Part shown: piece after piece, positions 1 through 44,789 of the stretch
Position numbering within the stretch: the stretch's first letter is position 1
How the letters are laid out: every line of letters starts with the position of its first letter
Origin: Vectrevirus PDP21P6
Sequence record: OZ035822.1
DNA length: 44,789 nt
Direction: 5' to 3' (one strand)
The notes under the pieces: model-generated
Database searches by the model: none
Told to the model about the DNA's origin: nothing
The model's input: the letters and a program-made list of their open reading frames with translations, nothing else
Position numbers and translations under genes: made by a program

Positions 1-29
1 TGTAAAATACAAAGCTAGGAGAGATAAGC

Positions 30-329
30 GTGAGCGTACATAACAAACATGCAGCTACAGAAGACGAGGTTGGCATTCTGCATGGTGCTATTACCAAAAT
101 CTTCAATAAGAAAGCACAGGCAATACTGGACACTATAGAAGAAGACCCTGATGCAGCATTACATTTAGTGTCTGGTAAGGATATTGGTGCGATGTGTAAG
201 TGGGTTCTTGATAACGGCATTACCGCCACACCTGCTGCACAGCAGGAAGAGTCCAAGTTATCTAAGCGCCTCAAGGCTATCCGAGAGGCATCCAGTGGCA
301 AGATTATTCAGTTTACAAAAGAGGAGTGA
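30..329 (+). CDS. putative terminase small subunit (T7 gene 18 position)
   Basis: 99-aa ORF, GTG start with AGGAG RBS at 17-21; sits between holin and large terminase as in T7; no motif recognised, call is positional. Confidence 0.45.
   Translation: MSVHNKHAATEDEVGILHGAITKIFNKKAQAILDTIEEDPDAALHLVSGKDIGAMCKWVLDNGITATPAAQQEESKLSKRLKAIREASSGKIIQFTKEE
121..143 (+). promoter_or_regulatory. phage RNAP promoter embedded in terS coding sequence
   Basis: CAATACTGGACACTATAGAAGAA matches the genome-wide promoter core, predicted +1 G at 138. Confidence 0.55.
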
Positions 330-330
330 T

Positions 331-774
331 ATGCATAGATGGTGTGAATCTCAAGGTTATACCATCTTACCTTCTGGTGTCATCCTTTCAAAGGGTGGCA
401 CCCCTCTCAAACCATTCAAGGCGGGTAGGGGTTATTTAGCAGTTAAAATTAAAAATAAAGAAGGTAAATGGCGTAATGTCTATGTTCATCAATTAGTGGC
501 TTATAAGTATTTACCTAAAACTAATAATGAAGTAAACCACAAAGACGGCGATAAGCACAACAATGATGTTAGCAACTTGGAGTGGGTAACAAGAAGCGAG
601 AATAACTATTTAAAATGCAATGGAAATGATAGGAGTGCCTTAAATAGCTATTTAGCAAGATTAAAAGATTGCTTCTTGCAAGGTAAGGGTGTAGCAGAAA
701 CCGCTAGACTTACTGGTAAAAGTGAACCAAGAGTTTCTTCTCTCTTTAAGGAGTGGCGAAATGGCAAAGGCTAG
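331..774 (+). CDS. HNH homing endonuclease (HNH_3-like)
   Basis: ATG 331 after GAGGAG RBS; motif VNHKDGDKHNNDVSNLEWVTRSENN plus C-terminal HTH-like tail; inserted between terminase subunit genes, 3' end overlaps terL start. Confidence 0.75.
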   Translation: MHRWCESQGYTILPSGVILSKGGTPLKPFKAGRGYLAVKIKNKEGKWRNVYVHQLVAYKYLPKTNNEVNHKDGDKHNNDVSNLEWVTRSENNYLKCNGNDRSALNSYLARLKDCFLQGKGVAETARLTGKSEPRVSSLFKEWRNGKG

Positions 775-2659
775 AGAATCACAGGCAGAGGCATTAAAGC
801 GGTGGGAAAACCTTAAAGAACTACAAGACACTTTTAAATATACAGCGGAAGGTTTGCTTCTCTTTGCAGACACAGTTATTCATAACTTGATTGCAGGCAA
901 CCCTCATCTGATTCGTATGCAGGCTGATATCTTGAAGTTCCTATTCTACGGACACAAATATCGCCTCATCGAAGCGCCTCGTGGTATCGCTAAGACAACA
1001 CTATCAGCAATCTATACGGTATTCCGTATTATTCATGAACCGCATAAGCGTATCATGGTTGTGTCACAAAATGCTAAGCGAGCAGAGGAAATCGCAGGTT
1101 GGGTGGTGAAAATCTTTCGTGGCCTAGACTTCCTTGAGTTTATGCTGCCGGATATCTACGCAGGGGACCGTGCATCCGTTAAAGCATTTGAGATTCATTA
1201 CACCCTACGTGGTAGCGATAAGTCCCCCTCTGTATCCTGTTACTCAATCGAAGCAGGTATGCAGGGTGCTCGTGCTGATATTATTCTAGCGGATGACGTT
1301 GAATCGATGCAGAATGCTCGTACAGCAGCAGGCCGTGCATTGCTTGAGGAGTTGACCAAGGAATTTGAATCTATTAACCAATTTGGTGACATCATCTACC
1401 TTGGGACACCTCAGAACGTAAACTCTATCTACAATAACTTACCTGCTCGTGGTTACTCTGTTCGTATCTGGACTGCACGTTATCCTTCAGTGGAGCAGGA
1501 GCAATGCTATGGTGACTTCCTTGCACCTATGATTGTGCAGGATATGAAGGACAACCCCGCACTTCGCTCTGGTTATGGGTTGGACGGTAACAGTGGTGCA
1601 CCTTGCGCACCTGAAATGTACGATGATGAAGTGCTGATTGAGAAGGAAATCTCTCAGGGTGCGGCTAAGTTCCAGCTTCAGTTCATGCTTAACACTCGCA
1701 TGATGGATGCTGACAGATACCCACTTCGTCTAAACAATCTCATCTTCACTTCATTCGGTACTGAGGAAGTCCCTGTGATGCCTACGTGGAGCAACGACTC
1801 CATCAACATCATTGGAGATGCACCGAAGTATGGCAATAAACCTACAGACTTCATGTATCGACCTGTGGCTCGCCCCTATGAATGGGGTGCTGTTACCCGC
1901 AAGATTATGTATATCGACCCAGCGGGCGGCGGTAAGAATGGAGATGAAACGGGTGTAGCGATTGTCTTCCTGCACGGCACATTCATTTACGTGTATCAGT
2001 GCTTCGGCGTGCCAGGCGGATACCGCGAATCGTCCCTGAATCGCATTGTGCAGGCCGCAAAGCAGGCTGGTGTTAAAGAGGTATTCATTGAAAAGAACTT
2101 TGGTCATGGCGCGTTTGAGGCGGTAATTAAGCCTTACTTTGAACGAGAATGGCCTGTGACTCTGGAGGAGGATTACGCCACCGGACAGAAAGAGTTGCGT
2201 ATCATTGAGACGCTAGAGCCACTCATGGCGGCCCACAGGCTCATCTTTAACGCAGAGATGGTGAAATCGGACTTTGATTCGGTACAGAACTATCCGCTTG
2301 AGCTACGCATGTCCTACAGCCTTTTCAATCAAATGTCGAACATCACGATTGAGAAGAACAGCCTCCGGCACGATGACCGCTTAGACGCTCTGTATGGCGC
2401 TATACGGCAATTAACTTCTCAGATAGACTATGATGAGGTTACACGGATTAATCGCCTCAGAGCGCAGGAGATGCGCGATTACATCCATGCTATGAACACA
2501 CCTCACCTCCGTAGGGCGATGCTCTATGGAGATTATGGCACTGAGCGAAGAGTAACCAACACTTCCGTGGCTATGCAGCAAAGAGTGTACGGTCAGAATT
2601 ACAGGAGTAAATCGGCAAATCGAAATACACTTTCTGCAAGGATTTCAAGGACTTATTAA
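761..2659 (+). CDS. terminase large subunit (DNA maturase B)
   Basis: ATG 761 with AGGAG RBS 748-752; deviant Walker A PRGIAKTT and Walker B IILADDVE typical of T7 gp19-like terminases; 632 aa. Confidence 0.85.
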   Translation: MAKARESQAEALKRWENLKELQDTFKYTAEGLLLFADTVIHNLIAGNPHLIRMQADILKFLFYGHKYRLIEAPRGIAKTTLSAIYTVFRIIHEPHKRIMVVSQNAKRAEEIAGWVVKIFRGLDFLEFMLPDIYAGDRASVKAFEIHYTLRGSDKSPSVSCYSIEAGMQGARADIILADDVESMQNARTAAGRALLEELTKEFESINQFGDIIYLGTPQNVNSIYNNLPARGYSVRIWTARYPSVEQEQCYGDFLAPMIVQDMKDNPALRSGYGLDGNSGAPCAPEMYDDEVLIEKEISQGAAKFQLQFMLNTRMMDADRYPLRLNNLIFTSFGTEEVPVMPTWSNDSINIIGDAPKYGNKPTDFMYRPVARPYEWGAVTRKIMYIDPAGGGKNGDETGVAIVFLHGTFIYVYQCFGVPGGYRESSLNRIVQAAKQAGVKEVFIEKNFGHGAFEAVIKPYFEREWPVTLEEDYATGQKELRIIETLEPLMAAHRLIFNAEMVKSDFDSVQNYPLELRMSYSLFNQMSNITIEKNSLRHDDRLDALYGAIRQLTSQIDYDEVTRINRLRAQEMRDYIHAMNTPHLRRAMLYGDYGTERRVTNTSVAMQQRVYGQNYRSKSANRNTLSARISRTY

Positions 2660-2680
2660 TTACTGGACACTATAGAAGGA
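2658..2680 (+). promoter_or_regulatory. phage RNAP promoter
   Basis: AATTACTGGACACTATAGAAGGA, +1 G at 2675, directly after terL stop. Confidence 0.7.
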
Positions 2681-2751
2681 AGGCCCAGATAATAAGAGAA
2701 ATAACAAGGATAATATAGGTTAACCTAGGTTATATAGGTATGCCTTAGTAT

Positions 2752-2771
2752 GGGTGTACTCCTGTACACCC
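2752..2771 (+). promoter_or_regulatory. leader stem-loop (possible RNase III site or mRNA-stabilising hairpin)
   Basis: perfect inverted repeat GGGTGTAC-tcct-GTACACCC in the 5' UTR downstream of the 2658 promoter. Confidence 0.4.
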
Positions 2772-2813
2772 TATTCCTTACTTCCTTACTATACTTACAT
2801 AATAGGAGAGAGA

Positions 2814-3092
2814 ATGTCTAATAGTTATAGTACACAACCCCTTACCGGTAAGTCTGCTCGTAAGCAGATACAACCTGTGAGTGAAGCCCTGATGCTTCCT
2901 GTAGTTTACGAGGACACTGTTGAGAAGAAAGGTGATGTTATTAATGATGCCACCAAATCAGGTAAGCAGAAAGGAGCCATGGTGTGTCTTGATACACATG
3001 ATACACTGGTTATTGCTATCGCAGTTGATGGCAAAGAAGATTCCAATTGGCTGACCACGTTATTAGCGGTCACAACTATTACCCCAGCTTAA
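2814..3092 (+). CDS. hypothetical protein, tandem paralog A
   Basis: ATG 2814 with AGGAGAG RBS; 92 aa; shares LPVV..KK.D.IN..SGKQKG.MV...L.IAIA...W..T...TP.A pattern with next ORF. Confidence 0.6.
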   Translation: MSNSYSTQPLTGKSARKQIQPVSEALMLPVVYEDTVEKKGDVINDATKSGKQKGAMVCLDTHDTLVIAIAVDGKEDSNWLTTLLAVTTITPA

Positions 3093-3104
3093 GAGGAGAA
3101 TTAC

Positions 3105-3392
3105 ATGTCTAATTATGGAAACGCAGGTACTGTTACTGGTCAAGCTTTTCGAGTAAAAACTGTACAAACCACTGCAACGGCAATCCCTTTGCCTATTGTT
3201 GCTGAAGCAGACCTTAAGAAGAAAGATCACCCTATCAACATTAAACACCTATCTGGCAAACAGAAAGGCTCCATGGTTGCTGTAGAGAAAGCAGACAACT
3301 CCTTGTACATCGCTATTGCACGTGGTAGTGAACCAACTGACCCTTGGGATGCAACCACTATGGAGGAGACACCTGTAACCCCTGTAGCTTAA
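3105..3392 (+). CDS. hypothetical protein, tandem paralog B
   Basis: 95 aa, AGGAGA RBS, clear paralog of 2814-3092. Confidence 0.6.
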   Translation: MSNYGNAGTVTGQAFRVKTVQTTATAIPLPIVAEADLKKKDHPINIKHLSGKQKGSMVAVEKADNSLYIAIARGSEPTDPWDATTMEETPVTPVA

Positions 3393-3413
3393 TTGTAACA
3401 GATGAGGTCGGTG

Positions 3414-3758
3414 ATGCTTAATAAATACTTCAAGCGACGCGAGTTCGCTTGCCGTTGTGGGTGCGGTACATCCACTGTTGATGCTGAGTTATTACAGGTA
3501 ATCACAGATGTGCGTGAGTACTTCGGTGCTCCTGTGGTTATTACCTCTGGTCATCGCTGTGCAAAGCACAATGCTAAGGTAGGTGGAGCTAAGAACTCCA
3601 TGCATCTTACTGGTAAGGCTGCTGACATTAAGGTACAAGGAATTACACCTTACCGCGTATGGTCTTATCTAACAGCACGCTACCCCAATAAATATGGCAT
3701 TGGGTCTTATCCTAACTTCACCCATATTGATGTACGGAATGGGTGTGCACGATGGTAG
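3414..3758 (+). CDS. endolysin, peptidase M15 family (L-alanyl-D-glutamate peptidase-like)
   Basis: ATG 3414 with GAGGT RBS; motifs ITSGHRCAKHNAKVGGAKNSMHLTGKAADI and FTHID typical of zinc M15 peptidoglycan peptidases. Confidence 0.75.
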   Translation: MLNKYFKRREFACRCGCGTSTVDAELLQVITDVREYFGAPVVITSGHRCAKHNAKVGGAKNSMHLTGKAADIKVQGITPYRVWSYLTARYPNKYGIGSYPNFTHIDVRNGCARW

Positions 3759-3866
3759 GTTGTATTGCATGGTGTGAACGCATGGTTGCTAAGGCTTCAG
3801 AGGAAGGTAACTATGAAGATTGGCAGAACTACTCGACTTTATTGGCTCAATGGAAAGGGAGGTGCA

Positions 3867-4016
3867 ATGAAAAAGCTGTTTAAGTCTAAGAAGGTTGTAG
3901 GTGCATTAGTTGCATTGGCAATTGCTCTTGTTTCTGTAGGTCTTGGCGTAGACCTAGGTGAAGGTACGGAAGGTTCCGTCACTGACGTGGTATGCCAAGT
4001 AATCACCTGTGAATAA
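3867..4016 (+). CDS. small membrane protein (lysis-associated candidate)
   Basis: GGGAGG RBS then ATG 3867; 49 aa with one hydrophobic segment VVGALVALAIALVSVGL. Confidence 0.35.
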   Translation: MKKLFKSKKVVGALVALAIALVSVGLGVDLGEGTEGSVTDVVCQVITCE

Positions 4017-4230
4017 GGTACTTGAGGTGGTGGCAGGTCTTATTGGCCTGCTGCTTGCCGCTAAGAAAAAGAAGGAAGAGAAGGAGGCACAAAGTGAGGC
4101 GAATCATGCTAGCGACAATCCTGCTGATTGGTTCGCTGATCACTTCAGGGTGTCAGACGGCGTTACCAGAGAATCCAAAGGTAAAGCCCCTGAAGCCGAC
4201 GCTGACGGCAGTTTACGAGGTGGACGATAA
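4009..4230 (+). CDS. putative i-spanin (Rz-like)
   Basis: 73 aa, GTG start, N-terminal TM segment then charged region; overlaps a downstream out-of-frame lipoprotein ORF; short for an i-spanin. Confidence 0.4.
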   Translation: MNKVLEVVAGLIGLLLAAKKKKEEKEAQSEANHASDNPADWFADHFRVSDGVTRESKGKAPEADADGSLRGGR

Positions 4231-4303
4231 GGTCTGCTTCAGTAAGCCTGACGCTACACAATTAGGTCTGTACATTCTCTCGCTAGAACGCGGGTATAAT
4301 TAA
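4106..4303 (+). CDS. putative o-spanin (Rz1-like lipoprotein)
   Basis: ATG 4106 after AGGAGG; MLATILLIGSLITSGC signal with lipobox-like TSGC then proline-rich short mature region; overlapped architecture with 4009-4230. Confidence 0.5.
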   Translation: MLATILLIGSLITSGCQTALPENPKVKPLKPTLTAVYEVDDKVCFSKPDATQLGLYILSLERGYN

Positions 4304-4332
4304 TACATAGTTTTATGTATCAGTGTCTTACG

Positions 4333-4355
4333 ATTTACTGGACACTATAGAAGAG
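4333..4355 (+). promoter_or_regulatory. phage RNAP promoter
   Basis: ATTTACTGGACACTATAGAAGAG, +1 G at 4350, upstream of tailspike 1. Confidence 0.7.
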
Positions 4356-4434
4356 ATAAGATAGTGCCGTTCTTTTGAGCGGCCTATTACTAGCCAATCT
4401 TCATGGTGAGGGTTGGGAAGTAATAGGAGATAAA

Positions 4435-6342
4435 ATGGCTAAATTAACCAAACCTAATACTGAAGGAATCTTGCATAAGGAAGACTCTTTGTATGAGTAC
4501 CTTGATGCGAGAGAGAGTATAGTTTTAACATCAAAGCCGTTTGGTGCAGTAGGTGATGCTACTACTGATGATACGGAGGTTATAGCTGCTTCACTAAACT
4601 CTCAAAAAGCTGTCACAGTCTCAGACGGTGTATTCTCTAGCTCTGGTATTAATAGTAATTACTGTAACTTAGACGGTAGAGGTAGCGGGGTGCTAAGTCA
4701 CCGTTCCAGTACAGGTAACTACTTAGTATTTAACAATCTACGTGCAGGTCGCTTAAGTAATATTACGGTAGAGAGTAATAAGGCGACTGATGATACTCAG
4801 GGGCAGCAGGTATCTCTTGCTGGTGGCAGTGATGTTACTGTAAGTGACGTTAACTTCTCAAACGTTAAAGGTACTGGTTTCAGTTTAATAGCATACCCTA
4901 ATGGTGCGCAACCTAATGGGCTTATGATTAAAGGCATTCGAGGTAGCTACTCTGGCTATGCTACTAATAAGGCTGCTGGATGCGTACTTGCTGACTCCTC
5001 AGTTAACTCTCTCATAGATAACGTCATTGCTAAGAGCTATCCTCAGTTCGGAGCTGTAGAGCTGAAAGGTACAGCCAGTTATAACATAGTAAGTAATGTT
5101 ATAGGGGCAGATTGCCAGCATGTAACTTACAACGGCACTGAAGGGCCAATAGCTCCTTCTAATAACCTTATCAAGGGGGTGATGGCTAATAACCCTAAGT
5201 ATGCAGCGGTTGTTGCAGGAAAAGGAAGTACGAACTTAATCTCAGACGTGCTCGTAGATTACTCAACTTCTGATGCTAGGCAGGCTCATGGTGTTACCGT
5301 AGAAGGATCTGATAACGTCATAAATAATGTGCTTATGTCAGGATGTGATGGTACTAACTCTTTAGGACAAGGGCAGACTGCTACAATTGCACGCTTTATA
5401 GGTACAGCTAATAACAACTATGCGTCTGTATTTCCTAGCTACAGTGCTACAGGTGTTATTACCTTCGAACCCGGCTCTACCCGTAACTTCGTAGAGGTAA
5501 AGCACCCTGGCAGGAGAAACGACCTTCTCAGTTCTGCTAGTACTATTGACGGTGCAGCTACTATTGACGGCACTAGTAATAGTAACGTAGTGCACGCACC
5601 TGCATTAGGACAGTACATAGGTAGTATGTCAGGTAGGTTCGAATGGCGGATTAAGTCCATGTCACTCCCTTCAGGCGTTCTTACTTCTGCTGATAAGTAC
5701 AGAATGCTTGGAGATGGTGCTGTGTCATTAGCTGTAGGTGGGGGCACTTCTTCTCAAGTTCGCCTATTTACTTCTGATGGTACTTCTCGGACAGTGTCCC
5801 TCACCAACGGTAACGTGCGTCTTTCTACCAGTAGCACAGGCTTTTTGCAGTTAGGCGCTGATGCAATGACCCCAGACAGTACTGGTACATACGCATTAGG
5901 TTCCGCCAGCCGAGCATGGTCTGGCGGTTTTACTCAAGCAGCATTCACTGTTACCTCAGATGCTCGGTGTAAAACAGAACCTCTTACTATCTCAGATGCC
6001 TTACTGGATGCTTGGTCTGAAGTTGACTTTGTGCAGTTTCAGTATTTGGATCGTGTTGAGGAGAAGGGTGCAGACTCAGCTAGATGGCACTTCGGTATCA
6101 TCGCTCAGCGAGCTAAGGAGGCTTTCGAACGTCACGGTATAGATGCACATCGCTATGGCTTCTTGTGCTTCGACAGTTGGGATGATGTATACGAGGAAGA
6201 TGCCGATGGCTCTCGTAAACTGATTACACCAGCAGGTTCCCGCTACGGTATTCGTTACGAGGAAGTGCTGATATTAGAGGCTGCGTTGATGCGGAGGACT
6301 ATTAAGCGTATGCAGGAAGCACTAGCTTCCCTGCCTAAGTAA
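4435..6342 (+). CDS. tailspike 1 (beta-helix depolymerase-like) with C-terminal intramolecular chaperone domain
   Basis: ATG 4435 with AGGAGA RBS; N-terminal GAVGDATTDDT pectate-lyase-like signature; C-terminal SDARCK...HFGIIAQRAKEAF segment resembles peptidase S74 autocleaving chaperone. Confidence 0.8.
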   Translation: MAKLTKPNTEGILHKEDSLYEYLDARESIVLTSKPFGAVGDATTDDTEVIAASLNSQKAVTVSDGVFSSSGINSNYCNLDGRGSGVLSHRSSTGNYLVFNNLRAGRLSNITVESNKATDDTQGQQVSLAGGSDVTVSDVNFSNVKGTGFSLIAYPNGAQPNGLMIKGIRGSYSGYATNKAAGCVLADSSVNSLIDNVIAKSYPQFGAVELKGTASYNIVSNVIGADCQHVTYNGTEGPIAPSNNLIKGVMANNPKYAAVVAGKGSTNLISDVLVDYSTSDARQAHGVTVEGSDNVINNVLMSGCDGTNSLGQGQTATIARFIGTANNNYASVFPSYSATGVITFEPGSTRNFVEVKHPGRRNDLLSSASTIDGAATIDGTSNSNVVHAPALGQYIGSMSGRFEWRIKSMSLPSGVLTSADKYRMLGDGAVSLAVGGGTSSQVRLFTSDGTSRTVSLTNGNVRLSTSSTGFLQLGADAMTPDSTGTYALGSASRAWSGGFTQAAFTVTSDARCKTEPLTISDALLDAWSEVDFVQFQYLDRVEEKGADSARWHFGIIAQRAKEAFERHGIDAHRYGFLCFDSWDDVYEEDADGSRKLITPAGSRYGIRYEEVLILEAALMRRTIKRMQEALASLPK

Positions 6343-6349
6343 GCAACAG

Positions 6350-6372
6350 GCAGTGCGTAAGCACTGCTTTTC
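6350..6372 (+). terminator. intrinsic terminator-like hairpin
   Basis: GCAGTGC-gtaa-GCACTGC followed by TTTTCACGCAACTTTTCTT. Confidence 0.55.
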
Positions 6373-6427
6373 ACGCAACTTTTCTTAAAGGTTATCATGG
6401 TGGTAGCCTTTCAGAAAAGGAGGTTAC

Positions 6428-8224
6428 ATGCTTCAAAGATTAAGCACTGCCTTGGTGCGGTATAAAAGTAAAATGTCAGGTGCAATAGGTCGTATATTGC
6501 AAGAAAGACTAGAAGATACGTTAAATGCAAAAGACTTTGGTGCAAAATGTAATGGAGTGGATGATGATACAATCCCTCTCAACAATGCAGCAACAGCAGC
6601 ACGCCTTAAAGGAGTCAAACTCGTAATAACAGGGTCTTGCCTAACAACTGACACAGTTAACTTTAGAGAGGTACTGCTAGAGGCATCAAGTGCTACATTT
6701 ATTATTAAACACGAGGGTGTTGGTGTTATCTTGGGTGGTAATGCAAGTGTGCACAATAACCCCAAGCAAGAGTTTGGTATGACAGAAAGACTTGTTGGGT
6801 CTGCATCTCTAGACACCCCTGATGTACGTATAATGGGTGCCAAGTGCCAACACATTAGCATAGAGAAGTCTGATTACCTTCAGCTATATGCAGATTCAGA
6901 TGAATCAGTATATGAAAAGGACTACTCTATCGCGTATTCCACTTTTACCTTAAAGTATGTTAAAACAATCAACATACGCGGGATTAATCGTGGTTGGATT
7001 AATGAGAACCAGTTCTTCTTAAATAGAACACATTTTGTGACAATACAAGATGGCAATTACTCTCATAACCACAATAAATTCTTTGGTGGCACTATGGAAG
7101 AGAAAGGTGCTATAGATATACAGAGAGGTCATAATAATCACTTCTTTGGGCTTCGATTCGAAAGAGATGGCTCTAAGCCAGATAGAACACTAGACATCAA
7201 GTTTGGTTCTTATACATGGAATAATTCAATTGAAGCATCGTGGCTTAGCTCTGCTGCATATAGCAACGAACCATATAACCCAAATAATCTTGTCACTGTT
7301 ACAGATTTAGGTAGAGGTAATGCTGTACGCCATATACAAGAAGATTTAACAGATGAGATCCCTTTGCTTTCACTAAGTGGAAAGGCAGACTACATCTCTA
7401 GTACCAACCTAGGTACTGTAAGCCAACCTGTTGTTATAACTAACTTCCCTAATATATATAATATTAGACACCTAGTATCAAGCAAGTTTTCTGTTGTAAG
7501 AAATTTCTACCCTATATGGGAGTCTGGTAATTTAGAGGTAAGGAATGGAGACTTATTCACATTCTGCTCTGATGTACCTATCTTCCGTATGCGTCTATTT
7601 ATATTAGATGCGCAAGGTAATGTAATCACTGAGCAATTAGATGATGATGTATCATTCCCTGGTAGTTCTTGGAATGCACAATTAAGTATGTATACAAATA
7701 CTACCAATATTGATGTTGCTAAAATACGTGTCACTAATAGTTCTCGTATTAAATACATTCGTCTTGTCTTGATGTCTGGTGGTTCATCTCAAGATAGAGT
7801 CTTTGAATATGCAAGAGTGACTGCAAGATACTATAAGTATTCAAGCTCAACACCTCGTAAGAATATGGATGTTGCCTTAACCTCTTGCTCTGCTATTATG
7901 CCTTATAAGGGCGATGCAGAGATGCAATATATTGGTTACGGTCTGCCTGTTGTTAAGATGGAAGATACGACTAAGAAGGTTAATATAACACGTAATAGGT
8001 ATTCTGTTATTAATGTGTCTGGTTCTTCTATTAAGGTAAGGGTTTCAGGTAGTCTTATATCCGCAGACTCTAACGACTTACATCTTGTATATACAGAGGG
8101 TTCCGCTAATAAAATTATACCTATTCAGTCTTTATCGGATGATACTATTACTTTAACTTCTACTGCACCTACTACTATAGTAGCTAATAGCATGGTAGAT
8201 GTAGTTTGTACAAAGCAGGTGTGA
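6428..8224 (+). CDS. tailspike 2 (beta-helix depolymerase-like)
   Basis: ATG 6428 with AGGAGG RBS; N-terminal DFGAKCNGVDDDT pectate-lyase-like signature; 598 aa; no adaptor domain. Confidence 0.75.
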   Translation: MLQRLSTALVRYKSKMSGAIGRILQERLEDTLNAKDFGAKCNGVDDDTIPLNNAATAARLKGVKLVITGSCLTTDTVNFREVLLEASSATFIIKHEGVGVILGGNASVHNNPKQEFGMTERLVGSASLDTPDVRIMGAKCQHISIEKSDYLQLYADSDESVYEKDYSIAYSTFTLKYVKTINIRGINRGWINENQFFLNRTHFVTIQDGNYSHNHNKFFGGTMEEKGAIDIQRGHNNHFFGLRFERDGSKPDRTLDIKFGSYTWNNSIEASWLSSAAYSNEPYNPNNLVTVTDLGRGNAVRHIQEDLTDEIPLLSLSGKADYISSTNLGTVSQPVVITNFPNIYNIRHLVSSKFSVVRNFYPIWESGNLEVRNGDLFTFCSDVPIFRMRLFILDAQGNVITEQLDDDVSFPGSSWNAQLSMYTNTTNIDVAKIRVTNSSRIKYIRLVLMSGGSSQDRVFEYARVTARYYKYSSSTPRKNMDVALTSCSAIMPYKGDAEMQYIGYGLPVVKMEDTTKKVNITRNRYSVINVSGSSIKVRVSGSLISADSNDLHLVYTEGSANKIIPIQSLSDDTITLTSTAPTTIVANSMVDVVCTKQV

Positions 8225-8230
8225 GGTAAT

Positions 8231-8380
8231 ATGCCTTTAATTAAATCAGTTAAGCAAAGTGCTGTACGCCAGAACACAGAAGAACTTATTCAATCAGGAC
8301 GTGACCCTAAGCAAGCCTATGCGATTGCCAAGGATGTACAACGTCGTGCTATGAAGAAACCTTCTGCATCTTCTGCGTAA
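8231..8380 (+). CDS. hypothetical small protein
   Basis: 49-aa ORF, GAGGT RBS 4 nt before ATG 8231, starts 6 nt after tailspike 2 stop. Confidence 0.3.
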   Translation: MPLIKSVKQSAVRQNTEELIQSGRDPKQAYAIAKDVQRRAMKKPSASSA

Positions 8381-8450
8381 GCAGGTTAATATCTTAGTGT
8401 ACACAAGGGCAGACCTAGGTTTGCTCTTAGTGTATTTCAAAGGAGGTAAC

Positions 8451-8570
8451 ATGGGAGTGTTTAGCTTTATGTCAGGTACAACCAGTGATATGCCAAAGGA
8501 AGCATTCAGGAACTTCCTGATTATCGCAGGTGGAATCTTAGTGTTTTCACTAGTGCTGCTCACAAAGTAA
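8451..8570 (+). CDS. hypothetical small membrane protein
   Basis: 39-aa ORF with strong AGGAGGT RBS; C-terminal hydrophobic segment FLIIAGGILVFSLVLL. Confidence 0.3.
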   Translation: MGVFSFMSGTTSDMPKEAFRNFLIIAGGILVFSLVLLTK

Positions 8571-8984
8571 CCAAAGTCAAAATTTTGATATAGGCGTGTG
8601 TCAGCTCTCTCGCCCTCGCCCTCGCCGGGTTGTCCCCATAGGGTGGCCTGAGGGAATCCGTCGGAGACGGGTAGGGCTGATGTACTCCTTGTACTAGCTT
8701 AGTAGTACACAAGGGCAGGCCGTACTAGTTAGCTGGTACAGCCTAGTCTTTGCTCATGTACTAGCAAGGTGGAACGCCAGAGAGCGCCTAGGACGGCCTA
8801 GGGATGGCTTAGTGTTTGACAAGGTGAATGCCTTAGTGAAGCCTCTTAGTGCATTCCTGAGGCTATTCAGGGCCATTCCTGAGCGTTTGACAGGGTGGGC
8901 GTGGGTGGGCTATCTGTTCGTTTCGCTCCACTACGTTACGCTACACTCACCGCGCTCGTGTATCCTTGGTATAAACCTGATGGA

Positions 8985-9095
8985 TAGCTTAGGTTAACCT
9001 TAGTGGACTACCTTAATTAAAGCCTTAGTGCTTCACTTAGTATCAGCTTAGTAGTGTACCTTAGTTGGTCTTAGTGAATAGCCTTAGTGATTGCA
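8985..9095 (+). repeat. periodic array of CTTAGT(G) heptamer motifs
   Basis: about nine CTTAGT/CTTAGTG copies spaced 10-13 bp apart, with more copies scattered from 8393 to 10300; non-coding. Confidence 0.6.
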
Positions 9096-9316
9096 TAGCT
9101 AAAGCTATAAGATGCCAATAGGTCGCGGTCAGTAGACCGCTAAGAAAGAGAATAGTAATAAGATGCAGTAGGAGGGACACCAGAACACGGGACAACCTGG
9201 CCTCTCCTGTCTCTGTATCTATTACTTTCCTTAGTCTCACACGTTAGACAACCTAGGTTTCTCTTAGTAATTGTGACCTGTATCACATAAATAATCTATC
9301 TTAGTGAAACTTAGTG

Positions 9317-9345
9317 TTGACACAGGCAATCAACAGCTATACATT
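9317..9345 (+). promoter_or_regulatory. host sigma70-type early promoter
   Basis: TTGACA, 17-bp spacer, TACATT. Confidence 0.55.
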
Positions 9346-9493
9346 AGCAATCACTGAGGTGGACCTAGCAAGCTGCCTCAGGTTATAAGCAGGAGAATTG
9401 ATGCGTAAGCCATAGCTGGTGGATGTAGTCGCATGAAGGCTTGAGTAAGGGGCCGTTTAATACCTTCTTCCTCTGGAGACAACGCTTATAACA

Positions 9494-9508
9494 CCGCTCT
9501 TTAACAAT
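9494..9508 (+). promoter_or_regulatory. boxA-like antitermination element
   Basis: CCGCTCTTTAACAAT contains the rrn boxA core GCTCTTTAACAA; lies in the early leader. Confidence 0.5.
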
Positions 9509-9566
9509 CTGCTTAGTGTAACCTGTGTATGCCGTGGTTAATTACTTATTGAATGAGGAATTAACT

Positions 9567-9665
9567 ATGAATTACGAAAAACTGTATAAAGCCTATTACT
9601 ATAACGCATTAGTGAGAGGAGAAGAGCCTTTGTCTTTCGCTGAGTTTGTGGAGGCTTTATCATGA
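9567..9665 (+). CDS. hypothetical early protein
   Basis: 32-aa ORF, GAGGAA RBS, stop overlaps next start (ATGA). Confidence 0.3.
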   Translation: MNYEKLYKAYYYNALVRGEEPLSFAEFVEALS

Positions 9666-9847
9666 CACTGAATAGCCGTGAACTATCCGTTCTCTTCACC
9701 TTGTTATGCTATATGATATATAGAAATGAGTCACTCAGTGATGATGAGTTGTCTTTGTATCACCGCTTTCTTAACGATGGTTGGGTGGATACATTAAACC
9801 AGAAACGTGACTTGATGAAGGAGTTAATTAATGATTCAGTTAACTGA
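9662..9847 (+). CDS. hypothetical early protein
   Basis: 61-aa ORF, translationally coupled to the upstream ORF. Confidence 0.45.
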   Translation: MTLNSRELSVLFTLLCYMIYRNESLSDDELSLYHRFLNDGWVDTLNQKRDLMKELINDSVN

Positions 9848-9980
9848 AGACCAATTAAAGCAAATCTTAGTTGATGCGTGGTTTGCTGGTCATGAAACAT
9901 CTCAATACACACCTAACGCTTATGGCGATGCTAACAGATATGCACGTTCTGTATTAAAGGAGGTTAAAGAGGATGCATAA
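9831..9980 (+). CDS. hypothetical early protein
   Basis: 49-aa ORF, AGGAG RBS 7 nt upstream of ATG 9831. Confidence 0.35.
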   Translation: MIQLTEDQLKQILVDAWFAGHETSQYTPNAYGDANRYARSVLKEVKEDA

Positions 9981-10197
9981 ACACGAAATCTTTCTTAATT
10001 CAGGAAGTGAGGCACTCCGATTACTAGAAGATATGGAACAGGCTGGCGTAGCTGCTGACCTCACAACCTTTCTTCTGGACTATGACAGAGATTATTACCG
10101 CGTTACCTTAGTGACTGAGTATGATAACCAAGTCATCACTGAGTACTTAGGTAGTGAAGATTATGATTACGATGAAGTAATCACAACAAATCTCTAA
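9973..10197 (+). CDS. acidic early protein (DNA-mimic/anti-restriction candidate)
   Basis: 74 aa, AGGAGG RBS; strongly acidic, Asp/Glu/Tyr-rich C-terminal half; one of the first genes transcribed. Confidence 0.5.
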   Translation: MHKHEIFLNSGSEALRLLEDMEQAGVAADLTTFLLDYDRDYYRVTLVTEYDNQVITEYLGSEDYDYDEVITTNL

Positions 10198-10204
10198 ATA
10201 ACTG

Positions 10205-10233
10205 TTGACAGCCACGGCATACAAGGTTACATT
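10205..10233 (+). promoter_or_regulatory. host sigma70-type early promoter
   Basis: TTGACA, 17-bp spacer, TACATT; same architecture as 9317. Confidence 0.55.
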
Positions 10234-10264
10234 AAGCATCAAGACGGCGACGTCTTTAAACATC

Positions 10265-10279
10265 CCGCTCTTTAACAAT
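10265..10279 (+). promoter_or_regulatory. boxA-like antitermination element
   Basis: second exact copy of CCGCTCTTTAACAAT, about 30 nt downstream of the 10205 promoter and preceded by hairpin AAGACG-gcga-CGTCTT. Confidence 0.5.
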
Positions 10280-10373
10280 TTGGATAGAAGCTTCTTAGTC
10301 TGGATAGGTTAAACCTAGGAGATTCTCTTGAGTCTCCTAGAATGTAACCTAACTAACTAATGAGGACTAAATC

Positions 10374-10643
10374 ATGCAAACTATCGTTACTAAATACTTC
10401 GCTCCGACTAACACTCGCGGCTCTCGTATCAAGGTGACTAGCTGGCTCGGCTCTAAGACTTACGCTTGGGATTATGCCTTAGATGTGGAAGATAACCACA
10501 ATAAAGCATTCTACCAGTGGTTAGAGGAACAGAATAATGAGATGGCTCGTAAGTATCCTGATACAAAAGACAGTGAGCGGTTTAAGTTGGTGACTAAAGG
10601 TAATATGCCGGATGGCTCTGGCTATGCCTACATCATCAAGTGA
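10374..10643 (+). CDS. hypothetical early protein
   Basis: 89-aa ORF with GAGGA RBS. Confidence 0.55.
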   Translation: MQTIVTKYFAPTNTRGSRIKVTSWLGSKTYAWDYALDVEDNHNKAFYQWLEEQNNEMARKYPDTKDSERFKLVTKGNMPDGSGYAYIIK

Positions 10644-10651
10644 GGTGTAAC

Positions 10652-10765
10652 ATGGAAAAGCAATATAACTTTATCTTTTCAGACGGTGTAACCCTGAAGT
10701 GTTCCCTACGATTCGCACAGATTCGAGAGGAAGTGCTAGGCACTACATACAAACTATTTAGCTGA
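10652..10765 (+). CDS. hypothetical early protein
   Basis: 37-aa ORF with GAGGTG RBS. Confidence 0.3.
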   Translation: MEKQYNFIFSDGVTLKCSLRFAQIREEVLGTTYKLFS

Positions 10766-10841
10766 CACTATAAGAGAAGGCTTAACAAGGCGTTGCTACG
10801 GTAGCGCCTGATTAAACTTTCACTTACTAGGAGTTAAGACT

Positions 10842-11069
10842 ATGGATTTAGATAGCATCATTATGGCATTTGCTCTTATTGGCTTAAGCTGGTGCTCCTA
10901 TCACCTTTACCGTGAGTTCTTATTTGATAAAGCTAAACGCAAACTAAGAAAGGAAGGCGGTAATTACCTTTGTGTAAGAGGTGGGCTTGTAGAATACATT
11001 GCACCTAACGGCACGGAATGCGCCATTAGCAAAGATGCATTTATAGAAACGTGGCATTACATCAAGTAA
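10842..11069 (+). CDS. hypothetical early protein with N-terminal hydrophobic segment
   Basis: 75-aa ORF, AGGAG RBS. Confidence 0.5.
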   Translation: MDLDSIIMAFALIGLSWCSYHLYREFLFDKAKRKLRKEGGNYLCVRGGLVEYIAPNGTECAISKDAFIETWHYIK

Positions 11070-11133
11070 CTAGCCTATAGCCTGCCTGTGTGGGCTATGT
11101 GATATTTACTTATCACTATATAAGGTGACTATT

Positions 11134-12018
11134 ATGACTACTGAAAACATCCTCCTGTCTGTCCGTGAAGCTGCAACCGCTGAGATTAAGCAGCATTTGG
11201 ATAATATCGGCACTTCTTACATCAAAGTTGGCGCTTGTCTGAATGAATTACGCGGTGATTTCGAAGGTCAAAAAGACTTTTTAGCTTATGTAGAATCAGA
11301 GTTCGGCATCAAGAAAGCACAATGCTATAAGCTGATGAGTGTAGCCCGTGTCTTTGAGGGAGATGACCGCTTTAAAGGTGTGGCGATGCGTGTAATGCTG
11401 GCGCTTGTCCCTTTCGCTGATGAAAATATCATCATGGAGAAAGCCGCAGAACTCGCCGCAGAGGGCAAGCTGGACACTAACGCCGTAAACGCCTTGATTG
11501 AGCCTAAGAAAGAGCCAAAGTCTGAGACGGTACAACCCAAGGCTGAGCCTGTAAAACCGCAGGAGAACGCGACTGCGGCCGCAGAATCACAGGAAACGCA
11601 AGCGCCGCAGGAAGTGCCGCCAGCAAGTGAGTCAGATGACGACAAATCAGCACCGTGGGAAGAGGAAAGCAAGCCGGAAGCGCCAAAGGCCGCGCCACTG
11701 GACAACACGGCTAACACTGAAAACGCCGCTATGGCTGGCCTACTGGCACAAATTAAGGCACTGACTGAGCAATTACAGGCAGCTAACGACCGCATCGCCG
11801 CCCTAACCAGCGCACGCGAAAGCAAGAAGGCAGCCGCGCCTATGCTTCCACAGTTTAAATCCTCTTGCTTTTACGCTCGCTTAGGTTTGAGTGCTGAAGA
11901 GGCAACGAAGAAAACTGCTGTTAACAAAGCACGCCGCGAACTGGTTAAACTGGGTTACGGTGAAGGACACGAGGCATGGCCTTTAATCTCTGAGGCAGTA
12001 GAAGAATTGACCAAGTAA
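11134..12018 (+). CDS. hypothetical early protein with acidic/Pro-rich low-complexity linker
   Basis: ATG 11134 with AAGGTG RBS; 294 aa; helical N-domain, central linker, C-terminal predicted coiled coil; no kinase motifs. Confidence 0.6.
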   Translation: MTTENILLSVREAATAEIKQHLDNIGTSYIKVGACLNELRGDFEGQKDFLAYVESEFGIKKAQCYKLMSVARVFEGDDRFKGVAMRVMLALVPFADENIIMEKAAELAAEGKLDTNAVNALIEPKKEPKSETVQPKAEPVKPQENATAAAESQETQAPQEVPPASESDDDKSAPWEEESKPEAPKAAPLDNTANTENAAMAGLLAQIKALTEQLQAANDRIAALTSARESKKAAAPMLPQFKSSCFYARLGLSAEEATKKTAVNKARRELVKLGYGEGHEAWPLISEAVEELTK

Positions 12019-12080
12019 CCTTATCGGTGGCATCTTCTTAGGTGTCACCTATTAAGGTTTCTTTAACGGGAGTACACAAA

Positions 12081-14708
12081 ATGCAGGACTTATACGCTAT
12101 CCAGCTTCAGCTTGAAGAAGAGATGTTTAATGGTGGTATCCGTCGCTTTGAAGCAGACCAACAACGCCAGATTGCATCCGGTAATGAATCCGACACGGCA
12201 TGGAATCGCCGCTTATTGTCTGAGTTAATCGCACCGATGGCGGAAGGTATTCAGGCTTATAAGGAAGAGTATGAAGGCAAGCGCGGTCGTGCACCGCGTG
12301 CATTGGCTTTCATTAACTGCGTAGAAAATGAAGTGGCAGCGTATATCACGATGAAAATCGTAATGGATATGCTTAATAATGATGTGACTTTGCAGGCTAT
12401 AGCCATGAATGTAGCTGACCGCATAGAAGACCAAGTGCGCTTCAGCAAGCTGGAAGGACACGCCGCCAAATACTTTGAGAAAGTTAAGAAGTCACTTAAG
12501 GCAAGTAAGACTAAATCATATCGCCATGCGCACAACGTAGCGGTCGTGGCTGAGAAGTCAGTAGCTGACCGTGACGCTGATTTCTCTCGCTGGGAGGCGT
12601 GGCCTAAAGATACCTTGCTACAAATCGGTATGACCTTGCTAGAAATACTGGAGAATAGCGTATTCTTCAACGGGCAGCCTGTTTTCCTCCGCACCTTGCG
12701 CACTAACGGCGGCAAGCATGGCGTTTACTACTTACAGACTAGCGAACACGTGGGTGAATGGATAACTGCATTTAAAGAGCACGTAGCGCAATTAAGTCCT
12801 GCCTATGCGCCTTGCGTTATTCCTCCTCGTCCGTGGGTTTCTCCGTTTAATGGTGGCTTCCATACCGAGAAGGTGGCGAGTCGTATTCGTCTGGTTAAAG
12901 GAAACCGCGAGCACGTCCGCAAGCTGACCAAAAAGCAAATGCCAGCGGTTTACAAGGCTGTTAACGCTTTGCAGGCGACTAAGTGGCAGGTTAATAAAGA
13001 GGTTTTGCAGGTAGTAGAGGACGTTATCCGTCTCGACCTTGGTTATGGTGTGCCTTCCTTTAAACCACTCATCGACCGTGAGAACAAGCCAGCTAATCCA
13101 GTGCCGTTAGAGTTCCAGCACCTGCGAGGCCGTGAACTTAAAGAGATGCTAACGCCGGAACAATGGCAAGCCTTCATCAACTGGAAAGGCGAATGTACCA
13201 AGCTGTATACCGCTGAAACTAAGCGCGGCAGCAAGTCGGCGGCAACCGTTCGCATGGTCGGGCAGGCCCGTAAATACAGCCAGTTTGACGCAATATACTT
13301 CGTGTATGCACTGGATAGCCGTTCACGCGTTTATGCGCAATCTAGCACGCTCTCGCCGCAATCAAACGACCTAGGCAAGGCGTTACTGCGTTTCACCGAA
13401 GGGCAGCCTCTAAATAACTCTGAGGCGCTTAAGTGGTTTTTGGTGAACGGTGCTAATAACTGGGGTTGGGATAAGAAAACTTTCGACGTCCGCACCGCTA
13501 ACGTGTTAGATGGTGAATTCCAAGACATGTGCCGCGATATTGCAGCCGACCCGCTGACTTTTACTCAATGGGTGAATGCTGACTCCCCTTATGGCTTCCT
13601 TGCATGGTGCTTTGAATATGCGCGTTATCTGGATGCACTGGATGAAGGCACGCAAGACCAATTCATGACGCACCTACCCGTCCATCAAGACGGTAGTTGC
13701 TCTGGTATCCAGCACTATAGCGCGATGTTACGCGATGAAGTAGGTGCGAAAGCAGTAAACCTTAAGCCTTCTGACTCCCCTCAAGATATTTATGGCGCGG
13801 TTGCGCAGGTTGTTATCCAGAAGAATTACGCTTACATGAATGCAGATGATGCAGAGACGTTCACATCTGGAAGCGTCACACTTACAGGTGCAGAACTGCG
13901 TAGCATGGCTAGCGCATGGGATATGATAGGTATCACTCGCGGATTAACCAAAAAGCCGGTAATGACCTTGCCGTATGGCTCTACCCGCTTAACATGCCGT
14001 GAGTCAGTGATTGATTATATTGTTGATTTGGAAGAAAAAGAGGCACAAAGGGCTATTGCAGAAGGGCGGACGGCTAATCCGGTGCACCCTTTTGATAATG
14101 ACCGTAAAGATTATTTAACACCGGGCGCAGCTTATAACTACATGACCGCGTTAATTTGGCCTTCTATCTCTGAGGTTGTTAAAGCACCTATAGTGGCGAT
14201 GAAAATGATTCGCCAACTCGCACGATTCGCAGCTAAAAGAAACGAAGGGTTAGAATATCCCTTGCCTACTGGCTTTATCTTGCAACAAAAGATAATGGCT
14301 ACCGACATGCTACGCGTATCCACTTGCTTGATGGGTGAAATCAAGATGAGTCTACAGATTGAGACTGATGTAGTGGATGAAACGGCAATGATGGGCGCTG
14401 CCGCTCCCAACTTTGTTCACGGGCATGATGCTAGTCATCTCATCCTGACTGTATGTGACCTCGTTGATAAGGGCATTACATCCATCGCAGTCATCCATGA
14501 TTCCTTTGGTACTCATGCAGGCCGTACAGCAGACCTGCGGGATAGCTTAAGGGCAGAAATGGTGAAGATGTATCAAGGTCGTAATGCCCTGCAAAGCCTG
14601 TTAGATGAGCATGAAGAACGCTGGTTAGTAGACACCGGAATCCAAGTGCCAGAGCAAGGAGAATTTGACCTTAACGAAATCTTAGTATCTGACTATTGCT
14701 TCGCATAA
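12081..14708 (+). CDS. single-subunit DNA-directed RNA polymerase (T7/SP6 family)
   Basis: motifs [37 protein letters not shown] and C-terminal ...YCFA; ATG 12081; N-terminus [16 protein letters not shown] resembles SP6-type RNAPs from memory. Confidence 0.95.
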
Positions 14709-14716
14709 TATTAATA

Positions 14717-14747
14717 GGCCATTCCTTCGGGAGTGGCCTTTTCTTTT
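14717..14747 (+). terminator. intrinsic terminator after the RNAP gene (early terminator analog)
   Basis: GGCCATTCC-ttcg-GGAGTGGCC stem-loop followed by TTTTCTTTT. Confidence 0.7.
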
Positions 14748-14781
14748 ACCTACTACCGGTAACATTTCATTAACATAAAGT

Positions 14782-14797
14782 GTCTCACATGTGAGAC
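14782..14797 (+). repeat. 16-bp perfect palindrome GTCTCACATGTGAGAC (copy 1)
   Basis: exact palindrome, 3 bp upstream of promoter 14800. Confidence 0.8.
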
Positions 14798-14799
14798 TT

Positions 14800-14822
14800 A
14801 TTTACCGGACACTATAGGATAG
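14800..14822 (+). promoter_or_regulatory. phage RNAP promoter (variant)
   Basis: ATTTACCGGACACTATAGGATAG, +1 G at 14817. Confidence 0.6.
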
Positions 14823-14963
14823 CCGTCGGAGACGGGAAAGAAAGGGAAGATAAAGGATATAAAAGGAAGTAATAGGTATTAAAGGTTATATAGGTTATCT
14901 AGGAATACCTATTACCTCCTTCCTTCCTCTTATTACTACTTAGAGGAAGGGCAGATCTAGGTT

Positions 14964-14979
14964 GTCTCACATGTGAGAC
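14964..14979 (+). repeat. 16-bp perfect palindrome GTCTCACATGTGAGAC (copy 2)
   Basis: exact palindrome, 5 bp upstream of promoter 14985. Confidence 0.8.
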
Positions 14980-14984
14980 TTCGT

Positions 14985-15007
14985 ATTTACCGGACAGTAT
15001 AGATAAG
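14985..15007 (+). promoter_or_regulatory. phage RNAP promoter (variant)
   Basis: ATTTACCGGACAGTATAGATAAG, +1 G at 15002; upstream of gene 1.1 homolog. Confidence 0.5.
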
Positions 15008-15032
15008 ACTAACTTACTTTGGAGATTTAACC

Positions 15033-15161
15033 ATGCGTAACTTTGAGAAGATGACCCGTAAAGCTAACCGTTTTGACATGGAAGAAGGGCAGAAGAAAGG
15101 CAAGAAGCTGAATAAACCTGTCCGTGACCGTGCATCTAAACGCGCAGCGTGGGAGTTCTAA
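15033..15161 (+). CDS. gene 1.1-like small basic protein
   Basis: 42-aa ORF MRNFEKMTRKANRFDMEEGQKKGKKLNKPVRDRASKRAAWEF, GGAG RBS; same size and position after origin as T7 gp1.1. Confidence 0.55.
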   Translation: MRNFEKMTRKANRFDMEEGQKKGKKLNKPVRDRASKRAAWEF

Positions 15162-15164
15162 GTT

Positions 15165-15383
15165 ATGGCTAAATATAGAATTAAGACATGCTTAAACAGT
15201 CACGGGCACGAGTGCTATGTAGTACAGCGTAAAGTGTTATGTTTCTTATGGGTGACTTGCATGATACCTATTGGGTTCACTGATACTGAAGCAATCTTCG
15301 GTACAGAAGATGATGCATATAGGTTCATTGCCAAGCGCAGAAAAGGTGATTCTTATAGACACAGAATTATTAAGGTAAACTAA
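15165..15383 (+). CDS. hypothetical protein
   Basis: 72-aa ORF with GGAG RBS. Confidence 0.5.
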   Translation: MAKYRIKTCLNSHGHECYVVQRKVLCFLWVTCMIPIGFTDTEAIFGTEDDAYRFIAKRRKGDSYRHRIIKVN

Positions 15384-17371
15384 TGGCTATTATTAATAAC
15401 ATTCCGTGCCCTGCCTGCCAGAAGAATGGACACGATAAATCCGGCAATCATCTTATGATATTTGATGACGGTGCTGGCTACTGTAACCGTGGTCACTTCC
15501 ATGATAATGGCAAGCCTTACTACCATAAGCCCGAAGGTGGCATCGAGATAACAGAGTTACCTATCACTGGCAACATCAAATATACACCTTCTCAGTTTAA
15601 AGAGATGGAGAAGGAAGGGAAGATAAGCGACCCTAAGTTGCGCGCCATCGCACTTGGTGGTATGCGTATGAAAGACCGTTGGGAGGTCATGAATGAGCAA
15701 GAAAGGGCAGAGCAAGAAGCAGAGTGGAAACTTGATGTTGAATGGTTCCTCACGCTTAAGCGTAAGAATCTTGTTTCCCGACACATTCGCGGCGACATTT
15801 GCGCATTGTATGATGTACGTGTCGGACATGATGAAGAGGGTAGAGTCTCACGGCATTACTATCCACGCTTCGAGAAAGGTGAACTAGTAGGCGCTAAGTG
15901 TCGCACATTACCTAAAGACTTTAAGTTTGGTCATTTAGGTAAACTATTTGGTATGCAAGATCTTTTCGGTATGAATACTTTGTCTCACGTGTTAGACAAG
16001 GGAAGACGAAAGGATTGCTTGCTTATTGTGGGTGGGGAACTGGATGCACTAGCAGCGCAGCAGATGCTCCTTGATTCTGCCAAGGGTACTAAGTGGGAAG
16101 GGCAGCCTTACCATGTATGGTCTGTCAATAAGGGTGAATCTTGCCTTGAAGAAATTGTGCAGAACCGTGAGCACATAGCCCAATTCAAGAAGATTATTTG
16201 GGGCTTTGATGGGGATGAGGTAGGACAGAAGCAGAACCAACAAGCGGCTCGCCTGTTTCCCGGCAAATCCTACATCCTTGAATACCCTTCTGGTTGCAAA
16301 GATGCCAACAAGGCATTGATGGCTGGTAAGGCCAAAGAATTTGTGGATGCTTGGTTTAATGCAAAGTCATCTGATGAAGTCTTTGGTAGCCAGATTAAAT
16401 CTATCGCATCTCAAAGGGATAAGCTCAAGGCTGCACGTCCAGAACAAGGGCTGTCATGGCCTTGGCCTAAGCTAAACAAGGTAACGCTGGGTATCCGTAA
16501 GAATCAGCTTATCATTGTAGGTGCAGGCTCTGGTGTGGGTAAGACTGAGTTTCTCCGTGAAGTAGTTAAGCATCTCATTGAAGAACACGGTGAATCTGTA
16601 GGCATCATTTCTACAGAAGACCCGATGGTCAAAGTGTCCCGTGCTTTTATCGGCAAATGGATTGATAAGCGTATTGAGTTACCACCAACCAACGACCCGA
16701 AAGAAGATGGATACCGTGAGGTGTTCGACTATACCGAGGAAGAAGCTAACGCCGCCATTGATTATGTAGCCGATACAGGGAAGCTGTTTGTAGCTGACCT
16801 AGAAGGTGACTACTCGATGGAGAAGGTAGAGCAGACCTGCCTTGAGTTTGAGGCTATGGGTATTTCCAATATCATCATTGATAACTTAACGGGGATTAAA
16901 TTAGATGAGCGTGCTTTTGGTGGGAAGGTTGGTGCACTTGATGAATGCGTCAAGCGGATTGGTACTATCAAAGACCGACACCCAGTTACTATATTCCTTG
17001 TATCACACCTTACACGTCCTCCGGCAAACCGTACCCAACACGAAGAAGGTGGCGAGGTTATCCTTTCTGACTTCCGAGGCTCAGGGGCTATCGGATTCTG
17101 GGCATCTTACGCCTTGGGGATTGAGCGTAACACAAGAGCTGAAACGCTTGATGAAAGAACTACCACGTACATTTCATGTGTCAAAGACCGCGACCAAGGT
17201 ATCTACACCGGAACCAAGATCATGCTTAAGGGTGACATTCAGACCGGACGTTTGAGAGAACCTCAAGCCCGTACTAGGTCATTTGATACAGGCGAAGCAA
17301 GGCAACAAGAAGTGCCTGATTTACCGGACACTATAGAAGAGACTAACTTCGATGAAGAAAGTGAGTTCTGA
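15383..17371 (+). CDS. DNA primase/helicase (T7 gp4-like)
   Basis: N-terminal zinc ribbon CPACQKNGHDKSG...YCNRGHFH, Walker A GAGSGVGKT, acidic C-terminal tail ending ...NFDEESEF. Confidence 0.9.
   Translation: MAIINNIPCPACQKNGHDKSGNHLMIFDDGAGYCNRGHFHDNGKPYYHKPEGGIEITELPITGNIKYTPSQFKEMEKEGKISDPKLRAIALGGMRMKDRWEVMNEQERAEQEAEWKLDVEWFLTLKRKNLVSRHIRGDICALYDVRVGHDEEGRVSRHYYPRFEKGELVGAKCRTLPKDFKFGHLGKLFGMQDLFGMNTLSHVLDKGRRKDCLLIVGGELDALAAQQMLLDSAKGTKWEGQPYHVWSVNKGESCLEEIVQNREHIAQFKKIIWGFDGDEVGQKQNQQAARLFPGKSYILEYPSGCKDANKALMAGKAKEFVDAWFNAKSSDEVFGSQIKSIASQRDKLKAARPEQGLSWPWPKLNKVTLGIRKNQLIIVGAGSGVGKTEFLREVVKHLIEEHGESVGIISTEDPMVKVSRAFIGKWIDKRIELPPTNDPKEDGYREVFDYTEEEANAAIDYVADTGKLFVADLEGDYSMEKVEQTCLEFEAMGISNIIIDNLTGIKLDERAFGGKVGALDECVKRIGTIKDRHPVTIFLVSHLTRPPANRTQHEEGGEVILSDFRGSGAIGFWASYALGIERNTRAETLDERTTTYISCVKDRDQGIYTGTKIMLKGDIQTGRLREPQARTRSFDTGEARQQEVPDLPDTIEETNFDEESEF
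17319..17341 (+). promoter_or_regulatory. phage RNAP promoter embedded in 3' end of primase-helicase gene
   Basis: ATTTACCGGACACTATAGAAGAG, +1 G at 17336. Confidence 0.6.
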
Positions 17372-17388
17372 TTAGTGTATTTATCAGG

Positions 17389-17419
17389 GCTTGTCTCACA
17401 TGTGAGACAGGCTCTTATT
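17389..17419 (+). terminator. terminator-like hairpin containing palindrome copy 3
   Basis: GCTTGTCTCACATGTGAGACAGGC (core GTCTCACATGTGAGAC at 17393-17408) followed by TCTTATT. Confidence 0.55.
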
Positions 17420-17447
17420 AAGTACATTAAATAACTGGAGATTGATT

Positions 17448-18170
17448 ATGTATAAATTAGCATTGAATGTAGGTGATTATGTTCGTAACATCAATGAAGC
17501 CTCACGTCGTTATCGTTGCCGTGGTGTAGTGGATCATGTAAGTGAGAACATGTACCATGTAGAATATGATGATGGTATTAAGGCTTCTTATCACAAGAAA
17601 ACCGCACATAAATATCTTGAAAAGATTGTAGAGGTAAACAATCAATGTAAGTGCATACATGATGAGGTTTGCGATAAGTGTGCACGTCAGGTAGTTAAAG
17701 CCTTTACCTTTGCTCAACGTTATGGTTCTATGTATGGTGCTGGTCACAAGACCATTGCAGAAGCAGCTTGGAAGACATTGCAGTTTGAGCGTTCAAATGG
17801 ACGACGCACCACACTTAAGAAAGAGCGCCGCAATGTAATCACTGGTAAGACTCAAAGTGAGATGGTTAAGTTATGTGGTACTGCATTAGGCGTGTCACAG
17901 TTTAATACCCGTGCTCTAGGTAAATCTACAGGTCAAGCTATGGTGAAGATTGGCGAAGCTATGATGCACCCGAATGTACCTGTGCGAATCGTGGATGTTG
18001 ACCATGCAATCACAGAGCATGGTACACCACGCCGTGTAGCTAACAATCATTTTGCCGACACTATAGAAGACATTATCCGTAAGCAAGAGTTGAAAGGTCT
18101 TCACATCTTGAATGGTGAAGAATTATTGTACCTCCCTATCGTTACTGAAGAAACCTACGTGAATATCTAA
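17448..18170 (+). CDS. hypothetical protein
   Basis: ATG 17448 with GGAG RBS; 240 aa; Cys cluster CKCIHDEVCDKC. Confidence 0.55.
   Translation: MYKLALNVGDYVRNINEASRRYRCRGVVDHVSENMYHVEYDDGIKASYHKKTAHKYLEKIVEVNNQCKCIHDEVCDKCARQVVKAFTFAQRYGSMYGAGHKTIAEAAWKTLQFERSNGRRTTLKKERRNVITGKTQSEMVKLCGTALGVSQFNTRALGKSTGQAMVKIGEAMMHPNVPVRIVDVDHAITEHGTPRRVANNHFADTIEDIIRKQELKGLHILNGEELLYLPIVTEETYVNI
18059..18081 (+). promoter_or_regulatory. possible weak phage RNAP promoter inside coding sequence
   Basis: ATTTTGCCGACACTATAGAAGAC keeps the ACACTATAGAAG core but has 3 mismatches in the -9 to -13 region. Confidence 0.3.
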
Positions 18171-18180
18171 GGAGTTAATC

Positions 18181-18408
18181 ATGACTAAAGTATTAATCTA
18201 TAAAGCATACAATGAAAAGTGTAAACGCTATGCAGTTGTAGCGCCTAATGGGGTTAAACCTCTTGGTACAACAAAATGTACAGCACTTCAGCTTGCTAAA
18301 ATGAAAGCTGAAAACCAAATGCAGTATGCTGGCTCATGGACAGAGGCAGAGTTTCGTAAGGTAGTTGATGGTGTTGTTGGTAGTTTTATGGTGAAACATG
18401 CAGAATAA
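18181..18408 (+). CDS. hypothetical protein
   Basis: 75-aa ORF. Confidence 0.5.
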   Translation: MTKVLIYKAYNEKCKRYAVVAPNGVKPLGTTKCTALQLAKMKAENQMQYAGSWTEAEFRKVVDGVVGSFMVKHAE

Positions 18409-18583
18409 ACATAGCCTTAAAATGTTCAATGGTCATGAAGACCTGCAAGCACAAATTACTAACCAAGCCTTCCTGTTTGCACAGTTAACTATGGCTGAAG
18501 CAAAGAAGAATAGCCTGACGCGTGAACAGGTTATCAAGGAGGCAACTTGGGAGCCACACCAAGGTAAAATACATGGGCAATAA
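18398..18583 (+). CDS. hypothetical protein
   Basis: 61-aa ORF overlapping upstream stop by 11 nt. Confidence 0.4.
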   Translation: MQNKHSLKMFNGHEDLQAQITNQAFLFAQLTMAEAKKNSLTREQVIKEATWEPHQGKIHGQ

Positions 18584-18614
18584 ATTAACTGTAACACGCA
18601 GTCGATAAGTCAAG

Positions 18615-18645
18615 GGTTGTCTCACGTGTGAGACAGCCTTTTCAT
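18615..18645 (+). terminator. terminator-like hairpin containing palindrome copy 4
   Basis: GGTTGTCTCACGTGTGAGACAGCC (core GTCTCACGTGTGAGAC at 18619-18634) followed by CTTTTC. Confidence 0.55.
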
Positions 18646-18666
18646 CATATTGATTGGAGGTGCATT

Positions 18667-18774
18667 ATGCCACGTGATTATGATTCTGATTGGGACTACT
18701 ATGACTCAATGAATCCAAAACCCGAACGTTCAGATGATTACTACGAAACAGAGGCAATGTATGAAAACTATTGA
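18667..18774 (+). CDS. hypothetical acidic Tyr-rich peptide
   Basis: 35-aa ORF MPRDYDSDWDYYDSMNPKPERSDDYYETEAMYENY with GGAGGT RBS; overlaps DNAP start out of frame. Confidence 0.25.
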   Translation: MPRDYDSDWDYYDSMNPKPERSDDYYETEAMYENY

Positions 18775-21271
18775 TTGGAAGAAGGAAGCAGAAGGGCGCA
18801 TCCTAGTGATGGACGCCGAAGCTAAAGGTTTGCTTGATGCTATCCGCTATGGCCATCGTGAAGATGTACACATCATTTGCTGCATGGATTTGCTTACTAC
18901 AGAGGAGTTCTTATTCTTTGACCCATATGAGATGCGTGACCCTGAAGCAAGAGAACACCTGAAGGAATGGGAAGGACATCAAGATGGAACCTTGGTTGAC
19001 GGTGTTAACTTCCTGAAGCATTGTGAAGCTATTGTGTCACAGAACTTCCTAGGGTATGACGGCCTTCTCTTTGAGAAAGCATTCCCTGATATTTGGAAAG
19101 GCTTTAACTATACCGAGAAGCGCGGCAAGGGCAGACTCCGTGCTGACCTGTGTCCTATCCGTGTTGTCGACACACTGGTAATGAGTCGCCTGTTAAACCC
19201 CGACAGACGTCTTCCTCCGCAAGCTTATGCCAAGGGCATGGGTAACGTTGCCCCTCACTCAATTGAGGCGCACGGCATTCGTATAGGCCGCTATAAGCCG
19301 GAGAACGAAGACTGGTCTAAACTAACCGACCACATGGTTCATCGTGTACGTGAGGACGTGGCAATCGGGCGTGACCTGTTCCTCTGGCTATACAACGGAG
19401 AATGGACGGAGCACAAACGCCGTGGCGTGAACAAACGCACTGGCCTAGGGATTGAGACAGCCTTCCACATGGAGTCCATTGTGGCGCTGGAGATGAGCCG
19501 TCAGGCAGAGCGTGGATTCCGTCTGGATATAGACAAGGCGTTAGCGCGATGCAAAGAACTGGACGCTAAGATTGATGAGACAGTCGCAGCGTTCCGCCCT
19601 CACATGCCTATGCGTATCAAGTCTAAACCTTTTAAACCGGAAGAAAAGAATGAAGTATGCCAACGCGCAAATGAGTATGGAGCTAGCAACAATATACCTA
19701 CTGTCCTTGACCCCTCTCTCTTTCTTCACACAGAGAGACGAGGAGATCGCAAGACAATATGGAGTGTCACTACTAAGTCTGGTGATTGGTCAGCTAGTGT
19801 CAAGAAAGACTTTCCTCACCTTAGAGGAAACCGTAATGACACGCCAAGCATCAAGTGGATTGGCGCTTACTCGCCTGTTACTTTCGAAGAGATTCCCTTG
19901 GGTAACAGGGATACAGTTAAGCAAGTGCTCTATGATTATGGATGGAAAGGTGTTGAATTTAACGATACCGAGCAAGCGCATCTGGATGAGCACGGAGTAT
20001 TACCCAAACCTTGGAGTGGAAAGATAAATGAGAAGTCCCTTACTTTATGGCAGGAAAGAGCCGCACGTGAAGGTAAAACAGTCCCTGATTGGTGCTTGGG
20101 TATCGCTGAATGGTACATTCTCGTTAGCCGTCGCGGACAGATACTCAACCGTGGTGACGTTGAAGCCTTCGATCAAAAAGGGGCGTGGCCCTCGCAGGCT
20201 GGTGTACGAAAGTGTCGTGGCCTTGTACCTGTAGCATTTAACAAGGAGCTAGGAATCAATGCGCAGCAATACTACGAAAGGTATGGATGTTGGCCTACGT
20301 CTGACAAAGATGATGGAGAGTGGCGTGTGCCAGGCAATGCTGTTACTATTGGTACTAATACGTTTCGTATGCGTCATCGTAACATTGTTAATATTCCTTC
20401 CCGTGGGTTGTATCCTCTACGTGATTTATTCATAGCTAGCAAAGGTAAAATGATACTCGGATGTGATGGCGCGGGTCTTGAGCTTCGCATCTTAGCCCAT
20501 TTCATGGGTGATCCTGAGTATATTGATATTGTCTTGAATGGCGATATTCACTCACACAACCAAGCGAAGGCTGGATTGCCCTTACGTGACACTGCGAAAA
20601 CATTTATCTACGCTTTTCTCTACGGGTCTGGCATACCAAACCTTGCCGCTGTATGTGGCATGACTGAAGCACAGATGAAAGAGTGTGTCGCTCGCTTTGA
20701 AGTAGAGCTACCTCACTTAGCTAAGCTTAAGGAGGGAGTGGAATCTGCTGCTTCACAATTTGGGTACATGCACGCTGTAGATGGGCGCTGGGGTCGTGTA
20801 CGTGTTAGTAATGGTGAGATTAAGATTCACACCTGTCTTAATGTACTCCTCCAGATGACCGGTTCTCTCACTATGAAGTACTCAAAAGTGAAAGCACTAG
20901 CTACCATGCGTAAAGAGGGCGTGGCTCTTGATGCTAATGGTAATCCTGCTATGCTTGTCGACTATCACGATGAGTGGCAGATGGAGGTGCCTGAAGACGA
21001 AGTGTTAGAAATTCGCTACTCTATTCCTTCCTCTGAATGGAAAGAAGAAGAGAAAAGGCAGTATCGTGATAGCGAAGGACGCATGTGGTCTGCTCCTAAG
21101 GTGGTTGAAGGTAATCCAAAAGAAGATGAAGAGGTCACTGTACGTCGTCGTTATCATCGTGCTGGTGAAATCCTAGCTGAGTCTATTACTTGGGCAGGTG
21201 AATATCTTAAGCTTCGTATCCGTATGGATGGCGAATATATGCTTGGATATTCATGGGCTGAGACACACTGA
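18761..21271 (+). CDS. DNA polymerase (family A, T7 gp5-like)
   Basis: ATG 18761 with GAGG RBS; motifs DGAGLELRILAHFM, RDTAKTFIYAFLYGSG, YHDEWQMEV. Confidence 0.95.
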   Translation: MKTIDWKKEAEGRILVMDAEAKGLLDAIRYGHREDVHIICCMDLLTTEEFLFFDPYEMRDPEAREHLKEWEGHQDGTLVDGVNFLKHCEAIVSQNFLGYDGLLFEKAFPDIWKGFNYTEKRGKGRLRADLCPIRVVDTLVMSRLLNPDRRLPPQAYAKGMGNVAPHSIEAHGIRIGRYKPENEDWSKLTDHMVHRVREDVAIGRDLFLWLYNGEWTEHKRRGVNKRTGLGIETAFHMESIVALEMSRQAERGFRLDIDKALARCKELDAKIDETVAAFRPHMPMRIKSKPFKPEEKNEVCQRANEYGASNNIPTVLDPSLFLHTERRGDRKTIWSVTTKSGDWSASVKKDFPHLRGNRNDTPSIKWIGAYSPVTFEEIPLGNRDTVKQVLYDYGWKGVEFNDTEQAHLDEHGVLPKPWSGKINEKSLTLWQERAAREGKTVPDWCLGIAEWYILVSRRGQILNRGDVEAFDQKGAWPSQAGVRKCRGLVPVAFNKELGINAQQYYERYGCWPTSDKDDGEWRVPGNAVTIGTNTFRMRHRNIVNIPSRGLYPLRDLFIASKGKMILGCDGAGLELRILAHFMGDPEYIDIVLNGDIHSHNQAKAGLPLRDTAKTFIYAFLYGSGIPNLAAVCGMTEAQMKECVARFEVELPHLAKLKEGVESAASQFGYMHAVDGRWGRVRVSNGEIKIHTCLNVLLQMTGSLTMKYSKVKALATMRKEGVALDANGNPAMLVDYHDEWQMEVPEDEVLEIRYSIPSSEWKEEEKRQYRDSEGRMWSAPKVVEGNPKEDEEVTVRRRYHRAGEILAESITWAGEYLKLRIRMDGEYMLGYSWAETH

Positions 21272-21281
21272 GTTATACTCA

Positions 21282-21305
21282 AGGTCACTTACGAGTGGCC
21301 TTTAT
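21282..21305 (+). terminator. terminator-like hairpin after DNAP
   Basis: AGGTCACT-tacg-AGTGGCCT (one G-U pair) followed by TTTAT. Confidence 0.4.
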
Positions 21306-21329
21306 GGATAACTTAACTAAGGAAATATT

Positions 21330-21590
21330 ATGATTAAATACACTGCTTATCAGTTAACTAAAGATCGTAAGATAGGTGTTGAGGTTAAAGCTTGGAATGA
21401 AGGACACATCACTGTAGTCATAGAGTGTCGCCAAGATAATGGTATGATATTAAGAAGCTACCGTTGCTTCACCAAATTACGCTGCAAAGATTTAACTGAA
21501 GAATTATTCTTACGTTGTATTGTTGAATCTATTAAGCTTATTAGACCTTACGCTAAGAAAGTTGTAGGCAATGTCACAGTAGTACATTGA
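21330..21590 (+). CDS. hypothetical protein
   Basis: 86-aa ORF. Confidence 0.5.
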   Translation: MIKYTAYQLTKDRKIGVEVKAWNEGHITVVIECRQDNGMILRSYRCFTKLRCKDLTEELFLRCIVESIKLIRPYAKKVVGNVTVVH

Positions 21591-21612
21591 TTTACTGGAC
21601 ACTATAGAAGGA
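21590..21612 (+). promoter_or_regulatory. phage RNAP promoter
   Basis: ATTTACTGGACACTATAGAAGGA, +1 G at 21607, followed by AT-rich CCTAGG-containing leader. Confidence 0.7.
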
Positions 21613-21676
21613 AAGCCTAGGTAACCTAGGTTTATAAGGTAGTATAGGTAATTAAGTAAATATAGGAGATATAAAT

Positions 21677-22054
21677 ATGTCTATGGTAACTACTCTGGTA
21701 TTCGTGGCTCAATACTTTCGTGGCTTGGCGACTAAGTTCAAGAACAAAGCTATTAAGCATATTGAAAACCGCATCTCTGCAATAGAAGACGAGCAAGTCC
21801 AAGTAGAGGAACATCGTAGTTCTCAGATGATTGACCTGCATAACCGTCTGTACAAAGATCGTGATGAGATGCGTCACCGTCATGCGAAGGAAGTTGAAGA
21901 CATGCTTAACCGCCATGCGGAAGAACAAGCTAAGTTGGAAACTACTTTCCATGAGAATAAACGCAGCATTGCATTAGTGCATCAAGCTGCATCTGACAGT
22001 CTGAAGAAAGAGATTGTTATGCTGGAGATTGAACTGGACAACCTGACTAAGTAA
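21677..22054 (+). CDS. hypothetical predicted coiled-coil protein
   Basis: 125-aa ORF with AGGAG RBS. Confidence 0.5.
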   Translation: MSMVTTLVFVAQYFRGLATKFKNKAIKHIENRISAIEDEQVQVEEHRSSQMIDLHNRLYKDRDEMRHRHAKEVEDMLNRHAEEQAKLETTFHENKRSIALVHQAASDSLKKEIVMLEIELDNLTK

Positions 22055-22063
22055 GGAGTTATA

Positions 22064-22360
22064 ATGGAAGAAGTAATTCAAGCTAAACATGTAGGTATCA
22101 TCTTTCGCGATTTAGAGCAGCGTAAAGTTGCAGGTCACACTCGTCTGGCTAAAGAGGAAGACACAGCAATCACTACTGTGGAGCAAGCAGATGCCTATCG
22201 TGGTCCAGAGTTCACTGAAGGTGAAACTTGTCACCAATTGAGCCTGTCACTTTGTGACACTATGGCTAGTGTAAATGTGCAAGAAGTTGAAGACGGTGAA
22301 TGTGTTAGTTACATTTACCCTATCGATACTATTGCACGTATTAAGGTAGTTCATAAGTAA
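22064..22360 (+). CDS. hypothetical protein
   Basis: 98-aa ORF with AAGGAG RBS. Confidence 0.5.
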   Translation: MEEVIQAKHVGIIFRDLEQRKVAGHTRLAKEEDTAITTVEQADAYRGPEFTEGETCHQLSLSLCDTMASVNVQEVEDGECVSYIYPIDTIARIKVVHK

Positions 22361-22381
22361 TTACTGGACACTATAGAACAA
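22359..22381 (+). promoter_or_regulatory. phage RNAP promoter
   Basis: AATTACTGGACACTATAGAACAA, +1 G at 22376; followed by leader hairpin 22383-22402 and TGATTGTGTAGTG box. Confidence 0.65.
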
Positions 22382-22437
22382 TAGGTCGGCTTAGTTCGGC
22401 CTATGATTGTGTAGTGTAACAATAGGAGACTAAATAA

Positions 22438-23244
22438 ATGGCACGTGGTGATTTTGATTTTGGTGCTCAGGTTACTAAAGCTGAAGGTAAAGTATTTAAG
22501 AACCCTGAAGTGGGTGATCATGAAGCAGTAATCTCTGGCATCATTCATGTGGGTTCCTTCCAAGATATCTTTAAGAAAGGCAATACCACTGAAGTTAAGA
22601 AGCCAGCAAACTTTGTTCTTGTTAAGATTGTCCTGATGGGTGACGATGACAAGAATGAAGATGATTCTCGCATGGAACAATGGATGGCTGTGCCTCTGAA
22701 ATCTGGTGACAAGGCAACCTTGACTAAGTTCCTAAATGCAGTTGACCCTAAAGAATTGCTTGGTGGTTTCGATGACTTCATCGGTGAGTGCCTGACTGCA
22801 ACGATGGTTGGATCTGGTGACAAGAATGACGATGGCTCATTCAAGTATGTTAACTGGAAAGGCTTTGGTGGTATGCCGGAAAAGCTGAAGAAACTTGTTA
22901 TTGCTCAGGTTGAAGAAGAAGGTCTGTCTATGACAGGTCATATTACTTTCGACAAGCTGACCAAAGAAATCCTTGATGATATTCCTGCTAACTTGGTGCG
23001 TCAATACTTCCTTAATGAGACACCTCGTGGTAAGAACCTGTCTGTTGCTGGTTCTCACGTAGAAGAAATCATTAAAGCTGCTCGTGAAGAAGACCCTGAG
23101 TGGAAGAAGGCTAAGAAGAAAGATGACGAGGATGCTACTCCAGCTAATCGTAAGTCTCTGGATACTGGCGAGTCTATTCCACAGGAAGTGCCGGAGGCAG
23201 AGGACACTCCTGCACCGGAAATGGATGAAGACGCGGAATACTAA
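22438..23244 (+). CDS. hypothetical protein with acidic C-terminal tail (ssDNA-binding protein candidate)
   Basis: 268 aa, AGGAG RBS; C-terminus ...PAPEMDEDAEY resembles the acidic aromatic-terminated tail of T7 gp2.5. Confidence 0.4.
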   Translation: MARGDFDFGAQVTKAEGKVFKNPEVGDHEAVISGIIHVGSFQDIFKKGNTTEVKKPANFVLVKIVLMGDDDKNEDDSRMEQWMAVPLKSGDKATLTKFLNAVDPKELLGGFDDFIGECLTATMVGSGDKNDDGSFKYVNWKGFGGMPEKLKKLVIAQVEEEGLSMTGHITFDKLTKEILDDIPANLVRQYFLNETPRGKNLSVAGSHVEEIIKAAREEDPEWKKAKKKDDEDATPANRKSLDTGESIPQEVPEAEDTPAPEMDEDAEY

Positions 23245-23250
23245 GGAGGG

Positions 23251-23472
23251 ATGATGAAGGTACAAATCGTAACCCTGCACTGCAAGAAGGGCATTACCAC
23301 CCTTGGCGGAAACACTTTTCACTCCTTCTCTGAAGGGGAGACATACGCCGATCTGCACTACATCTGGCGCGATGGACAGCACGTGGTGAACTATAGCGAC
23401 CCAGCTACGGGGAAACGCCACGGCGTATCACTTCCGGCGCATGACATTGCTCAGGTGAACACAGTTTTATAA
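23251..23472 (+). CDS. hypothetical protein
   Basis: 73-aa ORF with AAGGAGGG RBS. Confidence 0.5.
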   Translation: MMKVQIVTLHCKKGITTLGGNTFHSFSEGETYADLHYIWRDGQHVVNYSDPATGKRHGVSLPAHDIAQVNTVL

Positions 23473-23473
23473 A

Positions 23474-23489
23474 GTCTCACGTGTGAGAC
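23474..23489 (+). repeat. 16-bp perfect palindrome GTCTCACGTGTGAGAC (copy 5)
   Basis: exact palindrome (CACGTG centre variant), 15 bp upstream of promoter 23505. Confidence 0.8.
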
Positions 23490-23504
23490 AACTCGGTGTC
23501 CTGT

Positions 23505-23527
23505 ATTTACTGGACACTATAGAAGAG
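23505..23527 (+). promoter_or_regulatory. phage RNAP promoter
   Basis: ATTTACTGGACACTATAGAAGAG, +1 G at 23522. Confidence 0.7.
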
Positions 23528-23577
23528 AAGAATTTTAATAGGCGATAATGCCACAACCAACAAAAGGAGAATTTAAT

Positions 23578-23949
23578 ATGTTCAAGATTGAAACTATCGT
23601 AAACCGTGTTGTTAAAGGTGCTGCTCTGGTATCCGTTGAGTCTTTCATTATCGTCGATGAAGCTGATCAACTGGTAGCTGGTACTAAGGCTTACGATACC
23701 CGTGAAGAAGCTCAGGCTAAGATTGACAGCATGGGTAACTTCGCTGCTGGTCTGGAGTTCGCTCGTGCTTGCTTCCCTGAGCAGGCTGACAAAGCTCAGA
23801 TTGGTAAGGCTAATATCGTAGCTGAATATCTGGATTGGGTTGCTGCTGGTAAACCAGTGAAAGAAGTTAAGGCTGCTGAAGAAGCTGAAGCTCCAGCAGA
23901 AGAAGTAGCTGCGCCGGAAACTCCGGTAAGCGAAGAGGAAGAGTTTTGA
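23578..23949 (+). CDS. hypothetical protein with acidic C-terminal tail
   Basis: ATG 23578 with AAGGAG RBS; 123 aa ending ...ETPVSEEEEF; own promoter and own terminator. Confidence 0.55.
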   Translation: MFKIETIVNRVVKGAALVSVESFIIVDEADQLVAGTKAYDTREEAQAKIDSMGNFAAGLEFARACFPEQADKAQIGKANIVAEYLDWVAAGKPVKEVKAAEEAEAPAEEVAAPETPVSEEEEF

Positions 23950-24007
23950 TAATAGCAGGTGTTGCCTCTGTTAGTCCTAGCTGACTATCACGCTCACCTC
24001 ATCTAAT

Positions 24008-24041
24008 GCCCTGTCTGCCTTAGTGTAGGCAGGGTCTTTTG
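24008..24041 (+). terminator. T-phi-like intrinsic terminator
   Basis: CCCTGTCTGCC-ttagtg-TAGGCAGGG 10-bp stem with two G-U pairs, then TCTTTT. Confidence 0.65.
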
Positions 24042-24066
24042 CGTAATAGTTATTGGAGAGTGAATT

Positions 24067-24357
24067 ATGCCGACTATTGAAGAACGTTTCCTGATTCACG
24101 TAAGCTTCTCGCCCATACATCTTGGTTATCTTATCACTATTCTATTAGGTGAAGAGATTTATCTGCATAACTACTTAATACCAGAGTATGTATGCCTTCG
24201 AGATAAGATACACCCTGCTAATTGGGCGAAAGAGTGGTTGCGTGAACATGTGCTGAAGGAGTGGCCTACATGCGACCAAACTTCGACTTCGGAGCTACAG
24301 TATCGGAAGACAATAATCTCATCCTGTGGCCAACTGAAGGTAATCGAATCGCTTTAA
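24067..24357 (+). CDS. hypothetical ORF overlapping exonuclease start
   Basis: 96-aa ORF with GGAGAG RBS; overlaps exonuclease by about 88 nt in another frame. Confidence 0.25.
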   Translation: MPTIEERFLIHVSFSPIHLGYLITILLGEEIYLHNYLIPEYVCLRDKIHPANWAKEWLREHVLKEWPTCDQTSTSELQYRKTIISSCGQLKVIESL

Positions 24358-25295
24358 TAGACGCTGATATGTTACCTTACATCGTCGGGTATACAATCAG
24401 TGACATGACTTATGTACGAGCTACAACTCGTGTTAAGTCAGGACAAGTCCCATCAATCAAAGATACCCCTGAGTGTAAGCAAGCGTGTGACCGTGTGAAC
24501 TCCTTGCTTAACTCTTGGGTGTATGCAGCAGAGTGTGATGCTGCTAAGTTATTCATGACGAAGTCAGAAGCTAACTTCCGTGTCCGCCTAGCATTCACCA
24601 AACCTTATAAAGGTCAACGTAAGACCGAGAAGCCTCCATTCTTCTATGAAATGCGAGAGCATCTCTTAGAGGTTCACGGTGCAATCTTGGCAGATGGTGA
24701 GGAAGCTGATGACCTCATGAGTATTGCACAATGGGACAGCCATCGCCGCTTCCAGCAAGATACAGGTAACGAGTTCCCTATCGGTAGTCCAGAGCATAGA
24801 GCATTCTCTGACACTTGCATCGTTTCCTTGGATAAGGATTTGATGATTGTTCCCGGTTGGCATCTACAGCCGGGAGGTGAGAAGAAATGGGTAGAGCCTA
24901 TGGGTTGGCTTGAGCTACGCCGCAAGGCTAATGGTCAAGTGAAAGACCTTAAAGGCGCTGGCCTCATGTTCCATTATGCACAGATGATTATCGGTGATGA
25001 TATTGATAATTACGCTGGCATACCCGGACGTGGTGCTAAATACGCCTATGATCTTCTCAAAGATTGTAAGACAGAGAAAGAGTTGTACATGGCAGTGCTT
25101 GGTGCATACAAGGCTAAGTTCGGACATGGACAAGTTAAGATTAAGAATTACCGAGGTGGTTATCGTATCGGCAAGGCTTTTGACCTGATGCTTGAATGTG
25201 GTCGCCTAGCACACATGGCAAGATTCAAGGGTGATATATGGCGAGCCGATAAGAACCCAATCTTGTGGGGAGATGAAGGATGGCTACAAAGCTAA
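24270..25295 (+). CDS. 5'-3' exonuclease (T7 gp6-like)
   Basis: ATG 24270 with AAGGAG RBS; acidic metal-binding motifs ALIDADMLPYIVGY and ILADGEEADDLMSIA. Confidence 0.85.
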   Translation: MRPNFDFGATVSEDNNLILWPTEGNRIALIDADMLPYIVGYTISDMTYVRATTRVKSGQVPSIKDTPECKQACDRVNSLLNSWVYAAECDAAKLFMTKSEANFRVRLAFTKPYKGQRKTEKPPFFYEMREHLLEVHGAILADGEEADDLMSIAQWDSHRRFQQDTGNEFPIGSPEHRAFSDTCIVSLDKDLMIVPGWHLQPGGEKKWVEPMGWLELRRKANGQVKDLKGAGLMFHYAQMIIGDDIDNYAGIPGRGAKYAYDLLKDCKTEKELYMAVLGAYKAKFGHGQVKIKNYRGGYRIGKAFDLMLECGRLAHMARFKGDIWRADKNPILWGDEGWLQS

Positions 25296-25684
25296 AATCT
25301 TCTGAAGTTGCTGCCTATAAGAAAGAATTGCTAGAGAAGCAGGGTTGGAAGTGCCCTATTTGTGGAGCACCGCTTAAGGCAGTAGCTGAGATTAACCGAG
25401 TGTTAGACCATTGTCATCGCAGAGGTTATTGCAGGGCAGTACTCTGTCGTGGATGCAATGGTGGTATCGGGAAGATAGAAAACTTAGTAAAGACTTATTG
25501 TAAGGCTGGAGATAATGAGTACTTCATTATCAAGACACTGCGGAATATCGCAGATTATCTAGACTTACATAGTAAGCCTCAGACTGATAAGATTTATCAC
25601 AAACATCAAACGGAGGCAGAGAAGCGCGAGGCTAAGAACCGTAAGGCACGCCTTGCTTATGCAAGAAAGAAAACAGGAGGTTAA
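25280..25684 (+). CDS. endonuclease VII-like Holliday junction resolvase
   Basis: CPICG...LDHCH...CRGCNG Cys/His arrangement as in the T4 endonuclease VII family; 134 aa. Confidence 0.55.
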   Translation: MATKLKSSEVAAYKKELLEKQGWKCPICGAPLKAVAEINRVLDHCHRRGYCRAVLCRGCNGGIGKIENLVKTYCKAGDNEYFIIKTLRNIADYLDLHSKPQTDKIYHKHQTEAEKREAKNRKARLAYARKKTGG

Positions 25685-25685
25685 C

Positions 25686-26126
25686 GTGGCTTGCATAGAT
25701 CACGGACATTATAAATGTCTGAATAAACTAGGATATTACCGCTCATGGCACAAGCCTAGTAAGAAGTTACAACTGCTTCATAGAGTGGTCTATGCTGAGC
25801 ATCATGGGTTATCTCTTGAAGCAATAGAAGGTCTAGTGGTCAGACATACTTGTGACAATGCAAGATGTATTAATCCACAGCATCTTATAATTGGTACGCA
25901 GCAGGATAACATACAGGATATGGTAAAAAGAAACCGTCATGCACGTATGATAGGAGATACTAATCCTAGGGCTGTACTTACGTGGGATGTAGTGCGAGAT
26001 ATTCGTGCCAATTATATTAAGGGTGCAAAATCTGGCCCATATTCACGTACAGTCTTGGCAGAGAAGTATGGTGTCTCTGCTGCCACTATTAGTGATATTA
26101 TAGCTGGAAGGAGTTGGAAAGAATAA
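25686..26126 (+). CDS. HNH homing endonuclease (second copy, different subfamily)
   Basis: GTG 25686 with AGGAGG RBS; motif HRVVYAEHHG...VRHTCDNARCINPQHLIIGTQQDN plus C-terminal HTH-like segment. Confidence 0.75.
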   Translation: MACIDHGHYKCLNKLGYYRSWHKPSKKLQLLHRVVYAEHHGLSLEAIEGLVVRHTCDNARCINPQHLIIGTQQDNIQDMVKRNRHARMIGDTNPRAVLTWDVVRDIRANYIKGAKSGPYSRTVLAEKYGVSAATISDIIAGRSWKE

Positions 26127-27133
26127 TGGGTAAGATTCGAAACTTGTTTACTAATAAGGAGGTAGAAGAAGCAGTTGAAAGTGCAAAGCGGGACAACGGC
26201 ACTATCAACTATCGCCTAATGGCGTCTATTCTCTCAGATAACACGCATGGAACTACAGTTACAAGACAACTTGCAAAGTATTGGGCCAAACAGTTTGAAA
26301 AGCGGAAGAAGAATGGCGAGGCTTATGAAACCTTGGCTATTGCGAACCGCGCTATCAAAGAAGAACGTAAGCTCAGGACTCCTGACCGCTACGAGGATTT
26401 GGCTATTGTACCATTGCCTGACTCGCCTCATCGAAGTGTACTGGTAATACCTGACACCCATGCACCTTATGAGCATCCAGATACATTAGAGTTTCTGGCA
26501 GCGGTGGCAGCACGTTACCGTCCAGACACTGTAGTTCATCTTGGTGATGAGGCGGACAAGCACGCACTTTCATTCCATACGTCAGATCCTAATCTGGATT
26601 CTGCTGGTATGGAGTTAGAGAAGGCTCGTATCTTCATGCGTAAATTACATAAGATGTTCCCTGTAATGCGCATCTGCCACTCTAATCATGGCTCCTTACA
26701 TTTCCGTAAGGCCAGTGCTCATGGCATCCCTGTGCAATACTTGCGCACCTACCGTGAAGTCTTCTTCCCGCAGGGAGGTGGCGACCAGTGGGACTGGCAG
26801 CATACGCATGTCCTTGAGTTACCTAATGGAGAACAGGTGGCATTCAAGCATCAACCTGCTGGTTCTGTCCTAGCAGATGCAGCACACGAGCGTATGAACC
26901 TTGTGTGTGGTCATTTGCATGGTAAGATGTCTGTTGAGTATGCACGTAATACACATGAACAGTATTGGGCTGTGCAAGGTGGCTGTCTGATTGATGAGTC
27001 ATCTCGTGCATTTGCCTATGGTCGTGAGTCTAAATACAAGCCAGCATTAGGTTGTGTGGTCATTCTGGAAGGTGTGCCTCATATTGTCCCGATGCAAACC
27101 AATAGCAACAATCGCTGGATTGGTAAGATTTAG
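26126..27133 (+). CDS. calcineurin-like metallophosphoesterase
   Basis: motifs VIPDTHAPY, GDEADKH, SNHG, GHLHG; ATG overlaps upstream stop. Confidence 0.75.
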   Translation: MGKIRNLFTNKEVEEAVESAKRDNGTINYRLMASILSDNTHGTTVTRQLAKYWAKQFEKRKKNGEAYETLAIANRAIKEERKLRTPDRYEDLAIVPLPDSPHRSVLVIPDTHAPYEHPDTLEFLAAVAARYRPDTVVHLGDEADKHALSFHTSDPNLDSAGMELEKARIFMRKLHKMFPVMRICHSNHGSLHFRKASAHGIPVQYLRTYREVFFPQGGGDQWDWQHTHVLELPNGEQVAFKHQPAGSVLADAAHERMNLVCGHLHGKMSVEYARNTHEQYWAVQGGCLIDESSRAFAYGRESKYKPALGCVVILEGVPHIVPMQTNSNNRWIGKI

Positions 27134-27150
27134 TTGACACTATAGAACAA
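27128..27150 (+). promoter_or_regulatory. phage RNAP promoter (variant, closer to SP6 consensus)
   Basis: ATTTAGTTGACACTATAGAACAA, +1 G at 27145; followed by hairpin 27151-27172 and TGATTGTGTAGTG box. Confidence 0.5.
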
Positions 27151-27201
27151 AGGGCAGGTACTAGCTTGCCCTTGATTGTGTAGTGAATGGAGGAATTAAT
27201 T

Positions 27202-27672
27202 ATGTCAAAGATTGATATTGGCGAATACGTCGTACGCCGTGCAGCTTACCGAGATGCCAACTGGAATAAACTGTGTGAAAGCTTAAACAAGAAACCAGAT
27301 GAGGTATTCAAAGTATCCCGTGCAGAACCTAATTATAACTCTATCATGTTAGAAGGTGTGGAGAAGCGCGAATGGTATGCACCTTACTTCAAGGTTGTTG
27401 ACTCATTGCAAGGTGAAGATCCTGACACGTTGGACAACAATATGGTTACTAAACCCAAACACTACGAGTTCTTCGATGGCGTAGAAGCAATCACTATCAT
27501 TGCCCGCAGCATGACTGAGAAGCAATTCGCTGGGTACTGCATGGGTAATGCTTTGAAGTATCGTCTGCGTGCAGGTAAGAAGTTCAATACTGAAGAAGAC
27601 CTGAAGAAAGCAGACTACTACAAAGAATTATTCCATAAGCATCGTCACGAATGTATTGATGAGGATATTTAA
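27202..27672 (+). CDS. hypothetical protein
   Basis: ATG 27202 with GGAGGA RBS; 156 aa; conserved-looking segment GYCMGNALKYRLRAGKK. Confidence 0.5.
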   Translation: MSKIDIGEYVVRRAAYRDANWNKLCESLNKKPDEVFKVSRAEPNYNSIMLEGVEKREWYAPYFKVVDSLQGEDPDTLDNNMVTKPKHYEFFDGVEAITIIARSMTEKQFAGYCMGNALKYRLRAGKKFNTEEDLKKADYYKELFHKHRHECIDEDI

Positions 27673-27673
27673 T

Positions 27674-27847
27674 ATGGAAGGTAAGTTGTATAGAGGTTAC
27701 TTTGGTAACTTATATAAGATAAGTGCTCGCGGTTTTGTATTAGTATCTTATGATGAAGGTGCAATGTGGCACTTAAGTTCCTATGGTTCTGACTTAGCAT
27801 TCTTTAAAGATGCAATATACTCTGGTGCTGTGAGGGTAGTGGAATGA
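27674..27847 (+). CDS. hypothetical protein
   Basis: 57-aa ORF with GAGGAT RBS, stop overlaps ligase start. Confidence 0.4.
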   Translation: MEGKLYRGYFGNLYKISARGFVLVSYDEGAMWHLSSYGSDLAFFKDAIYSGAVRVVE

Positions 27848-28791
27848 ACATCTTCCAATTTCTAGGTCTTCCAGAAGAACACCGCAATCACCCGTTCATG
27901 CTGGTGAAACATCGCGGTGAAGTTCCTGAGAAGAAATTAACCTTTCCATGTTATGCACAGGTGAAACGAGATGGAATATTCAGTGCTGTTGTGGTGCGTA
28001 ATGATGGTGTTGTTGCCATCTTTGGTCGTACTGGTAAGAAGCTCGCAAATGTTGAAGCCTTGGAAAAGACATTTAGTGTATTTCCTGTCGGGTTGTATCT
28101 TGGTGAGTTGCAATCTATGGCTGTTGATGTTTATCTTGAAGCTCTGTCAGGAGTGGTAAACCCTAATCGTACAGAGCCACTTGACTTCATAGGCCAGCAG
28201 ATTAAAGACAACCTGTATATCGACTTCTTCGATATGTTAACTATTAAGGCATTCCATGATGGATTCACTGATGTTTCTTATCTCAAACGTTACGATGCTT
28301 TACATCGTCGCATCGGCGCTCATCTTAGCGGGTACAACGCTATCCTTCCTATTACTCCTTGCCATAATGAGCGAGAAGTTGAAGCGTTTGCGCAAGAGCA
28401 GATAGACGCAGGCCGAGAGGGTGCTGTATTCAAACTGGACTGCGATTATGAAGCAGGCCACAAAGGTTATCGTCAGACTAAAGAAGTCCGTAAGGTAACT
28501 TATGACCTTACTTGTATTGGCTTTGAAGAAGGTAAAGGTAAGTACAAAGGTAAGGTAGCTAACCTCATTTTCAAATGGAAAGGAGGCAAGACAATCAAAG
28601 CTATGTTAGGTAAAGGGTGGACTCATGCAGATGCAGAACAGATGTTCCACGACATTAAACATGGTGGACGATTGAATGTCATTGGTAAAATCTTTGAAGT
28701 CAAAGGTCTTCAGGATTCAAGCAAGGGCAACATTCGTCTGCCCAAAGCGGGAGAATTAAGACATGACAAAGATGAACCAGATTTCTTTTGA
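27844..28791 (+). CDS. ATP-dependent DNA ligase
   Basis: adenylation motif I KRDG in CYAQVKRDGIFSAVV; 315 aa. Confidence 0.85.
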   Translation: MNIFQFLGLPEEHRNHPFMLVKHRGEVPEKKLTFPCYAQVKRDGIFSAVVVRNDGVVAIFGRTGKKLANVEALEKTFSVFPVGLYLGELQSMAVDVYLEALSGVVNPNRTEPLDFIGQQIKDNLYIDFFDMLTIKAFHDGFTDVSYLKRYDALHRRIGAHLSGYNAILPITPCHNEREVEAFAQEQIDAGREGAVFKLDCDYEAGHKGYRQTKEVRKVTYDLTCIGFEEGKGKYKGKVANLIFKWKGGKTIKAMLGKGWTHADAEQMFHDIKHGGRLNVIGKIFEVKGLQDSSKGNIRLPKAGELRHDKDEPDFF

Positions 28792-28978
28792 TAGCATGAA
28801 GGCAACTCGTGCAGTTGAGGTAGCAGAAGCTATCTTTGAAACTTTATCCTGTGGCATGGAAGTGCCATATACTTTACTTGCTGATGCAGAAGAACTTGGT
28901 CTTTCTGTAGAAGCTATCCAAGAGAAGGTTGACGAATTATATGGTACAGACGAAGAAGAAACCGACGATTTCATTTGA
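28763..28978 (+). CDS. hypothetical acidic protein
   Basis: 71-aa acidic ORF with GGGAG RBS; overlaps ligase 3' end. Confidence 0.35.
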   Translation: MTKMNQISFDSMKATRAVEVAEAIFETLSCGMEVPYTLLADAEELGLSVEAIQEKVDELYGTDEEETDDFI

Positions 28979-28988
28979 AGGAATGGAG

Positions 28989-29111
28989 ATGCTTGAGATG
29001 ATTCTCAAGCCTTCTTCTCCGAAGGTGACTAAGACTCATGAAGAGTTAATCGTTGATGAAGTGAAGCGTTACATCATGGATTGTGTCAGAGCACAACTGG
29101 TGGTCCAATGA
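28989..29111 (+). CDS. hypothetical small protein
   Basis: 40-aa ORF with AAGGA RBS; stop overlaps GNAT start. Confidence 0.25.
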   Translation: MLEMILKPSSPKVTKTHEELIVDEVKRYIMDCVRAQLVVQ

Positions 29112-29569
29112 TACGTCCAGCTTCCTTCCTAGATATTCCTGAGATTATAAACCTTGGGAATAAATATGTGGAAGAGGAAGTCAAGGTTGTAGCCCACCAC
29201 TCAGCCTCATGGAATGCAGAACAAAGTGCACATAACCTTTGTGCATCTCTTAGTAGAGAAGATTTATTCCTATGGGTTGCTGTAGATGAAGGGCAGATTG
29301 TAGGGTTCCTGTGGGCTGGCTATCACGAGTTGGCCCCTTGGACACCTGTAAGAGTTGCCTCTGACATTCTCTTTTATATTATACCAGAGAGGCGAGGAAC
29401 ACTTCTTGGTATGCGTCTCATCAAAGCCCTAAAGCAATGGGCTAGTGATAATGAATGCTCTGAGGTTCGCCTGTCTATCGCCTCTGGTATTAATGAAGAA
29501 CGTGTCGGACGTATGTATAAGCGACTTGGCTTTGAACCGTTTGGCACTGTGTATAACATGAAGTTCTAA
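29108..29569 (+). CDS. GNAT-family N-acetyltransferase
   Basis: acetyl-CoA binding motifs RRGTLLGMRLIKAL and ERVGRMYKRLGFEP; 153 aa. Confidence 0.7.
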   Translation: MIRPASFLDIPEIINLGNKYVEEEVKVVAHHSASWNAEQSAHNLCASLSREDLFLWVAVDEGQIVGFLWAGYHELAPWTPVRVASDILFYIIPERRGTLLGMRLIKALKQWASDNECSEVRLSIASGINEERVGRMYKRLGFEPFGTVYNMKF

Positions 29570-29578
29570 GGAGATAAC

Positions 29579-29788
29579 ATGGGTGTTGTAAAGAAAGCAT
29601 TTAAGGCTATCGGTCTTGCTCAAGATGCACCACGTATTGAAGCCAAAGTACCAGCACAGCAGCTTGAGCGTAAGCCCGAGACTGAAGCTGAAGATATTCA
29701 GATTGGTGCAGGAGATGATGATGCGACTGCATCTGCAAAAGGTAAGCGCGGCCTTGTCCGTCCGGTAGCTTCTAGCTTGAAGGTGTAA
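29579..29788 (+). CDS. hypothetical protein upstream of portal
   Basis: 69-aa ORF with AAGGAG RBS. Confidence 0.45.
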   Translation: MGVVKKAFKAIGLAQDAPRIEAKVPAQQLERKPETEAEDIQIGAGDDDATASAKGKRGLVRPVASSLKV

Positions 29789-29789
29789 T

Positions 29790-31340
29790 ATGAAACAGAG
29801 CACAGATTTGGAGTACGGAGGTAAGCGGTCTAAGATACCTAAGCTATGGGAGAAGTTCTCCACTAAACGTAGCTCTTTCCTTGATAGGGCGAAGCATTAC
29901 TCCAAATTAACCTTGCCCTATCTGATGAATGACAAAGGTGATAACGAGACTTCGCAGAATGGATGGCAAGGTGTAGGTGCTCAGGCAACTAATCATCTAG
30001 CCAACAAGCTAGCGCAAGTACTATTCCCTGCACAGCGTTCCTTCTTCCGTGTAGACTTAACTGCACAAGGTGAGAAGGTTCTTAATCAGCGTGGCCTGAA
30101 GAAGACAGAGCTAGCTACCATCTTCGCTCAAGTGGAAACACGGGCAATGAAAGAGTTAGAGCAACGTCAATTCCGGCCTGCTGTAGTGGAAGCATTCAAG
30201 CATCTTATTGTTGCTGGTAGCTGTATGCTATACAAGCCGAGCAAAGGTGCAATCAGTGCTATCCCAATGCATCACTATGTAGTTAACCGTGATACCAATG
30301 GCGACCTGTTAGACATTATCTTACTGCAAGAGAAAGCCTTACGCACCTTTGACCCAGCTACACGTGCTGTAGTAGAGGTTGGCCTGAAAGGTAAGAAGTG
30401 CAAGGAAGATGACAGCGTTAAGCTGTACACACATGCTAAGTATCTTGGTGATGGATTTTGGGAACTCAAGCAATCTGCTGATGATATCCCTGTGGGTAAG
30501 GTGAGTAAAATCAAATCAGAAAAGCTACCTTTCATCCCATTAACTTGGAAGCGAAGCTATGGTGAGGATTGGGGTCGCCCTCTTGCAGAGGATTACTCCG
30601 GTGATTTATTCGTTATCCAATTCTTATCTGAAGCGGTTGCCCGTGGTGCTGCGCTGATGGCAGATATCAAGTACCTGATTCGTCCGGGTGCTCAAACTGA
30701 TGTTGACCACTTTGTTAACTCTGGCACTGGTGAGGTTGTCACTGGTGTAGAAGAAGACATCCATATTGTACAGTTAGGTAAGTATGCAGACCTCACACCT
30801 ATTAGCGCGGTTCTAGAGGTATACACTCGCCGTATCGGTGTTGTCTTCATGATGGAGACAATGACACGCCGTGACGCCGAACGTGTTACTGCTGTAGAAA
30901 TCCAGCGAGATGCGTTAGAGATTGAGCAGAACATGGGTGGTGTATACTCCCTCTTTGCTACTACTATGCAATCGCCAGTAGCGATGTGGGGTCTGCTGGA
31001 GGCAGGGGAGTCCTTCACTAGTGACTTAGTGGACCCTGTGATTATCACAGGTATTGAAGCTTTAGGGCGCATGGCTGAGTTGGATAAACTGGCTAACTTT
31101 GCTCAGTATATGTCACTGCCATTACAATGGCCTGAGCCTGTCCTAGCTGCTGTGAAATGGCCTGACTATATGGATTGGGTGCGTGGTCAAATCTCTGCTG
31201 AACTGCCGTTCCTTAAATCGGCTAAAGAGATGGCACAAGAACAGGAGGCACAGGTGCAAGCACAGCAAGCACAGATGCTTGAAGAAGGTGTGGCTAAGGC
31301 CGTGCCGGGTGTAATTCAACAAGAACTTAAGGAGGCGTAA
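29790..31340 (+). CDS. head-to-tail connector (portal) protein
   Basis: 516 aa; N-terminal region NGWQGVGAQATNHLANKLAQVLFP resembles T7 gp8; precedes scaffold and capsid. Confidence 0.9.
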   Translation: MKQSTDLEYGGKRSKIPKLWEKFSTKRSSFLDRAKHYSKLTLPYLMNDKGDNETSQNGWQGVGAQATNHLANKLAQVLFPAQRSFFRVDLTAQGEKVLNQRGLKKTELATIFAQVETRAMKELEQRQFRPAVVEAFKHLIVAGSCMLYKPSKGAISAIPMHHYVVNRDTNGDLLDIILLQEKALRTFDPATRAVVEVGLKGKKCKEDDSVKLYTHAKYLGDGFWELKQSADDIPVGKVSKIKSEKLPFIPLTWKRSYGEDWGRPLAEDYSGDLFVIQFLSEAVARGAALMADIKYLIRPGAQTDVDHFVNSGTGEVVTGVEEDIHIVQLGKYADLTPISAVLEVYTRRIGVVFMMETMTRRDAERVTAVEIQRDALEIEQNMGGVYSLFATTMQSPVAMWGLLEAGESFTSDLVDPVIITGIEALGRMAELDKLANFAQYMSLPLQWPEPVLAAVKWPDYMDWVRGQISAELPFLKSAKEMAQEQEAQVQAQQAQMLEEGVAKAVPGVIQQELKEA

Positions 31341-32260
31341 TGTCTTTCTCATTTACTGAACCGTCAACCACTCACCCTACTGCTGAAGAGGGTCCGGTAG
31401 AAACCAAGGAGGTAACAACTGATGCTGCTACTACTGATGCTCCTGCTGACGCTGGCACTGCTGTACAAGATGACAATGCTGGTGCACAACCTACTGAAGA
31501 CACCGGAGGAGAAGCTTCTGGACAGCCTTCAGAAAAAGGAGACAATGGCGGAGAGAATGGTGAACCTAAGCCAGATGATACCGCGACCGACACTGAGGAA
31601 GTGCAATACTTCTTCGGAGAACATGAAGTAACAGTAGACATCCCACAGGATGTAACTGACAGCCTTAAAGAGAAAGGCATTGATGCCAAGCAGGTTGCCA
31701 AGGAACTCTATTCCAAAGGTGGCAAGTTTGAACTGTCAGATGCAACCAAGCAGAAATTGTATGATGCTTTTGGCAAGTTTGCGGTAGATGCTTACCTGTC
31801 AGGTCTTAAGGCTCAAAATGAAGCCTTCTTCCTGAAAGAAGCCAACGCAGCTAAAGAGTTGGAAGCAGCTAACACCCAACGCTTCTCTGATGTTTCTAAG
31901 GAAATTGGTGGCGAAGAAGGTTGGTCCCGTCTTGAGGAGTGGGCGCTTGAAACTCTATCCGATGACGAACTCACGGCATTCAATGCGGTGATGGAGTCTG
32001 GCAACCAGTACCTCCAGCAGTACGCTGTGCGTGAACTGGAGAGCCGCCGTAAGGCTGCACAGGGTGATGACAAACCAAACCTGATTGAACCCTCTGCACC
32101 TGCTGCTGCATCTGAAGATAATGGCCCACTCTCTCGTGAGCAGTACCTGCGTGAGATGATGACTCTTAGCTCTCGCTTCGGTACAGACAAGAAAGCTGCT
32201 GCTGAGTATCAGGCTAAACTGGATGCTCGCCGTCGTGCTGGTATGGCTCGCGGTCTGTAA
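31340..32260 (+). CDS. capsid assembly scaffolding protein
   Basis: 306-aa acidic protein between portal and capsid genes (T7 gp9 position). Confidence 0.75.
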   Translation: MSFSFTEPSTTHPTAEEGPVETKEVTTDAATTDAPADAGTAVQDDNAGAQPTEDTGGEASGQPSEKGDNGGENGEPKPDDTATDTEEVQYFFGEHEVTVDIPQDVTDSLKEKGIDAKQVAKELYSKGGKFELSDATKQKLYDAFGKFAVDAYLSGLKAQNEAFFLKEANAAKELEAANTQRFSDVSKEIGGEEGWSRLEEWALETLSDDELTAFNAVMESGNQYLQQYAVRELESRRKAAQGDDKPNLIEPSAPAAASEDNGPLSREQYLREMMTLSSRFGTDKKAAAEYQAKLDARRRAGMARGL

Positions 32261-32266
32261 TCAGTA

Positions 32267-32289
32267 TTTACTGGACACTATAGAAGGGA
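32267..32289 (+). promoter_or_regulatory. phage RNAP promoter for capsid gene
   Basis: ATTTACTGGACACTATAGAAGGG, +1 G at 32283. Confidence 0.75.
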
Positions 32290-32301
32290 GAAATGTCTCC
32301 C
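32286..32301 (+). promoter_or_regulatory. 5'-terminal leader stem-loop of capsid mRNA
   Basis: GGGAGA-aatg-TCTCCC at +4 to +19 of the predicted transcript. Confidence 0.45.
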
Positions 32302-32336
32302 TGAATTATCAATTTGATTTATAAGGAGGTTTATTA

Positions 32337-33542
32337 ATGAGCACCCCGAATAACCTGACCAACGTTGCAGTCTCCTCTTCCGGCGAGGTAGACAGCCTTC
32401 TCATTGAGAAATTCAATGGCAAGGTAAATGAGCAGTACCTGAAGGGTGAGAACATCATGTCCTACTTTGATGTTCAGACTGTTACTGGTACTAACACTGT
32501 AAGCAACAAATATTTGGGTGAAACCGAGTTGCAGGTTCTGGCACCGGGACAGTCTCCGGCTGCAACTTCTACTCAGGCCGATAAAAACCAACTGGTAATC
32601 GATGCCACTGTTATTGCTCGTAACACGGTTGCTCACCTGCATGATGTACAGGGTGACATTGATAGCCTGAAGCCGAAGCTGGCTACTAACCAAGCTAAGC
32701 AGCTTAAGAAGATGGAAGATGAAATGCTGATTCAGCAGATGCTGCTGGGCGGTATTGCTAACACTCAGGCTAAGCGTACTAATCCGCGTGTTAAAGGCCA
32801 TGGCTTCTCTGTCAACGTAGAAGTTGCAGAAAGTGAAGCGCTGGTCAACCCGCAGTATGTAATGGCGGCTGTAGAGTTTGCTCTTGAGCAGCAGCTTGAG
32901 CAGGAAGTAGACATCTCTGATGTAGCTATCCTGATGCCGTGGCGCTACTTCAACGTACTGCGTGATGCAGACCGTATCGTTGACAAGAGCTACACCATTA
33001 GCCAGTCTGGTGCAACCATTCAGGGTTTTGTTCTGTCTTCTTACAACTGCCCTGTTATCCCGTCTAACCGCTTCCCTAAATTCTCTGCTGGTCAGAAACA
33101 TCACCTGCTGTCAAATGAAGACAACGGTTATCGTTATGACCCGACTGCAGAAATGAATGGCGCTATCGCTGTACTGTTCACCGCTGATGCGCTGCTGGTT
33201 GGTCGTTCTATTGATGTTACTGGCGATATCTTCTATGAGAAGAAAGAGAAGACCTACTACATTGATACTTTCATGTCTGAAGGTGCAATCCCTGATCGTT
33301 GGGAAGCAGTGTCTGTTGTGACAACTAAGCGTAACTCATCTACTGGTGATGCTGAGGGTACTGATGGAGCACAGCACACTCAAGTTCTTAACCGTGCACA
33401 GCGCAAAGCTGTATACGTCAAGAATGCTGCTCCGGCAGGTGCTGCCGCTGCTGCTAGTCTGTCTGCTGAAGACTTAGTTGCTGCTGTCCGTGCTGTCATG
33501 GCAAATGACATTAAGCCGACTGCAATGAAACCTGCTGAGTAA
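32337..33542 (+). CDS. major capsid protein
   Basis: 401 aa, AAGGAGG RBS, strong promoter upstream and T-phi-like terminator downstream. Confidence 0.9.
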   Translation: MSTPNNLTNVAVSSSGEVDSLLIEKFNGKVNEQYLKGENIMSYFDVQTVTGTNTVSNKYLGETELQVLAPGQSPAATSTQADKNQLVIDATVIARNTVAHLHDVQGDIDSLKPKLATNQAKQLKKMEDEMLIQQMLLGGIANTQAKRTNPRVKGHGFSVNVEVAESEALVNPQYVMAAVEFALEQQLEQEVDISDVAILMPWRYFNVLRDADRIVDKSYTISQSGATIQGFVLSSYNCPVIPSNRFPKFSAGQKHHLLSNEDNGYRYDPTAEMNGAIAVLFTADALLVGRSIDVTGDIFYEKKEKTYYIDTFMSEGAIPDRWEAVSVVTTKRNSSTGDAEGTDGAQHTQVLNRAQRKAVYVKNAAPAGAAAAASLSAEDLVAAVRAVMANDIKPTAMKPAE

Positions 33543-33549
33543 TACCTAT

Positions 33550-33583
33550 GCCCTATCTACCTTGCGTAGGTAGGGTTCTTTTT
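33550..33583 (+). terminator. T-phi-like intrinsic terminator after capsid gene
   Basis: CCCTATCTACC-ttgcg-TAGGTAGGG then TTCTTTTT; near-identical design to 24008-24041. Confidence 0.7.
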
Positions 33584-33596
33584 GTTAGGAGGATTC

Positions 33597-34334
33597 ATGC
33601 CTGTAATTAAACAAACCAGTAAAGTAGGACACATGATGGAAGATGTGGCCTTCCAGATTATTGATAGCAAGCTTGAAGCGGTCAACTTGTGTATGCGAGC
33701 TATTGGTCGTGAGGGTGTGGATTCTCTCGACTCAGGCGATCTTGATGCAGAAGATGCAAGTAAGATGATTGATATTGTATCCCAGCGCTTCCAGTATAAT
33801 AAAGGCGGTGGCTGGTGGTTCAATCGTGAACCTAACTGGCAGCTTGCACCAGACACGAACGGTGAGATTAACTTGCCTAATAACTGCCTAGCTGTATTGC
33901 AGTGCTACGCATTGGGTGAGAAGAAAGTGCCTATGACTATGCGTGCAGGTAAGCTTTACTCCACATGGAGTCACACCTTTGATATGCGCAAGCATGTTAA
34001 TGCTAATGGCATGATTCGTCTTACCTTACTCACCTTACTACCCTACGAGCATCTACCTACAAGTGTAATGCAGGCTATTGCCTATCAATCTGCTGTAGAG
34101 TTTATTGTGTCTAAGGATGCAGATCAGACTAAGCTAGCCACTGCGCAGCAGATAGCCACTCAGCTTCTTATGGATGTACAATCTGAGCAAATGTCACAGA
34201 AGCGATTAAACATGCTGGTACATAACCCCACTCAGCGTCAGTTTGGTATCATGGCTGGTGGCTCTCAGAATGTACCTGCTTACTCTCATTCACCTTATGA
34301 AAGTTGGGCGCTCCGTCCGTGGGAGGATCGTTAA
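33597..34334 (+). CDS. tail tubular protein A (gp11-like)
   Basis: ATG 33597 with AGGAGG RBS; 245 aa; conserved position after capsid. Confidence 0.8.
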   Translation: MPVIKQTSKVGHMMEDVAFQIIDSKLEAVNLCMRAIGREGVDSLDSGDLDAEDASKMIDIVSQRFQYNKGGGWWFNREPNWQLAPDTNGEINLPNNCLAVLQCYALGEKKVPMTMRAGKLYSTWSHTFDMRKHVNANGMIRLTLLTLLPYEHLPTSVMQAIAYQSAVEFIVSKDADQTKLATAQQIATQLLMDVQSEQMSQKRLNMLVHNPTQRQFGIMAGGSQNVPAYSHSPYESWALRPWEDR

Positions 34335-36736
34335 TGGAAGTACAAGGTTCATTAGGTAGACAAATCCAAGGGATTAGCCAGCAGCCGCCAGCGGTACGCT
34401 TGGATGGTCAGTGCACAGCTATGATTAATATGATACCTGATGTAGTGAATGGTACTCAATCACGCATGGGTACAACTCATATTGCAAAGATACTTGATGC
34501 GGGGGCTGATGACATGGCTACTCATCATTATCGCAGAGGTGATGGTGATGAAGAGTATTTCTTCACGTTGAAGAAAGGACAAGTTCCTGAGATATTTGAT
34601 AAGTATGGGCGCAAATGTAATGTGACTTCACAAGATGCACCTATGACTTACTTAACTGAAGTAGTCAACCCAAGGGAAGATGTGCAATTTATGACTATTG
34701 CAGATGTAACCTTTATGCTTAATCGAAGAAAGGTAGTTAAAGCTCGTACTGATAAATCACCAAAGGTTGGAAATAAGGCGATTGTCTTCTGCGCCTATGG
34801 CCAATATGGGACTACTTATAAAATTATAATTGATGGCAATGTAGCAGCTACACGTACCACCCCTGACGGTGGTGAAGCGGGTCAAGTTGTAAATATAAGA
34901 ACAGAAGACATTACAAACCACCTTTATGATAGTTTACAGCAATGGAGTGGTATTAATGCCTACAACATCCAGAAAGATGGAACAAGTATCTTTATTGAAA
35001 AGAAAGATGGTAGCTCTTTTAATATTACTACAGAAGATGGTGCAAAAGGTAAGGACTTAGTAGCCATAAAGAACCGTGTAGCCTCTACCGACCTTCTACC
35101 CTCCCGTGCACCTGAAGGTTACAAAGTGCAAGTATGGCCTACTGGAAGTAAACCGGAGTCACGTTATTGGCTGGAAGCAGAGCCAAAAGAGGGGAATTTA
35201 GTATCATGGCAAGAGACAGTAGCGGCGGATGTTTTACTTGGCTTTGATAAAGGGACCATGCCGTATATTATTGAGCGTACAGGTATCATTGATGGTATTG
35301 CTCAATTTAAGATTAGGCAGGGTGATTGGGAAGACCGCAAGGTGGGGGATGACCTCACTAACCCTATGCCGTCTTTCATTGATGAAGAAGTTCCTCAGAC
35401 AATTGGCGGAATGTTCATGGTGCAGAACCGTTTATGCTTTACAGCAGGTGAAGCTGTCATTGCATCACGCACTTCCTACTTCTTTGATTTCTTTCGTTAT
35501 ACGGTTATCTCTGCATTGGCAACTGACCCATTTGATATTTTCTCAGATGCTAGTGAAGTCTACCAGCTAAAACATGCAGTGACCTTAGATGGCGCTACCG
35601 TGTTGTTCTCTGATAAGTCACAATTCATACTGCCAGGCGATAAGCCTTTAGAGAAGTCAAATGCACTGCTTAAGCCTGTTACAACATTTGAAGTGAACAA
35701 TAAAGTGAAGCCAGTAGTAACTGGTGAATCGGTAATGTTTGCCACTAATGATGGTTCTTACTCTGGTGTACGAGAGTTCTATACAGACTCTTATAGTGAC
35801 ACTAAGAAGGCACAAGCAATCACAAGTCATGTGAATAAACTCATCGAAGGTAACATTACCAACATGGCAGCAAGCACCAATGTCAACAGGTTACTTGTCA
35901 CTACCGATAAGTATCGTAACATAATCTACTGCTACGATTGGTTATGGCAAGGCACAGATCGTGTACAATCAGCATGGCATGTATGGGAGTGGCCTATGGG
36001 TACAAAGGTGCGCGGTATGTTTTACTCTGGTGAATTACTTTATCTACTCCTTGAGCGAGGTGGTGGCGTCTATCTGGAGAAGATGGACATGGGGGATGCA
36101 CTGACCTATGGTTTGAATGACCGCATCCGAATGGATAGGCAAGCAGAGTTGATCTTCAAGCATTTTAAAGCAGAAGATGAGTGGAGATCTGAACCACTTC
36201 CTTGGACTCCTACTAACCCAGAACTTTTGGATTGCATCTTAATAGAAGGGTGGGATTCATATATTGGAGGTTCTTTCCTATTCAAATATAACCCTAGTGA
36301 TAATACCTTGTCTACAACCTTTGATATGTATGATGATGACCGCGTAAAAGCGAAGGTTATTGTTGGGCAGATTTACCCTCAAGAGTTTGAACCTACACCT
36401 GTAGTCATTAGAGACAGGCAAGACCGTGTATCCTATATTGATGTACCTGTTGTGGGATTAGTTCACCTTAATCTTGATATGTATCCTGATTTCTCCGTGG
36501 AGGTTAAGAATGTGAAGAGTGGTAAAGTACGCAAGGTGCTAGCGTCAAACCGTATAGGTGGTGCTCTCAACAATACAGTAGGTTATGTTGAACCAAGAGA
36601 GGGTGTCTTCAGATTCCCACTGAGGGCTAAGAGTACGGATGCTGTTTATCGTATTATTGTAGAATCACCTCACACATTCCAGCTCCGCGATATTGAGTGG
36701 GAAGGGAGCTACAATCCAACCAAAAGGAGGGTCTAA
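34334..36736 (+). CDS. tail tubular protein B (gp12-like)
   Basis: 800 aa, start overlaps gp11 stop (TAATG). Confidence 0.85.
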   Translation: MEVQGSLGRQIQGISQQPPAVRLDGQCTAMINMIPDVVNGTQSRMGTTHIAKILDAGADDMATHHYRRGDGDEEYFFTLKKGQVPEIFDKYGRKCNVTSQDAPMTYLTEVVNPREDVQFMTIADVTFMLNRRKVVKARTDKSPKVGNKAIVFCAYGQYGTTYKIIIDGNVAATRTTPDGGEAGQVVNIRTEDITNHLYDSLQQWSGINAYNIQKDGTSIFIEKKDGSSFNITTEDGAKGKDLVAIKNRVASTDLLPSRAPEGYKVQVWPTGSKPESRYWLEAEPKEGNLVSWQETVAADVLLGFDKGTMPYIIERTGIIDGIAQFKIRQGDWEDRKVGDDLTNPMPSFIDEEVPQTIGGMFMVQNRLCFTAGEAVIASRTSYFFDFFRYTVISALATDPFDIFSDASEVYQLKHAVTLDGATVLFSDKSQFILPGDKPLEKSNALLKPVTTFEVNNKVKPVVTGESVMFATNDGSYSGVREFYTDSYSDTKKAQAITSHVNKLIEGNITNMAASTNVNRLLVTTDKYRNIIYCYDWLWQGTDRVQSAWHVWEWPMGTKVRGMFYSGELLYLLLERGGGVYLEKMDMGDALTYGLNDRIRMDRQAELIFKHFKAEDEWRSEPLPWTPTNPELLDCILIEGWDSYIGGSFLFKYNPSDNTLSTTFDMYDDDRVKAKVIVGQIYPQEFEPTPVVIRDRQDRVSYIDVPVVGLVHLNLDMYPDFSVEVKNVKSGKVRKVLASNRIGGALNNTVGYVEPREGVFRFPLRAKSTDAVYRIIVESPHTFQLRDIEWEGSYNPTKRRV

Positions 36737-37458
36737 TGGCTATAGGTTCAGCCGTTATGGCTGGTATGTCTTCTATTGGTAGTATGTTTGCAGGTAGCGG
36801 TACAGCAGCCGCTGCTGGAGGTGCTGCCGCAGGTGGCGGAGGTTTGCTAGGTTCATTAGGTGGCTTCCTAAGCGGTTCCACTGCTGGCTTCTCTAATGCG
36901 GGTCTTCTTGGTGCTGGCCTTCAAGGGTTAGGATTGATTGGTGATCTCTTTGGTGGAAGTGATGAAGCCAAGGCCATGAAGAAAGCACAAGAAGAGCAAT
37001 GGCGGCAGCAGCTTATTGCTACACAAGAGGCGTACAAGACAGTGGCAGACGCAGAGCGTTCTGCTGCTAAACAATATCATGCAGATGCAATAAGCAATCA
37101 GGCTTCACTACTACAGCAGCGAGCACAGGTTGCATTACTAGCAGGTGCTACTGGTACTGGTGGTAACTCTGTATCTTCTATGCTGAATGACTTAGCAGCA
37201 GAGGGCGGGAGGAACCAGAGTACAATTATTGATAACTATGAGAATCAGAAGATTAACTTCACTAATCAGCTTAAGTCCATCCAGCGAGGTGGGCAGATGC
37301 AGATGCGTGAGTTTAAGAAACCTTCTGCTGTGAGCACCTTGGTTCAAGGTATCCCAAGTCTGGCTTCTGCTTATGTAACTGGTAGCAAGTCGGGTATGGC
37401 TTTAGGTAAAGCTCTAACGGATTCTCGTACATACTCATCTGGAACAAGAGGTATTTAA
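36736..37458 (+). CDS. internal virion protein (gp14-like)
   Basis: 240 aa, Gly/Ala-rich N-terminal region; start overlaps upstream stop. Confidence 0.6.
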   Translation: MAIGSAVMAGMSSIGSMFAGSGTAAAAGGAAAGGGGLLGSLGGFLSGSTAGFSNAGLLGAGLQGLGLIGDLFGGSDEAKAMKKAQEEQWRQQLIATQEAYKTVADAERSAAKQYHADAISNQASLLQQRAQVALLAGATGTGGNSVSSMLNDLAAEGGRNQSTIIDNYENQKINFTNQLKSIQRGGQMQMREFKKPSAVSTLVQGIPSLASAYVTGSKSGMALGKALTDSRTYSSGTRGI

Positions 37459-40406
37459 TGGCAATTGAGCGACAAGCAGTACAAGGTCTGCCACAAGTGC
37501 AGGCCACTTCTCCTAATGTCATGACCTTTGCACCTCAACAAGTGGGAGGTGTGGAGGCGGGCGTAGCTTCTACCTCCGGTAGTCGATTTATCGAAGACCT
37601 TATTCGAGCAGCCAGCAGTGTAGCTGATGTTACCACTGGTATCCTTAATCAGAAGATTGAGGAGGATAAGGTTGTTCAAATGGAACGGGCATATAATGGA
37701 TTAATGCCTTCTGAGGATGCAACTCGTGGTGGCGCTCGTGCTAACATGCTTGTCAAAGCTCAACTGCTAGCTAATGATGAAGCAGCACGAATGAAAGACA
37801 TGGCTACTCGTTTCCAAGGAACAGATGACGAGTGGACACAACTCATGGTTGACTCTCGTAATGAGATGCAGAATAAGCTGTTCCAGCAATACCCTGAGTT
37901 GCAAGGTGACAAAGATACTATGCGTATGGTCACTAATGTCTTCCAAGAACAGCAGCCTCAGATTTGGGCTACACGAACCCAGCATAAACTTGACCGTGAA
38001 CAAGCAGACCGTGAGGACACCTTTGACGGGCGAGTGGCTTCTACTTGGGATTCTAGTATTGACCCAGAGGCTTCTGGTTATGCCCTACAGGAGCGAATCC
38101 GCGAGGGGTTTACTCAAGGGCTATTACCTGAGCAGATGCATAAGAAGCTGGTAGAGCGAGCTATTTCACTTGCTCAGGGTGGTGATATTAGCATGGCTGA
38201 AGCCTTGAAGTACGTGAAGGACGATAAGGGTGTTTCTGTCTATGCTAAGAATCCGCAGCTTATCACAGCTATCACTAATGGTAATGCAGTTTGGGCTAGG
38301 AATAATGTTGCTGATGTGACTCGCATGTCTTTTGAAGTCAAAGAGTCCTATCTTGCAGGTGACTTGACGGATGAAGAATTACTGGAGCGAGCACAGCACA
38401 TTAATAGCCTGACAGGGAACTCTGTCTTCTCTAATCCAGAACTAGAAGCACTGATGCGACAACGAGCTAAGCAGAATGCAGAGCTAGGTGCAATGCAGGA
38501 TATGCGACGTGAACTTTACTCTGATCGCATGACTGGCTTCCAAGGTAAGACAGATAAAGAGAAGAAAGCTTACGTTGACGTTATCAAACAAGATAGCCAA
38601 CTTTATGCAGACCAGCAAATCAAACAACGTGGCTTGGACCCTTACAGTCAAGAGGCTGAAGCTATTCGTGGTGCAGTGGAAGTGCAGCGCCTGCAATTCA
38701 TGAACTCCAAAGGCTTAGTGGATGATACCTTTGAGTCTCGTATCAAAGCCATGGAGTCTATGCTATCGCCTGAGCACTTTGCCAGTGGCGAACCACAGGA
38801 GTTAATGACTATTCGTCAGTTGTGGGAACAGTTACCAGAAGAAAGCCGAGGTGTCTTTGGTGATACGGTGAATGGCTATATGGATAACTACAACACTGCA
38901 TTACAAATGGGAGAGACGCCTTTGCAGGCTGCAAGGTTTGCCCGTGAAGCACAGCAGAAATTCTCTCGTACTGAGAAAGAAACCAAGAAGTTCAACTCAG
39001 CTATTGGAGATGCACTGGATGAGGTATCGGGTGCTGGCTGGTTTGATGGTAAAACCGAAGTGTCTGACTTAGGTAAAGCTATTGCAGAAGAAGAGTTACG
39101 AGCTAAGGCCAATATGCTGTGGTCTAGCGGTATGCGTAACATGGATTCCATCAAGAAGGCTTTAATTACTTGGGGCAATAAACGCTACACTCAATCAGAG
39201 GATGCAAAGACTTCCGGTGGTTATTTCATTAAAGGTGATTACACTTCTGCATCTGACATGCTTATGTCTGTTGGGAAAGGTGTAAACCCTACCGATGTAC
39301 CTCTGGCGCTTGGTAGGTATGTAGAAACACAAATGCCAGAATTGAAGAAGGAACTTCAAGAGTGGGAAACTAAGGATGATGTATACATTGATTACAATGA
39401 ACAGAAAGGTACTTTCGTGATTCGTGCTGGTGCAGCAGGTCGCCCTCTTTCTGGAGTAATCCCTGTCACCTCTTTAGATACCACTTCACTGCTAGACTCT
39501 GCCTATCAGAAGAAAGTAGAAGAACGAGATAAAGGTGAATATGTTCACCCATATCGTACAGATATCGGTACACAAGAACCTATGCCAGCTAAGCCAACTG
39601 CCAAGGATATTGGTAAATTTGGACTAGCTAATTTCCTCATGTCTTCTGCCTTTGCTTCTGGTGAGAATCTACCTTCTAACTTCGAGATTAACTATAGAGG
39701 CAATATGCAACAATTCTATGACAAGCTAGCTATGGATGAGAATAAAGATAAAGTTGGCTTTAATAAGGCAACTGGAACCTTTACTCCATATAAAGACGCT
39801 CGCGGTGAGTCTATCGGTTACGGTCATTTCTTAACGGAAGAAGAGAAGCGAAACGGGTATATTAAGATTGGTGATGAACTAGTTCCCTATCGAGGGTCTA
39901 TGTCTCAGCTTACAGAGAGCAAGGCTCGCGCTCTTATGGAGCAAGATGCTAAGAAGCATGTGCCTCCTACTCGTGACTGGAAGATTCCGTTTGACCAGAT
40001 GCATCCTGCACAGCAACGTGGCTTGATGGATTTAACCTACAATTTAGGTAAAGGTGGAATCCAGAACTCACCGCGTGCTCTTGCTGCATTCAAAGCTGGT
40101 AAGCTTACGGAAGGCTTTATCGAAATGCTGGGCACTGCATCAAGTGAAGGTAAGCGTATTCCTGGCCTACTGAAGCGACGCGCTGAGGCATACAATATGG
40201 CATCTGCTGGTGGTGTGCCTAAGATTACCGAAGTGGAGACTCGTGAAGATGGCTCCATGTGGGTTAGGTTTGGTGGACCTATGCCAGCAGGTTCTGTCTC
40301 GGCATGGACTCATAAACGTATTGGCGAGGATGGTTGGTATCAGGTTTATGAGTCTGCACCTACCAAGTTAGCTAAAGGTTCTAAGGTAGGTAAAGTTAAG
40401 TTGTAG
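37458..40406 (+). CDS. internal virion protein (gp15-like) with C-terminal GH24-like lysozyme domain
   Basis: 982 aa; C-terminal segment YKDARGESIGYGHFLT ... LMDLTYNLGKGG ... GLLKRRAEAYN resembles T4-type lysozyme. Confidence 0.8.
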   Translation: MAIERQAVQGLPQVQATSPNVMTFAPQQVGGVEAGVASTSGSRFIEDLIRAASSVADVTTGILNQKIEEDKVVQMERAYNGLMPSEDATRGGARANMLVKAQLLANDEAARMKDMATRFQGTDDEWTQLMVDSRNEMQNKLFQQYPELQGDKDTMRMVTNVFQEQQPQIWATRTQHKLDREQADREDTFDGRVASTWDSSIDPEASGYALQERIREGFTQGLLPEQMHKKLVERAISLAQGGDISMAEALKYVKDDKGVSVYAKNPQLITAITNGNAVWARNNVADVTRMSFEVKESYLAGDLTDEELLERAQHINSLTGNSVFSNPELEALMRQRAKQNAELGAMQDMRRELYSDRMTGFQGKTDKEKKAYVDVIKQDSQLYADQQIKQRGLDPYSQEAEAIRGAVEVQRLQFMNSKGLVDDTFESRIKAMESMLSPEHFASGEPQELMTIRQLWEQLPEESRGVFGDTVNGYMDNYNTALQMGETPLQAARFAREAQQKFSRTEKETKKFNSAIGDALDEVSGAGWFDGKTEVSDLGKAIAEEELRAKANMLWSSGMRNMDSIKKALITWGNKRYTQSEDAKTSGGYFIKGDYTSASDMLMSVGKGVNPTDVPLALGRYVETQMPELKKELQEWETKDDVYIDYNEQKGTFVIRAGAAGRPLSGVIPVTSLDTTSLLDSAYQKKVEERDKGEYVHPYRTDIGTQEPMPAKPTAKDIGKFGLANFLMSSAFASGENLPSNFEINYRGNMQQFYDKLAMDENKDKVGFNKATGTFTPYKDARGESIGYGHFLTEEEKRNGYIKIGDELVPYRGSMSQLTESKARALMEQDAKKHVPPTRDWKIPFDQMHPAQQRGLMDLTYNLGKGGIQNSPRALAAFKAGKLTEGFIEMLGTASSEGKRIPGLLKRRAEAYNMASAGGVPKITEVETREDGSMWVRFGGPMPAGSVSAWTHKRIGEDGWYQVYESAPTKLAKGSKVGKVKL

Positions 40407-40417
40407 TACCTAACTCA

Positions 40418-40446
40418 AGGCTTGTCTCACATGTGAGACAGGTCTT
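40418..40446 (+). terminator. terminator-like hairpin containing palindrome copy 6
   Basis: AAGGCTTGTCTCACATGTGAGACAGGTCTTT (core GTCTCACATGTGAGAC at 40424-40439). Confidence 0.5.
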
Positions 40447-40471
40447 TATGATAGGCACTATGGAGGGAATT

Positions 40472-43400
40472 ATGGAACAAGACATTAAGACTAATTGGGC
40501 TGGATATGTCCAGTCTACTCCTGAGCCGTTTTCTATTGAGGCGGCTCCGGTATCGGCTCCTACGATACGCCAGCGTAATGAGTTACAAGAGCAAGTTCTT
40601 GAAGCTAAAGCTGACGCTGATATCTTAGGTGCTGTAGGTGCTGCCTTCCAGAATGAGTGGTTGGCATTCGGAGGCAAGCGGTGGTATGACCGTGCCACTG
40701 CTGATTTCACACCTCAACCAGACTTTGAGATACAACCTGAGCAACGTGAAGCACTACGTTTCAAATATGGTACGGATATGATGCAGACAATCACTGAGGG
40801 TGTTCGTTCTGAGGATGAATTGAACTTCCGTATTCAGAATGCTGATGAAGACCTTGAGCGCAATAAGCGCATTGCTCAGGCTGGCTGGGTTGGCTCTGTG
40901 GCGACGATTGGCGCTGCTGTGCTTGACCCTGTGGGATGGGTTGCCTCTATTCCAACCGGTGGTGCCGCTAAAGTTGGACTCGTAGGCCGTGCTGTGCGTG
41001 GCGCTATCGCCGCTGGCGTAAGTAATGCCGCTATTGAATCCGTATTGGTCCAAGGTGACATGACTCGTGATTTAGATGACATTATGGTAGCACTAGGTTC
41101 CGGTATGGCTATGGGTGGCGTTATTGGCGCTGTAGCGCGTGGTAGGGCCGCTAAGCTCAGTGAGCAAGGTGATGACAGGGCTGCGAACGTTGTGCGCAGT
41201 GCAGACGCAGGGGACCGCTATGTGCGTGCTGTTGCTGATGATAGTATCGGTGCGATGCGTGTTAAGGGTGAAGAGGTACTCACTGAGGGTGCATTTGATA
41301 TCTCTAGCAAAGGTGAAGATTTGCTGAAAACCCTACAGCGGGAAGGTAATGCAATTGATATGACCCCTCGCCGCTGGGCCGGAACTCTGTCTGCCCTTGG
41401 TACTGTCGTACATTCCTCTCAGGATGCAAGTGTACGCGGCCTTGGTGCTCGCCTGTTTGAGTCTCCGCAAGGCTTAGGTATGCAGAAGGCCTCTGCTAGT
41501 CTCATGCAGAATACTAATTTGAACCGTCTGAAATCTGCTGATATGAACCGCTTCAATGATGGGTTTGATTTGTGGCTTAAAGAGAATAATATCAATCCAG
41601 TAGCAGGACATACCAACTCTCACTATGTGCAGCAATATAATGAGAAGGTATGGGAAGCTGTACGCATCGGTATGGATGAGTCTACGCCTAAGTCTATCCG
41701 TATGGCAGCAGAGGGTCAGCAAGCTATGTATCGTGAAGCATTAGCATTACGGAAGCGCTCTGGTGAAGCTGGTTTTGAAAACATTAAAGCGGATGATAAG
41801 TATATGCCTGATATCTTTGACACTATGAAAGCTCGCCGTCAATTTGATAGGATAGGAAAGGATATAGATAAAGAAGACATCATCGAACTTTTCTCTCGTG
41901 CCTACCAGAATGGCGCTCGTAAGATTCCAAAGGAAGCAGCAGATGAGATTGCACGAGCACAGGTAAATCGCGTTGCTGATGCTACCTTAACTGGAAATCT
42001 TAGTTTTGAAAAGGCAATGTCAGGTCAGACTAAGGCAGAGTATGAAGCTATCATGCGTAAGGCAGGCTTCAGTGATGAAGAAATTGAAAAGATGGTAGAA
42101 GCTCTGGATAACAAAGAAACCAGAGATAACATCTCTAACCGAGCTAAAATGAGTTTAGGATTAGATGTTACTCAAGAGTACAATGGCATTCGTATGCGTG
42201 ACTTCATGAATACCAACGTGGAAGAGCTAACAGATAACTATATGAAGGAAGCAGCAGGTGGCGCTGCATTGGCTCGCCAAGGCTTCTCTACCTATCAGGC
42301 TGCACTTAATGCAATTGACCTTGTAGAGCGAAATGCACGAAACGCGGCTAATGGTAGCAAGGCTAGTTTGGCATTAGATGAAGAGATTCGTCAGATGCGA
42401 GAAGGTCTTCGCCTGATTATGGGCAAGTCGATTGATGCAGACCCACAAGCTATATCTACTAAGATGATGCGTCGTGGTCGTGATATCACAGGTGTGCTTC
42501 GCTTAGGTCAGATGGGCTTCGCACAGCTAGGTGAACTTGCTAACTTCATGGGTGAGTTTGGTATTGCTGCCACCACTATGGCTTTAGGTAAGCAATTCCG
42601 CTTCACCTCTAAGGCGTTGCGTAATGGCGATGGCTTCTTTCGAGATAAGAATTTAGCTGAGGTTGAGCGAATGGTAGGTTACATCGGTGAGGATAACTGG
42701 CTAACAACTAAGGGTGCACGTCCTGATGAATTTGGTGATGTAACCACAGTAAGAGGGATGATGGCTCACTTCGACCAATCCATGAACTCAATACGTCGTG
42801 CTCAAACCAACCTATCACTCTTCCGCATGGCACAGGGTTCTCTGGAGCGAATGACCAATAGGCAAATAGCTTTGTCTTTCATTGACCACCTTGAAGGCAA
42901 GAAGATTATTCCTCAGAAGAAACTGGAGGAACTTGGTCTTACTCAGGAGTTCATGACTAATCTACAGAAGCACTATGATGCTAACTCTAAAGGTTCTGGC
43001 TTGCTTGGCTTTGATACAATGCCTTATGCCATGGGTGAAACTTTAGCTAATGCTATTCGTCGTAAGTCAGGTCTAATTATCCAACGTAACTTCATTGGTG
43101 ATGAAGGTGTCTGGATGAACAAAGCACTAGGTAAGACATTTGCACAGCTTAAGTCATTCTCTCTTGTATCTGGTGAGAAGCAATTTGGTCGAGGGATTCG
43201 CCACGATAAAATTGGTCTTGCTAAGAAGACAGCTTACGGGTTTGCTTTGGGTTCAATAGTGTATGCGGCAAAAGCCTATGTGAACTCTATTGGGCGAGAA
43301 GACCAAGATGAATATCTGGAAGAGAAACTATCCCCTAAAGGGTTGGCTTTTGGCGCTATGGGTATGATGAGTACAACTGCTGTGTTTAGCTTAGGTGGAG

Positions 43401-43669
43401 ACTTCTTAGGCGGCCTAGGTGTTCTCCCTTCTGAGTTAGTACAATCCCGTTATGAGGCTGGCTTTCAGACTAAGGGTTTGATAGACCAAATACCACTAGT
43501 AGGTGTTGGTCAAGATGCATATCGTTTAGCAGATTCTATAACTAAATATGCAGAGGGTGATACAGAAGGTGTAGATGTGGCACGTAGGGCTTTACGCTTA
43601 GTGCCTCTAACTAATGTAATAGGAATCCAGAACGCACTGCGTTATGGCTTAGATGAACTGGAGGATTGA
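40472..43669 (+). CDS. internal virion protein (gp16-like)
   Basis: ATG 40472 with GGAGGG RBS; 1065 aa with Gly/Ala-rich segments; T7 gene 16 position. Confidence 0.75.
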   Translation: MEQDIKTNWAGYVQSTPEPFSIEAAPVSAPTIRQRNELQEQVLEAKADADILGAVGAAFQNEWLAFGGKRWYDRATADFTPQPDFEIQPEQREALRFKYGTDMMQTITEGVRSEDELNFRIQNADEDLERNKRIAQAGWVGSVATIGAAVLDPVGWVASIPTGGAAKVGLVGRAVRGAIAAGVSNAAIESVLVQGDMTRDLDDIMVALGSGMAMGGVIGAVARGRAAKLSEQGDDRAANVVRSADAGDRYVRAVADDSIGAMRVKGEEVLTEGAFDISSKGEDLLKTLQREGNAIDMTPRRWAGTLSALGTVVHSSQDASVRGLGARLFESPQGLGMQKASASLMQNTNLNRLKSADMNRFNDGFDLWLKENNINPVAGHTNSHYVQQYNEKVWEAVRIGMDESTPKSIRMAAEGQQAMYREALALRKRSGEAGFENIKADDKYMPDIFDTMKARRQFDRIGKDIDKEDIIELFSRAYQNGARKIPKEAADEIARAQVNRVADATLTGNLSFEKAMSGQTKAEYEAIMRKAGFSDEEIEKMVEALDNKETRDNISNRAKMSLGLDVTQEYNGIRMRDFMNTNVEELTDNYMKEAAGGAALARQGFSTYQAALNAIDLVERNARNAANGSKASLALDEEIRQMREGLRLIMGKSIDADPQAISTKMMRRGRDITGVLRLGQMGFAQLGELANFMGEFGIAATTMALGKQFRFTSKALRNGDGFFRDKNLAEVERMVGYIGEDNWLTTKGARPDEFGDVTTVRGMMAHFDQSMNSIRRAQTNLSLFRMAQGSLERMTNRQIALSFIDHLEGKKIIPQKKLEELGLTQEFMTNLQKHYDANSKGSGLLGFDTMPYAMGETLANAIRRKSGLIIQRNFIGDEGVWMNKALGKTFAQLKSFSLVSGEKQFGRGIRHDKIGLAKKTAYGFALGSIVYAAKAYVNSIGREDQDEYLEEKLSPKGLAFGAMGMMSTTAVFSLGGDFLGGLGVLPSELVQSRYEAGFQTKGLIDQIPLVGVGQDAYRLADSITKYAEGDTEGVDVARRALRLVPLTNVIGIQNALRYGLDELED

Positions 43670-44631
43670 TGAGTTATACTTTCACAGAACATATAGCCAA
43701 CGGTACGCAAGTAACCTATCCCTTTAGATTTGCTGGCAGGGATAAAGGCTATCTTCGTGCCTCAGATGTGATAGTGGAATCTCTTCAAGGTAACACTTGG
43801 ATTGAGGTTACATCTGGCTGGCAATTAACTGGTACGCATCAAATCACTTTTGATGTAGCACCTGTTGCAGGTTTGAAGTTCCGTATTCGAAGGGAAGTAC
43901 AAAAGGAATATCCATACGCTGAGTTTGACCGTGGTGTTACCTTGGATATGAAGTCTTTAAATGGCTCTTTCATTCATATACTGGAGATTACACAGGAGTT
44001 ACTTGACGGGTTTTATCCAGAAGGATACTTCATTAAACAGAATGTAAGCTGGGGCGGCAATAAGATTACTGATTTGGCTGATGGCACAAATCCGGGAGAT
44101 GCAGTAAATAAAGGGCAGCTTGATGCCATTGACAAGAAGCATACAGATTGGAACACCAAACAGGATATTGAGATTGCTGGCCTTAAAGCAGGTATGACTT
44201 CTGGTATTGCGCACAGAACTATCCCTTGGTACACGATCGCCCAAGGAGGTGAGGTTTCCGTAAAACCTCCTTATGAATTTCAAGATGCACTAGTTTTCCT
44301 TAATGGGGTCTTGCAACACCAAATCGTAGGCGCATACTCTATAAGCAGCAACACTATCACTTTCGCAGAGCCACTTGTGGCTGGCACAGAGGTGTATGTG
44401 CTGATTGGCAGTCGTGTGGCTACATCTGAACCTAATATTCAGTTAGAGTTGAACTTTGACTTAGTAGAAGGCCAACAAGTAGTACAGATTGGCTCTGCAT
44501 TTAAGTACATTGAGGTCTACCTTGATGGATTATTACAACCTAAACTTGCTTATCAGGTAGACGGTGACATTGTTACTTTCTCAGAAAGAGTACCAGAATG
44601 CCGGATGACTGCTAAGATTATCACAGCATAA
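43669..44631 (+). CDS. tail fiber adaptor protein (T7 gp17 N-terminal domain-like)
   Basis: 320 aa; N-terminal region matches the pattern of the T7 gp17 tail-attachment domain; no receptor-binding domain. Confidence 0.7.
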   Translation: MSYTFTEHIANGTQVTYPFRFAGRDKGYLRASDVIVESLQGNTWIEVTSGWQLTGTHQITFDVAPVAGLKFRIRREVQKEYPYAEFDRGVTLDMKSLNGSFIHILEITQELLDGFYPEGYFIKQNVSWGGNKITDLADGTNPGDAVNKGQLDAIDKKHTDWNTKQDIEIAGLKAGMTSGIAHRTIPWYTIAQGGEVSVKPPYEFQDALVFLNGVLQHQIVGAYSISSNTITFAEPLVAGTEVYVLIGSRVATSEPNIQLELNFDLVEGQQVVQIGSAFKYIEVYLDGLLQPKLAYQVDGDIVTFSERVPECRMTAKIITA

Positions 44632-44640
44632 GGAGGTGGG

Positions 44641-44789
44641 ATGATTAACTCAGAACTGGTAGATAGTGGTGTGAAGCTTGCGCCACCTGCATTAGTCTCA
44701 GGTGGGTACTTCCTCGGTATCAGTTGGAATGATTGGGTTCTTATAGCTACATTCATTTATACTGTATTACAAATTGGCGATTGGTTTTA
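44641..44789 (+). CDS. class II holin (T7 gp17.5-like), 3'-truncated at window end
   Basis: AGGAGG RBS then ATG 44641; MINSELVDSGVKLAPPALVSGGYFLGISWNDWVLIATFIYTVLQIGDWF resembles T7 holin; frame continues into bases 1-43 if the ends are joined. Confidence 0.6.
   Translation, partial: MINSELVDSGVKLAPPALVSGGYFLGISWNDWVLIATFIYTVLQIGDWF

Follow-up and report, generated by a model that had tools for sequence, protein, structure and literature searches.

A predicted genome-end junction with one collapsed terminal repeat in the circularized record of Vectrevirus PDP21P6

In the genome record of Vectrevirus PDP21P6 (OZ035822.1), about 1 kb of repeat-rich DNA separates the last late genes from the first early ones. 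A first-pass annotation had proposed that the physical ends of the genome lie in this interval and that the record is a circularized or permuted representation of a T7-like phage. If so, where would the ends fall, and what might the repeats do there? We addressed both questions by comparing the window, by which we mean the whole 44,789-nucleotide stretch that was analyzed, with related phages. The features discussed are collected in Table 1.

Record layout and the non-coding gap

Judged by DNA identities of 85 to 97% to Vectrevirus genomes, the phage is a K1E/K1-5/SP6-like podophage (Vectrevirus, Autographiviridae). Matches to the SP6-type promoter number 8 on the + strand against 0.01 expected, the exact core GACACTATAG occurs 10 times on the same strand, and an 888-aa ORF at 12042 to 14708 occupies the position of the RNA polymerase and is assigned by that position. 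Pfam searches place both terminase subunits in T7-type families (a gp19-like large and a gp18-like small subunit), which supports the view of this genome as T7-like. Viral contigs gave 65 loci in a 16-mer scan, just 12 of which were true relatives, the remainder being chance matches.

Between the end of the last late ORF at 8570 and the start of the first early ORF at 9567 lie 996 bp, in agreement with the gap of about 1 kb described previously. A coding role for this gap was rejected: the mechanical ORFs within it are broken in relatives, staying intact in just 1 to 3 of 13. An Rfam scan of positions 8000 to 10000 gave zero matches at E ≤ 1.

The end of the window, when joined to its start, aligns without gaps to the holin-to-small-terminase region of VEc3, as a permuted representation implies. 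By this comparison, the record is circularly permuted, with its opening point a short distance upstream of the small terminase gene, which begins ~30 nt after the window start. The terminal repeat occurs once in the window, and the window ends do not overlap. With the record permuted and opened at this point, both terminal repeats would have collapsed into a single internal copy, and assemblers are known to turn the terminal repeats of T7-like phages into circles with one copy (PMC3350473, PMC10438801).

Table 1. Features in and around the predicted genome-end region (positions are those of the window; a slash marks a predicted cut)
Feature	Position	Strand	Basis or remark
Small terminase gene, T7 gp18 family	30..329	+	PF11123 DNA_Packaging_2, E 3.6e-16; aligns to annotated VEc3 small terminase
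Large terminase gene, T7-type RNase H-like nuclease domain	722..2659	+	PF22530 Terminase-T7_RNaseH-like, E 1.6e-35
Segment A, strong hairpin flanked by CTTAGTG, between the two last small late ORFs	8397..8435	+	RNA fold -23 kcal/mol, z -4.3
Conserved block directly outside the DTR left edge (CCAAAGTCAAAATTTTGATATAGGCGTGTGTCAGCTC)	8571..8607	.	91-98% conserved, 13 phages including SP6
Predicted direct terminal repeat (DTR), single collapsed copy	8608..8912	.	~305 bp; left edge ±2 nt; edges match exact repeats of relatives
(CTCGCC)x3, perfect tandem hexamers, at the predicted left terminus	8609..8626	+	TRF; kept in all relatives
CCCCATAGGG inverted-repeat element	8634..8643	.	+27 to +36 from the predicted left end
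Segment B, A-like hairpin with 19-nt inner hairpin inserted in loop	8690..8776	+	RNA fold -38.9 kcal/mol, z -2.4
Conserved block across the DTR right edge, TTGACAGGGTG..GTGGGCTA/TCTGTTCGTTT	8887..8923	+	84-93% conserved, 13 phages
ATCTGTT, T7 RNA polymerase class II pause/termination heptamer	8912..8918	+	Overlaps predicted right-end cut site
Array of nine (C)CTTAGT(G)	8988..9089	+	First copy 76 bp into the unique left end
Strongly conserved non-coding block	9091..9185	.	81-94% conserved
Segment C, conserved CTTAGTCTCACAyGTTAGACAACCTA..CTTAGT	9230..9269	+	A-like in second half only
Perfect CRP-type site TGTGA-N6-TCACA	9272..9287	.	29 nt upstream of early -35
Predicted early host-type promoter TTGACA-17-TACATT	9317..9345	+	Consensus scan 10/12; sole sigma-70-like site found
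boxA-like GCTCTTTAACAA	9496..9507	+	Early leader, downstream of predicted promoter; invariant in six phages, also in K1-ULIP33

The terminal repeat and its edges

We consider it very likely, from sequence comparison, that this is the genome-end or concatemer junction region and that one collapsed copy of ~305 bp, at 8608 (±2) to 8912, represents both repeats of the virion DNA. Six relatives deposited as linear records carry homologous DTR sequence at both genome ends, with exact repeats of 304 bp in VEc3, 286 in mutPK1A2, 288 in K1E, 234 in K1-5, 174 in SP6, and 163 in K1-ULIP33. The edges of these repeats map to 8606 to 8610 and to 8912 in the window, which places the ends within the region flagged earlier. 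The earlier proposal was borne out on each point open to sequence comparison. Their starts fall within 0 to 4 nt of one position (TCTCTCG, TCTCGCC, CTCGCC, or TCGCC), and all six terminate in GGGCTA. Across 14 relatives the DTR edges are nearly invariant, while the interior is variable (163 to 304 bp, with insertions and deletions). Further records begin at TCTCGCC or TCTGTTCG, or stop at CAGCTC or GGGCTA; the AAPEc6 record, for example, starts with TCTGTTCG and ends with GGGCTA.

Fixed ends have been demonstrated in an SP6-like relative by Bal31 digestion and run-off sequencing (PMC4837284). In UAB_Phi78, whose ends were mapped by these methods, the annotated repeat is shifted to the left by 15 nt at its start and by 10 nt at its end, so the exact terminal base is uncertain by a few to ~15 nt. 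With that tolerance, virion DNA would begin TCTCGCCCTCGCC... and finish ...GTGGGCTA, with the DTR at both ends and a total length of ~45.09 kb.

The left edge coincides with the GC-rich tract reported previously, with 63% GC in 8600 to 8699 compared with ~45% for the genome. The "GCCCTC repeats" described within that tract correspond to (CTCGCC)x3, called by TRF with period 6, 3.0 copies, and 100% matches; the SP6 version reads CTCGGC CTCGGC CTCGCC. Directly outside this edge, the conserved block holds a 12-bp palindrome (TCAAAATTTTGA, 8577 to 8588), and its variation is confined to the 6 nt immediately preceding TCTCG. We regard this block as a candidate recognition sequence for the left-end cut. 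Inside the edge, CCCCATAGGG lies at the same position as a matching element of T7 (CCCCCATAGGGGG, at 26 to 38), and in K1E and mutPK1A2 the element is a perfect palindrome, CCCCATATGGGG.

At the right edge, the predicted terminus falls after 8912, and all six phages that carry exact repeats have an identical edge there. ATCTGTT is found here and nowhere else on the + strand of the window, against 6 times on the - strand. It occupies the same place in T7, at 161 after a 160-bp repeat, and in T3, at 232 after a 231-bp repeat. The class II signal has been described, and its presence in the T7 concatemer junction noted (bioRxiv 10.1101/2021.01.11.426313, 10.64898/2026.02.12.705533, PMC11617373). 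Not every phage compared has this pause signal: in the Klebsiella relative K1-ULIP33 its place is taken by ATCTATT, and ATCTGTT is absent from the first 900 bp of the phiKMV genome. We also considered whether the invariant TTGACA at 8887 and the repeat edge make up a host-type promoter, and rejected this because the -10 candidates CTATCT and TATCTG are poor. The promoter activity of the T7 junction stems from a cryptic extended -10 promoter, TGTTACAGT, which has no counterpart here (TGTTCGTTT). With a junction promoter rejected, the invariant TTGACA is explained solely as part of the cut-site block.

These elements suggest how the ends might be made. Replication would yield head-to-tail concatemers with one repeat between genomes, an arrangement established for T7. 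The phage RNA polymerase, moving rightward from a promoter no nearer than 4333, would reach ATCTGTT and, if it behaves as in T7, pause a few bases past it; T7 genetics links pausing at the junction to packaging. The T7-type terminase would then cut GGGCTA/TCTGTT to give the right end and CAGCTC/TCTCGCC to give the left. The large subunit presumably cuts both repeat edges, and the small subunit would act on the junction, each in trans. Likely recognition sequences are the conserved blocks flanking each cut, (CTCGCC)x3, and CCCCATAGGG at +27; their conservation is observed, and the roles proposed for them are putative. DNA synthesis would duplicate the repeat to leave two copies per genome, a step known in outline for T7. 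[quoted passage not shown]

The CTTAGT array, the early control region, and related segments

Between 8393 and 9517, CTTAGT occurs 19 times on the + strand and 0 times on the - strand, with ~0.44 expected from its + strand rate elsewhere in the window (Poisson P ~1e-24). The array of about nine CTTAGT(G) motifs noted earlier is made of 7 exact copies and 2 with one mismatch (CTTAGG at 8988, CTTAAT at 9012), starting at 8988, 8999, 9012, 9024, 9036, 9047, 9060, 9070, and 9083. The claimed spacing of 10 to 13 bp holds (11, 13, 12, 12, 11, 13, 10, and 13), but its description as helical does not: we rejected helical phasing given a mean of 11.9 bp against a helical repeat of 10.5 bp. TRF did not call the CTTAGT array because its spacers differ. 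The array is kept copy by copy in 13 phages and in K1-ULIP33, that is, between genera, and its hexamer columns are 97.9% conserved compared with 77.1% for the spacers (P ~1e-12).

As in T7, the array adjoins the DTR, and it is the counterpart of the CCTAAAG array of that phage. Outside the array, 4 copies of CTTAGT lie inside the DTR and 3 are scattered to its left (8393, 8426, and 8537), so that the expected flanking of the DTR by short-repeat arrays on both sides holds loosely, the right-end side being sparser than in T7. Two further copies directly adjoin the early -35 (CTTAGTGAAACTTAGTGTTGACA, 9300 to 9322), and the leader has one at 9512.

Since selection acts on the hexamers and not on the spacers, and copies share one orientation and a spacing of ~12 bp, our best guess is that the array is a row of sites for a phage DNA-binding protein; at the least, its units are probably protein-binding sites. 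A phage protein on these candidate sites might act in end maturation and packaging or on the first DNA entering the cell. The packaging role we put forward tentatively, as a possibility that falls short of an even chance. The literature surveyed, made up of work other than the SP6, K1-5, and K1E genome papers, assigns no function to the short-repeat arrays of T7 or SP6.

Immediately downstream of the array lies the strongly conserved block at 9091 to 9185, which contains a palindrome (ATAGCTaaAGCTAT, 9095 to 9108), a hairpin (GCGGTCagtaGACCGC, 9125 to 9140), two TAAGATGC..TAGG repeats (9108 and 9159), and a nearly invariant AAGATGCAGTAGGAGGrACACC (AAGATGCAGTAGGAGGGACACCAGAA in the window, 9160 to 9185). 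Its palindrome exists as two alleles, with arms ATAGCT/AGCTAT or ACATGC/GCATGT, distributed as a mosaic among 16 sequences. When 8960 to 9330 served as query, Klebsiella phages matched in this block only; the DNA fold of the block has a z of just -1.9.

The early promoter is predicted ~710 bp from the presumed left end, and its -35 is invariant in six phages. Upstream of it, the CRP-type site is the sole match in the window even at one mismatch, and the same 29-nt distance is found in 7 of 13 relatives. Its center lies ~72 nt upstream of a start that is predicted only from the -10 (9340 to 9345), and class I positions are -61.5, -71.5, and -82.5. The boxA-like sequence in the early leader is one that we take to be identical to the rrn-type boxA antitermination sequence. 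No phage-polymerase promoter that might correspond to T7 phiOL or phiOR was found in the gap when 3 mismatches to the SP6 consensus, or 1 to its core, were allowed, the nearest being at 4333 and 10756. More speculatively still than the packaging role, the array and the conserved block could form one cis-acting module of SP6-like phages, used for docking of the small terminase or for control of DNA entry, with the palindrome providing two interchangeable specificity alleles and early transcription wired to the host via the CRP site and boxA.

Could the CTTAGT(G) motifs instead be control sites of early infection, at which the early promoter, or the entry of the leading DNA end, is adjusted by a protein of the host or the phage, with the block and the CRP-like site belonging to the same control region? 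The copies that abut the early -35 and the one in the leader fit this reading, as do the location of the array and block before the promoter, within the ~700 bp that enter the cell first, and the CRP-type site itself. However, copies also occur inside the DTR and among the late genes (8393 to 8850), far from host-type promoters, the equivalent repeats of T7 likewise lie on both sides of its terminal repeat, and there is no known binding protein. We hold early control without any part in packaging to be unlikely, if far from negligible.

The first-pass annotation had also drawn attention to three related segments of about 25 bp. Comparing spans at 8393 to 8432 (A), from 8698 (B), and at 9230 to 9269 (C), we found that A resembles B (16 of 17 nt, GTACACAAGGGCAGRCC) and that A resembles C (ACCTAGGTTT.CTCTTAGT), whereas the likeness of B to C did not extend beyond CTTAGT; the earlier description thus holds in part. 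Segment A, flagged as terminator-like in a scan, is kept in VEc3 and K1E; K1-5 keeps the core stem, and SP6 is altered on both arms. Its stem includes several G-U pairs, which are workable on the + strand only. Segment A is probably an RNA-level element involved in processing, stability, or partial termination. Segment B, in the variable DTR interior, is shared with VEc3 alone; K1E and mutPK1A2 carry a shorter motif related to it.

An imperfect inverted repeat lies on the left side of the T7 terminal repeat and has been connected with a hairpin intermediate that arises when the terminal repeat is duplicated. That inverted repeat is centered 190 bp upstream of the T7 terminal repeat, and the loop of hairpin A (8397 to 8435) lies 191.5 bp upstream of 8608, so that A might be taken for its counterpart. 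Yet the distance varies in relatives that keep A (143.5 bp in K1E, 246.5 bp in VEc3), and the stem needs G-U pairs that are present only in + strand RNA. Since the distance is not kept in relatives, we judged the match of 191.5 bp a coincidence and the correspondence improbable.

We think it less probable again that the short repeats and related segments are functionless leftovers of local duplication or slippage in fast-evolving non-coding DNA. The DTR interior is indeed rich in insertions and deletions, and segment B resembles a duplicate of hairpin A, but conservation of the array copy by copy between genera, with the excess in hexamers over spacers given above, and the placement of 19 of 19 copies on one strand tell against this. 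Finally, headful packaging of circularly permuted DNA, with the region merely regulatory or an origin and the circular record a fair picture, is most improbable: the record does lack duplicated ends and behaves as a circle, but assemblers collapse such repeats into circles (PMC3350473), both terminase subunits are T7-type and not of a headful type, an SP6-like relative has fixed ends (PMC4837284), and six relatives, some close and some more distant, have exact terminal repeats whose edge sequences are preserved here to the base.

Comparison with T7, T3, and SP6-like phages

On the reading that we prefer, of a genome-end junction with one collapsed repeat, the record should be reopened at 8608 and a second copy of the ~305-bp repeat added, for a length of ~45.09 kb. 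This would correct gene order, genome length, and comparisons that depend on them. True ends are also needed when the phage is rebuilt from fragments, whether synthetic or made by PCR, and an array conserved copy by copy and the conserved block beside it are defined targets for deletion and binding experiments.

The layout of end processing in T7 reaches into the SP6 group in its TCTC left end, +27 element, right-edge pause heptamer, and one-strand array. With the junctions of T7 and T3, the window shares TCTC at the left end, an element of the form C-run/ATA/G-run at +27, and ATCTGTT at the right edge of the DTR. Also shared are a one-strand array of short repeats 10 to 13 bp apart just within the left end, a T7-type terminase, and, a few hundred bp farther inward, early promoters of the host type. 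The systems differ in the repeat unit, CTTAGT(G) here and CCTAAAG in T7, and in the length of the DTR, ~305 bp here compared with 160 in T7 and 231 in T3. The interval from the array to the early promoter contains phiOL in T7 and T3 but yielded no phage-polymerase promoter in the window; one host-type promoter was found in place of their three; and short repeats on the right-end side are sparse, unlike in T7.

Agreement is closer with K1E, K1-5, SP6, and their relatives (Vectrevirus, Zindervirus, Molineuxvirinae). The edges are the same, CAGCTC/TCTCGCCCTCGCC... and ...GTGGGCTA/TCTGTTCGTTT, and the CTTAGT array, conserved block, early promoter, and boxA-like sequence are all held in common with the K1E/K1-5/SP6 group. 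The predicted DTR is within one base of the length of that of VEc3 (304 bp), while its interior differs by insertions and deletions from those of K1E, K1-5, and SP6 (288, 234, and 174 bp). In contrast to the deposited genomes of that group, the record has the DTR once only, in its middle, and is rotated. The same has happened to P-SSP7 and the przondoviruses, whose linear genomes with short exact repeats were assembled as circles that begin at an arbitrary point and contain the repeat once (PMC3350473, PMC10438801), and we see no substantive difference between those collapsed-repeat circular assemblies of T7-like phages and this one. The element is of an already known and ordinary kind in T7-type phages.

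Probable genome ends and a collapsed terminal repeat

Between the end of the last late ORF (8570) and the start of the first early ORF (9567) lie 996 bp. As the first-pass annotation had proposed, this stretch holds no convincing ORFs: those called mechanically are intact in just 1 to 3 of 13 relatives. The GC-rich tract with short repeats that it described was also recovered, with GC content of up to 63% in 8600-8699 and three perfect CTCGCC units found by TRF. A megablast search with 8300-9600 as the query matched 123 phage records at 85 to 93% identity, nearly all of them Vectrevirus or Zindervirus (K1E, K1-5, SP6, and relatives; Autographiviridae, Molineuxvirinae); identity to relatives elsewhere in the window reached 95 to 98%.

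Six relatives are on record as linear DNA, each with an exact repeat at its two termini: VEc3 (304 bp), mutPK1A2 (286 bp), K1E (288 bp), K1-5 (234 bp), SP6 (174 bp), and Klebsiella phage K1-ULIP33 (163 bp). Their left starts fall within 0 to 4 nt of one position (TCTCTCGG, TCTCGCC, CTCGCC, or TCGCC), and in all six the last bases of the repeat are ...GGGCTA, after which comes TCTGTTCG (in K1-ULIP33, TCTATTCG). Counterparts of these edge sequences lie at 8606-8610 (left) and 8912 (right) in the window, and we therefore infer a direct terminal repeat of ~305 bp, present as a single copy; the proposal that the genome ends lie in this region is thus supported by homology, and virion DNA length would be ~45.09 kb. 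Among other records, two isolate genomes stop at ...GTGTGTCAGCTC, one of which begins at TCTCGCC; the AAPEc6 record begins at TCTGTTCG and stops at GGGCTA; and variation among five metagenomic relatives is limited to the 6 nt directly before TCTCG. In an alignment of 13 phages (pairwise identity, 62 to 92%), the left edge (8568-8647) is 90 to 98% conserved and the right edge (8888-8927) 84 to 93%, while conservation falls to 17 to 50% in the repeat interior, with many insertions and deletions. Conserved edges with a variable interior are the pattern expected of a terminal repeat.

Bal31 digestion and run-off sequencing have been used to map the ends of UAB_Phi78 (PMC4837284); its repeat annotation disagrees with those of the other relatives of defined ends. 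Its record (NC_020414.2) opens with TAGGCGTGTGTCAGG, and both the record and its annotated 180-bp repeat, present once, start 15 nt to the left of the SP6-type left end; that repeat stops 10 nt early, before GGGCTA. Given this shift, homology fixes the ends with an uncertainty of a few bases, ~15 in the worst case. The small and the large terminase subunit both belong to the T7 type. Altogether, we consider the comparative evidence for the placement of the ends to be strong. A perfect TTGACA lies 21 to 26 nt before the right edge, invariant in six aligned SP6-like phages and absent from K1-ULIP33 (CTTGCGCGG). It was rejected as a promoter -35 for want of a usable -10 downstream and is probably part of a cut-site recognition block.

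The last bases of the window correspond to VEc3 position 36036 and its first bases to 36054. Because the joined ends align without gaps to the VEc3 holin-to-small-terminase region, the window is a circular permutation whose opening point lies ~30 nt before the small terminase gene; together with the single repeat copy, this bears out the earlier suggestion of a circularised or permuted representation. Neither a terminal overlap nor duplicate 20-mers of the repeat were found in the window. Positions 1-30 open within the 3' end of the holin gene, with the small terminase start ~30 nt downstream. Alignments to the closest OZ0357xx Vectrevirus records (PDP21P3, LI10P5, LI10P3, and DIJ06P1) begin at this point too, suggesting that they went through a common re-orientation step. 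Collapse of terminal repeats is a known assembly effect (PMC3350473, PMC10438801). On these comparative grounds, we regard the region as the genome-end region of a T7-type phage, of an ordinary, already known kind, represented in a rotated assembly in which the terminal repeat has collapsed.

Features of the proposed genome-end region (window coordinates)
Feature	Coordinates	Remark
Segment A	near 8393	
Hairpin A	8397-8435	between two last small late ORFs; -23 kcal/mol, z -4.3
Inferred terminal repeat	8608(±2)-8912	single copy
CTCGCC units	8609-8626	three, perfect (TRF)
Segment B	near 8698	
TTGACA	8887-8892	
ATCTGTT	8912-8918	right edge
CTTAGT array	8988-9083	seven exact, two one-mismatch copies
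Conserved block	9091-9185	
Block palindrome	9095-9108	
Direct repeat in block	9108-9122, 9159-9172	51 bp apart
Segment C	near 9230	
CRP-type site TGTGACCTGTATCACA	9272-9287	perfect; 29 nt upstream of early promoter -35
Early promoter	9317-9345	predicted; only host-type promoter found
GCTCTTTAACAA	9496-9507	early leader

Conserved elements around the repeat

CTTAGT occurs 19 times on the + strand of 8393-9517 and never on the - strand, against ~0.44 copies expected from its + strand rate elsewhere in the window. The first-pass count of nine motifs at 10- to 13-bp spacing holds for the array, although its description as helical does not: the mean of 11.9 bp comes near the helical repeat without matching it. 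In every SP6-like phage examined, no 6- or 7-mer is more over-represented in the junction region than CTTAGT(G), and in T7 the same is true of CCTAAAG. All 13 phages carry 7 to 8 exact + strand copies after the repeat, 10 to 13 bp apart, starting 44 to 107 bp past its end (70 to 107 bp in 12 of them), whereas the T7 array spans +14 to +194. Hexamer columns are 97.9% conserved, versus 77.1% for spacer columns (Mann-Whitney P ~1e-12), so the target of selection is the motif itself, an indication of sequence-specific recognition. We found no paper assigning a function to the T7 arrays, and the role of the present one is putative.

The adjoining block is 81 to 94% conserved and is the only part of an 8960-9330 query still matched in Klebsiella phages. 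Across the window and 16 relatives, its palindrome has two alleles with unrelated arms, ATAGCTaaAGCTAT and ACATGCaaGCATGT, spread across lineages in a mosaic pattern; symmetry is kept, sequence is not. Two further elements do not vary in the aligned sequences containing the block: a second hairpin (GCGGTC-4 nt-GACCGC) and the string AAGATGCAGTAGGAGG, a 16-mer that had also served to select these sequences. The predicted fold is only modestly better than that of shuffled sequence (z -1.9), and any role of the block is putative. A direct repeat, ATAAGATGC-(2-3 nt)-TAGG, also occurs in it, the second copy belonging to AAGATGCAGTAGGAGG.

Three related segments had been noted in the region. Segments A and B share 16 of 17 nt and form related hairpins, B with a 19-nt inner hairpin in its loop, and A and C share their second half; the relationship fails for B and C, which have CTTAGT alone in common. 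Hairpin A is kept in relatives with both arms changed (in SP6) and with G-U pairs, a pattern consistent with an element acting in RNA and not as a DNA signal, likely one of RNA processing, stability, or termination. Its 191.5-bp distance to the repeat matches that of the T7 inverted repeat (190 bp), but it was rejected as a counterpart because relatives do not conserve this distance.

No other match to the CRP-type site occurs in the 44.8-kb window, not even at one mismatch, and the centre of the site lies ~72 nt from the predicted start. It occurs at the same 29-nt distance in 7 of 13 relatives and is missing in K1-5 and five others. GCTCTTTAACAA does not vary across six phages and occurs in K1-ULIP33 as well; we take it to be identical to the antitermination sequence boxA of the rrn type. 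The remaining interest of the region lies in well-conserved, uncharacterised cis elements and possible CRP/boxA wiring of the early promoter.

Edge signals compared with T7 and T3

TCTC at the left end is common to the window, T7, and T3, and an element at +27 to +36 from 8608 (CCCCATAGGG) has a T7 counterpart at 26-38 (CCCCCATAGGGGG). ATCTGTT at the right edge, a class II pause/termination signal of T7 RNA polymerase (10.1101/2021.01.11.426313, 10.64898/2026.02.12.705533, PMC11617373), shares its first base with the last base of the repeat and is preceded by T, satisfying the published rule. It starts at base 161 in T7 (repeat, 160 bp), where the sole natural copy sits in the concatemer junction, and at base 232 in T3 (repeat, 231 bp). 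The window holds one copy on the + strand versus six on the - strand, which may reflect avoidance of the pause signal on the strand that is transcribed, though the numbers are too small for significance on one genome. Polymerase mutants of T7 that do not respond to the class II signal show a defect in concatemer processing. The signal is not universal: ATCTGTT was not found in the first 900 bp of the phiKMV genome, and the more distant relative K1-ULIP33 (MK380014.1) has ATCTATT in its place, although it shares the repeat edges and also has the CTTAGT array. Either the heptamer is no absolute requirement, or the K1-ULIP33 polymerase reads a variant signal.

Follow-up and report, generated by a model that had tools for sequence, protein, structure and literature searches.

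The window analysed here, that is, the whole stretch of 44,789 nucleotides (44.8 kb), is a circularly permuted Vectrevirus genome of the K1E/K1-5/SP6 group. Its early region carries two promoters, two boxA elements and a series of genes leading up to that of the phage RNA polymerase, arranged as follows.

9317..9345, + strand: promoter P1 (TTGACA-17-TACATT), the top sigma-70 match within 7500-16000; predicted start at about 9352
9352..9493, + strand: untranslated P1 leader, 5' of boxA-1; structure not significant (z -0.39)
9494..9508, + strand: boxA-1, the 15-mer CCGCTCTTTAACAAT with the core GCTCTTTAACAA at 9496-9507; consensus match
9510..9539, + strand: 5' arm of a predicted long-range 'leader-trailer' helix, based on inverted repeats, duplex energy and covariation
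9567-9665, 9662-9847, 9831-9980 and 9973-10197, + strand: four small early ORFs, each overlapping the next, that form the payload of the helix; from the ORF list, with PHROG matches of unknown function
10205..10233, + strand: internal early promoter P2 (TTGACA-17-TACATT); predicted start at about 10240, just 3' of the helix 3' arm
10210..10238, + strand: 3' arm of the long-range helix, overlapping the last base of the P2 -35, the spacer and the -10
10241..10256, + strand: hairpin with a GNRA loop (AAGACG-GCGA-CGUCUU), at the 5' end of the predicted P2 transcripts and in a boxB-like position
10265..10279, + strand: boxA-2 (core at 10267-10278), the final boxA of the early region
10289..10368, + strand: long local hairpin with internal loops, from after boxA-2 to the Shine-Dalgarno region of the next gene
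10374..10643, + strand: first gene after boxA-2 (89 aa, phrog_3199), in the slot of ocr in relatives
12081..14708, + strand: gene of the phage single-subunit RNA polymerase, the last of the host-transcribed early unit
14716..14749, + strand: strong intrinsic terminator (10-bp stem, UUCG loop, U tract; z -3.3)

The RNA polymerase shows 98% identity to the K1E RNA polymerase region and 85% to that of SP6 (tblastn), and the terminator at 14716-14749, which closes the early unit, is the counterpart of T7 TE. Early ORFs lie downstream of both boxA copies, as the first-pass annotation had stated, and all of them were assigned to PHROG families. A Pfam search of four early proteins gave no match, and an Rfam scan of 8400-15200 (E<=10) produced nothing beyond noise (for example hairpins resembling miRNAs); a boxA/nut family was not among the hits.

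It had also been claimed that each boxA copy lies 3' of a TTGACA-17-TACATT promoter, and this holds, P1 and P2 being the two best sigma-70 matches in 7500-16000 (10/12 each). The distance from the -10 hexamer to the start of boxA is 150 nt for P1 and boxA-1 and 33 nt for P2 and boxA-2, the transcript starts being predicted. P1 is shared by K1E and other relatives, with an unchanged distance to the end of the genome, and the -35 and -10 hexamers of P2 are both invariant in the alignment of relatives. The P1 leader (9352-9493) is a variable module, in the place of which PDP21P3, SP6, K1-5 and LL11 carry other sequence or an extra boxA cassette. Start codons are located about 60 nt 3' of boxA-1 and about 96 nt 3' of boxA-2, beyond structured RNA.

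The 15-mer CCGCTCTTTAACAAT occurs in the window at exactly the two places listed, both on the + strand, in agreement with the initial observation, and no third copy was found even when 3 mismatches were allowed. By itself the exact repeat is not significant, about 0.9 pairs being expected by chance in 44.8 kb (our own arithmetic). The counts obtained for the 15-mer at up to 3 mismatches and for the 12-mer at 2 mismatches were not above chance, so that the exact consensus alone is informative. When both strands of the window are searched, matches to the gamma-proteobacterial boxA consensus GYTCTTTAANA (PMC5725501) are confined to the two boxA sites, with a chance expectation of 0.22 and a count of 2 reached in 1 of 100 shuffles. 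The core GCTCTTTAACAA, which the first-pass annotation had matched to the E. coli rrn boxA, turned out to be identical, letter for letter, to the boxA of the E. coli rrnB leader (NC_000913). Both boxA-1 and boxA-2 are unpaired or nearly so in the minimum free energy (MFE) and centroid folds, and part of boxA-2 is paired in one alternative fold of a 47-nt fragment.

The early leaders of SP6, K1-5 and their relatives, a comparison proposed at the outset, bear out the motif. We found boxA to be unchanged in one alignment of 18 relatives and almost unchanged in one of 12 leaders, and all SP6-like genomes examined have 2-4 copies in the early region, on the + strand only; across 15 genomes, all boxA sites were on the + strand and 3' of strong sigma-70 promoters. 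Consensus sites in the early region number two in SP6 and three in K1E, and none of 200 shuffles reached such counts. The consensus, the strand, the position 3' of conserved sigma-70 promoters, the predicted single-strandedness and the invariance amid diverging flanks lead us to regard both 15-mers, on sequence grounds, as genuine rrn-type boxA elements in the leaders of early operons predicted to be host-transcribed, a reading with which each of these tests agrees. The GenBank records of SP6, K1E, K1-5, LL11, PSK8, CrRp3, fTuEco01 and T7 have no annotated boxA feature.

The most informative feature of the region, absent from the first-pass annotation, is a conserved long-range helix that reaches from boxA-1 to P2. 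This helix, at 29 bp longer than the 17 bp set as the minimum for an rrn-like one, has its 5' arm beginning 2 nt after boxA-1 and its 3' arm about 670 nt further on, overlapping P2, and it encloses the four small ORFs. It is made up of the inverted repeats 9510-9524/10224-10238 and 9526-9537/10212-10223, with a duplex energy of -48 kcal/mol (z -7.8), and folding of the 1029-nt transcript yields it in the MFE as well as in the centroid structure. Among 459 long-range arms scanned over the early region, the boxA-1 arm ranks first. Chance long-range duplexes in the coding region reach -42.8 kcal/mol, so energy alone is not decisive. In 18 relatives, 98.7% of the alignment cells in the arms are paired, compared with 25-38% in slid controls, and compensatory changes affect 5 pairs (18 sequences), a result matched in 0 of 500 shuffles, although these aligned relatives are closely related, and with related sequences a shuffle control makes a result look more significant than it is. 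A second helix type found among the relatives is 98.2% paired, with 4 compensatory pairs and one paired deletion. G.U cells outnumber A.C cells in the arms (49 vs 6), which indicates pairing in the + strand RNA. The helix suggests an rrn-like processing or chaperone role, beside or instead of the simple antitermination initially proposed.

A long-range partner was also sought for the sequence after boxA-2, within 1.5 kb, and none was found (z -1.6), the local hairpin pairing best; the last boxA of every SP6-like relative is likewise without a long-range partner. The fold of 10240-10376 reaches -44.1 kcal/mol (z -5.0), and the module downstream of boxA-2 can be aligned with the region 3' of the T7 boxA. 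According to the structure model, the hairpin at 10289-10368 is a candidate RNase III site of the T7 R0.3 type. boxA-2 begins 27 nt 3' of the helix 3' arm, with the GNRA hairpin in between, and the order boxA-1, 5' arm, four genes, 3' arm, hairpin, boxA-2 can be regarded as established by sequence together with covariation.

The boxB-boxA-like arrangement described in the first-pass annotation is real before boxA-2, where the hairpin at 10241-10256 has a GNRA loop and, taken alone, a marginal stability (z -2.1). Upstream of boxA-1 no significant hairpin was found (z +0.5), and a boxB-like hairpin was rejected there. In relatives the loop of the hairpin reads GCGA, GAGA or GGGA, or a different stem is found (GCC-GAGA-GGC), and the hairpin is missing from SP6-type leaders and, at the equivalent site, from SP6 and several further relatives. 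The boxB-like hairpin thus appears to be optional, and boxB is dispensable in rrn operons too (PMC4807359, PMC10250234, PMC8632103; hereafter, rrn literature). In rrn, a conserved UCUGUGUGGG follows boxA by 18-19 nt as boxC. In the window, CCTGTGTATG, located 15 nt 3' of boxA-1, matches it at 7/10 positions, and most relatives have CCTATGTA at the boxC-like position. A boxC was rejected, since the sequence is not kept among relatives.

The order of elements recurs widely. Its general form is hairpin, boxA, 5' strand, payload, 3' strand, boxA, and in a census of 156 boxA sites an arm begins 1-4 nt after boxA, with the next boxA 0-30 nt past the 3' arm, in 16 of the 20 strong cases. Both spacings also apply to all SP6-like genomes. 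With unrelated arm sequences, the layout was found in Pseudomonas phage Nerthus, Vibrio phage Vc1, Pectobacterium phage PP1 and the T5-like My1 and T5, and in the last two it sits in the pre-early regions. As a control, the same procedure applied to E. coli rrnB recovered the layout for both 16S and 23S. Entire cassettes, edged by boxA and promoter sequences, distinguish the relatives from one another, which suggests that recombination at boxA repeats probably occurs.

We propose, with a probability of roughly 0.7, that the boxA pair represents rrn-type RNA elements on the P1 and P2 early transcripts, which would load Nus factors and be coupled to an rrn-like helix. By analogy with known systems, boxA most likely loads Nus factors onto the host RNA polymerase. 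Host NusB-NusE(S10) would bind each boxA once transcribed, and this complex, together with NusA, NusG and SuhB, would yield a fast, Rho-resistant polymerase, as on rRNA operons. The modified polymerase would secure the 5.4-kb early unit through to the phage RNA polymerase gene, the outcome suggested by the first-pass annotation. In T7-like phages, early transcription also draws the genome into the cell.

Given the 29 bp of near-perfect dsRNA in this phage, the helices are probably processed by RNase III. With less certainty, RNase III would cut the helix and release the four genes on an mRNA of their own, its ends paired. Equally less certain is that the boxA-bound Nus complex might hold the 5' strand at the RNA exit channel until the 3' strand emerges, a mechanism put forward for 16S rRNA under the name 'tether and deliver' (rrn literature). 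RNase III cleavage would cut boxA-1 off the nascent chain, and this would explain a fresh boxA after each helix. Moreover, because P2 lies within the 3' arm, P2 transcripts would start about where RNase III-cut read-through RNAs start.

Some observations restrict this mechanism. Between boxA and the RNA polymerase gene there is no obvious rut-like C>G tract (C exceeds G by at most 11 within 78 nt, and the leaders are not rich in C) and no strong terminator, the single weak terminator-like hairpin being located at 11076-11099; a need for antitermination is not visible in the sequence. The T7 boxA and the last SP6-like boxA are without a long-range helix, so that coupling of boxA to a helix is not obligatory. 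In rRNA, boxA mutations lower function just 2-3 fold and the helix is essential (rrn literature), which means that the delivery role could be minor.

Other explanations have to be weighed against the coupled boxA and helix. We consider it rather unlikely that boxA acts purely as an antiterminator, making the polymerase Rho-resistant and faster and nothing else, the helix being a separate element for RNase III or mRNA stability that lies beside boxA because both have their place in intergenic leaders. The T7 boxA is genetically functional with merely a local hairpin after it, the last boxA of each SP6-like phage does without a long-range partner, and boxA alone suffices for the rrn antitermination complex (rrn literature), all of which would fit. 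Nevertheless, an arm 0-4 nt after boxA and a new boxA 0-30 nt past the 3' arm are found with unrelated arms in phages of Enterobacteria, Pseudomonas, Vibrio and Pectobacterium, in T5 and in rrnB, an adjacency so constant that it is hard to explain without a functional link, and rut-like tracts were not seen. At the level of the DNA, a module recombination junction, a protein-binding site or a chance repeat, instead of an RNA signal, could account for the cassettes of relatives being edged by boxA and promoter sequences, where recombination is probable, and about one exact 15-mer repeat would arise at random in 44.8 kb, as calculated above. Such an origin is scarcely credible in view of the strict strand bias, the perfect agreement with the host's rrn boxA among phages that infect different hosts, the G.U pairs of the arms, which could form in + strand RNA only, and the consensus matches far above chance.

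If the boxA-rich early RNA were a decoy that soaks up NusB/NusE/SuhB, crippling host rRNA synthesis and ribosome maturation with host shut-off as the gain, it would be left unexplained why boxA keeps so strict a position with respect to the helix arms. A decoy would fit with strong promoters driving transcripts that each carry two to four boxA copies, and titrating Nus factors does perturb rRNA (rrn literature), but the T7 boxA mutant phenotype points to a modified polymerase reading through the phage genome and ribosomes turn over slowly relative to the infection cycle, so that we regard this as very improbable. There is similarly little likelihood that Nus factors on boxA keep early expression in check in the manner of the E. 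coli suhB leader, where they block translation of the following gene and favour termination by Rho. Although boxA-mediated repression is documented for suhB (PMC5725501), its mechanism was described for a boxA near the start codon, with a 50-nt limit in the genome search (PMC5725501), whereas the distances here are about 60 and 96 nt, behind structured RNA; repression of an operon that must supply the phage RNA polymerase is, in addition, implausible.

In a broader and quite tentative version of the coupled reading, which we hold to be possible but doubtful, virulent phages of two unrelated lineages, the SP6-like podophages, to which this one belongs, and the T5-like siphophages, would have copied the whole cis-grammar of the rRNA operon: Nus tethering and delivery, RNase III excision, re-arming by the next boxA, and 3'-arm promoters that make the same downstream RNA independently. 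The layout would explain why SP6-like phages have several boxA copies, one per processing unit, as well as the modular exchange of early genes. It also suggests that early expression of these phages depends on host NusB/NusE/SuhB and RNase III, a dependence that bears on host range and on the engineering of therapeutic K1/K5-type phages.

A boxA in the early leader of a T7-type phage is not new in itself and is close to textbook knowledge. What may be new is the conserved cassette of boxA and long-range helix with the next promoter in its 3' arm. We found no open-access paper describing either boxA or long-range helices in SP6-, K1-5- or T5-like phages; the genome papers of SP6 and K1-5 (those of Dobbins 2004 and Scholl 2004) may already mention the boxA copies. 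What Nus factors do at rRNA operons, antitermination or delivery of the leader strand to the trailer strand during transcription, is still a matter of debate (rrn literature). The rRNA operons are essential, present in seven copies and hard to test, and the phage cassettes (0.13-0.75 kb) have the same layout and are open to mutations of boxA, spacing and arms. If the broader reading given above is true, this would be the first non-ribosomal use of Nus 'tether and deliver' RNA chaperoning, and the cassettes would offer a small, dispensable and readily mutated test bed for Nus tethering.

Among known systems, lambda nutL and nutR are likewise phage boxA elements on early transcripts, and they recruit host Nus factors, which for the phage studied here is inferred. 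In lambda nut, boxA precedes boxB and is a shorter variant; in the present phage the hairpin precedes boxA, which is of the full rrn type. No N-like protein was recognisable among the early ORFs (Pfam on four proteins, PHROG), and a lambda-type nut site was rejected in view of the hairpin 5' of boxA and the lack of a recognisable N-like function; lambda nut requires the phage N protein on boxB (rrn literature). Outside rRNA, a consensus boxA in a host-polymerase leader is also found in the suhB 5' UTR (PMC5725501), where it is single, has no adjoining helix and represses. CRISPR array leaders provide another non-ribosomal boxA in a host-polymerase leader, single and with no adjoining long-range helix (PMC7665894).

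Much closer is the boxA of T7 (nt 813), which has the same core and lies 3' of the host-type promoters A1-A3 and 5' of gene 0.3, the ocr position. Its downstream sequence AATCTGG...GGATA can be aligned with that of boxA-2, and a local hairpin follows in both. T7 has one boxA without a long-range partner (z -0.3), whereas this phage has two and its relatives up to four, in helix-bounded cassettes. According to Savalia 2010, as cited in PMC3709561, the T7 boxA is an antitermination element and its mutations make Gp2, the inhibitor of host RNA polymerase, dispensable.

The closest parallel in layout is with the E. coli rrn operons (nut-like boxB-boxA-boxC elements with 16S and 23S leader-trailer helices, rrnTAC). 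Their payload is rRNA, while that of the phages is a protein-coding block of 0.13-0.75 kb, and their boxC is conserved, in contrast to the phages, in which the 7/10 match is found in this window only. Specific to the phages are the sigma-70 promoter in the 3' arm and the local hairpin after the last boxA. The boxA core is the same, and a hairpin lies just upstream, in this phage at the second copy. In rrn, a helix of 25-40 bp begins directly after boxA, its 3' strand lies beyond the payload and the trailer is succeeded by another boxA, and the 29-bp helix of this phage is built alike.

Ninety phage records matched positions 9200-10500, nearly all of them Escherichia, Salmonella or Citrobacter phages of Vectrevirus and Zindervirus (the K1E, K1-5 and SP6 group). 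In the alignment, position 9200 corresponds to K1E nt 598, indicating that the window is a circularly permuted complete genome with its left end near 8600 (the physical end there reads tctctcgccctcgccctcgcc...), and therefore that the "early" region begins at about 9.3 kb. The locus described below lies 0.7-1.7 kb from this left end, a part that is transcribed by the host RNA polymerase in T7-like phages.

Elements of the early region of the window
9317-9345: predicted host sigma-70 promoter P1
9494-9508, + strand: boxA-1
9510-9524, pairing with 10224-10238, and 9526-9537, pairing with 10212-10223: long-range helix
9567-10197: payload of four small overlapping ORFs, all in phage protein families with function unassigned
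10205-10233: predicted host sigma-70 promoter P2
10265-10279, + strand: boxA-2
12081-14708: phage RNA polymerase gene
14716-14749: strong intrinsic terminator, directly after the RNA polymerase gene

The 15-mer CCGCTCTTTAACAAT occurs exactly twice in the window, just as the first-pass annotation had reported; the copies start at 9494 and 10265 on the + strand. Such an exact repeat is unremarkable by itself, since simple arithmetic gives about one pair by chance in 44.8 kb. The gamma-proteobacterial boxA consensus GYTCTTTAANA (PMC5725501) matched only these two sites on either strand, against an expectation of 0.22, and the 12-nt core is identical to boxA in the rrnB leader of E. coli (compared with NC_000913), in keeping with the rrn-type assignment made earlier. 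The two promoters named in that annotation proved to be the best two sigma-70 matches in the region, and the hairpin that it placed before the second copy was found at 10241-10256, with a GCGA loop; folding gave no significant hairpin before boxA-1.

The first-pass annotation had overlooked that the 28 nt after boxA-1 are almost exactly the reverse complement of sequence in the P2 promoter region, which lies some 670 nt further 3'. As RNA, the two arms form a 29-bp helix with one bulged G and a ΔG of -48 kcal/mol (z -7.8 relative to shuffled arms). In a scan of 459 long-range duplexes over the whole early region it ranked first, although the chance tail there extended to -42.8. Folding the 1029-nt P1 transcript as a whole gave the helix in the minimum free energy and the centroid structure alike, and left both boxA copies unpaired. 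Furthermore, in every SP6-like genome each boxA but the last has such a 5' arm 1-4 nt downstream, whose partner lies just 5' of the next boxA or within the next promoter.

In an alignment of the two concatenated arm regions from 18 distinct relatives, 98.7% of cells were paired, as opposed to 25-38% when the partner was slid by 1-3 columns. Five pairs changed on both sides, for instance U-A to A-U in six sequences, and in one IMG/VR phage most of the arm pair differs but the bulge is kept. The observed pairing values were reached by 0 of 500 column shuffles, a control that exaggerates significance when, as here, the sequences are closely related; more weight rests on the slid controls and on distant phages, whose arm sequences are independent. 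A second helix type, present in SP6, K1E, K1-5, LL11 and others and absent from the window, had 98.2% of its cells paired, with compensatory changes at four pairs and a one-base deletion matched in both arms. Read in the + strand sense, wobble cells comprised 49 G.U and 6 A.C, so the pairing is in the + strand RNA rather than in DNA or antisense RNA. The helix and its covariation are established at the level of sequence.

We compared 15 genomes, that is, the window, SP6, K1E, K1-5, LL11, PSK8, CrRp3, fTuEco01, PDP21P3, T7 and five IMG/VR contigs. BoxA was found in all of them, always on the + strand, in an intergenic leader and 3' of a strong TTGACA-type promoter; SP6-like genomes carry 2-4 copies each and T7 a single one (nt 813). 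The first 7 kb contain two consensus sites in SP6 and three in K1E, counts reached by 0 of 200 shuffles. Among the relatives compared, the core is invariant while its flanks differ or are wholly replaced, and none of their GenBank records annotates a boxA. Identity, strand, position and conservation of the boxA copies are established at the level of sequence. Decayed copies (GCTCTTTTAACAA, with one extra T, GATCTTTAACAA and GCCCTTTAACAA) were seen in K1E at about 2240, SP6 at about 1530 and fTuEco01 at about 2020 where other relatives have an intact one, suggesting turnover of individual copies. The closest relative, PDP21P3 (97.9% identity over shared parts; 5619-6700 compared with 9317-10280 of the window), has an extra boxA cassette in place of the window's 142-nt unstructured leader (9352-9493). 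Early cassettes come and go as units, with boxA and promoter sequences as borders.

Transcripts from P2 are predicted to start at about 10240, just 3' of the 3' arm. In the predicted fold of their 137-nt leader (-44.1 kcal/mol, z -5.0), boxA is single-stranded between the GNRA hairpin and a second, long local hairpin (10289-10368), which is interrupted by internal loops and extends as far as the ribosome-binding site of the next gene, at 10374. Among relatives the first hairpin has GCGA, GAGA or GGGA loops or another stem (GCC-GAGA-GGC), and it is missing in SP6-type leaders and thus optional, as boxB is in rrn. The boxA-2 module can be aligned with the T7 boxA region (AATCTGG...GGATA), which precedes gene 0.3 and the R0.3 RNase III site described by Dunn and Studier. 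The gene at 10374-10643 occupies the position of Ocr in relatives but is not ocr (89 aa, PHROG 3199, function unassigned); similarity to relatives ends exactly at its start codon.

Units of this kind are also found outside the SP6-like phages. On IMG/VR contigs bearing CGCTCTTTAACAAT, 156 boxA-consensus sites could be tested, of which 20 pair with a distant partner at -38 kcal/mol or better; 16 of these 20 strong arms begin 1-4 nt after boxA, most of them with another boxA no more than about 30 nt from the 3' arm. Most other boxA sites, those of T7-like phages included, had no long-range partner. Arm sequences are unrelated between phage groups, and nearly every 3' arm includes a promoter of the form TTGACA-17/18-TAnnnT. 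The unit was found in Pseudomonas phage Nerthus (Colwellvirinae), Vibrio phage Vc1 (NC_047746) and Pectobacterium phage PP1. In the T5-like Pectobacterium phage My1 it lies in the left terminal repeat, the pre-early region (4250-4951; ΔG -45.6 and -39.1). T5 (NC_005859) has a single unit at 4681-5010 on the minus strand, that of the pre-early genes. Its elements are a hairpin, boxA at 4988 (GCTCTTTAAAAA) and an arm whose partner is 4722-4681 (ΔG -49, z -15.6); the gene enclosed is T5.008. The T5 and My1 units fall within first-step-transfer DNA and have the promoter in the 3' arm.

Other features of the region deserve mention. There are 20 copies of the heptamer CTTAGTG in the window (7.6 expected), with 12 + strand copies clustered between the left end and P1 (8393-9316), two of which adjoin the P1 -35 hexamer; the heptamer also occurs at 9512 and 10107, one of these inside the 5' arm. 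Two degenerate phage-polymerase promoters (10756-10777 and 11100-11123; consensus ATTTACTGGACACTATAGAAGAG, with 11 good copies elsewhere) lie in the host-transcribed region 5' of the RNA polymerase gene, each adjoining a hairpin, and could form a feed-forward loop for that gene. A long imperfect hairpin between two early ORFs (10758-10845; -30.8 kcal/mol, z -4.95) looks like a T7-type local RNase III site; Rfam returned only meaningless miRNA models for it. The terminator-like hairpin at 11076-11099, kept in at least one relative, has a loop region (CCTGTGTGGGC) matching rrn boxC (UCUGUGUGGG) at 9/10 positions, which may be coincidence. The 16-bp palindrome GTCTCACATGTGAGAC has two copies, one at 14782-14797 that overlaps the 5' end of a phage promoter and one at 14964-14979 that ends a few bases upstream of a second promoter; just past the early terminator, the pair flanks an inverted stretch (14820-14940), purine-rich and then pyrimidine-rich, a layout resembling the T7 primary origin region.

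From what is established for these factors, NusB-NusE would attach to boxA and act with NusA, NusG and SuhB in modifying the polymerase, and a near-perfect 29-bp duplex would be an RNase III substrate. More speculatively, the 5' arm may be tethered and delivered to the 3' arm, and a new boxA might be required after each helix if cleavage cuts the previous one off the nascent chain. No rut-like tract was seen before the RNA polymerase gene and the sole terminator-like hairpin there is the weak one at 11076-11099, so the target of antitermination is not visible in the sequence. T7 offers a precedent, since boxA 3' of its early promoters is already known; it is described as an antitermination element, and its mutations are reported to make Gp2 dispensable (Savalia 2010, as cited in PMC3709561). 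Among the open-access papers searched, none describes boxA, or long-range helices linked to it, in SP6-, K1-5- or T5-like phages, although the original SP6 genome paper or the K1-5 paper may mention the boxA copies.

A close parallel is the host rRNA operon. Published accounts place boxB-boxA-boxC in the rrn leader and a second set before 23S, with leader-trailer helices of 25-40 bp that are RNase III substrates (PMC10250234). In the published model, the Nus/SuhB complex holds boxA and the adjacent 5' strand at the RNA exit channel and hands the strand to the trailer as it emerges (PMC4807359, PMC10250234, PMC8632103). Our script, applied to E. coli rrnB, returned a hairpin, boxA and at once a 5' strand (429-472 of the locus) pairing with 2106-2149, just after 16S (ΔG -57.9). 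The order is then repeated for 23S, with a hairpin, the spacer boxA and the 5' strand of its helix. The likeness extends past boxA: after the spacer boxA of rrnB, as after the last boxA in some phages, comes AATCTGGAT(C/T)AAGCT (rrnB 2423-2460, phage L083 7187-7225 and window 10267-10300 compared), which could reflect NusA/SuhB contacts or common origin. Judged from the order of elements, which we consider established in sequence, the phage layout is that of rrn with four exceptions: the payload is mRNA, the conserved boxC is absent (a 7/10 match in the window, none in relatives), the 3' arm also serves as a promoter, and the last boxA leads into a local hairpin. While the boxA copies themselves are of a known sort, the cassette architecture amounts to the grammar of rrn applied to phage mRNAs.

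Follow-up and report, generated by a model that had tools for sequence, protein, structure and literature searches.

The non-coding DNA between the RNA polymerase (RNAP) gene and the gene 1.1 homolog of Vectrevirus PDP21P6 (OZ035822.1) certainly forms the conserved beginning of the middle transcription unit and, judging from its sequence, represents the SP6-group counterpart of the T7 gene 1/gene 1.1 control region. The analogy with T7 makes it somewhat probable that the same DNA also serves as a T7-type, transcription-activated origin of replication, one of what appear to be two or three such origin-like sites in the genome; that it would be the primary origin seems to us rather doubtful. Directly downstream of the first of its two phage promoters we describe a new element, a phased array of seven TAGG units with a period of about 10 nt.

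Organization of the region downstream of the RNA polymerase gene

The window (the whole 44,789-nt stretch of DNA that was analysed) is the entire genome of a K1E/K1-5/SP6-type phage (Vectrevirus), circularly permuted with respect to the K1E-type map, and its physical left end falls at about position 8608. The 1.1 kb around the two promoters shares 90-95% identity with Vectrevirus phages such as PDP21P3 and K1E (Autographiviridae, Molineuxvirinae). From left to right, the region and its borders contain the following features:

12042-14708: RNAP gene, with its stop codon at 14706-14708
14716-14747, plus strand: early (host-type) intrinsic terminator, consisting of a hairpin (14716-14739, 10-bp stem, TTCG loop) and a T-run (14740-14747)
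14782-14797, no strand assigned: palindrome copy 1 (GTCTCAC and GTGAGAC around a central AT), an exact GTCTCACATGTGAGAC, 2 nt upstream of P1
14800-14822, plus strand: phage promoter P1 (-17 to +6; +1 = G14817), ATTTACCGGACACTATAG at 14800-14817, C at -11, GGAUAG start
14823-14835, plus strand: 5-bp stem with a GGA loop (CCGTC-GGA-GACGG), +7 to +19 of the P1 transcript
14843-14906, plus strand: phased array of seven AGG-centred units, approximately (T/A)A(T/A)AGG(T/A)A, with a period of 9-11 nt, 72% AT and 73% purine
14863-14921, no strand assigned: inverted repeat/hairpin with 18-nt arms (14863-14880 and 14904-14921; 17/18 complementary) and a perfect 12-nt core, GTAATAGGTATT/AATACCTATTAC
14922-14950, plus strand: second hairpin, CCTTCCTCT...AGAGGAAGG, 9-bp stem
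14964-14979, no strand assigned: palindrome copy 2, an exact GTCTCACATGTGAGAC, 5 nt upstream of P2 and invariant in 11 Vectrevirus genomes
14985-15007, plus strand: phage promoter P2 (+1 = G15002), ATTTACCGGACAGTATAG at 14985-15002, C at -11, G at -5
15033-15161, plus strand: gene 1.1 homolog (42 aa), with the ribosome-binding site GGAG at 15021-15024

The terminator lies directly 3' of the RNAP stop codon and is kept in 22 of 22 related spacers, its stem sequences differing among them. On the other side, the open reading frame at 15033-15161 matches PF08200 (Phage_1_1; E = 8e-16; score 58.6 bits, cutoff 21) and shares 56% identity with T7 gene 1.1 (T7 6007-6126); it is followed by a 72-aa open reading frame and by the primase/helicase gene (15383-17371). 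Most of these elements had been picked out in a first-pass annotation, which listed an early terminator ahead of the region, two tandem variant phage promoters at 14800 and 14985, a palindrome ahead of each promoter, a 12-bp inverted repeat and a gene 1.1 homolog straight after the region. All of them were recovered here, the inverted repeat as the perfect core of longer arms.

The GenBank/RefSeq records of SP6, K1-5 and K1E carry no annotation inside the corresponding spacer. In SP6 (NC_004831.2), gene 9 (gp1.1, 6271-6468) is annotated as a 65-aa product from 6271, overlapping palindrome 2 and P2; homology to gene 1.1 starts only at 6340 (42 aa), and the annotated start is probably too far upstream. 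Close to the physical left end, about 15 copies of CTTAGTG occupy positions 8800-9320, ahead of the first strong promoter of host type (TTGACA-17-TATACA, near 9318).

Two variant phage promoters and a compensated leader stem-loop

Across the genome, 12 matches to the phage promoter were found against 0.04 expected. The strongest consensus copies carry a T at -11; P1, P2 and the promoter at 17319 carry a C at this position. By sequence match, both P1 and P2 are predicted rightward phage-RNAP promoters of the kind found at a T7-type origin. P1 is present in every genus examined and has a pi of 0.010 among 11 Vectrevirus genomes, and P2 is separated from the ATG of gene 1.1 by a leader of only 31 nt.

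The stem-loop at the 5' end of the P1 transcript is retained in all 22 spacers, where its middle pair is G-C in 17, A-T in four (from two lineages) and C-G in the remaining one; these changes are fully compensatory. The 14-mer CCGTCGGAGACGGG of this stem-loop has an exact second copy at 8658-8671, about 50 nt from the left genome end, which is peculiar to this genome and absent from that position in K1E, SP6, PM93 and phD2B.

A phased TAGG array follows the first promoter

The seven AGG triplets at 14843-14903 are spaced by 11, 10, 10, 9, 9 and 9 nt, and the units that surround them are similar to the -4 to +2 segment of the promoter (TATAGG). This chain after P1 is the longest for any trinucleotide genome-wide (block shuffles gave a chain of three in 165 of 200 cases and never one of seven), and TRF returned period 10 x 4.0 and period 9 x 3.6 on the array. 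Short direct repeats in helical phase are the hallmark of iterons, and the seven AGG-centred units, at 9-11 nt spacing, have this form. Seven units are also present in K1E, with six in SP6, five in PM93 and three in phD2B; across genera the AGG positions form near-invariant columns and the intervening bases are variable.

No other 60 nt of the genome are as rich in purines as the array tract (82%). A sponge for CsrA or Hfq in the purine-rich leader was considered and rejected, as it is AGG that is conserved and not GGA or A-R-N. The first-pass annotation had described the DNA between the promoters as AT-rich, a description that fits the core at 14840-14906 (72% AT over 67 nt, compared with 71% over 84 nt downstream of T7 phi1.1B) but not the whole P1-to-P2 interval, which is only moderately so (60% vs 55% for the genome). 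T7-type primase sites, 5'-(G/T)(G/T)GTC-3', occur in the spacer at 14780 and 14962 (the palindrome edges) and on the bottom strand at 14808 (inside P1); the array holds none by this T7-type consensus, which may not be that of this phage's primase.

The layout is shared by four genera and the whole spacer is constrained

The region was compared with 21 related IMG/VR loci and with the full genomes of K1E, SP6, Proteus phage PM93 and Lelliottia phage phD2B. The elements follow a common order: terminator, palindrome, P1, 5-bp stem with GGA loop, purine-rich repeats, pyrimidine-rich complement, second palindrome, P2, ribosome-binding site and gene 1.1. The second palindrome is missing in phD2B and PM93, and the rest of the order is common to all the sequences compared. 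The layout is kept across four genera, being found in 19 spacers from Vectrevirus, Zindervirus and Tuodvirus and in the Acadevirus PM93.

Among 11 Vectrevirus genomes, pi lies between 0.00 and 0.09 in every sub-region of the spacer (0.032 in palindrome 1, 0.000 in palindrome 2 and 0.049 in the array), as against 0.378 at the 4-fold sites of the RNAP gene. Since pi is low in every sub-region, the whole spacer is constrained at the sequence level; the region evolves about 8-fold more slowly than the neutral sites of the adjacent gene, and the spacer together with gene 1.1 forms the most conserved 500 bp within a 2.6-kb stretch. P1 is thus followed by some 170 nt of strongly constrained non-coding DNA that contains the 5' stem-loop, the seven TAGG decamers and the inverted repeat.

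Two lineages carry HNH homing-endonuclease genes in the interval from P2 to gene 1.1 (2560-2990 in one related locus, 6642-7055 in PM93), and both insertions leave the P1-array-P2 block undisturbed. Low-diversity patches were also seen inside the primase/helicase gene at 15586-15765 and 15946-16125 (pi 0.03-0.06 vs 0.13-0.15 nearby), the second of which encloses an internal palindrome.

A duplex-stability signature calibrated on T7 marks P1 but not P2

Nearest-neighbour duplex stability was calculated downstream of the promoters in 60-bp windows, and also in windows of 40, 80 and 100 bp, with DNA/DNA parameters that are reportedly those of SantaLucia from 1998. In T7, the least stable downstream DNA is found at phiOL, phi1.1B, phi6.5 and phiOR, all of which fall in the 0.32% least stable windows; when 80-100 bp windows are used, the top five consist of these four and phi1.1A, followed by a gap. 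Dunn and Studier are said to have counted phiOL, too, as a 'replication promoter' of T7 in 1983. The origins described for this phage are phi1.1A/B as primary and phiOR and phi6.5 as secondary (PMC8373140), and every one of them lies inside the top set.

A T7-type origin has AT-rich DNA of low stability directly downstream of its promoter, and in the window this is true of P1 and not of P2. P1, whose downstream windows belong to the 0.04-0.07% least stable, takes second place among the 12 promoters at 40, 60 and 80 bp and moves up to first place at 100 bp; only one 60-bp duplex window of the genome is less stable than the segment at 14847-14906 (dG = -64.3; 0.04% least stable). The rank of P1 is likewise first or second in K1E, SP6, phD2B and PM93. 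P2, on the other hand, has the most stable downstream DNA of the 12 promoters and comes last. By the sole signature that could be validated on T7, P1 and its array would be classed as origin-like, though not uniquely so.

Other indicators were tried and set aside. Raw GC skew is positive throughout the genome. The detrended GC-skew minimum of the window, K1E and SP6 lies 350-600 bp rightward of the spacer, which is the case in neither PM93 nor phD2B, and the keto-skew minimum falls in the DNA polymerase gene. The skew methods are mutually inconsistent, and we discarded skew as evidence because it places the T7 origin at 9.5 kb and 14.1 kb when the true origin is at 5.9 kb. R-loop thermodynamics, ranked with RNA/DNA and DNA/DNA nearest-neighbour values said to be those of Sugimoto from 1995 and SantaLucia from 1998, were also rejected as support: the rank is first or second genome-wide only in Vectrevirus (the window and K1E) and not in SP6, PM93, phD2B or at the T7 origins.

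Related promoter-plus-array modules elsewhere in the genome

Two further sites combine a phage promoter with a TAGG array:

2658-2815, plus strand: post-terminase module, with a promoter at 2658 (+1 = 2675), a TAGG array, the hairpin GGGTGTAC/GTACACCC, a pyrimidine tract and the next gene
21590-21691, plus strand: post-DNA-polymerase module, with a consensus promoter (+1 = 21607), five TAGG units and the least stable 60-bp duplex of the genome

In the stability ranking, the promoter with its +1 at 21607 leads at every window size (40, 60 and 80 bp) except 100 bp, where it is second; the one with its +1 at 2675 is third in the two shorter windows (40 and 60 bp) and fourth in the two longer ones (80 and 100 bp). 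The post-DNA-polymerase promoter is equal to or better than P1 in four of the five genomes and takes the first rank in four of five, which makes this module a candidate rival origin at least as good as P1, here and likewise in K1E, SP6 and PM93. Because this promoter scores as high as P1, and because the post-terminase promoter carries the same kind of array, the designation 'primary' is not supported for the region studied here. Dobbins et al. 2004, as reported in a secondary source, proposed an SP6 origin at gene 14, the DNA polymerase gene; as given there, this location is near the post-DNA-polymerase module that the stability test also flags.

The post-terminase module directly follows the terminase large-subunit gene, is also found in SP6, K1E, PM93 and phD2B, and occupies the same position as phiOR in T7. 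A GA dinucleotide repeat (2803-2814) covers the ribosome-binding site of the gene after this module, and its length depends on the genome, with aggagagagaATG here as against aggagagagagagagagagaATG in K1E (about 40180-40200).

The 16-bp palindrome belongs to a genome-wide family

The palindromes that precede P1 and P2 have further copies in the window:

Other palindrome copies: 9234-9249, 15982-15997, 17393-17408, 18619-18634, 23474-23489 and 40424-40439

In total, eight copies with at most two mismatches were found against 0.18 expected. One lies near the left end, two lie in the spacer, and the primase/helicase gene has one within it (codon ~200) and one past its end; the other three are found ahead of the small genes upstream of the DNA polymerase gene, ahead of a middle promoter and between two internal-virion-protein genes. 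The eight sites are common to the window, K1E and SP6; phD2B has nine copies that include them, PM93 has two, and the T7 genome has no equivalent family. The palindrome had initially been read as part of the origin architecture, a role that does not survive its distribution as a genome-wide element at eight syntenic sites: it is no evidence for an origin.

The arms of the palindrome are lineage-specific (GTCTCAC/GTGAGAC in Vectrevirus, GTC(C/T)AAC/GTTGGAC in the other genera) and identical among all the copies of one genome, and the central 2 nt vary freely. The coding copy (15968-16012, primase/helicase codons 196-210) tracks the consensus of its lineage through an Asn-to-His change and a synonymous TTG-to-TTA change; a perfect palindrome would create an in-frame TGA stop at this site, and a C.T mismatch remains. 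As the consensus is kept despite this mismatch, it is the half-site sequence and not the pairing that is preserved, which points to recognition of a half-site. The intergenic copies at 17393, 18619 and 40424 lie just upstream of ribosome-binding sites and have covarying flank extensions of 6-7 bp, G.U pairs and U-rich tails, features that point to a possible RNA hairpin or attenuator.

Palindrome and promoter are 1 to 18 nt apart. When 20 early and middle proteins were scanned against Pfam for a factor that might bind the palindrome or, as an initiator of the iteron type, the repeats, no DNA-binding domain came up except that of an HNH endonuclease, most of these proteins having no family match at all, and no mention of the palindrome sequences was found in the literature searched. 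An attempt to read fork polarity from the inverted left-end copy was abandoned, since the phD2B copy is forward and the T/C asymmetry of the half-sites (8 vs 2) is not significant.

Comparison with T7 and other transcription-primed origins

The region occupies the place of the T7 primary origin, downstream of the RNAP gene and upstream of gene 1.1, and shares with it two tandem class-II-type phage promoters and 60-85 bp of ~71-72% AT right after a promoter, which in both phages are among the least stable DNA of the genome. The internal arrangement is different. In T7 the order is phi1.1A, R1.1 hairpin, phi1.1B, AT-rich DNA and gene 1.1, whereas here it is P1, array with inverted repeat, P2, 31 nt and gene 1.1, so that the AT-rich element follows P1 and lies between the promoters instead of following both. 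The low-stability segment consists of seven phased TAGG decamers with 73% purine (58% in T7), the early terminator stands directly before the region (T7 TE is located after gene 1.3), and a palindrome without counterpart in T7 stands ahead of each promoter. The proposal that this DNA mirrors the T7 primary origin therefore stands for its position, its tandem promoters and the low-stability DNA after a promoter; it falls short in that the AT-rich DNA is found after P1 only and in that the same signature recurs at 21607 and 2675.

The T7 secondary origins and 'replication promoters' (phiOR, phi6.5 and phiOL) offer a further likeness, each being a phage promoter followed by DNA of very low stability, but the repeat unit (TATAGGTAA-like) that the SP6-group modules have in common is absent from these T7 sites. 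Origins primed by transcription through an RNA-DNA hybrid include ColE1, with RNA II, and the mitochondrial LSP-CSB system, which is primed by a T7-like RNA polymerase. As in these systems, P1 is followed by a purine-rich transcript that is predicted to favour the hybrid (first or second genome-wide in K1E and the window); unlike them, the region contains no G-run or quadruplex motif, and the hybrid-favouring rank is not high in SP6, PM93 and phD2B.

RNA processing and protein binding as alternative roles

The region may serve transcription and RNA processing only, with P1 and P2 as the first middle promoters, the structured leader between them as an R1.1 counterpart that controls the stability or processing of the gene 1.1/primase mRNA, and replication starting elsewhere. 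We consider this unlikely, though it deserves serious attention. The T7 segment between phi1.1A and phi1.1B, which we take to hold the RNase III site R1.1 of Dunn and Studier 1983, folds significantly (z = -3.4), and the segment termed AT-rich here sits at the R1.1 position and forms a hairpin of comparable standing between two promoters downstream of the RNAP gene: z is -3.1 for the fold of 14837-14955, the stem at 14863-14921 (17 bp plus an inner stem) has the form of the imperfect ~20 bp hairpin of an RNase III-type site, and a long hairpin recurs at this position in every lineage, with differing sequences. The fully compensatory changes in the 5' stem-loop also fit a role in the transcript. 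Unlike R1.1, however, the hairpin has no strand asymmetry that would favour the transcript, and early transcripts end at the terminator in front of it. The minus strand folds as well as the plus strand or better (-36.3 vs -36.0 kcal/mol), and there is therefore no plus-strand RNA signature; the plus-strand A.C mismatch of the inverted repeat is a G.U on the minus strand, and the arm changes within Vectrevirus are one-sided, without the compensation or G.U asymmetry that selection on the RNA strand would leave. From genus to genus it is the 10-nt phase of AGG, continuing across the loop, that stays constant, and not the pairing, and the sister modules share the array without a significant fold (z = -0.2). 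Rfam gave no family at gathering score for the spacer, its sub-threshold microRNA-precursor matches being merely hairpin-driven. Taken together, the strand, arm, phase and sister-module results favour a role at the DNA level rather than selection on the RNA strand.

Alternatively, the region could be a protein-controlled element, in which the palindromes, and perhaps the TAGG decamers, would be bound by a putative, probably phage-encoded factor that regulates or insulates P1 and P2 or marks replication or processing sites at the eight positions. The syntenic distribution of the palindrome in the window, K1E, SP6 and phD2B, the uniformity of its arms within a genome and their divergence between lineages around a free centre, the coding copy that follows the lineage consensus up to the limit set by the TGA codon while keeping the half-site and not the pairing, and the absence of such a family from T7 are all consistent with a dedicated factor. 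Against it, the variable spacing between palindrome and promoter is unlike that of a phased operator, the copies at 17393, 18619 and 40424 would fit an RNA hairpin or attenuator, the Pfam scan offered no candidate besides the HNH endonuclease, and PM93 possesses only two copies; we judge this explanation improbable.

Discussion

The transcription-activated origin that we somewhat favour for this region would operate as follows. The sequence shows early transcription by the host RNA polymerase ending at the terminator at 14716-14747 and the phage RNA polymerase then starting at the predicted weak-variant promoters P1 and P2, which open the DNA-metabolism unit (gene 1.1, gp8.5, primase/helicase). 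If T7 is a guide, P1 transcripts that cross the melt-prone, purine-rich segment may leave an RNA-DNA hybrid or a short transcript, which the phage DNA polymerase would extend rightward, after which the primase/helicase would load on the displaced strand. P2 would mainly supply the gene 1.1 mRNA, and the modules with +1 at 21607 and 2675 may function as alternative or secondary origins.

Several points weigh against the origin reading. Promoters are needed here anyway for gene expression, and AT-rich leaders are found before ordinary genes too; moreover, the melt-prone DNA lies between the promoters with none after P2, and the array contains no T7-type primase site. Experimental mapping or other data on the replication origins of SP6-group phages were not found in the literature searched. 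A protein-assisted variant of the T7 origin in the SP6 group, with the TAGG decamers as iterons and the palindrome, two of whose eight copies bracket this region, as the site of a co-evolved putative phage factor that links the use of promoters to the start of replication and perhaps to the boundaries of forks or transcripts, is conceivable, but we give it little credence.

Synteny with T7 would lead a specialist to expect such a region, but less so its phased TAGG arrays and the palindrome family that co-evolves. Phages of the SP6/K1 type have found use in phage therapy and as the source of a standard RNA polymerase for the laboratory. If the region proves to work as in T7, engineering and phage-dependent systems for plasmid replication could draw on a defined ~290-bp fragment. 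The duplex-stability ranking, which recovers the known origin promoters of T7, could in turn serve as a simple predictor of origins in other Autographiviridae.

Follow-up and report, generated by a model that had tools for sequence, protein, structure and literature searches.

[quoted passage not shown] PDP21P6 belongs with the K1E/K1-5, SP6 group, and the window analysed is the whole stretch of 44,789 nucleotides from record OZ035822.1 (Table 1). In the proposed arrangement each tail would end in [D/E]-[F/Y]-COOH, and the 268-aa protein would coat the lagging-strand ssDNA. Its tail would fold back onto its own DNA-binding groove in the free protein and, once DNA is bound, be offered to the phage DNA polymerase at a basic surface of that enzyme. 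The helicase would hold the polymerase at the fork with the same tail module, and a variant tip would make the 123-aa protein the third client. The data point to a tail-docking replisome built from unrelated parts, with one extra client.

Table 1. Features of the PDP21P6 window discussed in the text
Feature	Position	Strand	Evidence or remark
Primase-helicase, K1E gp9 homolog, 662 aa	15383..17371	+	Pfam DnaB_C and Toprim_2; PHROG 239 primase/helicase, E 1.6e-188
Helicase C-terminal 34-aa tail module ARTRSFDTGEARQQEVPDLPDTIEETNFDEESEF	17267..17368	+	Alignment to the 268-aa protein tail
Family A DNA polymerase, K1E gp13 homolog, 845 aa, presumed tail receptor	18734..21271	+	Pfam DNA_pol_A; 32% identity to T7 gp5, palm and fingers
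Polymerase basic motif R685-W-G-R688-V-R690, candidate docking surface	20786..20803	+	Clade-conserved
SP6-type phage promoter core directly upstream of the 268-aa gene	22366..22379	+	GGACACTATAGAAC, 1 mismatch to consensus
268-aa protein, K1E gp16 / SP6 gene 16 homolog, phrog_862, predicted OB-fold ssDNA-binding protein	22438..23244	+	
Conserved, disordered N-terminal peptide MAR-x-FDFGA… of the 268-aa protein	22438..22491	+	Alignment and pLDDT
268-aa protein C-terminal tail module ANRKSLDTGESIPQEVPEAEDTPAPEMDEDAEY	23143..23241	+	pLDDT and tip profile
SP6-type phage promoter core directly upstream of the 123-aa gene	23512..23525	+	Perfect GGACACTATAGAAG; full context ATTTACTGGACACTATAGAAGAG
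123-aa protein, K1E gp18 / SP6 gene 20 homolog, phrog_4429	23578..23949	+	Small α/β core, variable acidic linker, E-E-E-x-F tip

Three acidic tails in the replication module

An earlier note on this DNA had pointed out three acidic C-termini with a terminal aromatic residue, and re-reading of the sequence confirmed all of them: …NFDEESEF in the primase-helicase (C-terminus …IEETNFDEESEF), …PAPEMDEDAEY in the 268-aa protein and …PVSEEEEF in the 123-aa protein. Of the 55 non-overlapping + strand ORFs (predicted proteins) screened, these three alone combine an aromatic end with 8 or more D/E and zero K/R among their last 20 residues. The genome has four acidic-tail proteins, and the aromatic end in three of them corresponds by our own calculation to p ~0.01 within one genome, if 12-16% is taken as the background for aromatic termini. 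Stronger evidence that the tails are real comes from their conservation.

All three tails were kept in relatives down to ~30% identity. The 268-aa family ends in Y/F in 43 of 46 homologs (two others end in …DFS), and the 123-aa family ends in F/Y in 120/120 close and 40/48 non-redundant homologs, with the tail absent from some distant ones. In the helicases of all 18 lineages F/Y falls within the last three residues, and in 16 it is the terminal one. The trio occurs at 28 IMG/VR loci and on two metagenomic contigs. Among six GenBank phages drawn from Molineuxvirinae, Colwellvirinae and Gajwadongvirus it is present in five, and the sixth, Achelous, has extra residues on two of the tails (…QEFGE and …ESFEG). 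The terminal residues also vary together: all three proteins end in Y in one clade, and in another two of them have F plus an extra residue. For instance, E-Y ends all three proteins in loci L030-32 and E-E-F in L026, while L003 has …EDFG in the helicase and …EDFS in the 268-like protein. The linkers are hypervariable and the tips fixed in the homolog alignments. Similarity of the tails was higher within than between genomes (p 0.0002, permutation), a value that ignores phylogenetic non-independence, so that no more than a few events may lie behind the concerted changes. Conservation and co-variation across the replication-module proteins support the view that the three tails act like functional docking motifs.

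We additionally detected a 34-residue module common to the helicase and 268-aa tails, K-S-[FL]-D-T-G…Q-E-V-P…D-T…[FM]-D-E-x-x-E-[FY], a new finding; the likeness lies in the protein and not in the DNA sequence. Alignment of the two tails scored 69 against 25.2±5.1 for shuffled sequences (z 8.5, 0/5000), whereas the same comparison of T7 gp4 and gp2.5 gave z = 0.4 and no common module. The helicase tip profile over 18 lineages is D-E-E-[QS]-E-F. The 268-aa tip is A-P-x-[ML]-D-E-x-x-E-[YF], with position -6 hydrophobic in 50/50 and position -1 acidic in 49/50 sequences, and the last 40 residues of this protein have a net charge of -13. The tip of the 123-aa protein differs, with Glu at -2 and not at -1.

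The screen of the window had two near-misses: the ligase, which ends in …DEPDFF, and a 71-aa protein ending in …TDDFI. A 48-aa ORF also has an acidic end. These three acidic ends would suit a compositional coincidence, in which acidic low-complexity C-termini simply abound among the early and middle proteins of phages and have no common partner. A looser screen of T7 (at least 6 D/E and at most one K/R in the last 20 residues), which recovered gp2.5 and gp4, likewise let the terminase gp19 pass. Such a coincidence is nevertheless very improbable, given that the feature is lost in the relatives of both near-misses but kept in the trio, that the terminal residue co-varies over three proteins, that the shared module is non-compositional and that fixed tips follow hypervariable linkers.

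The 268-aa protein as the SSB candidate

The earlier note had left the choice of SSB between the 268-aa and the 123-aa protein and proposed structure prediction for an OB fold. The predicted model of the 268-aa protein combines an OB-fold core with a helical domain (residues 146-228) and a disordered tail (pLDDT <50 at residues 229-258, averaging ~51 at 259-268). Its structural neighbours are the ssDNA binders PrgE, RPA, LEF-3 and Pot1 and phage DUF669-type proteins; Foldseek against BFVD gave two DUF669-annotated proteins (E 8.5e-5 and 2.8e-4) among 56 phage matches. As modelled, the core resembles monomeric, filament-forming ssDNA binders. The OB part has a net charge of -6, which counts against the SSB reading, although T7 gp2.5 is likewise an acidic protein.

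None of the 62 annotated K1E features is an SSB, and the replication-region ORFs scanned had no SSB-family match in Pfam. The 268-aa gene lies among small hypothetical genes, the 123-aa gene, a 5'-3' exonuclease and endonuclease VII. Because it combines a predicted OB-fold core, a disordered acidic tail and its own promoter in a genome with no other SSB, the 268-aa protein, previously unannotated as an OB fold, is very probably the missing SSB of the phage and the best candidate for this function.

No sequence or profile homology was detected between the 268-aa family and the T7 gp2.5, N4, HK620 or A2 SSBs; the hhalign probability was at most 0.1% for T7 gp2.5, 0.17-0.3% for the N4 family and 0.1% for HK620. 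Pfam, including DUF669, had no match for 22 + 11 family members, and the same Pfam copy misses the HK620 SSB itself, so that this negative result carries little weight. The model nevertheless has the highly diverged OB fold of the DUF669/N4-type phage SSBs (HK620 HkaK; Kazlauskas et al. 2016; Hutinet et al. 2018), and the protein shares with them the acidic tail with an aromatic end, which recruits a partner in that group, and a genome otherwise without an SSB. For phages without other SSBs, proteins of this type have been put forward as acidic-tailed SSBs with an OB fold (PMC4889955), and a DUF669 protein was experimentally proven to be an SSB, its last six residues recruiting the partner (PMC5928155). 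The differences are the extra helical domain and the Sak4 partner, frequent but not obligatory in that group: the annotation of the K1E reference genome lists no Sak4 gene, and none adjoins the 268-aa gene. The N4 SSB itself has a basic C-terminus.

PrgE of plasmid pCF10 (PDB 8S4S) has an OB fold with extra helices, as modelled for the 268-aa protein. [quoted passage not shown] The counterpart here would be the FDFGA peptide, with F6, G9 and A10 invariant, yet pLDDT <50 over residues 1-18; by the PrgE parallel it is possibly an inter-subunit arm. PrgE differs in its length (144 aa, 15% identity) and in having no long acidic aromatic-ended tail, and it is a conjugative-plasmid protein not essential for transfer.

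The 268-aa protein could instead be a replication initiation protein whose tail brings the helicase or the polymerase to the origin. The sole sequence-level relative of its family is NCBIfam NF046043 (NGO0469 family, "phage replication initiation protein"), which matches 18 of 22 members (best E 2.5e-13) and also the Tola, PP99, A318, CPG1g and Achelous homologs over ~130 N-terminal residues. However, every score lies below the 75-bit curated cutoff (18.9 bits for the window protein, 43-44 for the best among the matches listed for relatives), and the two families, judged by these profile matches, are homologous, not equivalogs. The name stems from an in-silico prophage annotation of 2007 with weak BLAST matches only (nanovirus Rep, 26% over 109 aa; primase, 32% over 87 aa). 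The predicted fold is OB with ssDNA binders as neighbours, the T7-group phages initiate replication otherwise, by RNAP transcription at the origin, and the genome would be left without an SSB. An initiator role is thus improbable.

DNA polymerase as the presumed tail receptor

In the T7 replisome, the gp4 (…DWSNDTDF) and gp2.5 (…EEADEDGDF) tails bind basic patches of gp5, the tail-docking mechanism being described in PMC12339929. PDP21P6 resembles T7 in several respects. Both are Autographiviridae, and both have a polymerase of family A and a helicase of the gp4 type. As in T7, acidic tails with an aromatic residue after an acidic -1 end the primase-helicase and the SSB, here the OB-fold candidate. 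The SSB-candidate gene has a phage promoter of its own, just as T7 gene 2.5 follows φ2.5, and so does the 123-aa gene. By analogy, the tails would dock on the phage DNA polymerase. The T7-like replisome logic of the earlier note is partly supported by the conserved, co-varying tails. Homology to gp2.5 is not seen in the 268-aa protein, so the likeness is one of logic and not of SSB ancestry. Two further differences are the shared module, where the T7 tails are alike in composition only, and the tail on a third, non-SSB protein.

The receiving surface also differs. The front basic patch of T7 gp5 (K587-R591; K587/K589/R590/R591) is deleted in 8/8 SP6-type DNA polymerases aligned and therefore cannot receive the tails here. 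Beside the deletion, R685 (K/R in 7/8), R688 and R690 (both in 8/8) align with T7 R599/H602/R604, which flank the patch, and T7 R599 is reported to touch the gp2.5 tail in simulations (PMC12339929). At the position of the thioredoxin-binding thumb insertion (TBD) of T7 there is a longer insertion with some conserved K/R, which aligns poorly to the TBD; we found no literature on trxA dependence. The candidate receiving surfaces are the conserved R-x-x-R-x-R and the enlarged thumb insertion.

The tails might be directed to the host instead. The C-terminal tip of E. coli SSB (…PPMDFDDDIPF) is a hub in which a disordered linker leads to an acidic tip (…MDFDDDIPF) and the terminal Phe docks in basic/hydrophobic pockets of many partners. 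By mimicking this tip, the tails could draw in or sequester the host proteins that interact with SSB (χ of Pol III, RecQ, ExoI, PriA, RecO) rather than bind the phage polymerase, with the 123-aa protein, which has no DNA-binding features, as a dedicated decoy. All three tips are acidic with an F/Y-COOH end, the 268-aa tip A-P-x-M-D-E-D-x-E-Y contains the P-x-M-D element of the E. coli tail, and DUF669-type phage SSB tails (HK620 NDYPPF, A2 …SDEDLPF) resemble the host tip. We consider host mimicry unlikely, since the module common to the helicase and the SSB candidate fits an intra-replisome contact as in T7, the phage has its own polymerase, helicase-primase, ligase and nucleases, and the signature (-1 Glu, -2 Gln/Ser; E-[FY]) is unlike I-P-F. 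The OB domain of the 268-aa protein also differs from the homotetrameric SSB family (no Pfam SSB match), and, unlike in E. coli, the same tail sits on the helicase and on a small non-DNA-binding protein.

The 123-aa protein as a third tail bearer

By its C-terminal sequence the 123-aa protein is the third bearer of the tail. It was the other SSB candidate of the earlier note, a role that its acidic F-terminated tail, strong promoter and site inside the replication/recombination module could fit. The predicted structure turned out differently: the confident model (core pLDDT ~90) is a β-hairpin with two long helices (a helical hairpin), not an OB fold, and has no OB-fold neighbours. We rejected this candidate on the model, the missing neighbours and the acidic core (net charge -4, pI 4.7); with the tail also missing in some homologs, it is most improbable that this protein and not the 268-aa protein binds ssDNA. 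The 123-aa protein is most likely an accessory factor that would compete for, or be recruited through, the same docking site or the groove of the SSB.

A more specific reading, which we offer tentatively, is a three-client "tail code" in SP6-type Autographiviridae, with a bipartite helicase/SSB module, a non-T7 polymerase surface and a small-protein regulator with a variant tip. The helicase and the non-gp2.5 OB-fold SSB would share the K-S-[FL]-D-T-G…Q-E-V-P element and the [ML/F]-D-E-x-x-E-[FY] tip, and this module would engage a polymerase surface unrelated to the T7 basic patch. The hub would be regulated by a small protein dedicated to this role, expressed abundantly, with a novel fold and the E-E-E-x-F tip; it could be the phage's own substitute for thioredoxin-type processivity, or a switch that displaces the tails of the SSB or the helicase. 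If true, this would be a small regulator without a counterpart in the T7 paradigm.

The SP6-type promoter core has 16 matches in the window against 4.3 expected. The true start of the 123-aa gene is the ATG at 23578, with AAGGAG 8 nt upstream, and not the start of the 133-aa ORF at 23548.

Tail-bearing proteins in the window

The 9-kb region round the tail genes matches Vectrevirus genomes (K1E, K1-5-like) at 90-94% identity; these belong to the SP6 group of the Molineuxvirinae, Autographiviridae. The gene order is that of K1E: RNA polymerase, gp9, gp13, gp16, gp17, gp18, 5'-3' exonuclease and endonuclease VII. Phages of the SP6, K1E and K1-5 type are candidates for therapy, and SP6 RNA polymerase comes from them. 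The 268-aa and 123-aa proteins are both annotated as hypothetical, fall into PHROG families phrog_862 and phrog_4429 (function unassigned) and have no match in Pfam.

We detected the three acidic, aromatic-ended tails exactly as the earlier note described them, in the primase-helicase (…NFDEESEF), the 268-aa protein (…PEMDEDAEY) and the 123-aa protein (…PVSEEEEF). The length of 123 aa is also correct, and that of the 133-aa ORF is not, because the start ATG at 23578 has AAGGAG 8 nt upstream. Among 55 non-overlapping + strand ORFs, only these three passed a screen of the last 20 residues (at least 8 D/E, no K/R, aromatic last residue); three such tails in a single genome are only moderately improbable (p ~0.01, an estimate). 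With the cut-offs relaxed a little (6 or more D/E, one K/R at most), the same screen of T7 returned gp2.5 and gp4, whose replisome tails are experimentally established, and the terminase. The T7 large terminase (gene 19) passes because it, too, finishes with an acidic stretch and an aromatic last residue (…SEDDEGYGTSFIEW). In the window, a 48-aa ORF overlapping the polymerase gene start has an acidic, tyrosine-rich end (…YYETEAMYENY).

The SP6-type promoter core GGACACTATAGAAG has 16 matches in the window at up to 3 mismatches, all on the + strand, versus 4.3 expected; the genes with a perfect copy upstream include those of the 123-aa protein and the major capsid protein. The stretch from gene 17 to the promoter of the 123-aa gene contains a perfect palindrome of 16 bp, GTCTCACGTGTGAGAC, which may serve as a terminator stem, a site of RNA processing or a binding site.

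Coordinates of genes, promoters and other features in the window
Feature	Position	Strand
RNA polymerase	12042-14708	
Primase-helicase (gp9)	15383-17371	+
48-aa ORF	18628-18774	
DNA polymerase (gp13)	18734-21271	
SP6-type promoter, directly upstream of the 268-aa gene	22366-22379	
268-aa protein (gp16)	22438-23244	+
Palindrome	23474-23489	
Perfect consensus promoter, upstream of the 123-aa gene	23512-23525	+
123-aa protein (gp18)	23578-23949	+
DNA ligase	27844-28791	
71-aa ORF	28763-28978	
Promoter-core sites	128, 2665, 4340, 17326, 21597, 23512, 32273, plus weaker sites	+

The 268-aa protein as a predicted SSB

[quoted passage not shown] The more likely phage SSB by far is the 268-aa protein, whose model has an OB fold; the 123-aa model, a β-hairpin with two helices and an acidic core, does not fit an SSB. 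The AlphaFold2 model of the 268-aa protein (22-sequence alignment) is confident in the core, residues 19-228 (pLDDT 80-93), with the topology β1-β3/α/β4-β5 followed by a helical domain. The N-terminal 18 and the last ~40 residues are of low confidence (pLDDT <50 at 1-18 and 229-258), and the disordered N-terminal stretch contains an FDFGA peptide invariant in the family. Foldseek against predicted viral structures gave 56 significant matches, all from phages, including phiKMV-type, Ralstonia, Acinetobacter and Xp10 proteins and two DUF669 proteins. The predicted fold is an OB fold of the structural type seen in PrgE and DUF669 proteins, and the protein is not a homolog of gp2.5.

Published work favours SSB function for proteins of this kind. 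Kazlauskas et al. linked the characterised N4 SSB to DUF669 and, from the acidic C-tails and the occurrence in viruses without other SSBs, argued that DUF669 proteins are diverged OB-fold SSBs (PMC4889955). Hutinet et al. demonstrated genuine SSB function for the HK620 DUF669 protein, which recruits its partner Sak4 through the six C-terminal residues, NDYPPF (PMC5928155). [quoted passage not shown]

At the sequence level no link was found between the 268-aa family and the validated SSBs. Homology to T7 gp2.5 was rejected (hhalign probability at most 0.1%), and hhalign/HMM comparisons with the N4 SSB, the HK620 DUF669 SSB and the A2 SSB (Lactobacillus phage) were non-significant; the HK620 SSB relatives recovered were all at least 87% identical, too close for a useful profile. 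Pfam gave no match for at least 30 family members, and the PDB sequence search none. The single sequence-level relative is NCBIfam NF046043 (NGO0469 family), matching 18 of 22 members (best E 2.5e-13) with scores always below the 75-bit cutoff. Its name, "phage replication initiation protein", goes back to weak BLAST matches in a 2007 prophage annotation, without experiment (PMC1931599). The label of this Neisseria prophage family looks unfounded, and the homology to an OB-fold, SSB-like phage family suggests that it may be wrong.

The genomic context also favours an SSB: the K1E annotation contains none, and the 268-aa gene has its own promoter, as T7 gene 2.5 is preceded by φ2.5. We sampled 60 of 215 matching phage records, and in 56 of the 57 annotated ones the family member is a "hypothetical protein"; the exception, SP6, gives the gene number 16 only. 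A rival SSB, the "putative ssDNA binding protein" orf17 of Pectobacterium phage PP99 (4173-4643 of the PP99 locus), was rejected: it is of the YpsA/SLOG type, and the window has no counterpart of it. This orf17 matches the Pfam YpsA/SLOG and DprA families, suggesting that its annotation is likely misleading. The 268-aa protein would supply a missing replisome component, since SP6, K1E and K1-5-type phages are without an annotated SSB.

The 123-aa protein as a putative accessory protein

In the 123-aa model (39-sequence alignment), the confident core (pLDDT ~90) is built of a β-hairpin (3-13, 16-26) and two long helices (42-65, 71-89), and a disordered linker rich in A, E, P and V leads on to the tip. 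The core carries a net negative charge, and no sequence match was found in Pfam, NCBIfam or PDB. Because of this fold, the acidic core and the absence of matches, the protein is predicted not to be an SSB. T7 gp5.9, which has the same place upstream of the exonuclease gene, showed no similarity to it. The perfect promoter, the constant nearness of the 268-aa gene and a tip kept behind a freely drifting linker argue for an abundant accessory protein that acts together with the SSB candidate by means of a similar tail. In a few distant homologs the tail is absent.

A tail module common to the helicase and the SSB candidate

We found a new 34-residue module common to the helicase and the 268-aa protein. 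The last 34 residues of the helicase (ARTRSFDTGEARQQEVPDLPDTIEETNFDEESEF) and the last 33 of the 268-aa protein (ANRKSLDTGESIPQEVPEAEDT-PAPEMDEDAEY) align with one gap and a BLOSUM62 score of 69, versus 25.2 ± 5.1 for 5000 composition-preserving shuffles (z 8.5; 0/5000 reach 69). The T7 gp4 and gp2.5 tails, alike in composition only, gave z 0.4, and the small protein has the tip alone in common with the other two tails (z 2.9 and 0.8). Gene conversion as the source of the common tail was rejected: the tails are 60% identical at the nucleotide level, and only 8 of the 15 residues that they have in common use the same codon, so the similarity is held at the protein level and does not reflect recent DNA copying. 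Across 18 lineages, the helicase and 268-aa tails are more similar within than between genomes (permutation p 0.0002; p 0.001 without the last six residues), p-values that overstate independence because the lineages have common ancestry. A 16-residue stretch in the RNA polymerase C-terminus resembles the [FL]DTG…VP element of these tails; it was judged a chance match and is probably a coincidence, since ~2 such matches are expected (estimate).

The 268-aa family was traced to 34% identity in the protein database and to ~30% identity in GenBank phages of Vibrio, Pseudomonas, Marinomonas, Aeromonas, Pectobacterium and Erwinia. Its terminal residue is Y or F in 43 of 46 members, and two more end in …DFS. 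In the small family, F/Y is terminal in 120/120 close homologs and 40/48 non-redundant members, and the linker before the tip is hypervariable in sequence and length. The 268-aa and small genes are near neighbours in all 28 IMG/VR loci, two metagenomic contigs and six GenBank genomes, every one of which also has a helicase with a related tail. The ends of the three tails co-vary between lineages.

C-terminal ends of the three proteins in related genomes and loci
Genome or locus	Helicase	268-aa family	Small protein
K1E-like	…ESEF	…DAEY	…EEEF
L030-L032	…ESEY	…GAEY	…AEEY
L026	…IEEF	…DEEF	…EEEF
L003	…EDFG	…EDFS	no tail
Pseudomonas phage Achelous	…EEKQY	…QEFGE	…ESFEG

The tip profiles are D-E-E-[QS]-E-F for the helicase, A-P-x-[ML]-D-E-x-x-E-[YF] for the 268-aa family (-6 hydrophobic in 50/50, -1 acidic in 49/50) and E-E-E-[TE]-F for the small protein. 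By these profiles the small-protein tip is of the same class with a distinct signature: Glu is at -2 in 88%, and -1 is acidic in just 36%. The SP6 helicase ORF ends in …NTQEFNG versus …NTQEF in close relatives; it either extends two residues past the aromatic one or reflects a difference or an error in the sequence.

The ligase (…DEPDFF) and the 71-aa ORF (…TDDFI) were rejected as fourth and fifth tail clients, their ends not being kept in relatives. The DNA ligase ends in …HDKDEPDFF and many relatives have an aromatic end (PDVF, PDVY, PDF, PDY), which is lost in the loci L026, L027 and L030-32; this end is probably outside the tail system. The 71-aa ORF has a strongly acidic tail (…YGTDEEETDDFI, 9 D/E per last 20 residues), of which the relatives keep the acidity and not the ending.

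The polymerase as presumed receptor

Very probably the three tails have one partner in common. In T7, the gp4 and gp2.5 tails dock on basic patches of the polymerase gp5, notably K587/K589/R590/R591, and PDB 6P7E contains a DTDF peptide (PMC12339929). In palm and fingers, the window polymerase shares 32% identity with gp5, and the segment with this patch is deleted in 8/8 SP6-type polymerases aligned. A clade-conserved motif, DG-R-WG-R-I-R-[KR] (R685/R688/R690 in the window), aligns with T7 R599/H602/R604 at the patch flank, and a longer thumb insertion occupies the position of the thioredoxin-binding domain. Docking on the phage polymerase is inferred by reasoning from the T7 paradigm. The literature searched contained no SSB or thioredoxin(-dependence) data for SP6-type phages.

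The T7-like replisome suggested earlier is partly supported, by the SSB candidate and the tail conservation, but not with the 123-aa protein as SSB. T7 tethering by acidic, aromatic-ended tails appears to be kept or reinvented here with a non-homologous SSB and a polymerase lacking the T7 docking patch; the new elements are the common 34-residue module and the third tail-bearing protein. No description of this arrangement was found in the literature searched, the original SP6 and K1-5 genome papers lying outside it. In Erwinia phage phiEa100 the polymerase gene (4703-7699 of its locus) is split into two CDSs with an ORF between, and it has HNH endonuclease genes immediately downstream and, at a greater distance, upstream.

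What the first reader, a model, noticed from the sequence alone, without database searches (positions are those of the whole stretch)
23505..24041. Self-contained expression unit: promoter, 123-aa gene and T-phi-like terminator
Gene 23578-23949 has its own consensus promoter, a strong AAGGAG RBS and a dedicated terminator whose hairpin is nearly identical in design to the one after the major capsid gene. This implies very high expression during infection of a protein of unknown function.
Basis: seen in the sequence. Interest (0 to 1): 0.45.

Follow-up and report, generated by a model that had tools for sequence, protein, structure and literature searches.

The report
Highly expressed acidic-tailed phage replication protein
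A K1-5/SP6-type phage gives a small, uncharacterised acidic protein (K1-5 gene 18) its own perfect phage promoter, a strong ribosome site, the best codon usage in the genome and a terminator, and the protein ends in the same kind of acidic, phenylalanine-tipped tail that phage T7 replication proteins use to dock on the DNA polymerase.

Summary
The window is a circularly permuted Vectrevirus (K1-5/SP6-like) genome, and the gene is K1-5 gene 18, which is SP6 gene 20. It has a perfect 23-bp phage promoter (23505-23527), an AAGGAG site 8 nt before the ATG, a 123-aa ORF, and an 11-bp hairpin plus U-run (24008-24041). That hairpin closely resembles the capsid-gene terminator. The capsid hairpin is the SP6 "t5" terminator, measured at about 85% efficiency with SP6 RNA polymerase.

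High expression is supported only indirectly. Gene 18 has the highest codon adaptation of 37 genes, above the capsid gene. The promoter-gene-terminator cassette recurs in all 22 close relatives and in distant relatives whose signals have unrelated sequences. The unit is not fully self-contained, because two upstream promoters also read into it.

The cassette is already annotated in relatives, so it is not new. The protein is annotated as hypothetical in every listed record and has no match in sequence families or solved structures. It has a conserved ~95-aa domain, a variable Ala/Pro/Glu linker and an acidic tip ending in Phe. In this phage only the helicase-primase, an OB-fold SSB-like protein, the ligase and gp18 end this way. 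My best guess (about 40%) is an abundant replisome-associated protein that docks through this tail.

The parts
23474..23489 (+). 16-bp palindrome GTCTCACGTGTGAGAC. It sits 2 nt after the gene 17 stop codon and 15 nt upstream of the promoter. It is one of six dispersed copies; its role is unknown, and it marks the upstream edge of the unit.
   Evidence: 6 exact copies against 0 expected; it is present at the same place in relatives, with compensatory arm changes.
23505..23527 (+). Promoter for the phage single-subunit RNA polymerase, a perfect match to the genome's own consensus. The transcription start is inferred at G 23522, by analogy with the SP6 promoter ATTTAGGTGACACTATA-G(+1).
   Evidence: Conserved upstream of the gene in all 22 relatives, with each phage's own specificity bases.
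23522..23577 (+). 56-nt A/U-rich leader with little predicted structure.
   Evidence: -4.8 kcal/mol, z = -1.6.
23564..23569 (+). Shine-Dalgarno sequence AAGGAG, 8 nt before the ATG.
   Evidence: Conserved in relatives.
23578..23949 (+). Gene 18 (K1-5 numbering), equal to SP6 gene 20. It encodes 123 aa, pI 4.33, with 25 Asp+Glu against 12 Lys+Arg. Three stop codons follow in frame (TGA TAA TAG).
   Evidence: It matches phrog_4429, function unknown.
23578..23862 (+). Globular domain, residues 1-95: a long beta-hairpin (3-26) followed by three helices (42-51, 53-65, 71-89).
   Evidence: AlphaFold2 mean pLDDT 83 over the whole protein; the 10-residue blocks covering residues 1-90 average 81-94. 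87-97% identical among close relatives. Near-invariant K37, A45, G58, K77, A78, N79, A82, W87 and G91 across the family.
23863..23928 (+). Linker rich in Ala, Pro and Glu, variable in length and predicted disordered (residues 96-117).
   Evidence: pLDDT 53-60. Insertions and deletions occur here even among close relatives.
23929..23946 (+). C-terminal tip SEEEEF-COOH.
   Evidence: S118, E120-E122 and F123 are invariant, and E119 nearly so, among close relatives. An acidic tip with Phe at or next to the end is kept in most of the distant relatives aligned and in Era103, phiA318, Nerthus, L027, L030, L032 and L033.
23950..24005 (+). ~55-nt spacer specific to the K1-5 clade, able to form an imperfect hairpin. 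It is absent in SP6 and others, where the terminator directly follows the stop codon.
   Evidence: Unique in the window. No Rfam match.
24008..24035 (+). Terminator hairpin: 11 pairs, 6-nt loop.
   Evidence: Present downstream of the gene in all 22 relatives; in L022 it follows an inserted HNH ORF.
24036..24041 (+). U-run CUUUUG, the inferred 3' end of a transcript of about 520 nt.
21590..21612 (+). Upstream phage promoter (2 mismatches). Its transcripts should also end at 24041.
   Evidence: One search lists only weak terminator-like hairpins (none resembling the 24008 or 33550 hairpins) on the + strand in between.
22359..22381 (+). Upstream phage promoter (3 mismatches) in front of gene 16. 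Its transcripts should also end at 24041.
22438..23244 (+). Gene 16: an OB-fold, SSB-like protein ending EMDEDAEY. It has the third-highest codon adaptation index (0.479).
   Evidence: AlphaFold2 pLDDT 80. The best fold matches are the SSB-like protein PrgE (E = 1.5e-4), RPA, bacterial SSBs and PriB. The [DE]x[YF] C-terminus is conserved.
17348..17368 (+). C-terminal tail FDEESEF of the helicase-primase.
28765..28788 (+). C-terminal tail DKDEPDFF of the DNA ligase.
   Evidence: Weak, below-cutoff NCBIfam matches to ATP-dependent DNA ligase models; homologues in Era103, phiA318 and Nerthus are annotated as DNA ligase.
33550..33576 (+). Capsid-gene terminator hairpin, the sister of the gene 18 hairpin. 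It is identical to the hairpin of the SP6 t5 terminator.
   Evidence: About 85% termination with SP6 RNA polymerase.

Best explanation
Shown or strongly supported. Gene 18 is the promoter-proximal gene of a short, roughly 520-nt phage-polymerase transcript running from 23522 to about 24041. It is also the last gene of longer 3'-coterminal transcripts that start at 21590 and 22359. All of these end at a class I (hairpin plus U-run) terminator built like the capsid-gene terminator. Together with the perfect promoter, the open leader, the AAGGAG site and the best codon usage in the genome, this should make gp18 one of the most abundant phage proteins of the DNA-metabolism period. The leaky terminator then lowers transcription of the catalytic genes downstream (gene 19, exonuclease, endonuclease VII and others), which have no strong promoter of their own before 27128.

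Inferred. gp18 is a component or regulator of the phage replisome. It is a compact ~95-aa domain that carries, on a flexible acidic Ala/Pro/Glu linker, a tip ending in Glu-Phe-COOH. The phage's helicase-primase, its OB-fold SSB-like gp16 and its ligase carry the same kind of tail. This is also the device by which T7 gp4 and gp2.5 dock on the DNA polymerase. I propose that gp18 uses this tip to occupy the same docking site or sites on a replisome partner. The DNA polymerase is the most likely partner; the exonuclease or the ssDNA-binding groove of gp16 are alternatives. Its abundance would let it act stoichiometrically. What the globular domain does is unknown.
For: Transcription unit.
- Codon adaptation index 0.659, the top of 37 genes. 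Extreme use of GCT, GGT, CGT and CTG.
- There is a step from high index values upstream of the terminator (genes 15, 15.5, 16, 18 = 0.45-0.66) to low values downstream (0.17-0.28).
- The capsid-type hairpin is validated experimentally in SP6.
- The cassette is conserved in 22 of 22 close relatives. It is also conserved in distant ones (L027-L033, Era103, phiA318, Nerthus) that use unrelated promoter and terminator sequences. A promoter is annotated there in phiA318 and a terminator in R4596.

Tail:
- SEEEEF is essentially invariant, and an acidic tip with Phe at or next to the end persists down to 25-30% identity.
- Only 4 of 44 proteins in the window end in an acidic stretch plus an aromatic residue, against 0.25 expected (P about 1e-4). 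The other three are the helicase-primase, the OB-fold gp16 and the ligase.
- The same four-protein pattern recurs in Era103, phiA318 and L032; Nerthus and L027 show it with the aromatic residue at or near the end, and L030 shows it for the three proteins available.
- T7 gp2.5 ends ...DEDGDF and gp4 ends ...SNDTDF. These tails bind T7 DNA polymerase, and the terminal Phe of gp2.5 is essential (PMC12339929, PMC4124056 and bioRxiv 10.64898/2026.05.20.726333).

Context: the gene always lies between the DNA polymerase / gp16 and the exonuclease / endonuclease VII genes.
Against: - No expression data and no binding data exist.
- The T7 polymerase segment that contains KWKRR aligns to a gap in this phage's polymerase, and the thumb region that holds the T7 thioredoxin-binding domain is unalignable. 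From my own knowledge, KWKRR is the front basic patch that receives the tails. Any receptor is therefore not homologous to the T7 one.
- A very abundant protein competing for the same site as the helicase and SSB tails could harm replication unless its affinity or its role is special.
- The codon index uses an E. coli weight table that I recalled from memory, although the raw codon counts show the same thing.
- The terminator's U-run has only four U's.
Confidence: 0.4

Rival explanations
1. Host-directed decoy or mimic. gp18 is made in large amounts to titrate host proteins. Its acidic tip ending in Phe would imitate the C-terminal tip of the host SSB (DDDIPF) and block host proteins that dock on SSB, such as PriA, RecQ, ExoI and the chi subunit. 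Alternatively the whole acidic protein acts as a DNA mimic against nucleases, like T7 Ocr or gp5.9.
For: - The protein has pI 4.33 and a net charge of about -13.
- The architecture (globular domain, disordered linker, acidic tip with terminal Phe) is that of bacterial SSB. From my own knowledge, the SSB tip is DDDIPF.
- High abundance suits titration of many targets.
- The gene sits just before the exonuclease gene, where T7 has its RecBCD inhibitor gp5.9.
- One gp16-like protein ends NDDVPF, which shows that the SSB-type tip exists in this group.
Against: - The tip is Glu-Phe, as in T7 gp4 and gp2.5, not Pro-Phe as in bacterial SSB.
- The phage's own replication proteins carry the same tip, which points to a phage receptor.
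- SP6 already has an annotated Ocr-like early gene.
- There is no fold similarity to Ocr, gp5.9 or other mimics.
- RecBCD is scarce and would not require such high expression.
Confidence: 0.2
2. Functional analogue of T7 gp5.5 or gp2. gp18 would be an abundant middle protein that neutralises an abundant host nucleoid protein such as H-NS, or the host RNA polymerase. The tail would contribute only solubility or charge.
For: - gp18 lies in the same genomic neighbourhood as T7 genes 5.3-5.9, between the DNA polymerase and the exonuclease.
- From my own knowledge, T7 gp5.5 is described as highly expressed and binds H-NS.
- High abundance fits titration of a protein present at about 10^4 copies per cell.
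Against: - There is no sequence similarity to any T7 protein (best E = 0.3 in a set of 31 proteins), and no DUF2675 hit.
- This reading does not explain why the terminal Phe and the acidic tip are kept down to 25-30% identity.
- T7 gp5.5 has a low codon index (0.325) with the same table, so the parallel in expression signals is weak.
Confidence: 0.12
3. The cassette mainly serves transcript-level control and gp18 is not exceptionally abundant. The hairpin would be an attenuator or insulator that sets the level of the downstream nuclease genes, and the codon pattern would be a by-product of an Ala/Glu-rich composition.
For: - Downstream genes lack a strong promoter until 27128 (4 mismatches) and have low codon indices.
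- The hairpin also ends transcripts that start at two upstream promoters.
Against: - The codon bias is in synonymous choice, not in amino-acid composition: 22 of 24 Ala are GCT against 42% elsewhere, and 4 of 4 Leu are CTG against 19% elsewhere.
- The perfect promoter lies directly in front of this gene and is conserved there. One relative has the promoter duplicated in tandem.
Confidence: 0.1
4. gp18 is a virion or assembly protein, for example a decoration or internal protein, and is made in capsid-like amounts because it is structural.
For: The expression signals and the terminator design match those of the capsid gene.
Against: - The gene lies in the DNA-metabolism block, far from the morphogenesis genes, in every relative examined.
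- The protein is small and acidic with a disordered tail.
- No record listed annotates it as structural; one listed record (OR594181) shows head-protein labels under the match, which I take to be mis-registered annotation.
Confidence: 0.03

Closest known systems
K1-5 gene 18 (YP_654119) / SP6 gene 20 (AAP48759) with their flanking signals
   Same: These are orthologues, 92-99% identical in protein sequence, with the same promoter position, AAGGAG site and terminator hairpin. A terminator is annotated at this place in phage R4596. The UAB_Phi78 paper states that a Rho-independent terminator follows a gene of unknown function at the same position as in SP6 (PMC4837284).
   Different: Nothing essential differs. 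The window and its closest kin carry an extra ~55-nt spacer between the stop codon and the hairpin. No function is assigned in any record.
T7 phi10 - gene 10 - T-phi, and the SP6 capsid promoter - gene 32 - t5 unit
   Same: Both combine a strong phage-polymerase promoter, a strong ribosome site, a highly codon-adapted gene, and a class I hairpin-plus-U-run terminator that is leaky enough to let downstream genes be expressed.
   Different: The product here is a small non-structural acidic protein in the DNA-metabolism region. T7 has no terminator inside its class II region. The hairpin has no sequence similarity to T7 T-phi.
Acidic C-terminal tails of T7 gp2.5 (SSB) and gp4 (helicase-primase)
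   Same: A disordered acidic tail ends in Asp/Glu-Phe-COOH on proteins of the replication module: T7 has ...DEDGDF and ...SNDTDF, and gp18 has ...SEEEEF. In T7 these tails dock on basic patches of the DNA polymerase.
   Different: gp18 is neither an OB-fold protein nor a helicase. The T7 polymerase segment that I take to be the receptor patch has no counterpart in this phage's polymerase. Binding is untested.
Bacterial SSB C-terminal tip (E. coli ...DDDIPF)
   Same: The architecture is the same: a folded domain, a flexible linker and an acidic tip with a terminal Phe that serves as a docking peptide. This comparison rests on my own knowledge. A gp16-like protein in relative L027 ends NDDVPF.
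   Different: The residue before the last is Glu, not Pro. The folded domain is not an OB fold. There is no evidence for ssDNA binding.
T7 gp5.5 (H-NS inhibitor) and gp5.9 (RecBCD inhibitor)
   Same: These are small proteins encoded between the DNA polymerase and exonuclease genes. gp5.9 is acidic.
   Different: There is no sequence or fold similarity. Neither T7 protein has the acidic Phe tail.

Membership tests
SP6/K1-5-type promoter for the phage single-subunit RNA polymerase | Match to the genome's own ~23-bp consensus, including the CACTATAG core and the initiating GAAG. | tested here: met
   The match is perfect (23 of 23). This is one of two perfect copies among 12 sites, all on the + strand.
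SP6/K1-5-type promoter for the phage single-subunit RNA polymerase | Conserved position in relatives, with the specificity bases (-8 to -12) following each phage's own polymerase. | tested here: met
   All 22 relatives keep a promoter 55-63 nt before the ATG. The specificity bases are ACTGG in the K1-5 type, AGGGG in the SP6 type, and GTGTT and AGAGA in two others. Distant phages use their own motifs.
SP6/K1-5-type promoter for the phage single-subunit RNA polymerase | Initiation by the phage polymerase at this site. | not testable with these tools
   This needs in vitro transcription or 5'-end mapping.
Class I intrinsic terminator for phage RNA polymerases (T-phi / SP6 t5 type) | A stable G+C-rich hairpin immediately followed by a U-rich run. 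| tested here: met
   11 pairs, -18.3 kcal/mol, z = -4.1, followed by CUUUUG. The U-run is shorter than in t5 (UCUUUUGUUU).
Class I intrinsic terminator for phage RNA polymerases (T-phi / SP6 t5 type) | Resemblance to an experimentally validated terminator of the same polymerase type. | tested here: met
   The capsid hairpin at 33550-33576 is identical to the SP6 t5 hairpin. The gene 18 hairpin differs from it by 3 stem bases, corresponding to one compensatory pair and one G-U/A-U change.
Class I intrinsic terminator for phage RNA polymerases (T-phi / SP6 t5 type) | Measured termination at this site. | not testable with these tools
   Only t5 has been measured, at 85-86% with SP6 RNA polymerase.
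T7 gp2.5/gp4-type acidic C-terminal docking tail | A disordered, acidic C-terminal segment. | tested here: met
   Residues 96-123 have pLDDT 53-60 and include 10 Glu. The segment varies in length among relatives.
T7 gp2.5/gp4-type acidic C-terminal docking tail | A C-terminal aromatic residue (Phe), conserved. | tested here: met
   F123 is invariant in close relatives. Most distant relatives have Phe as the last residue and a few as the penultimate or a slightly internal residue.
T7 gp2.5/gp4-type acidic C-terminal docking tail | The tail is carried by proteins of the replication module of the same phage. | tested here: met
   The helicase-primase, OB-fold gp16 and ligase share this ending: 4 of 44 proteins against 0.25 expected.
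T7 gp2.5/gp4-type acidic C-terminal docking tail | A receptor homologous to the T7 front basic patch or thioredoxin-binding-domain patch on the DNA polymerase. | tested here: not met
   T7 residues ~580-593 (VAGEQQVKWKRRWI) align to a gap, and T7 residues 265-404 have no alignable counterpart. The patch residue numbers are from my own knowledge.
T7 gp2.5/gp4-type acidic C-terminal docking tail | Physical binding of the tail to the polymerase or another partner. | not testable with these tools
OB-fold single-stranded DNA-binding proteins | An OB-fold beta-barrel. | tested here: not met
   The gp18 model is a beta-hairpin plus three helices with no SSB among its fold matches. The neighbouring gp16 does match OB-fold SSB-like proteins.
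DNA-mimic proteins (Ocr, gp5.9 and the like) | Strongly acidic surface. | tested here: met
   gp18 has pI 4.33, with 25 Asp+Glu against 12 Lys+Arg.
DNA-mimic proteins (Ocr, gp5.9 and the like) | Structural or sequence similarity to a known DNA mimic. | tested here: not met
   There is no significant fold or sequence match to any mimic. The charge array on the fold itself was not analysed.
T7 gp5.5 family (DUF2675) | Sequence membership. | tested here: not met
   There is no Pfam hit. The family profile scores E = 4.1 against T7 gp5.5.

The most novel reading that the evidence does not exclude
gp18 would be a so-far unrecognised, stoichiometrically abundant fourth member of a set of Glu-Phe-tailed proteins (helicase-primase, SSB-like gp16, ligase, gp18) that all plug into one docking site of the SP6-type replisome. 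It would be a dedicated adaptor or gatekeeper that controls which partner occupies the DNA polymerase, or it would supply the processivity or exchange function that thioredoxin and the gp4 tails supply in T7. It is conserved across Molineuxvirinae and Colwellvirinae.
Probability: 0.2. Interest if true: 0.65.

Novelty: already known. Interest (0 to 1): 0.38.

Why it matters
The cassette itself is an ordinary feature of SP6/K1-5-type genomes and is already annotated there. What it highlights is more useful. The most strongly expression-optimised gene of a widespread phage group has no known function, even though the group includes the source of SP6 RNA polymerase and several therapeutic K1 and Klebsiella phages. 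Its conserved T7-like docking tail gives a concrete, cheap hypothesis to test: tail deletion, peptide competition and pull-downs. If gp18 proves to be a replisome component, it would show how T7-like replisomes that lack the thioredoxin-binding domain are organised. In passing, the gene 18 terminator is a second natural terminator for SP6-type polymerases, with a different U-run, which could be compared with t5 in in-vitro transcription work.

Tried and rejected
Searches on gp18 that found nothing useful:
- Pfam, NCBIfam and PDB sequence searches, with the single sequence and with the family profile.
- The afdb50 structure library was unavailable.
- The family profile against 31 T7 proteins gave nothing. 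The top "hit", T7 gp2 at 2 bits, is noise.
- Rfam on the whole window and on the region gave no family.

Structures I checked and dismissed:
- The small GGC...GCC stem in the leader is not significant (z = -1.6).
- The stem that encloses the gene 19 start codon is not significant (z = -1.1).

Ideas I dropped:
- I considered that the gp18 tip tracks the helicase tip within each phage (EVEF/EVEY in L030, EEFE/DEFT in L027). With more genomes the pattern is only a shared motif, not convincing covariation.
- I considered ongoing gene conversion between the two terminators. Within the SP6/K1-5 clade each keeps its own stable version, although distant lineages again show look-alike pairs.

Literature:
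- Searches for RNA-seq or proteomics of SP6-like phages found nothing.
- Of the two 2004 genome papers, Dobbins et al. is not held in the library and Scholl et al. was not looked up; neither was read.

Full report
**What the window is.**
The 1-kb region around the finding is 97-98% identical to Escherichia phages LL11 and K1-5 (genus Vectrevirus, Molineuxvirinae, Autographiviridae). The window is a circularly permuted copy of such a genome of about 44.8 kb. The gene at 23578-23949 is K1-5 gene 18 (YP_654119), which is SP6 gene 20 in the Dobbins numbering. It is labelled only by its gene number or as a hypothetical protein. It lies after the DNA polymerase gene (18734-21271) and genes 15, 15.5, 16 and 17. 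It lies before gene 19, the exonuclease, endonuclease VII and the rest of the DNA-metabolism block.

**Checking the observation.**
Every element is present.
- The 23-mer ATTTACTGGACACTATAGAAGAG at 23505-23527 is the genome's own promoter consensus. With up to 3 mismatches it occurs 8 times, always on the + strand, against none in shuffles.
- The core GGACACTATAG gives 12 sites. Only 4333 and 23505 are perfect, and the capsid promoter at 32266 has one mismatch.
- AAGGAG lies 8 nt before the ATG.
- The predicted leader is almost unstructured (-4.8 kcal/mol).
- The hairpin at 24008-24035 has 11 pairs, -18.3 kcal/mol and z = -4.1, and is followed by CUUUUG.
- The capsid gene (32337-33542) is followed by a hairpin of the same build at 33550-33576. 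The arms are GCCCUGUCUGC and GCCCUAUCUAC, differing by one compensatory G-C to A-U pair and one G-U to A-U change.
- A third good terminator, after the RNA polymerase gene at 14716-14739, has an unrelated sequence.

**Experimental anchor.**
The template list of a 2024 NAR study of phage polymerase termination gives the SP6 "t5" terminator as CCTATGCCCTATCTACCTTGCGTAGGTAGGGTTCTTTTGTTT. This is the same hairpin as window 33550-33576. That terminator stopped SP6 RNA polymerase with 85-86% efficiency and also worked with T7 RNA polymerase (PMC11347151). The gene 18 copy has a shorter U-run, so its efficiency is uncertain.

**Is the gene really built for high expression?**
A codon adaptation index puts gene 18 first of 37 genes at 0.659. 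I computed it with E. coli high-expression weights recalled from memory. Other values are: capsid 0.550; gene 16, 0.479; genes 15.5 and 15, 0.46 and 0.45; scaffold 0.44. The five genes just after the terminator score 0.17-0.28.

The raw codon counts do not depend on the table. In gene 18, 22 of 24 Ala are GCT (42% elsewhere), 6 of 6 Gly are GGT, 3 of 3 Arg are CGT and 4 of 4 Leu are CTG (19% elsewhere). This is the same direction as the capsid gene and more extreme. As a control, the same table ranks gp2.5 (the SSB) first in the T7 region examined, the 42-aa gp1.1 second and the capsid gene 10A third.

I found no transcriptome or proteome data for an SP6-like phage. High expression therefore remains an inference, though one supported by several independent lines.

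**The unit is conserved but not isolated.**
Among 22 IMG/VR relatives, all keep a promoter 55-63 nt before the ATG, the AAGGAG site and the terminator. The promoter's specificity bases follow each phage's own type. In one genome (L022) an HNH-endonuclease ORF has been inserted between gene 18 and the hairpin, which is still present.

The window and its nearest kin carry an extra spacer of about 55 nt (23950-24005) that can form an imperfect hairpin. In SP6 the terminator follows the stop codon directly.

Distant homologues, at 30-50% protein identity, come from metagenomic contigs and from Erwinia phage Era103, Vibrio phage phiA318 and Pseudomonas phage Nerthus. Where enough flanking sequence is available they have a phage-type promoter upstream, and all but two short contigs show a strong hairpin plus U-run right after the stop codon. 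These signals have entirely different sequences. One homologue has the promoter duplicated in tandem (L031). GenBank annotates a promoter there in phiA318 and a terminator in R4596.

In L032 and phiA318 the gene 18 and capsid terminators again resemble each other within the genome. In L032 they are GCCCACTC...GAGTGGGCTTATTTTTGTTG in both places. Within the SP6/K1-5 clade, by contrast, each of the two keeps its own stable version.

In the window, only weak terminator-like hairpins, none resembling the two strong ones, lie between the promoters at 21590 and 22359 and gene 18. Gene 18 should therefore be covered by three nested, 3'-coterminal transcripts. The hairpin also acts as an attenuator for the downstream enzymes, whose next promoter-like site (27128) has four mismatches.

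**The protein.**
gp18 has 123 aa, pI 4.33, and 25 acidic against 12 basic residues. It matches only PHROG 4429, of unknown function. It has no hit in Pfam, NCBIfam or PDB sequences.

Homologues are numerous but confined to this phage group. There are 203 clusters at 90% identity, 26 clusters at 50% identity in 1.8 billion representatives, and 212 GenBank phage records from Escherichia, Klebsiella, Salmonella, Proteus, Erwinia, Vibrio, Pseudomonas, Marinomonas, Aeromonas and other hosts. The listed records label it hypothetical, unknown or by gene number only, apart from one whose annotation appears mis-registered.

The gene always lies between the DNA polymerase / gene 16 and the exonuclease / endonuclease VII.

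**The tail.**
Alignment shows three parts:
- an almost invariant domain;
- an Ala/Pro/Glu linker of variable length;
- an essentially invariant tip, SEEEEF-COOH.

In the distant relatives the tip changes but usually keeps an acidic residue or two followed by Phe at the very end, or occasionally one or a few residues earlier. Examples are EEETF, EEVDF, EGETF, ADEAF, EEVEF, GEESF, EDETF, DDENF, TGEDF, PEETF and EEFE.

In the window only four of 44 proteins end in an acidic stretch plus an aromatic residue, against 0.25 expected (P about 1e-4). They are:
- the helicase-primase (FDEESEF);
- gp16 (EMDEDAEY);
- gp18;
- the 315-aa protein at 27844-28791 (DKDEPDFF). This protein is a DNA ligase on the evidence of weak, below-cutoff NCBIfam ligase matches and of ligase annotation on its homologues in relatives.

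I modelled gp16 (pLDDT 80). Its best fold matches are the SSB-like protein PrgE (E = 1.5e-4, probability 1.0), RPA subunits, bacterial SSBs and PriB, so it is the likely phage SSB. The same endings recur on all four proteins in Era103, phiA318 and L032. In Nerthus and L027 the aromatic residue sits at or near the end. L030 shows the pattern for the three proteins available on its contig.

In T7, read from the GenBank record, gp2.5 ends ...EEADEDGDF and gp4 ends ...DWSNDTDF. These tails bind basic patches of the T7 DNA polymerase, compete with each other and stimulate the gene 6 exonuclease. The terminal Phe of gp2.5 is essential.

**Most likely mechanism.**
I commit to the following reading. 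gp18 is an abundant, non-OB, replisome-associated protein that docks through its Glu-Phe tip on the same site or sites that receive the helicase, SSB and ligase tails. The DNA polymerase is the most likely partner. I give this part about 40%, and the transcription-unit description about 85%.

The main weaknesses are these:
- The T7 polymerase segment containing KWKRR aligns to a gap here, and the thumb region that holds the thioredoxin-binding domain is unalignable. From my own knowledge, KWKRR is the front basic patch. A receptor, if it exists, is therefore not the T7 one.
- A highly abundant competitor for a docking site needs a rationale.

**Rivals.**
- A host-directed decoy that imitates the SSB tip, or a DNA mimic (20%).
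- An analogue of T7 gp5.5 or gp2 that titrates a nucleoid protein or the host RNA polymerase (12%).
- A mainly regulatory cassette without exceptional protein abundance (10%).
- A structural role (3%).

SP6 already has an annotated Ocr-like early gene, which weakens the anti-restriction idea.

**Novelty and value.**
The promoter-gene-terminator arrangement is an orthologue of what is present and partly annotated in K1-5, SP6, R4596 and phiA318. A terminator after a gene of unknown function at the SP6 position is mentioned in the UAB_Phi78 paper. I could not read the two 2004 genome papers: Dobbins et al. is not held and Scholl et al. was not looked up. I therefore rate the finding as already known.

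The added value from this analysis has four parts:
- the quantitative case for top-level expression;
- the link to the measured SP6 t5 terminator;
- the conservation of the cassette across two subfamilies;
- the recognition of a T7-type docking tail shared by four replication-module proteins, which turns "unknown function" into a testable hypothesis.

**Seen in passing.**
A perfect 16-bp palindrome, GTCTCAC(A/G)TGTGAGAC, occurs six times in intergenic DNA, against none expected. One copy lies 15 nt upstream of the gene 18 promoter.

SP6 has copies at the orthologous places, but with arms GTCTAAC/GTTGGAC. That pairing includes a T:G mismatch, which is a good pair only in RNA. Other clades have GTCCAAC/GTTGGAC or GTCTACC/GGTAGAC. 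Era103, phiA318 and Nerthus keep GTCTCAC/GTGAGAC.

All copies within a genome change together and do so by compensatory substitutions. This points to a sequence-specific trans-acting factor, probably acting on RNA. The exact strings are not in the searchable literature. I did not resolve what the element is.

Noticed in passing
window 14782-14797, 14964-14979, 17393-17408, 18619-18634, 23474-23489, 40424-40439; SP6 locus L073 6093, 6264, 8547, 9383, 14255, 30569: Six exact intergenic copies of the palindrome GTCTCAC(A/G)TGTGAGAC are present, against 0 expected. Three sit just upstream of phage promoters, and three have flanks that extend the stem and end in a U-rich run. SP6 has copies at the orthologous sites, with arms changed in concert to GTCTAAC/GTTGGAC (a G-U wobble). 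Other clades show further compensatory variants. This suggests a sequence-specific RNA hairpin recognised by a trans-acting factor. The strings were not found in the searchable literature.
   Followed up: partly
window 22438-23244 (gene 16): The 268-aa protein that relatives annotate as hypothetical models as an OB-fold protein. Its best matches are the SSB-like PrgE, RPA, bacterial SSBs and PriB. It has a conserved acidic C-terminus ending in Tyr or Phe, its own promoter (22359) and the third-highest codon adaptation index. It is the likely phage SSB.
   Followed up: yes
window 27844-28791 (ligase) and 15383-17371 (helicase-primase); L070, L071, L072, L027, L032: The DNA ligase also ends in an acidic stretch plus Phe or Tyr (DKDEPDFF here; PDY, PDF, GDF and GDY in relatives), as does the helicase-primase. 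T7 ligase has no such ending. A tail-mediated recruitment of ligase to the replisome would be new.
   Followed up: partly
window 21590-24041 versus 24067-27133: Codon adaptation steps down sharply across the gene 18 terminator. Genes 15, 15.5, 16 and 18 score 0.45-0.66 and are served by three promoters within 2 kb. Gene 19, the exonuclease, endonuclease VII and the next two genes score 0.17-0.28 and have no good promoter.
   Followed up: partly
L032 10369-10450 and 19852-19900; L071 (phiA318) after 10806 and after 20471: In distant lineages the gene 18 terminator and the capsid terminator again look alike within one genome (for example GCCCACTC...GAGTGGGCTTATTTTTGTTG twice in L032). Their sequences nevertheless differ from the K1-5/SP6 pair. 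This points to co-adaptation to each phage's polymerase or to sequence exchange between the two sites. The phiA318 paper did not report the gene 18 terminator.
   Followed up: partly
window 23950-24005: A spacer of about 55 nt lies between the triple stop codon and the terminator. It is present only in the K1-5 / LL11 clade and can form an imperfect hairpin (the 101-nt region folds at -32.4 kcal/mol, z = -2.9). It is unique in the genome and has no Rfam match. It could be an RNA processing or stability element.
   Followed up: partly
locus L022 (IMGVR_UViG_3300045988_000861), about 450 nt after gene 18: An HNH-type homing-endonuclease ORF is inserted between gene 18 and its terminator. It would be co-transcribed with the highly expressed gene.
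   Followed up: no
locus L031, 1-128: A distant gene 18 homologue is preceded by two tandem copies of a promoter-like 25-mer (TAATAAACCCCTGTTATAGAAGAGA).
   Followed up: no
window 18734-21271 (DNA polymerase) versus T7 gene 5: The T7 segment VAGEQQVKWKRRWI aligns to a gap, and the T7 thumb region (residues 265-404, which holds the thioredoxin-binding domain) corresponds to an unalignable 230-aa stretch. This polymerase must therefore organise processivity and tail docking differently from T7.
   Followed up: partly
window 24041-24072: The sequence GCGUAAUAGUUAUUGGAGAGUGAAUUAUGC can pair so that the gene 19 start codon lies in a stem and its GGAG site in the loop. The sequence is nearly invariant in relatives, but the fold is not significant against shuffles (z = -1.1).
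   Followed up: partly

Follow-up and report, generated by a model that had tools for sequence, protein, structure and literature searches.

An HNH gene between the endonuclease VII and phosphoesterase genes of Vectrevirus PDP21P6 is probably a free-standing homing endonuclease gene

What kind of gene lies between the endonuclease VII and phosphoesterase genes of Vectrevirus PDP21P6, and how did it come to be there? The window, by which we mean the whole 44,789-nt stretch of sequence record OZ035822.1, is a Vectrevirus genome (K1E-like; Autographiviridae, Molineuxvirinae), and the closest record is Vectrevirus PDP21P3, with 96% identity across the first 24 kb of the window. An earlier note, made from the sequence alone, placed at this junction a 146-aa HNH protein, the second in the window, and took its gene for a compact insertion. 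Sequence comparisons and a predicted structure indicate that the gene is probably an active free-standing homing endonuclease gene of the HNH_3 (His-Me finger) type, spreading by cleavage and gene conversion.

The individual features that the note had described are all present where it had placed them (Table 1). In particular, the ORF encodes an HNH signature (HTCDNARCINPQH, residues 54–66 in a motif scan), is preceded by an AGGAGG element, and lies between the neighbours that the note had named, which Pfam and PHROGs identify as Endonuclease_7 and a metallophosphoesterase. The GTG start codon (25686–25688) is located one base past the TAA of endonuclease VII (25682–25684), and the last A of the HNH stop codon (TAA, 26124–26126) doubles as the A of the phosphoesterase ATG (26126–26128), giving the overlap TAATG. 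The ORF list offers an alternative for this frame, an upstream TTG at 25653 yielding 157 aa; since all homologues of the HNH protein open with M-x-C-I-D-H, and since gene callers likewise chose the 146-aa product on four other contigs, we accept GTG 25686 as the start. The GC content of the ORF (0.40–0.42) is slightly under that of its neighbours (0.44–0.50), a difference so small that base composition is uninformative on origin.

Table 1. Features of the HNH locus and extent of the shared cassette, in window coordinates
Feature	Position	Strand	Details
Endonuclease VII gene, K1E-type allele	25280..25684	+	Upstream neighbour of HNH; Pfam, PHROGs
Conserved island, endonuclease VII 3′ end	25580..25672	+	Nucleotide identity
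AGGAGG ribosome-binding site	25675..25680	+	5-nt spacer to HNH GTG
HNH_3 homing-endonuclease ORF (probable)	25686..26126	+	146 aa, GTG start, TAA stop; Pfam, PHROG, AF2, dN/dS
Domains of the HNH ORF			Nuclease, residues ~1–85; predicted HTH DNA-binding, residues ~95–146
GGAAGGAG, candidate replacement ribosome-binding site	26107..26114	+	Inside HNH 3′ end, ahead of phosphoesterase ATG 26126
Metallophosphoesterase gene	26126..27133	+	Downstream neighbour of HNH; Pfam, PHROGs
Divergent phosphoesterase 5′ allele (N-terminal ~76 aa)	26126..26352	+	Alignments
Minimal shared block	25649..26217	+	Last 12 endonuclease VII codons, HNH ORF, first 92 nt of phosphoesterase
Match to ENA contig L009	25640–26321		One mismatch (25733); contig ends at 26321
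Match to Logan contig L010	25649–26518		No mismatches (one more up to 26727)
Match to Logan contig L011	25649–26217		No mismatches

The endonuclease VII, HNH, and phosphoesterase genes form a run downstream of an exonuclease gene. SP6/K1E-type promoter-like sites (at most three mismatches to ATTTAGGTGACACTATAG; chance expectation 0.04) are located at 23505 and 27128, and none is located between them, so that the HNH gene is probably co-transcribed with its neighbours. The GTG start and the lack of a promoter of its own say nothing about the level at which the gene is expressed. The window as a whole contains ten such sites, all on the + strand (4333, 10756, 14800, 17319, 18049, 21590, 23505, 27128, 32266, and 41070).

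Family searches assign the N-terminal part of the product to the HNH nucleases, as the Pfam check proposed in the note was to establish, and, tentatively, the C-terminal part to HTH proteins. Specifically, Pfam HNH_3 (PF13392) matches residues 30–75 well above its cut-off (5.1e-9; 36.1 bits, cut-off 24.8), Pfam zf-His_Me_endon (PF05551), which models the I-PpoI-type zinc loop, matches at 27.6 bits (cut-off 27), and PHROG HNH families match at 1.9e-28 and 3.3e-27. Toward the C-terminus, a PHROG "HTH DNA binding protein" family covers residues 72–141, and Pfam HTH_3 matches under its threshold. All 28 of 28 homologues are annotated with PF13392 and/or PF05551. NCBIfam holds no model matching either HNH protein of the window, and a sequence search of solved structures with the HNH protein returned nothing at E ≤ 1. 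Comparison with a 95%-identical allele (P0001) gave 21 synonymous and 9 non-synonymous differences and a dN/dS of 0.10, and comparison of the vB_EcoP_C and G9 HNH genes gave 0.075. These values indicate that the protein is under purifying selection, and, together with the Pfam and PHROG matches, they show that the ORF is not a chance ORF.

An alignment of the window HNH protein with 27 database homologues (41–95% identity) reveals that residues C3, Y17, H32, V51, R53, H54, T55, C56, D57, C61, N63, P64, H66, L67, G70, N75, and D78 are invariant in all 28 sequences. Such a set would be expected of a nuclease with a general-base His, an Asn as metal ligand, and a structural zinc site, each individual role being putative. 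An AF2 model built on the homologue alignment (mean pLDDT 86) contains strands at residues 51–54 and 67–70 followed by a helix at residues 72–81 (pLDDT 87–94), and three C-terminal helices at residues 100–109, 121–128, and 132–140. The predicted structure thus has the layout of a His-Me finger (beta-beta-alpha-metal), with H54, N63, H66, and N75 invariant; in addition, C3, C56, C61, H66, and H32, the candidate residues of a PF05551-type zinc loop, are invariant, and four of them would bind the zinc. In fold searches with the model, I-HmuI was the best match, and I-PpoI was also matched. The product is therefore best described, from the model, as a predicted HNH (His-Me finger) nuclease whose C-terminal domain probably binds DNA through an HTH, in agreement with the C-terminal HTH-like segment noted earlier. 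The predicted layout, a nuclease domain followed by an HTH, is that of a monomeric site-specific HNH enzyme.

The gene is present at this junction in few of the related genomes. As the synteny check suggested in the note indicates, K1E, ACG-C91, and Mt1B1_P10 have endonuclease VII joined directly to phosphoesterase (the ACG-C91 record equates the two genes with SP6 gp22 and gp23), and PDP21P3 has no HNH gene at the endonuclease VII/phosphoesterase junction. An HNH gene at the junction is found in 11 phage records (vB_EcoP_B, C, D, R, and K, which make eight with RefSeq duplicates; vB_Ec-G9; and Klebsiella phages K44PH129C1 and Koku), as against 103 records that match the surrounding 3.5-kb region. 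The HNH genes of these 11 records have at most 72% amino-acid and ~73% nucleotide identity to the window gene, with flanks at 91–100%. Four other public contigs encode exactly the same 146-aa protein, and one more encodes the P0001 variant; on all of them the HNH gene lies between Endonuclease_7 and phosphoesterase. Presence and absence are thus sporadic, at one fixed site, among close genomes, which is the distribution of a homing gene. More widely, a tblastn search with the HNH protein matches 1311 phage records, and farther relatives (40–60% identity) adjoin DNA polymerase or exonuclease genes in Autographiviridae of Klebsiella and Acinetobacter.

Other HNH_3 genes are located nearby in some of these genomes. 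One lies between exonuclease and endonuclease VII in PDP21P3 (L006, ~3978–4570) and in contig L012 (3168–3605), the latter having HNH genes on both sides of endonuclease VII, and contig L008 has an HNH_3 gene upstream of exonuclease (2112–2582). The neighbourhood thus looks like a hot spot for genes of this kind, which fits the life cycle of homing genes.

The description as a compact insertion holds in relation to the SP6/K1E-type gene order, but the change is wider than the 441-nt ORF. Homology to HNH-less genomes ends at 25687 and returns at 26353; the difference is a 665-nt segment (25688–26352) in place of 226 nt. The replaced part includes the first ~226 nt of the phosphoesterase gene, a stretch that has ~50% nucleotide identity to HNH-less genomes and 95% identity to the HNH-bearing vB_EcoP_C and G9; about half of the N-terminal 76 residues of the phosphoesterase differ from the HNH-less form, and the remainder is nearly identical. 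The AGGAGG element that the note had read as the HNH ribosome-binding site likewise stands with a refinement: the same element, at the end of endonuclease VII, precedes the TTG start of phosphoesterase in HNH-less genomes. From its position, the HNH element appears to have taken over one ribosome-binding site and to supply a putative replacement within its own 3′ end.

On the left, the segment is bordered by a conserved island in which mean pairwise nucleotide identity is 0.82–0.90, as against 0.52–0.76 elsewhere in endonuclease VII. The left recombination boundaries of the cassette lie without exception in the final ~95 nt of endonuclease VII, which makes the island the likely left homology arm. 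Constraint on the protein, repeated gene conversion, or a nuclease recognition site within it may account for its conservation. Because the islands on both flanks are kept in HNH-bearing and HNH-less genomes alike, conservation alone cannot place the HNH target.

Comparison of endonuclease VII alleles reveals the cassette in different backgrounds. Endonuclease VII occurs as three allele types, with 62–72% amino-acid identity between types and a nearly invariant 3′ end of ~95 nt: type A in the window, K1E, ACG-C91, and Mt1B1_P10; type B in vB_EcoP_C, G9, L008, L009, and L010; and type C in PDP21P3, L011, and L012. Contigs L009, L010, and L011 all encode the identical HNH protein and share with the window the tracts listed in Table 1; because the left flanks of the window, of L009 and L010, and of L011 differ, the same cassette adjoins all three endonuclease VII types. 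On the right, the association is complete. In particular, a search with the 5′ patch of the window's phosphoesterase gene gave 94–95% identity in nine records and 77% in two, and these are exactly the 11 HNH-bearing records. An identical element in divergent backgrounds, fully linked to one 5′ allele of its neighbour, is what would be expected of homing genes, and it suggests, from sequence comparison, that the HNH gene recently moved between phage genomes along with a piece of the neighbouring gene. The linkage may simply reflect too little homology for crossovers within the 50%-identical patch.

The window's endonuclease VII had appeared unlike that of all relatives in a three-way MAFFT alignment, an artefact of an insertion in PDP21P3; by pairwise BLAST it is a K1E-type allele (92–94% nucleotide and 99% amino-acid identity).

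Further switches between backgrounds are present to the right of the HNH gene. Phosphoesterase positions 26363–26762 have 98–100% identity to vB_EcoP_C and 78–96% to PDP21P3, and from 27163 the window again has 100% identity with PDP21P3; in L011, the change from window-like to vB_EcoP_C-like sequence occurs inside the patch, at ~26218. A second mosaic tract is located at the 3′ end of the DNA ligase gene (28463–28834), with 96–100% identity to vB_EcoP_C and 55–87% to PDP21P3.

The HNH gene of vB_EcoP_C (YP_009789052.1/AQN31679.1; equivalents in vB_EcoP_D, R, K, and vB_Ec-G9) has the same locus, the same family, a similar length, and a downstream phosphoesterase 5′ allele 95% identical to that of the window. 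It differs in starting with ATG rather than GTG, in being linked to endonuclease VII of another type, and in sequence, having 71–72% amino-acid and ~73% nucleotide identity to the window gene between flanks at 91–100%. The difference is unevenly distributed: identity is 82% in the nuclease domain (residues 1–85) and 56% in the DNA-binding domain (residues 86–146), with a 3-aa indel. Conversely, in a third lineage (P0003), located at the same junction in another contig by gene order, the nuclease domain has 58% identity to that of the window HNH protein, and the DNA-binding domain 74%. By these identities the window protein looks chimeric, its nuclease domain nearer the vB_EcoP_C type and its DNA-binding domain nearer the third lineage. 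Moreover, synonymous sites are saturated between the nuclease domains of the window and vB_EcoP_C, whereas the adjoining phosphoesterase patch is 95% identical, which implies that the HNH gene and its right flank have different histories.

A gene that is missing from about 90% of related genomes, the closest included, is not what would be expected of a useful core function, and identical copies of this gene lie in divergent backgrounds. Both observations argue against a domesticated accessory nuclease, one that would serve the phage and not its own propagation, by aiding exonuclease and endonuclease VII in host DNA breakdown or in the processing of replication or recombination intermediates, or by attacking competing phages or host elements; the alternative has in its favour that the gene lies within a DNA-metabolism operon (downstream of exonuclease, between a junction-resolving nuclease and a phosphoesterase), is tightly coupled in translation to both neighbours, and is under purifying selection. 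The two-domain layout, with an HTH that would read sequence, fits the site-specific homing enzymes instead, and we regard an accessory role as unlikely.

The mosaic pattern by itself could arise by ordinary homologous recombination of co-infecting phages, without nuclease activity, and mosaicism is general in the neighbourhood, where further indels and swapped alleles occur. Homing endonuclease genes, moreover, often decay once fixed. A possible instance is the vB_EcoP_B gene (L013, 1733–2161), which differs from the vB_EcoP_C gene only by the deletion of 2 nt from a TATATA run, a change that shifts the frame and removes the C-terminal HTH; either this copy is decaying or the deletion is a sequencing error. 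A decaying copy would also fit the life cycle of a homing gene. A decaying or silent passenger, or a mere DNA-binding protein, carried by ordinary recombination at a hot spot, would accommodate these observations; in the window, however, all invariant family residues are intact, the dN/dS of 0.10 (21 synonymous and 9 non-synonymous differences) points to constraint, and the full-length ORF is retained in four of four extra contigs, so that we give an inert remnant little credence. Some phage HNH proteins stimulate terminase cleavage (HK97 gp74-type systems), and the window's other HNH gene does sit between the terminase subunit genes, but a packaging-associated helper of terminase, as in HK97-like phages, is scarcely credible for an ORF ~25 kb from the terminase genes (30–2659) in window coordinates, at a junction where most Vectrevirus genomes have no HNH gene and yet package normally. 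The three alternatives are less likely than homing, given that the gene is sporadically distributed, that its catalytic residues are intact and its dN/dS is low, and given where it is located.

That other HNH_3 gene (331–774, +; 147 aa; Pfam 2.6e-11) accounts for the word "second" in the note, which was right. It encodes a protein of the Cys-less "NHKDGDKHNNDVSNLEW" type and lies between the small terminase gene (30–329) and the large terminase ORF (722–2659), overlapping the mechanical start of the latter. No pairwise similarity was detected between the two HNH proteins of the window. The 331–774 gene is found in 17 phage records at 90–100% identity (at least 99% in 14), as against ~170 records that match its surroundings, and from this distribution it is likely another sporadic homing endonuclease gene.

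Three other segments of the window lack an assigned function or differ in presence among relatives. An 86-aa ORF with four Cys (21330–21590, +) has no Pfam or PHROG match, and the region around it (21200–21567) does not align with PDP21P3 or vB_EcoP_C; the segment 22068–22367, which contains an ORF assigned to phrog_8057 (unknown function), is shared by the window and vB_EcoP_C and absent from PDP21P3; and a 242-aa His- and Cys-rich protein encoded between the primase-helicase and DNA polymerase genes (17442–18170, +) has no Pfam match, and the families that it does match are all of unknown function (phrog_6703, 7e-118).

For the homing endonuclease reading, the following model accommodates the observations. 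The HNH gene would be transcribed together with exonuclease, endonuclease VII, and phosphoesterase from the promoter-like site at 23505, and translated from its GTG by use of the ribosome-binding site that formerly served phosphoesterase. The product would act as a monomer, with the C-terminal HTH anchoring it at a specific sequence and the N-terminal beta-beta-alpha-metal domain nicking or cutting nearby. Specifically, H54 would likely be the general base, N75 (possibly with D57) would likely be a metal ligand, and C3, C56, and C61 with either H66 or H32 would probably hold a structural zinc. In a co-infection, the HNH-less allele of a related phage would be cut at the junction, close to it, or within the first ~230 nt of phosphoesterase, and the HNH gene would be copied in by repair from the HNH-bearing genome, with the left crossover in the conserved final ~95 nt of endonuclease VII and the right crossover somewhere in the phosphoesterase gene. 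The carrier genome is proposed to escape cutting because the insertion splits the junction and because its phosphoesterase 5′ allele is only ~50% identical. Cleavage activity, its form as a nick or a double-strand break, the position of the target, and carrier immunity are elements of this model that we infer.

Known systems offer partial parallels. I-HmuI of Bacillus phage SPO1 (PDB 1U3E), the best fold match, has 19–22% identity to the window HNH protein, which is no match at the level of sequence, and differs in being intron-encoded and in having no Cys-rich zinc loop, whereas the window protein is free-standing and matches PF05551. I-PpoI (His-Cys box) resembles the window protein in the nuclease core only, being a eukaryotic, intron-encoded dimer without a C-terminal HTH. 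In phage T4, MobE is a free-standing HNH nuclease whose homing is accompanied by co-conversion of flanks (PMC2790892), and MobE and the Seg proteins are encoded, like the window HNH protein, by intergenic free-standing genes between conserved genes, which spread with co-conversion of flanking markers and are sporadic among related phages (PMC2790892, PMC2988022). The T4 proteins belong to another phage family and to other sequence subfamilies, and for the window protein homing is a prediction from sequence. Exchange bounded by homing endonuclease genes, together with domain shuffling, has been described in ICP1 and other phages by Barth, Dunham and Seed (PMC10055350), where such genes border tracts of high identity, occur in groups at adjacent sites, and exchange DNA-binding domains, a pattern similar to that of the window. 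The genes in that study are of the T5orf172 and AP2-associated HNH types, in contrast to the HTH-bearing HNH_3 gene in Autographiviridae considered here, and the tracts differ in length (an island of >10 kb there, ~0.6–1.1 kb in the window). Extra HNH genes in a Vectrevirus have also been noted in a recent preprint (10.64898/2026.09.20.752992).

Several Vectrevirus records in GenBank already have an HNH gene annotated at this junction. In Autographiviridae, sporadic genes for HNH homing endonucleases are commonplace, and the window gene taken alone matters little; only its apparent domain chimerism and the clean movement of its cassette are mildly unusual. Of modest value are the identical 0.6–1.1-kb cassette in three flanking backgrounds, the full linkage between a nuclease gene and the divergent 5′ allele of the gene next to it, and the apparent swap of a DNA-binding domain between nuclease lineages inserted at one and the same site. 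A broader reading, which we offer tentatively and hold to be possible rather than probable, is that homing endonucleases turn over at the junction in Vectrevirus and related Klebsiella phages, with at least three HNH_3 lineages replacing each other there via the same homology arms; that the window enzyme is a natural chimera of a vB_EcoP_C-like nuclease and a DNA-binding domain of another lineage, possibly with altered target specificity; and that the N-terminal ~76-aa module of phosphoesterase is a co-travelling immunity allele. If true, these phages would provide a natural series for mapping change of specificity in HNH_3/HTH enzymes. For comparisons of therapeutic K1/K5 coliphages, the drops in identity at 25.6–26.8 kb would reflect the traffic of selfish elements, and not functional divergence of the phages.
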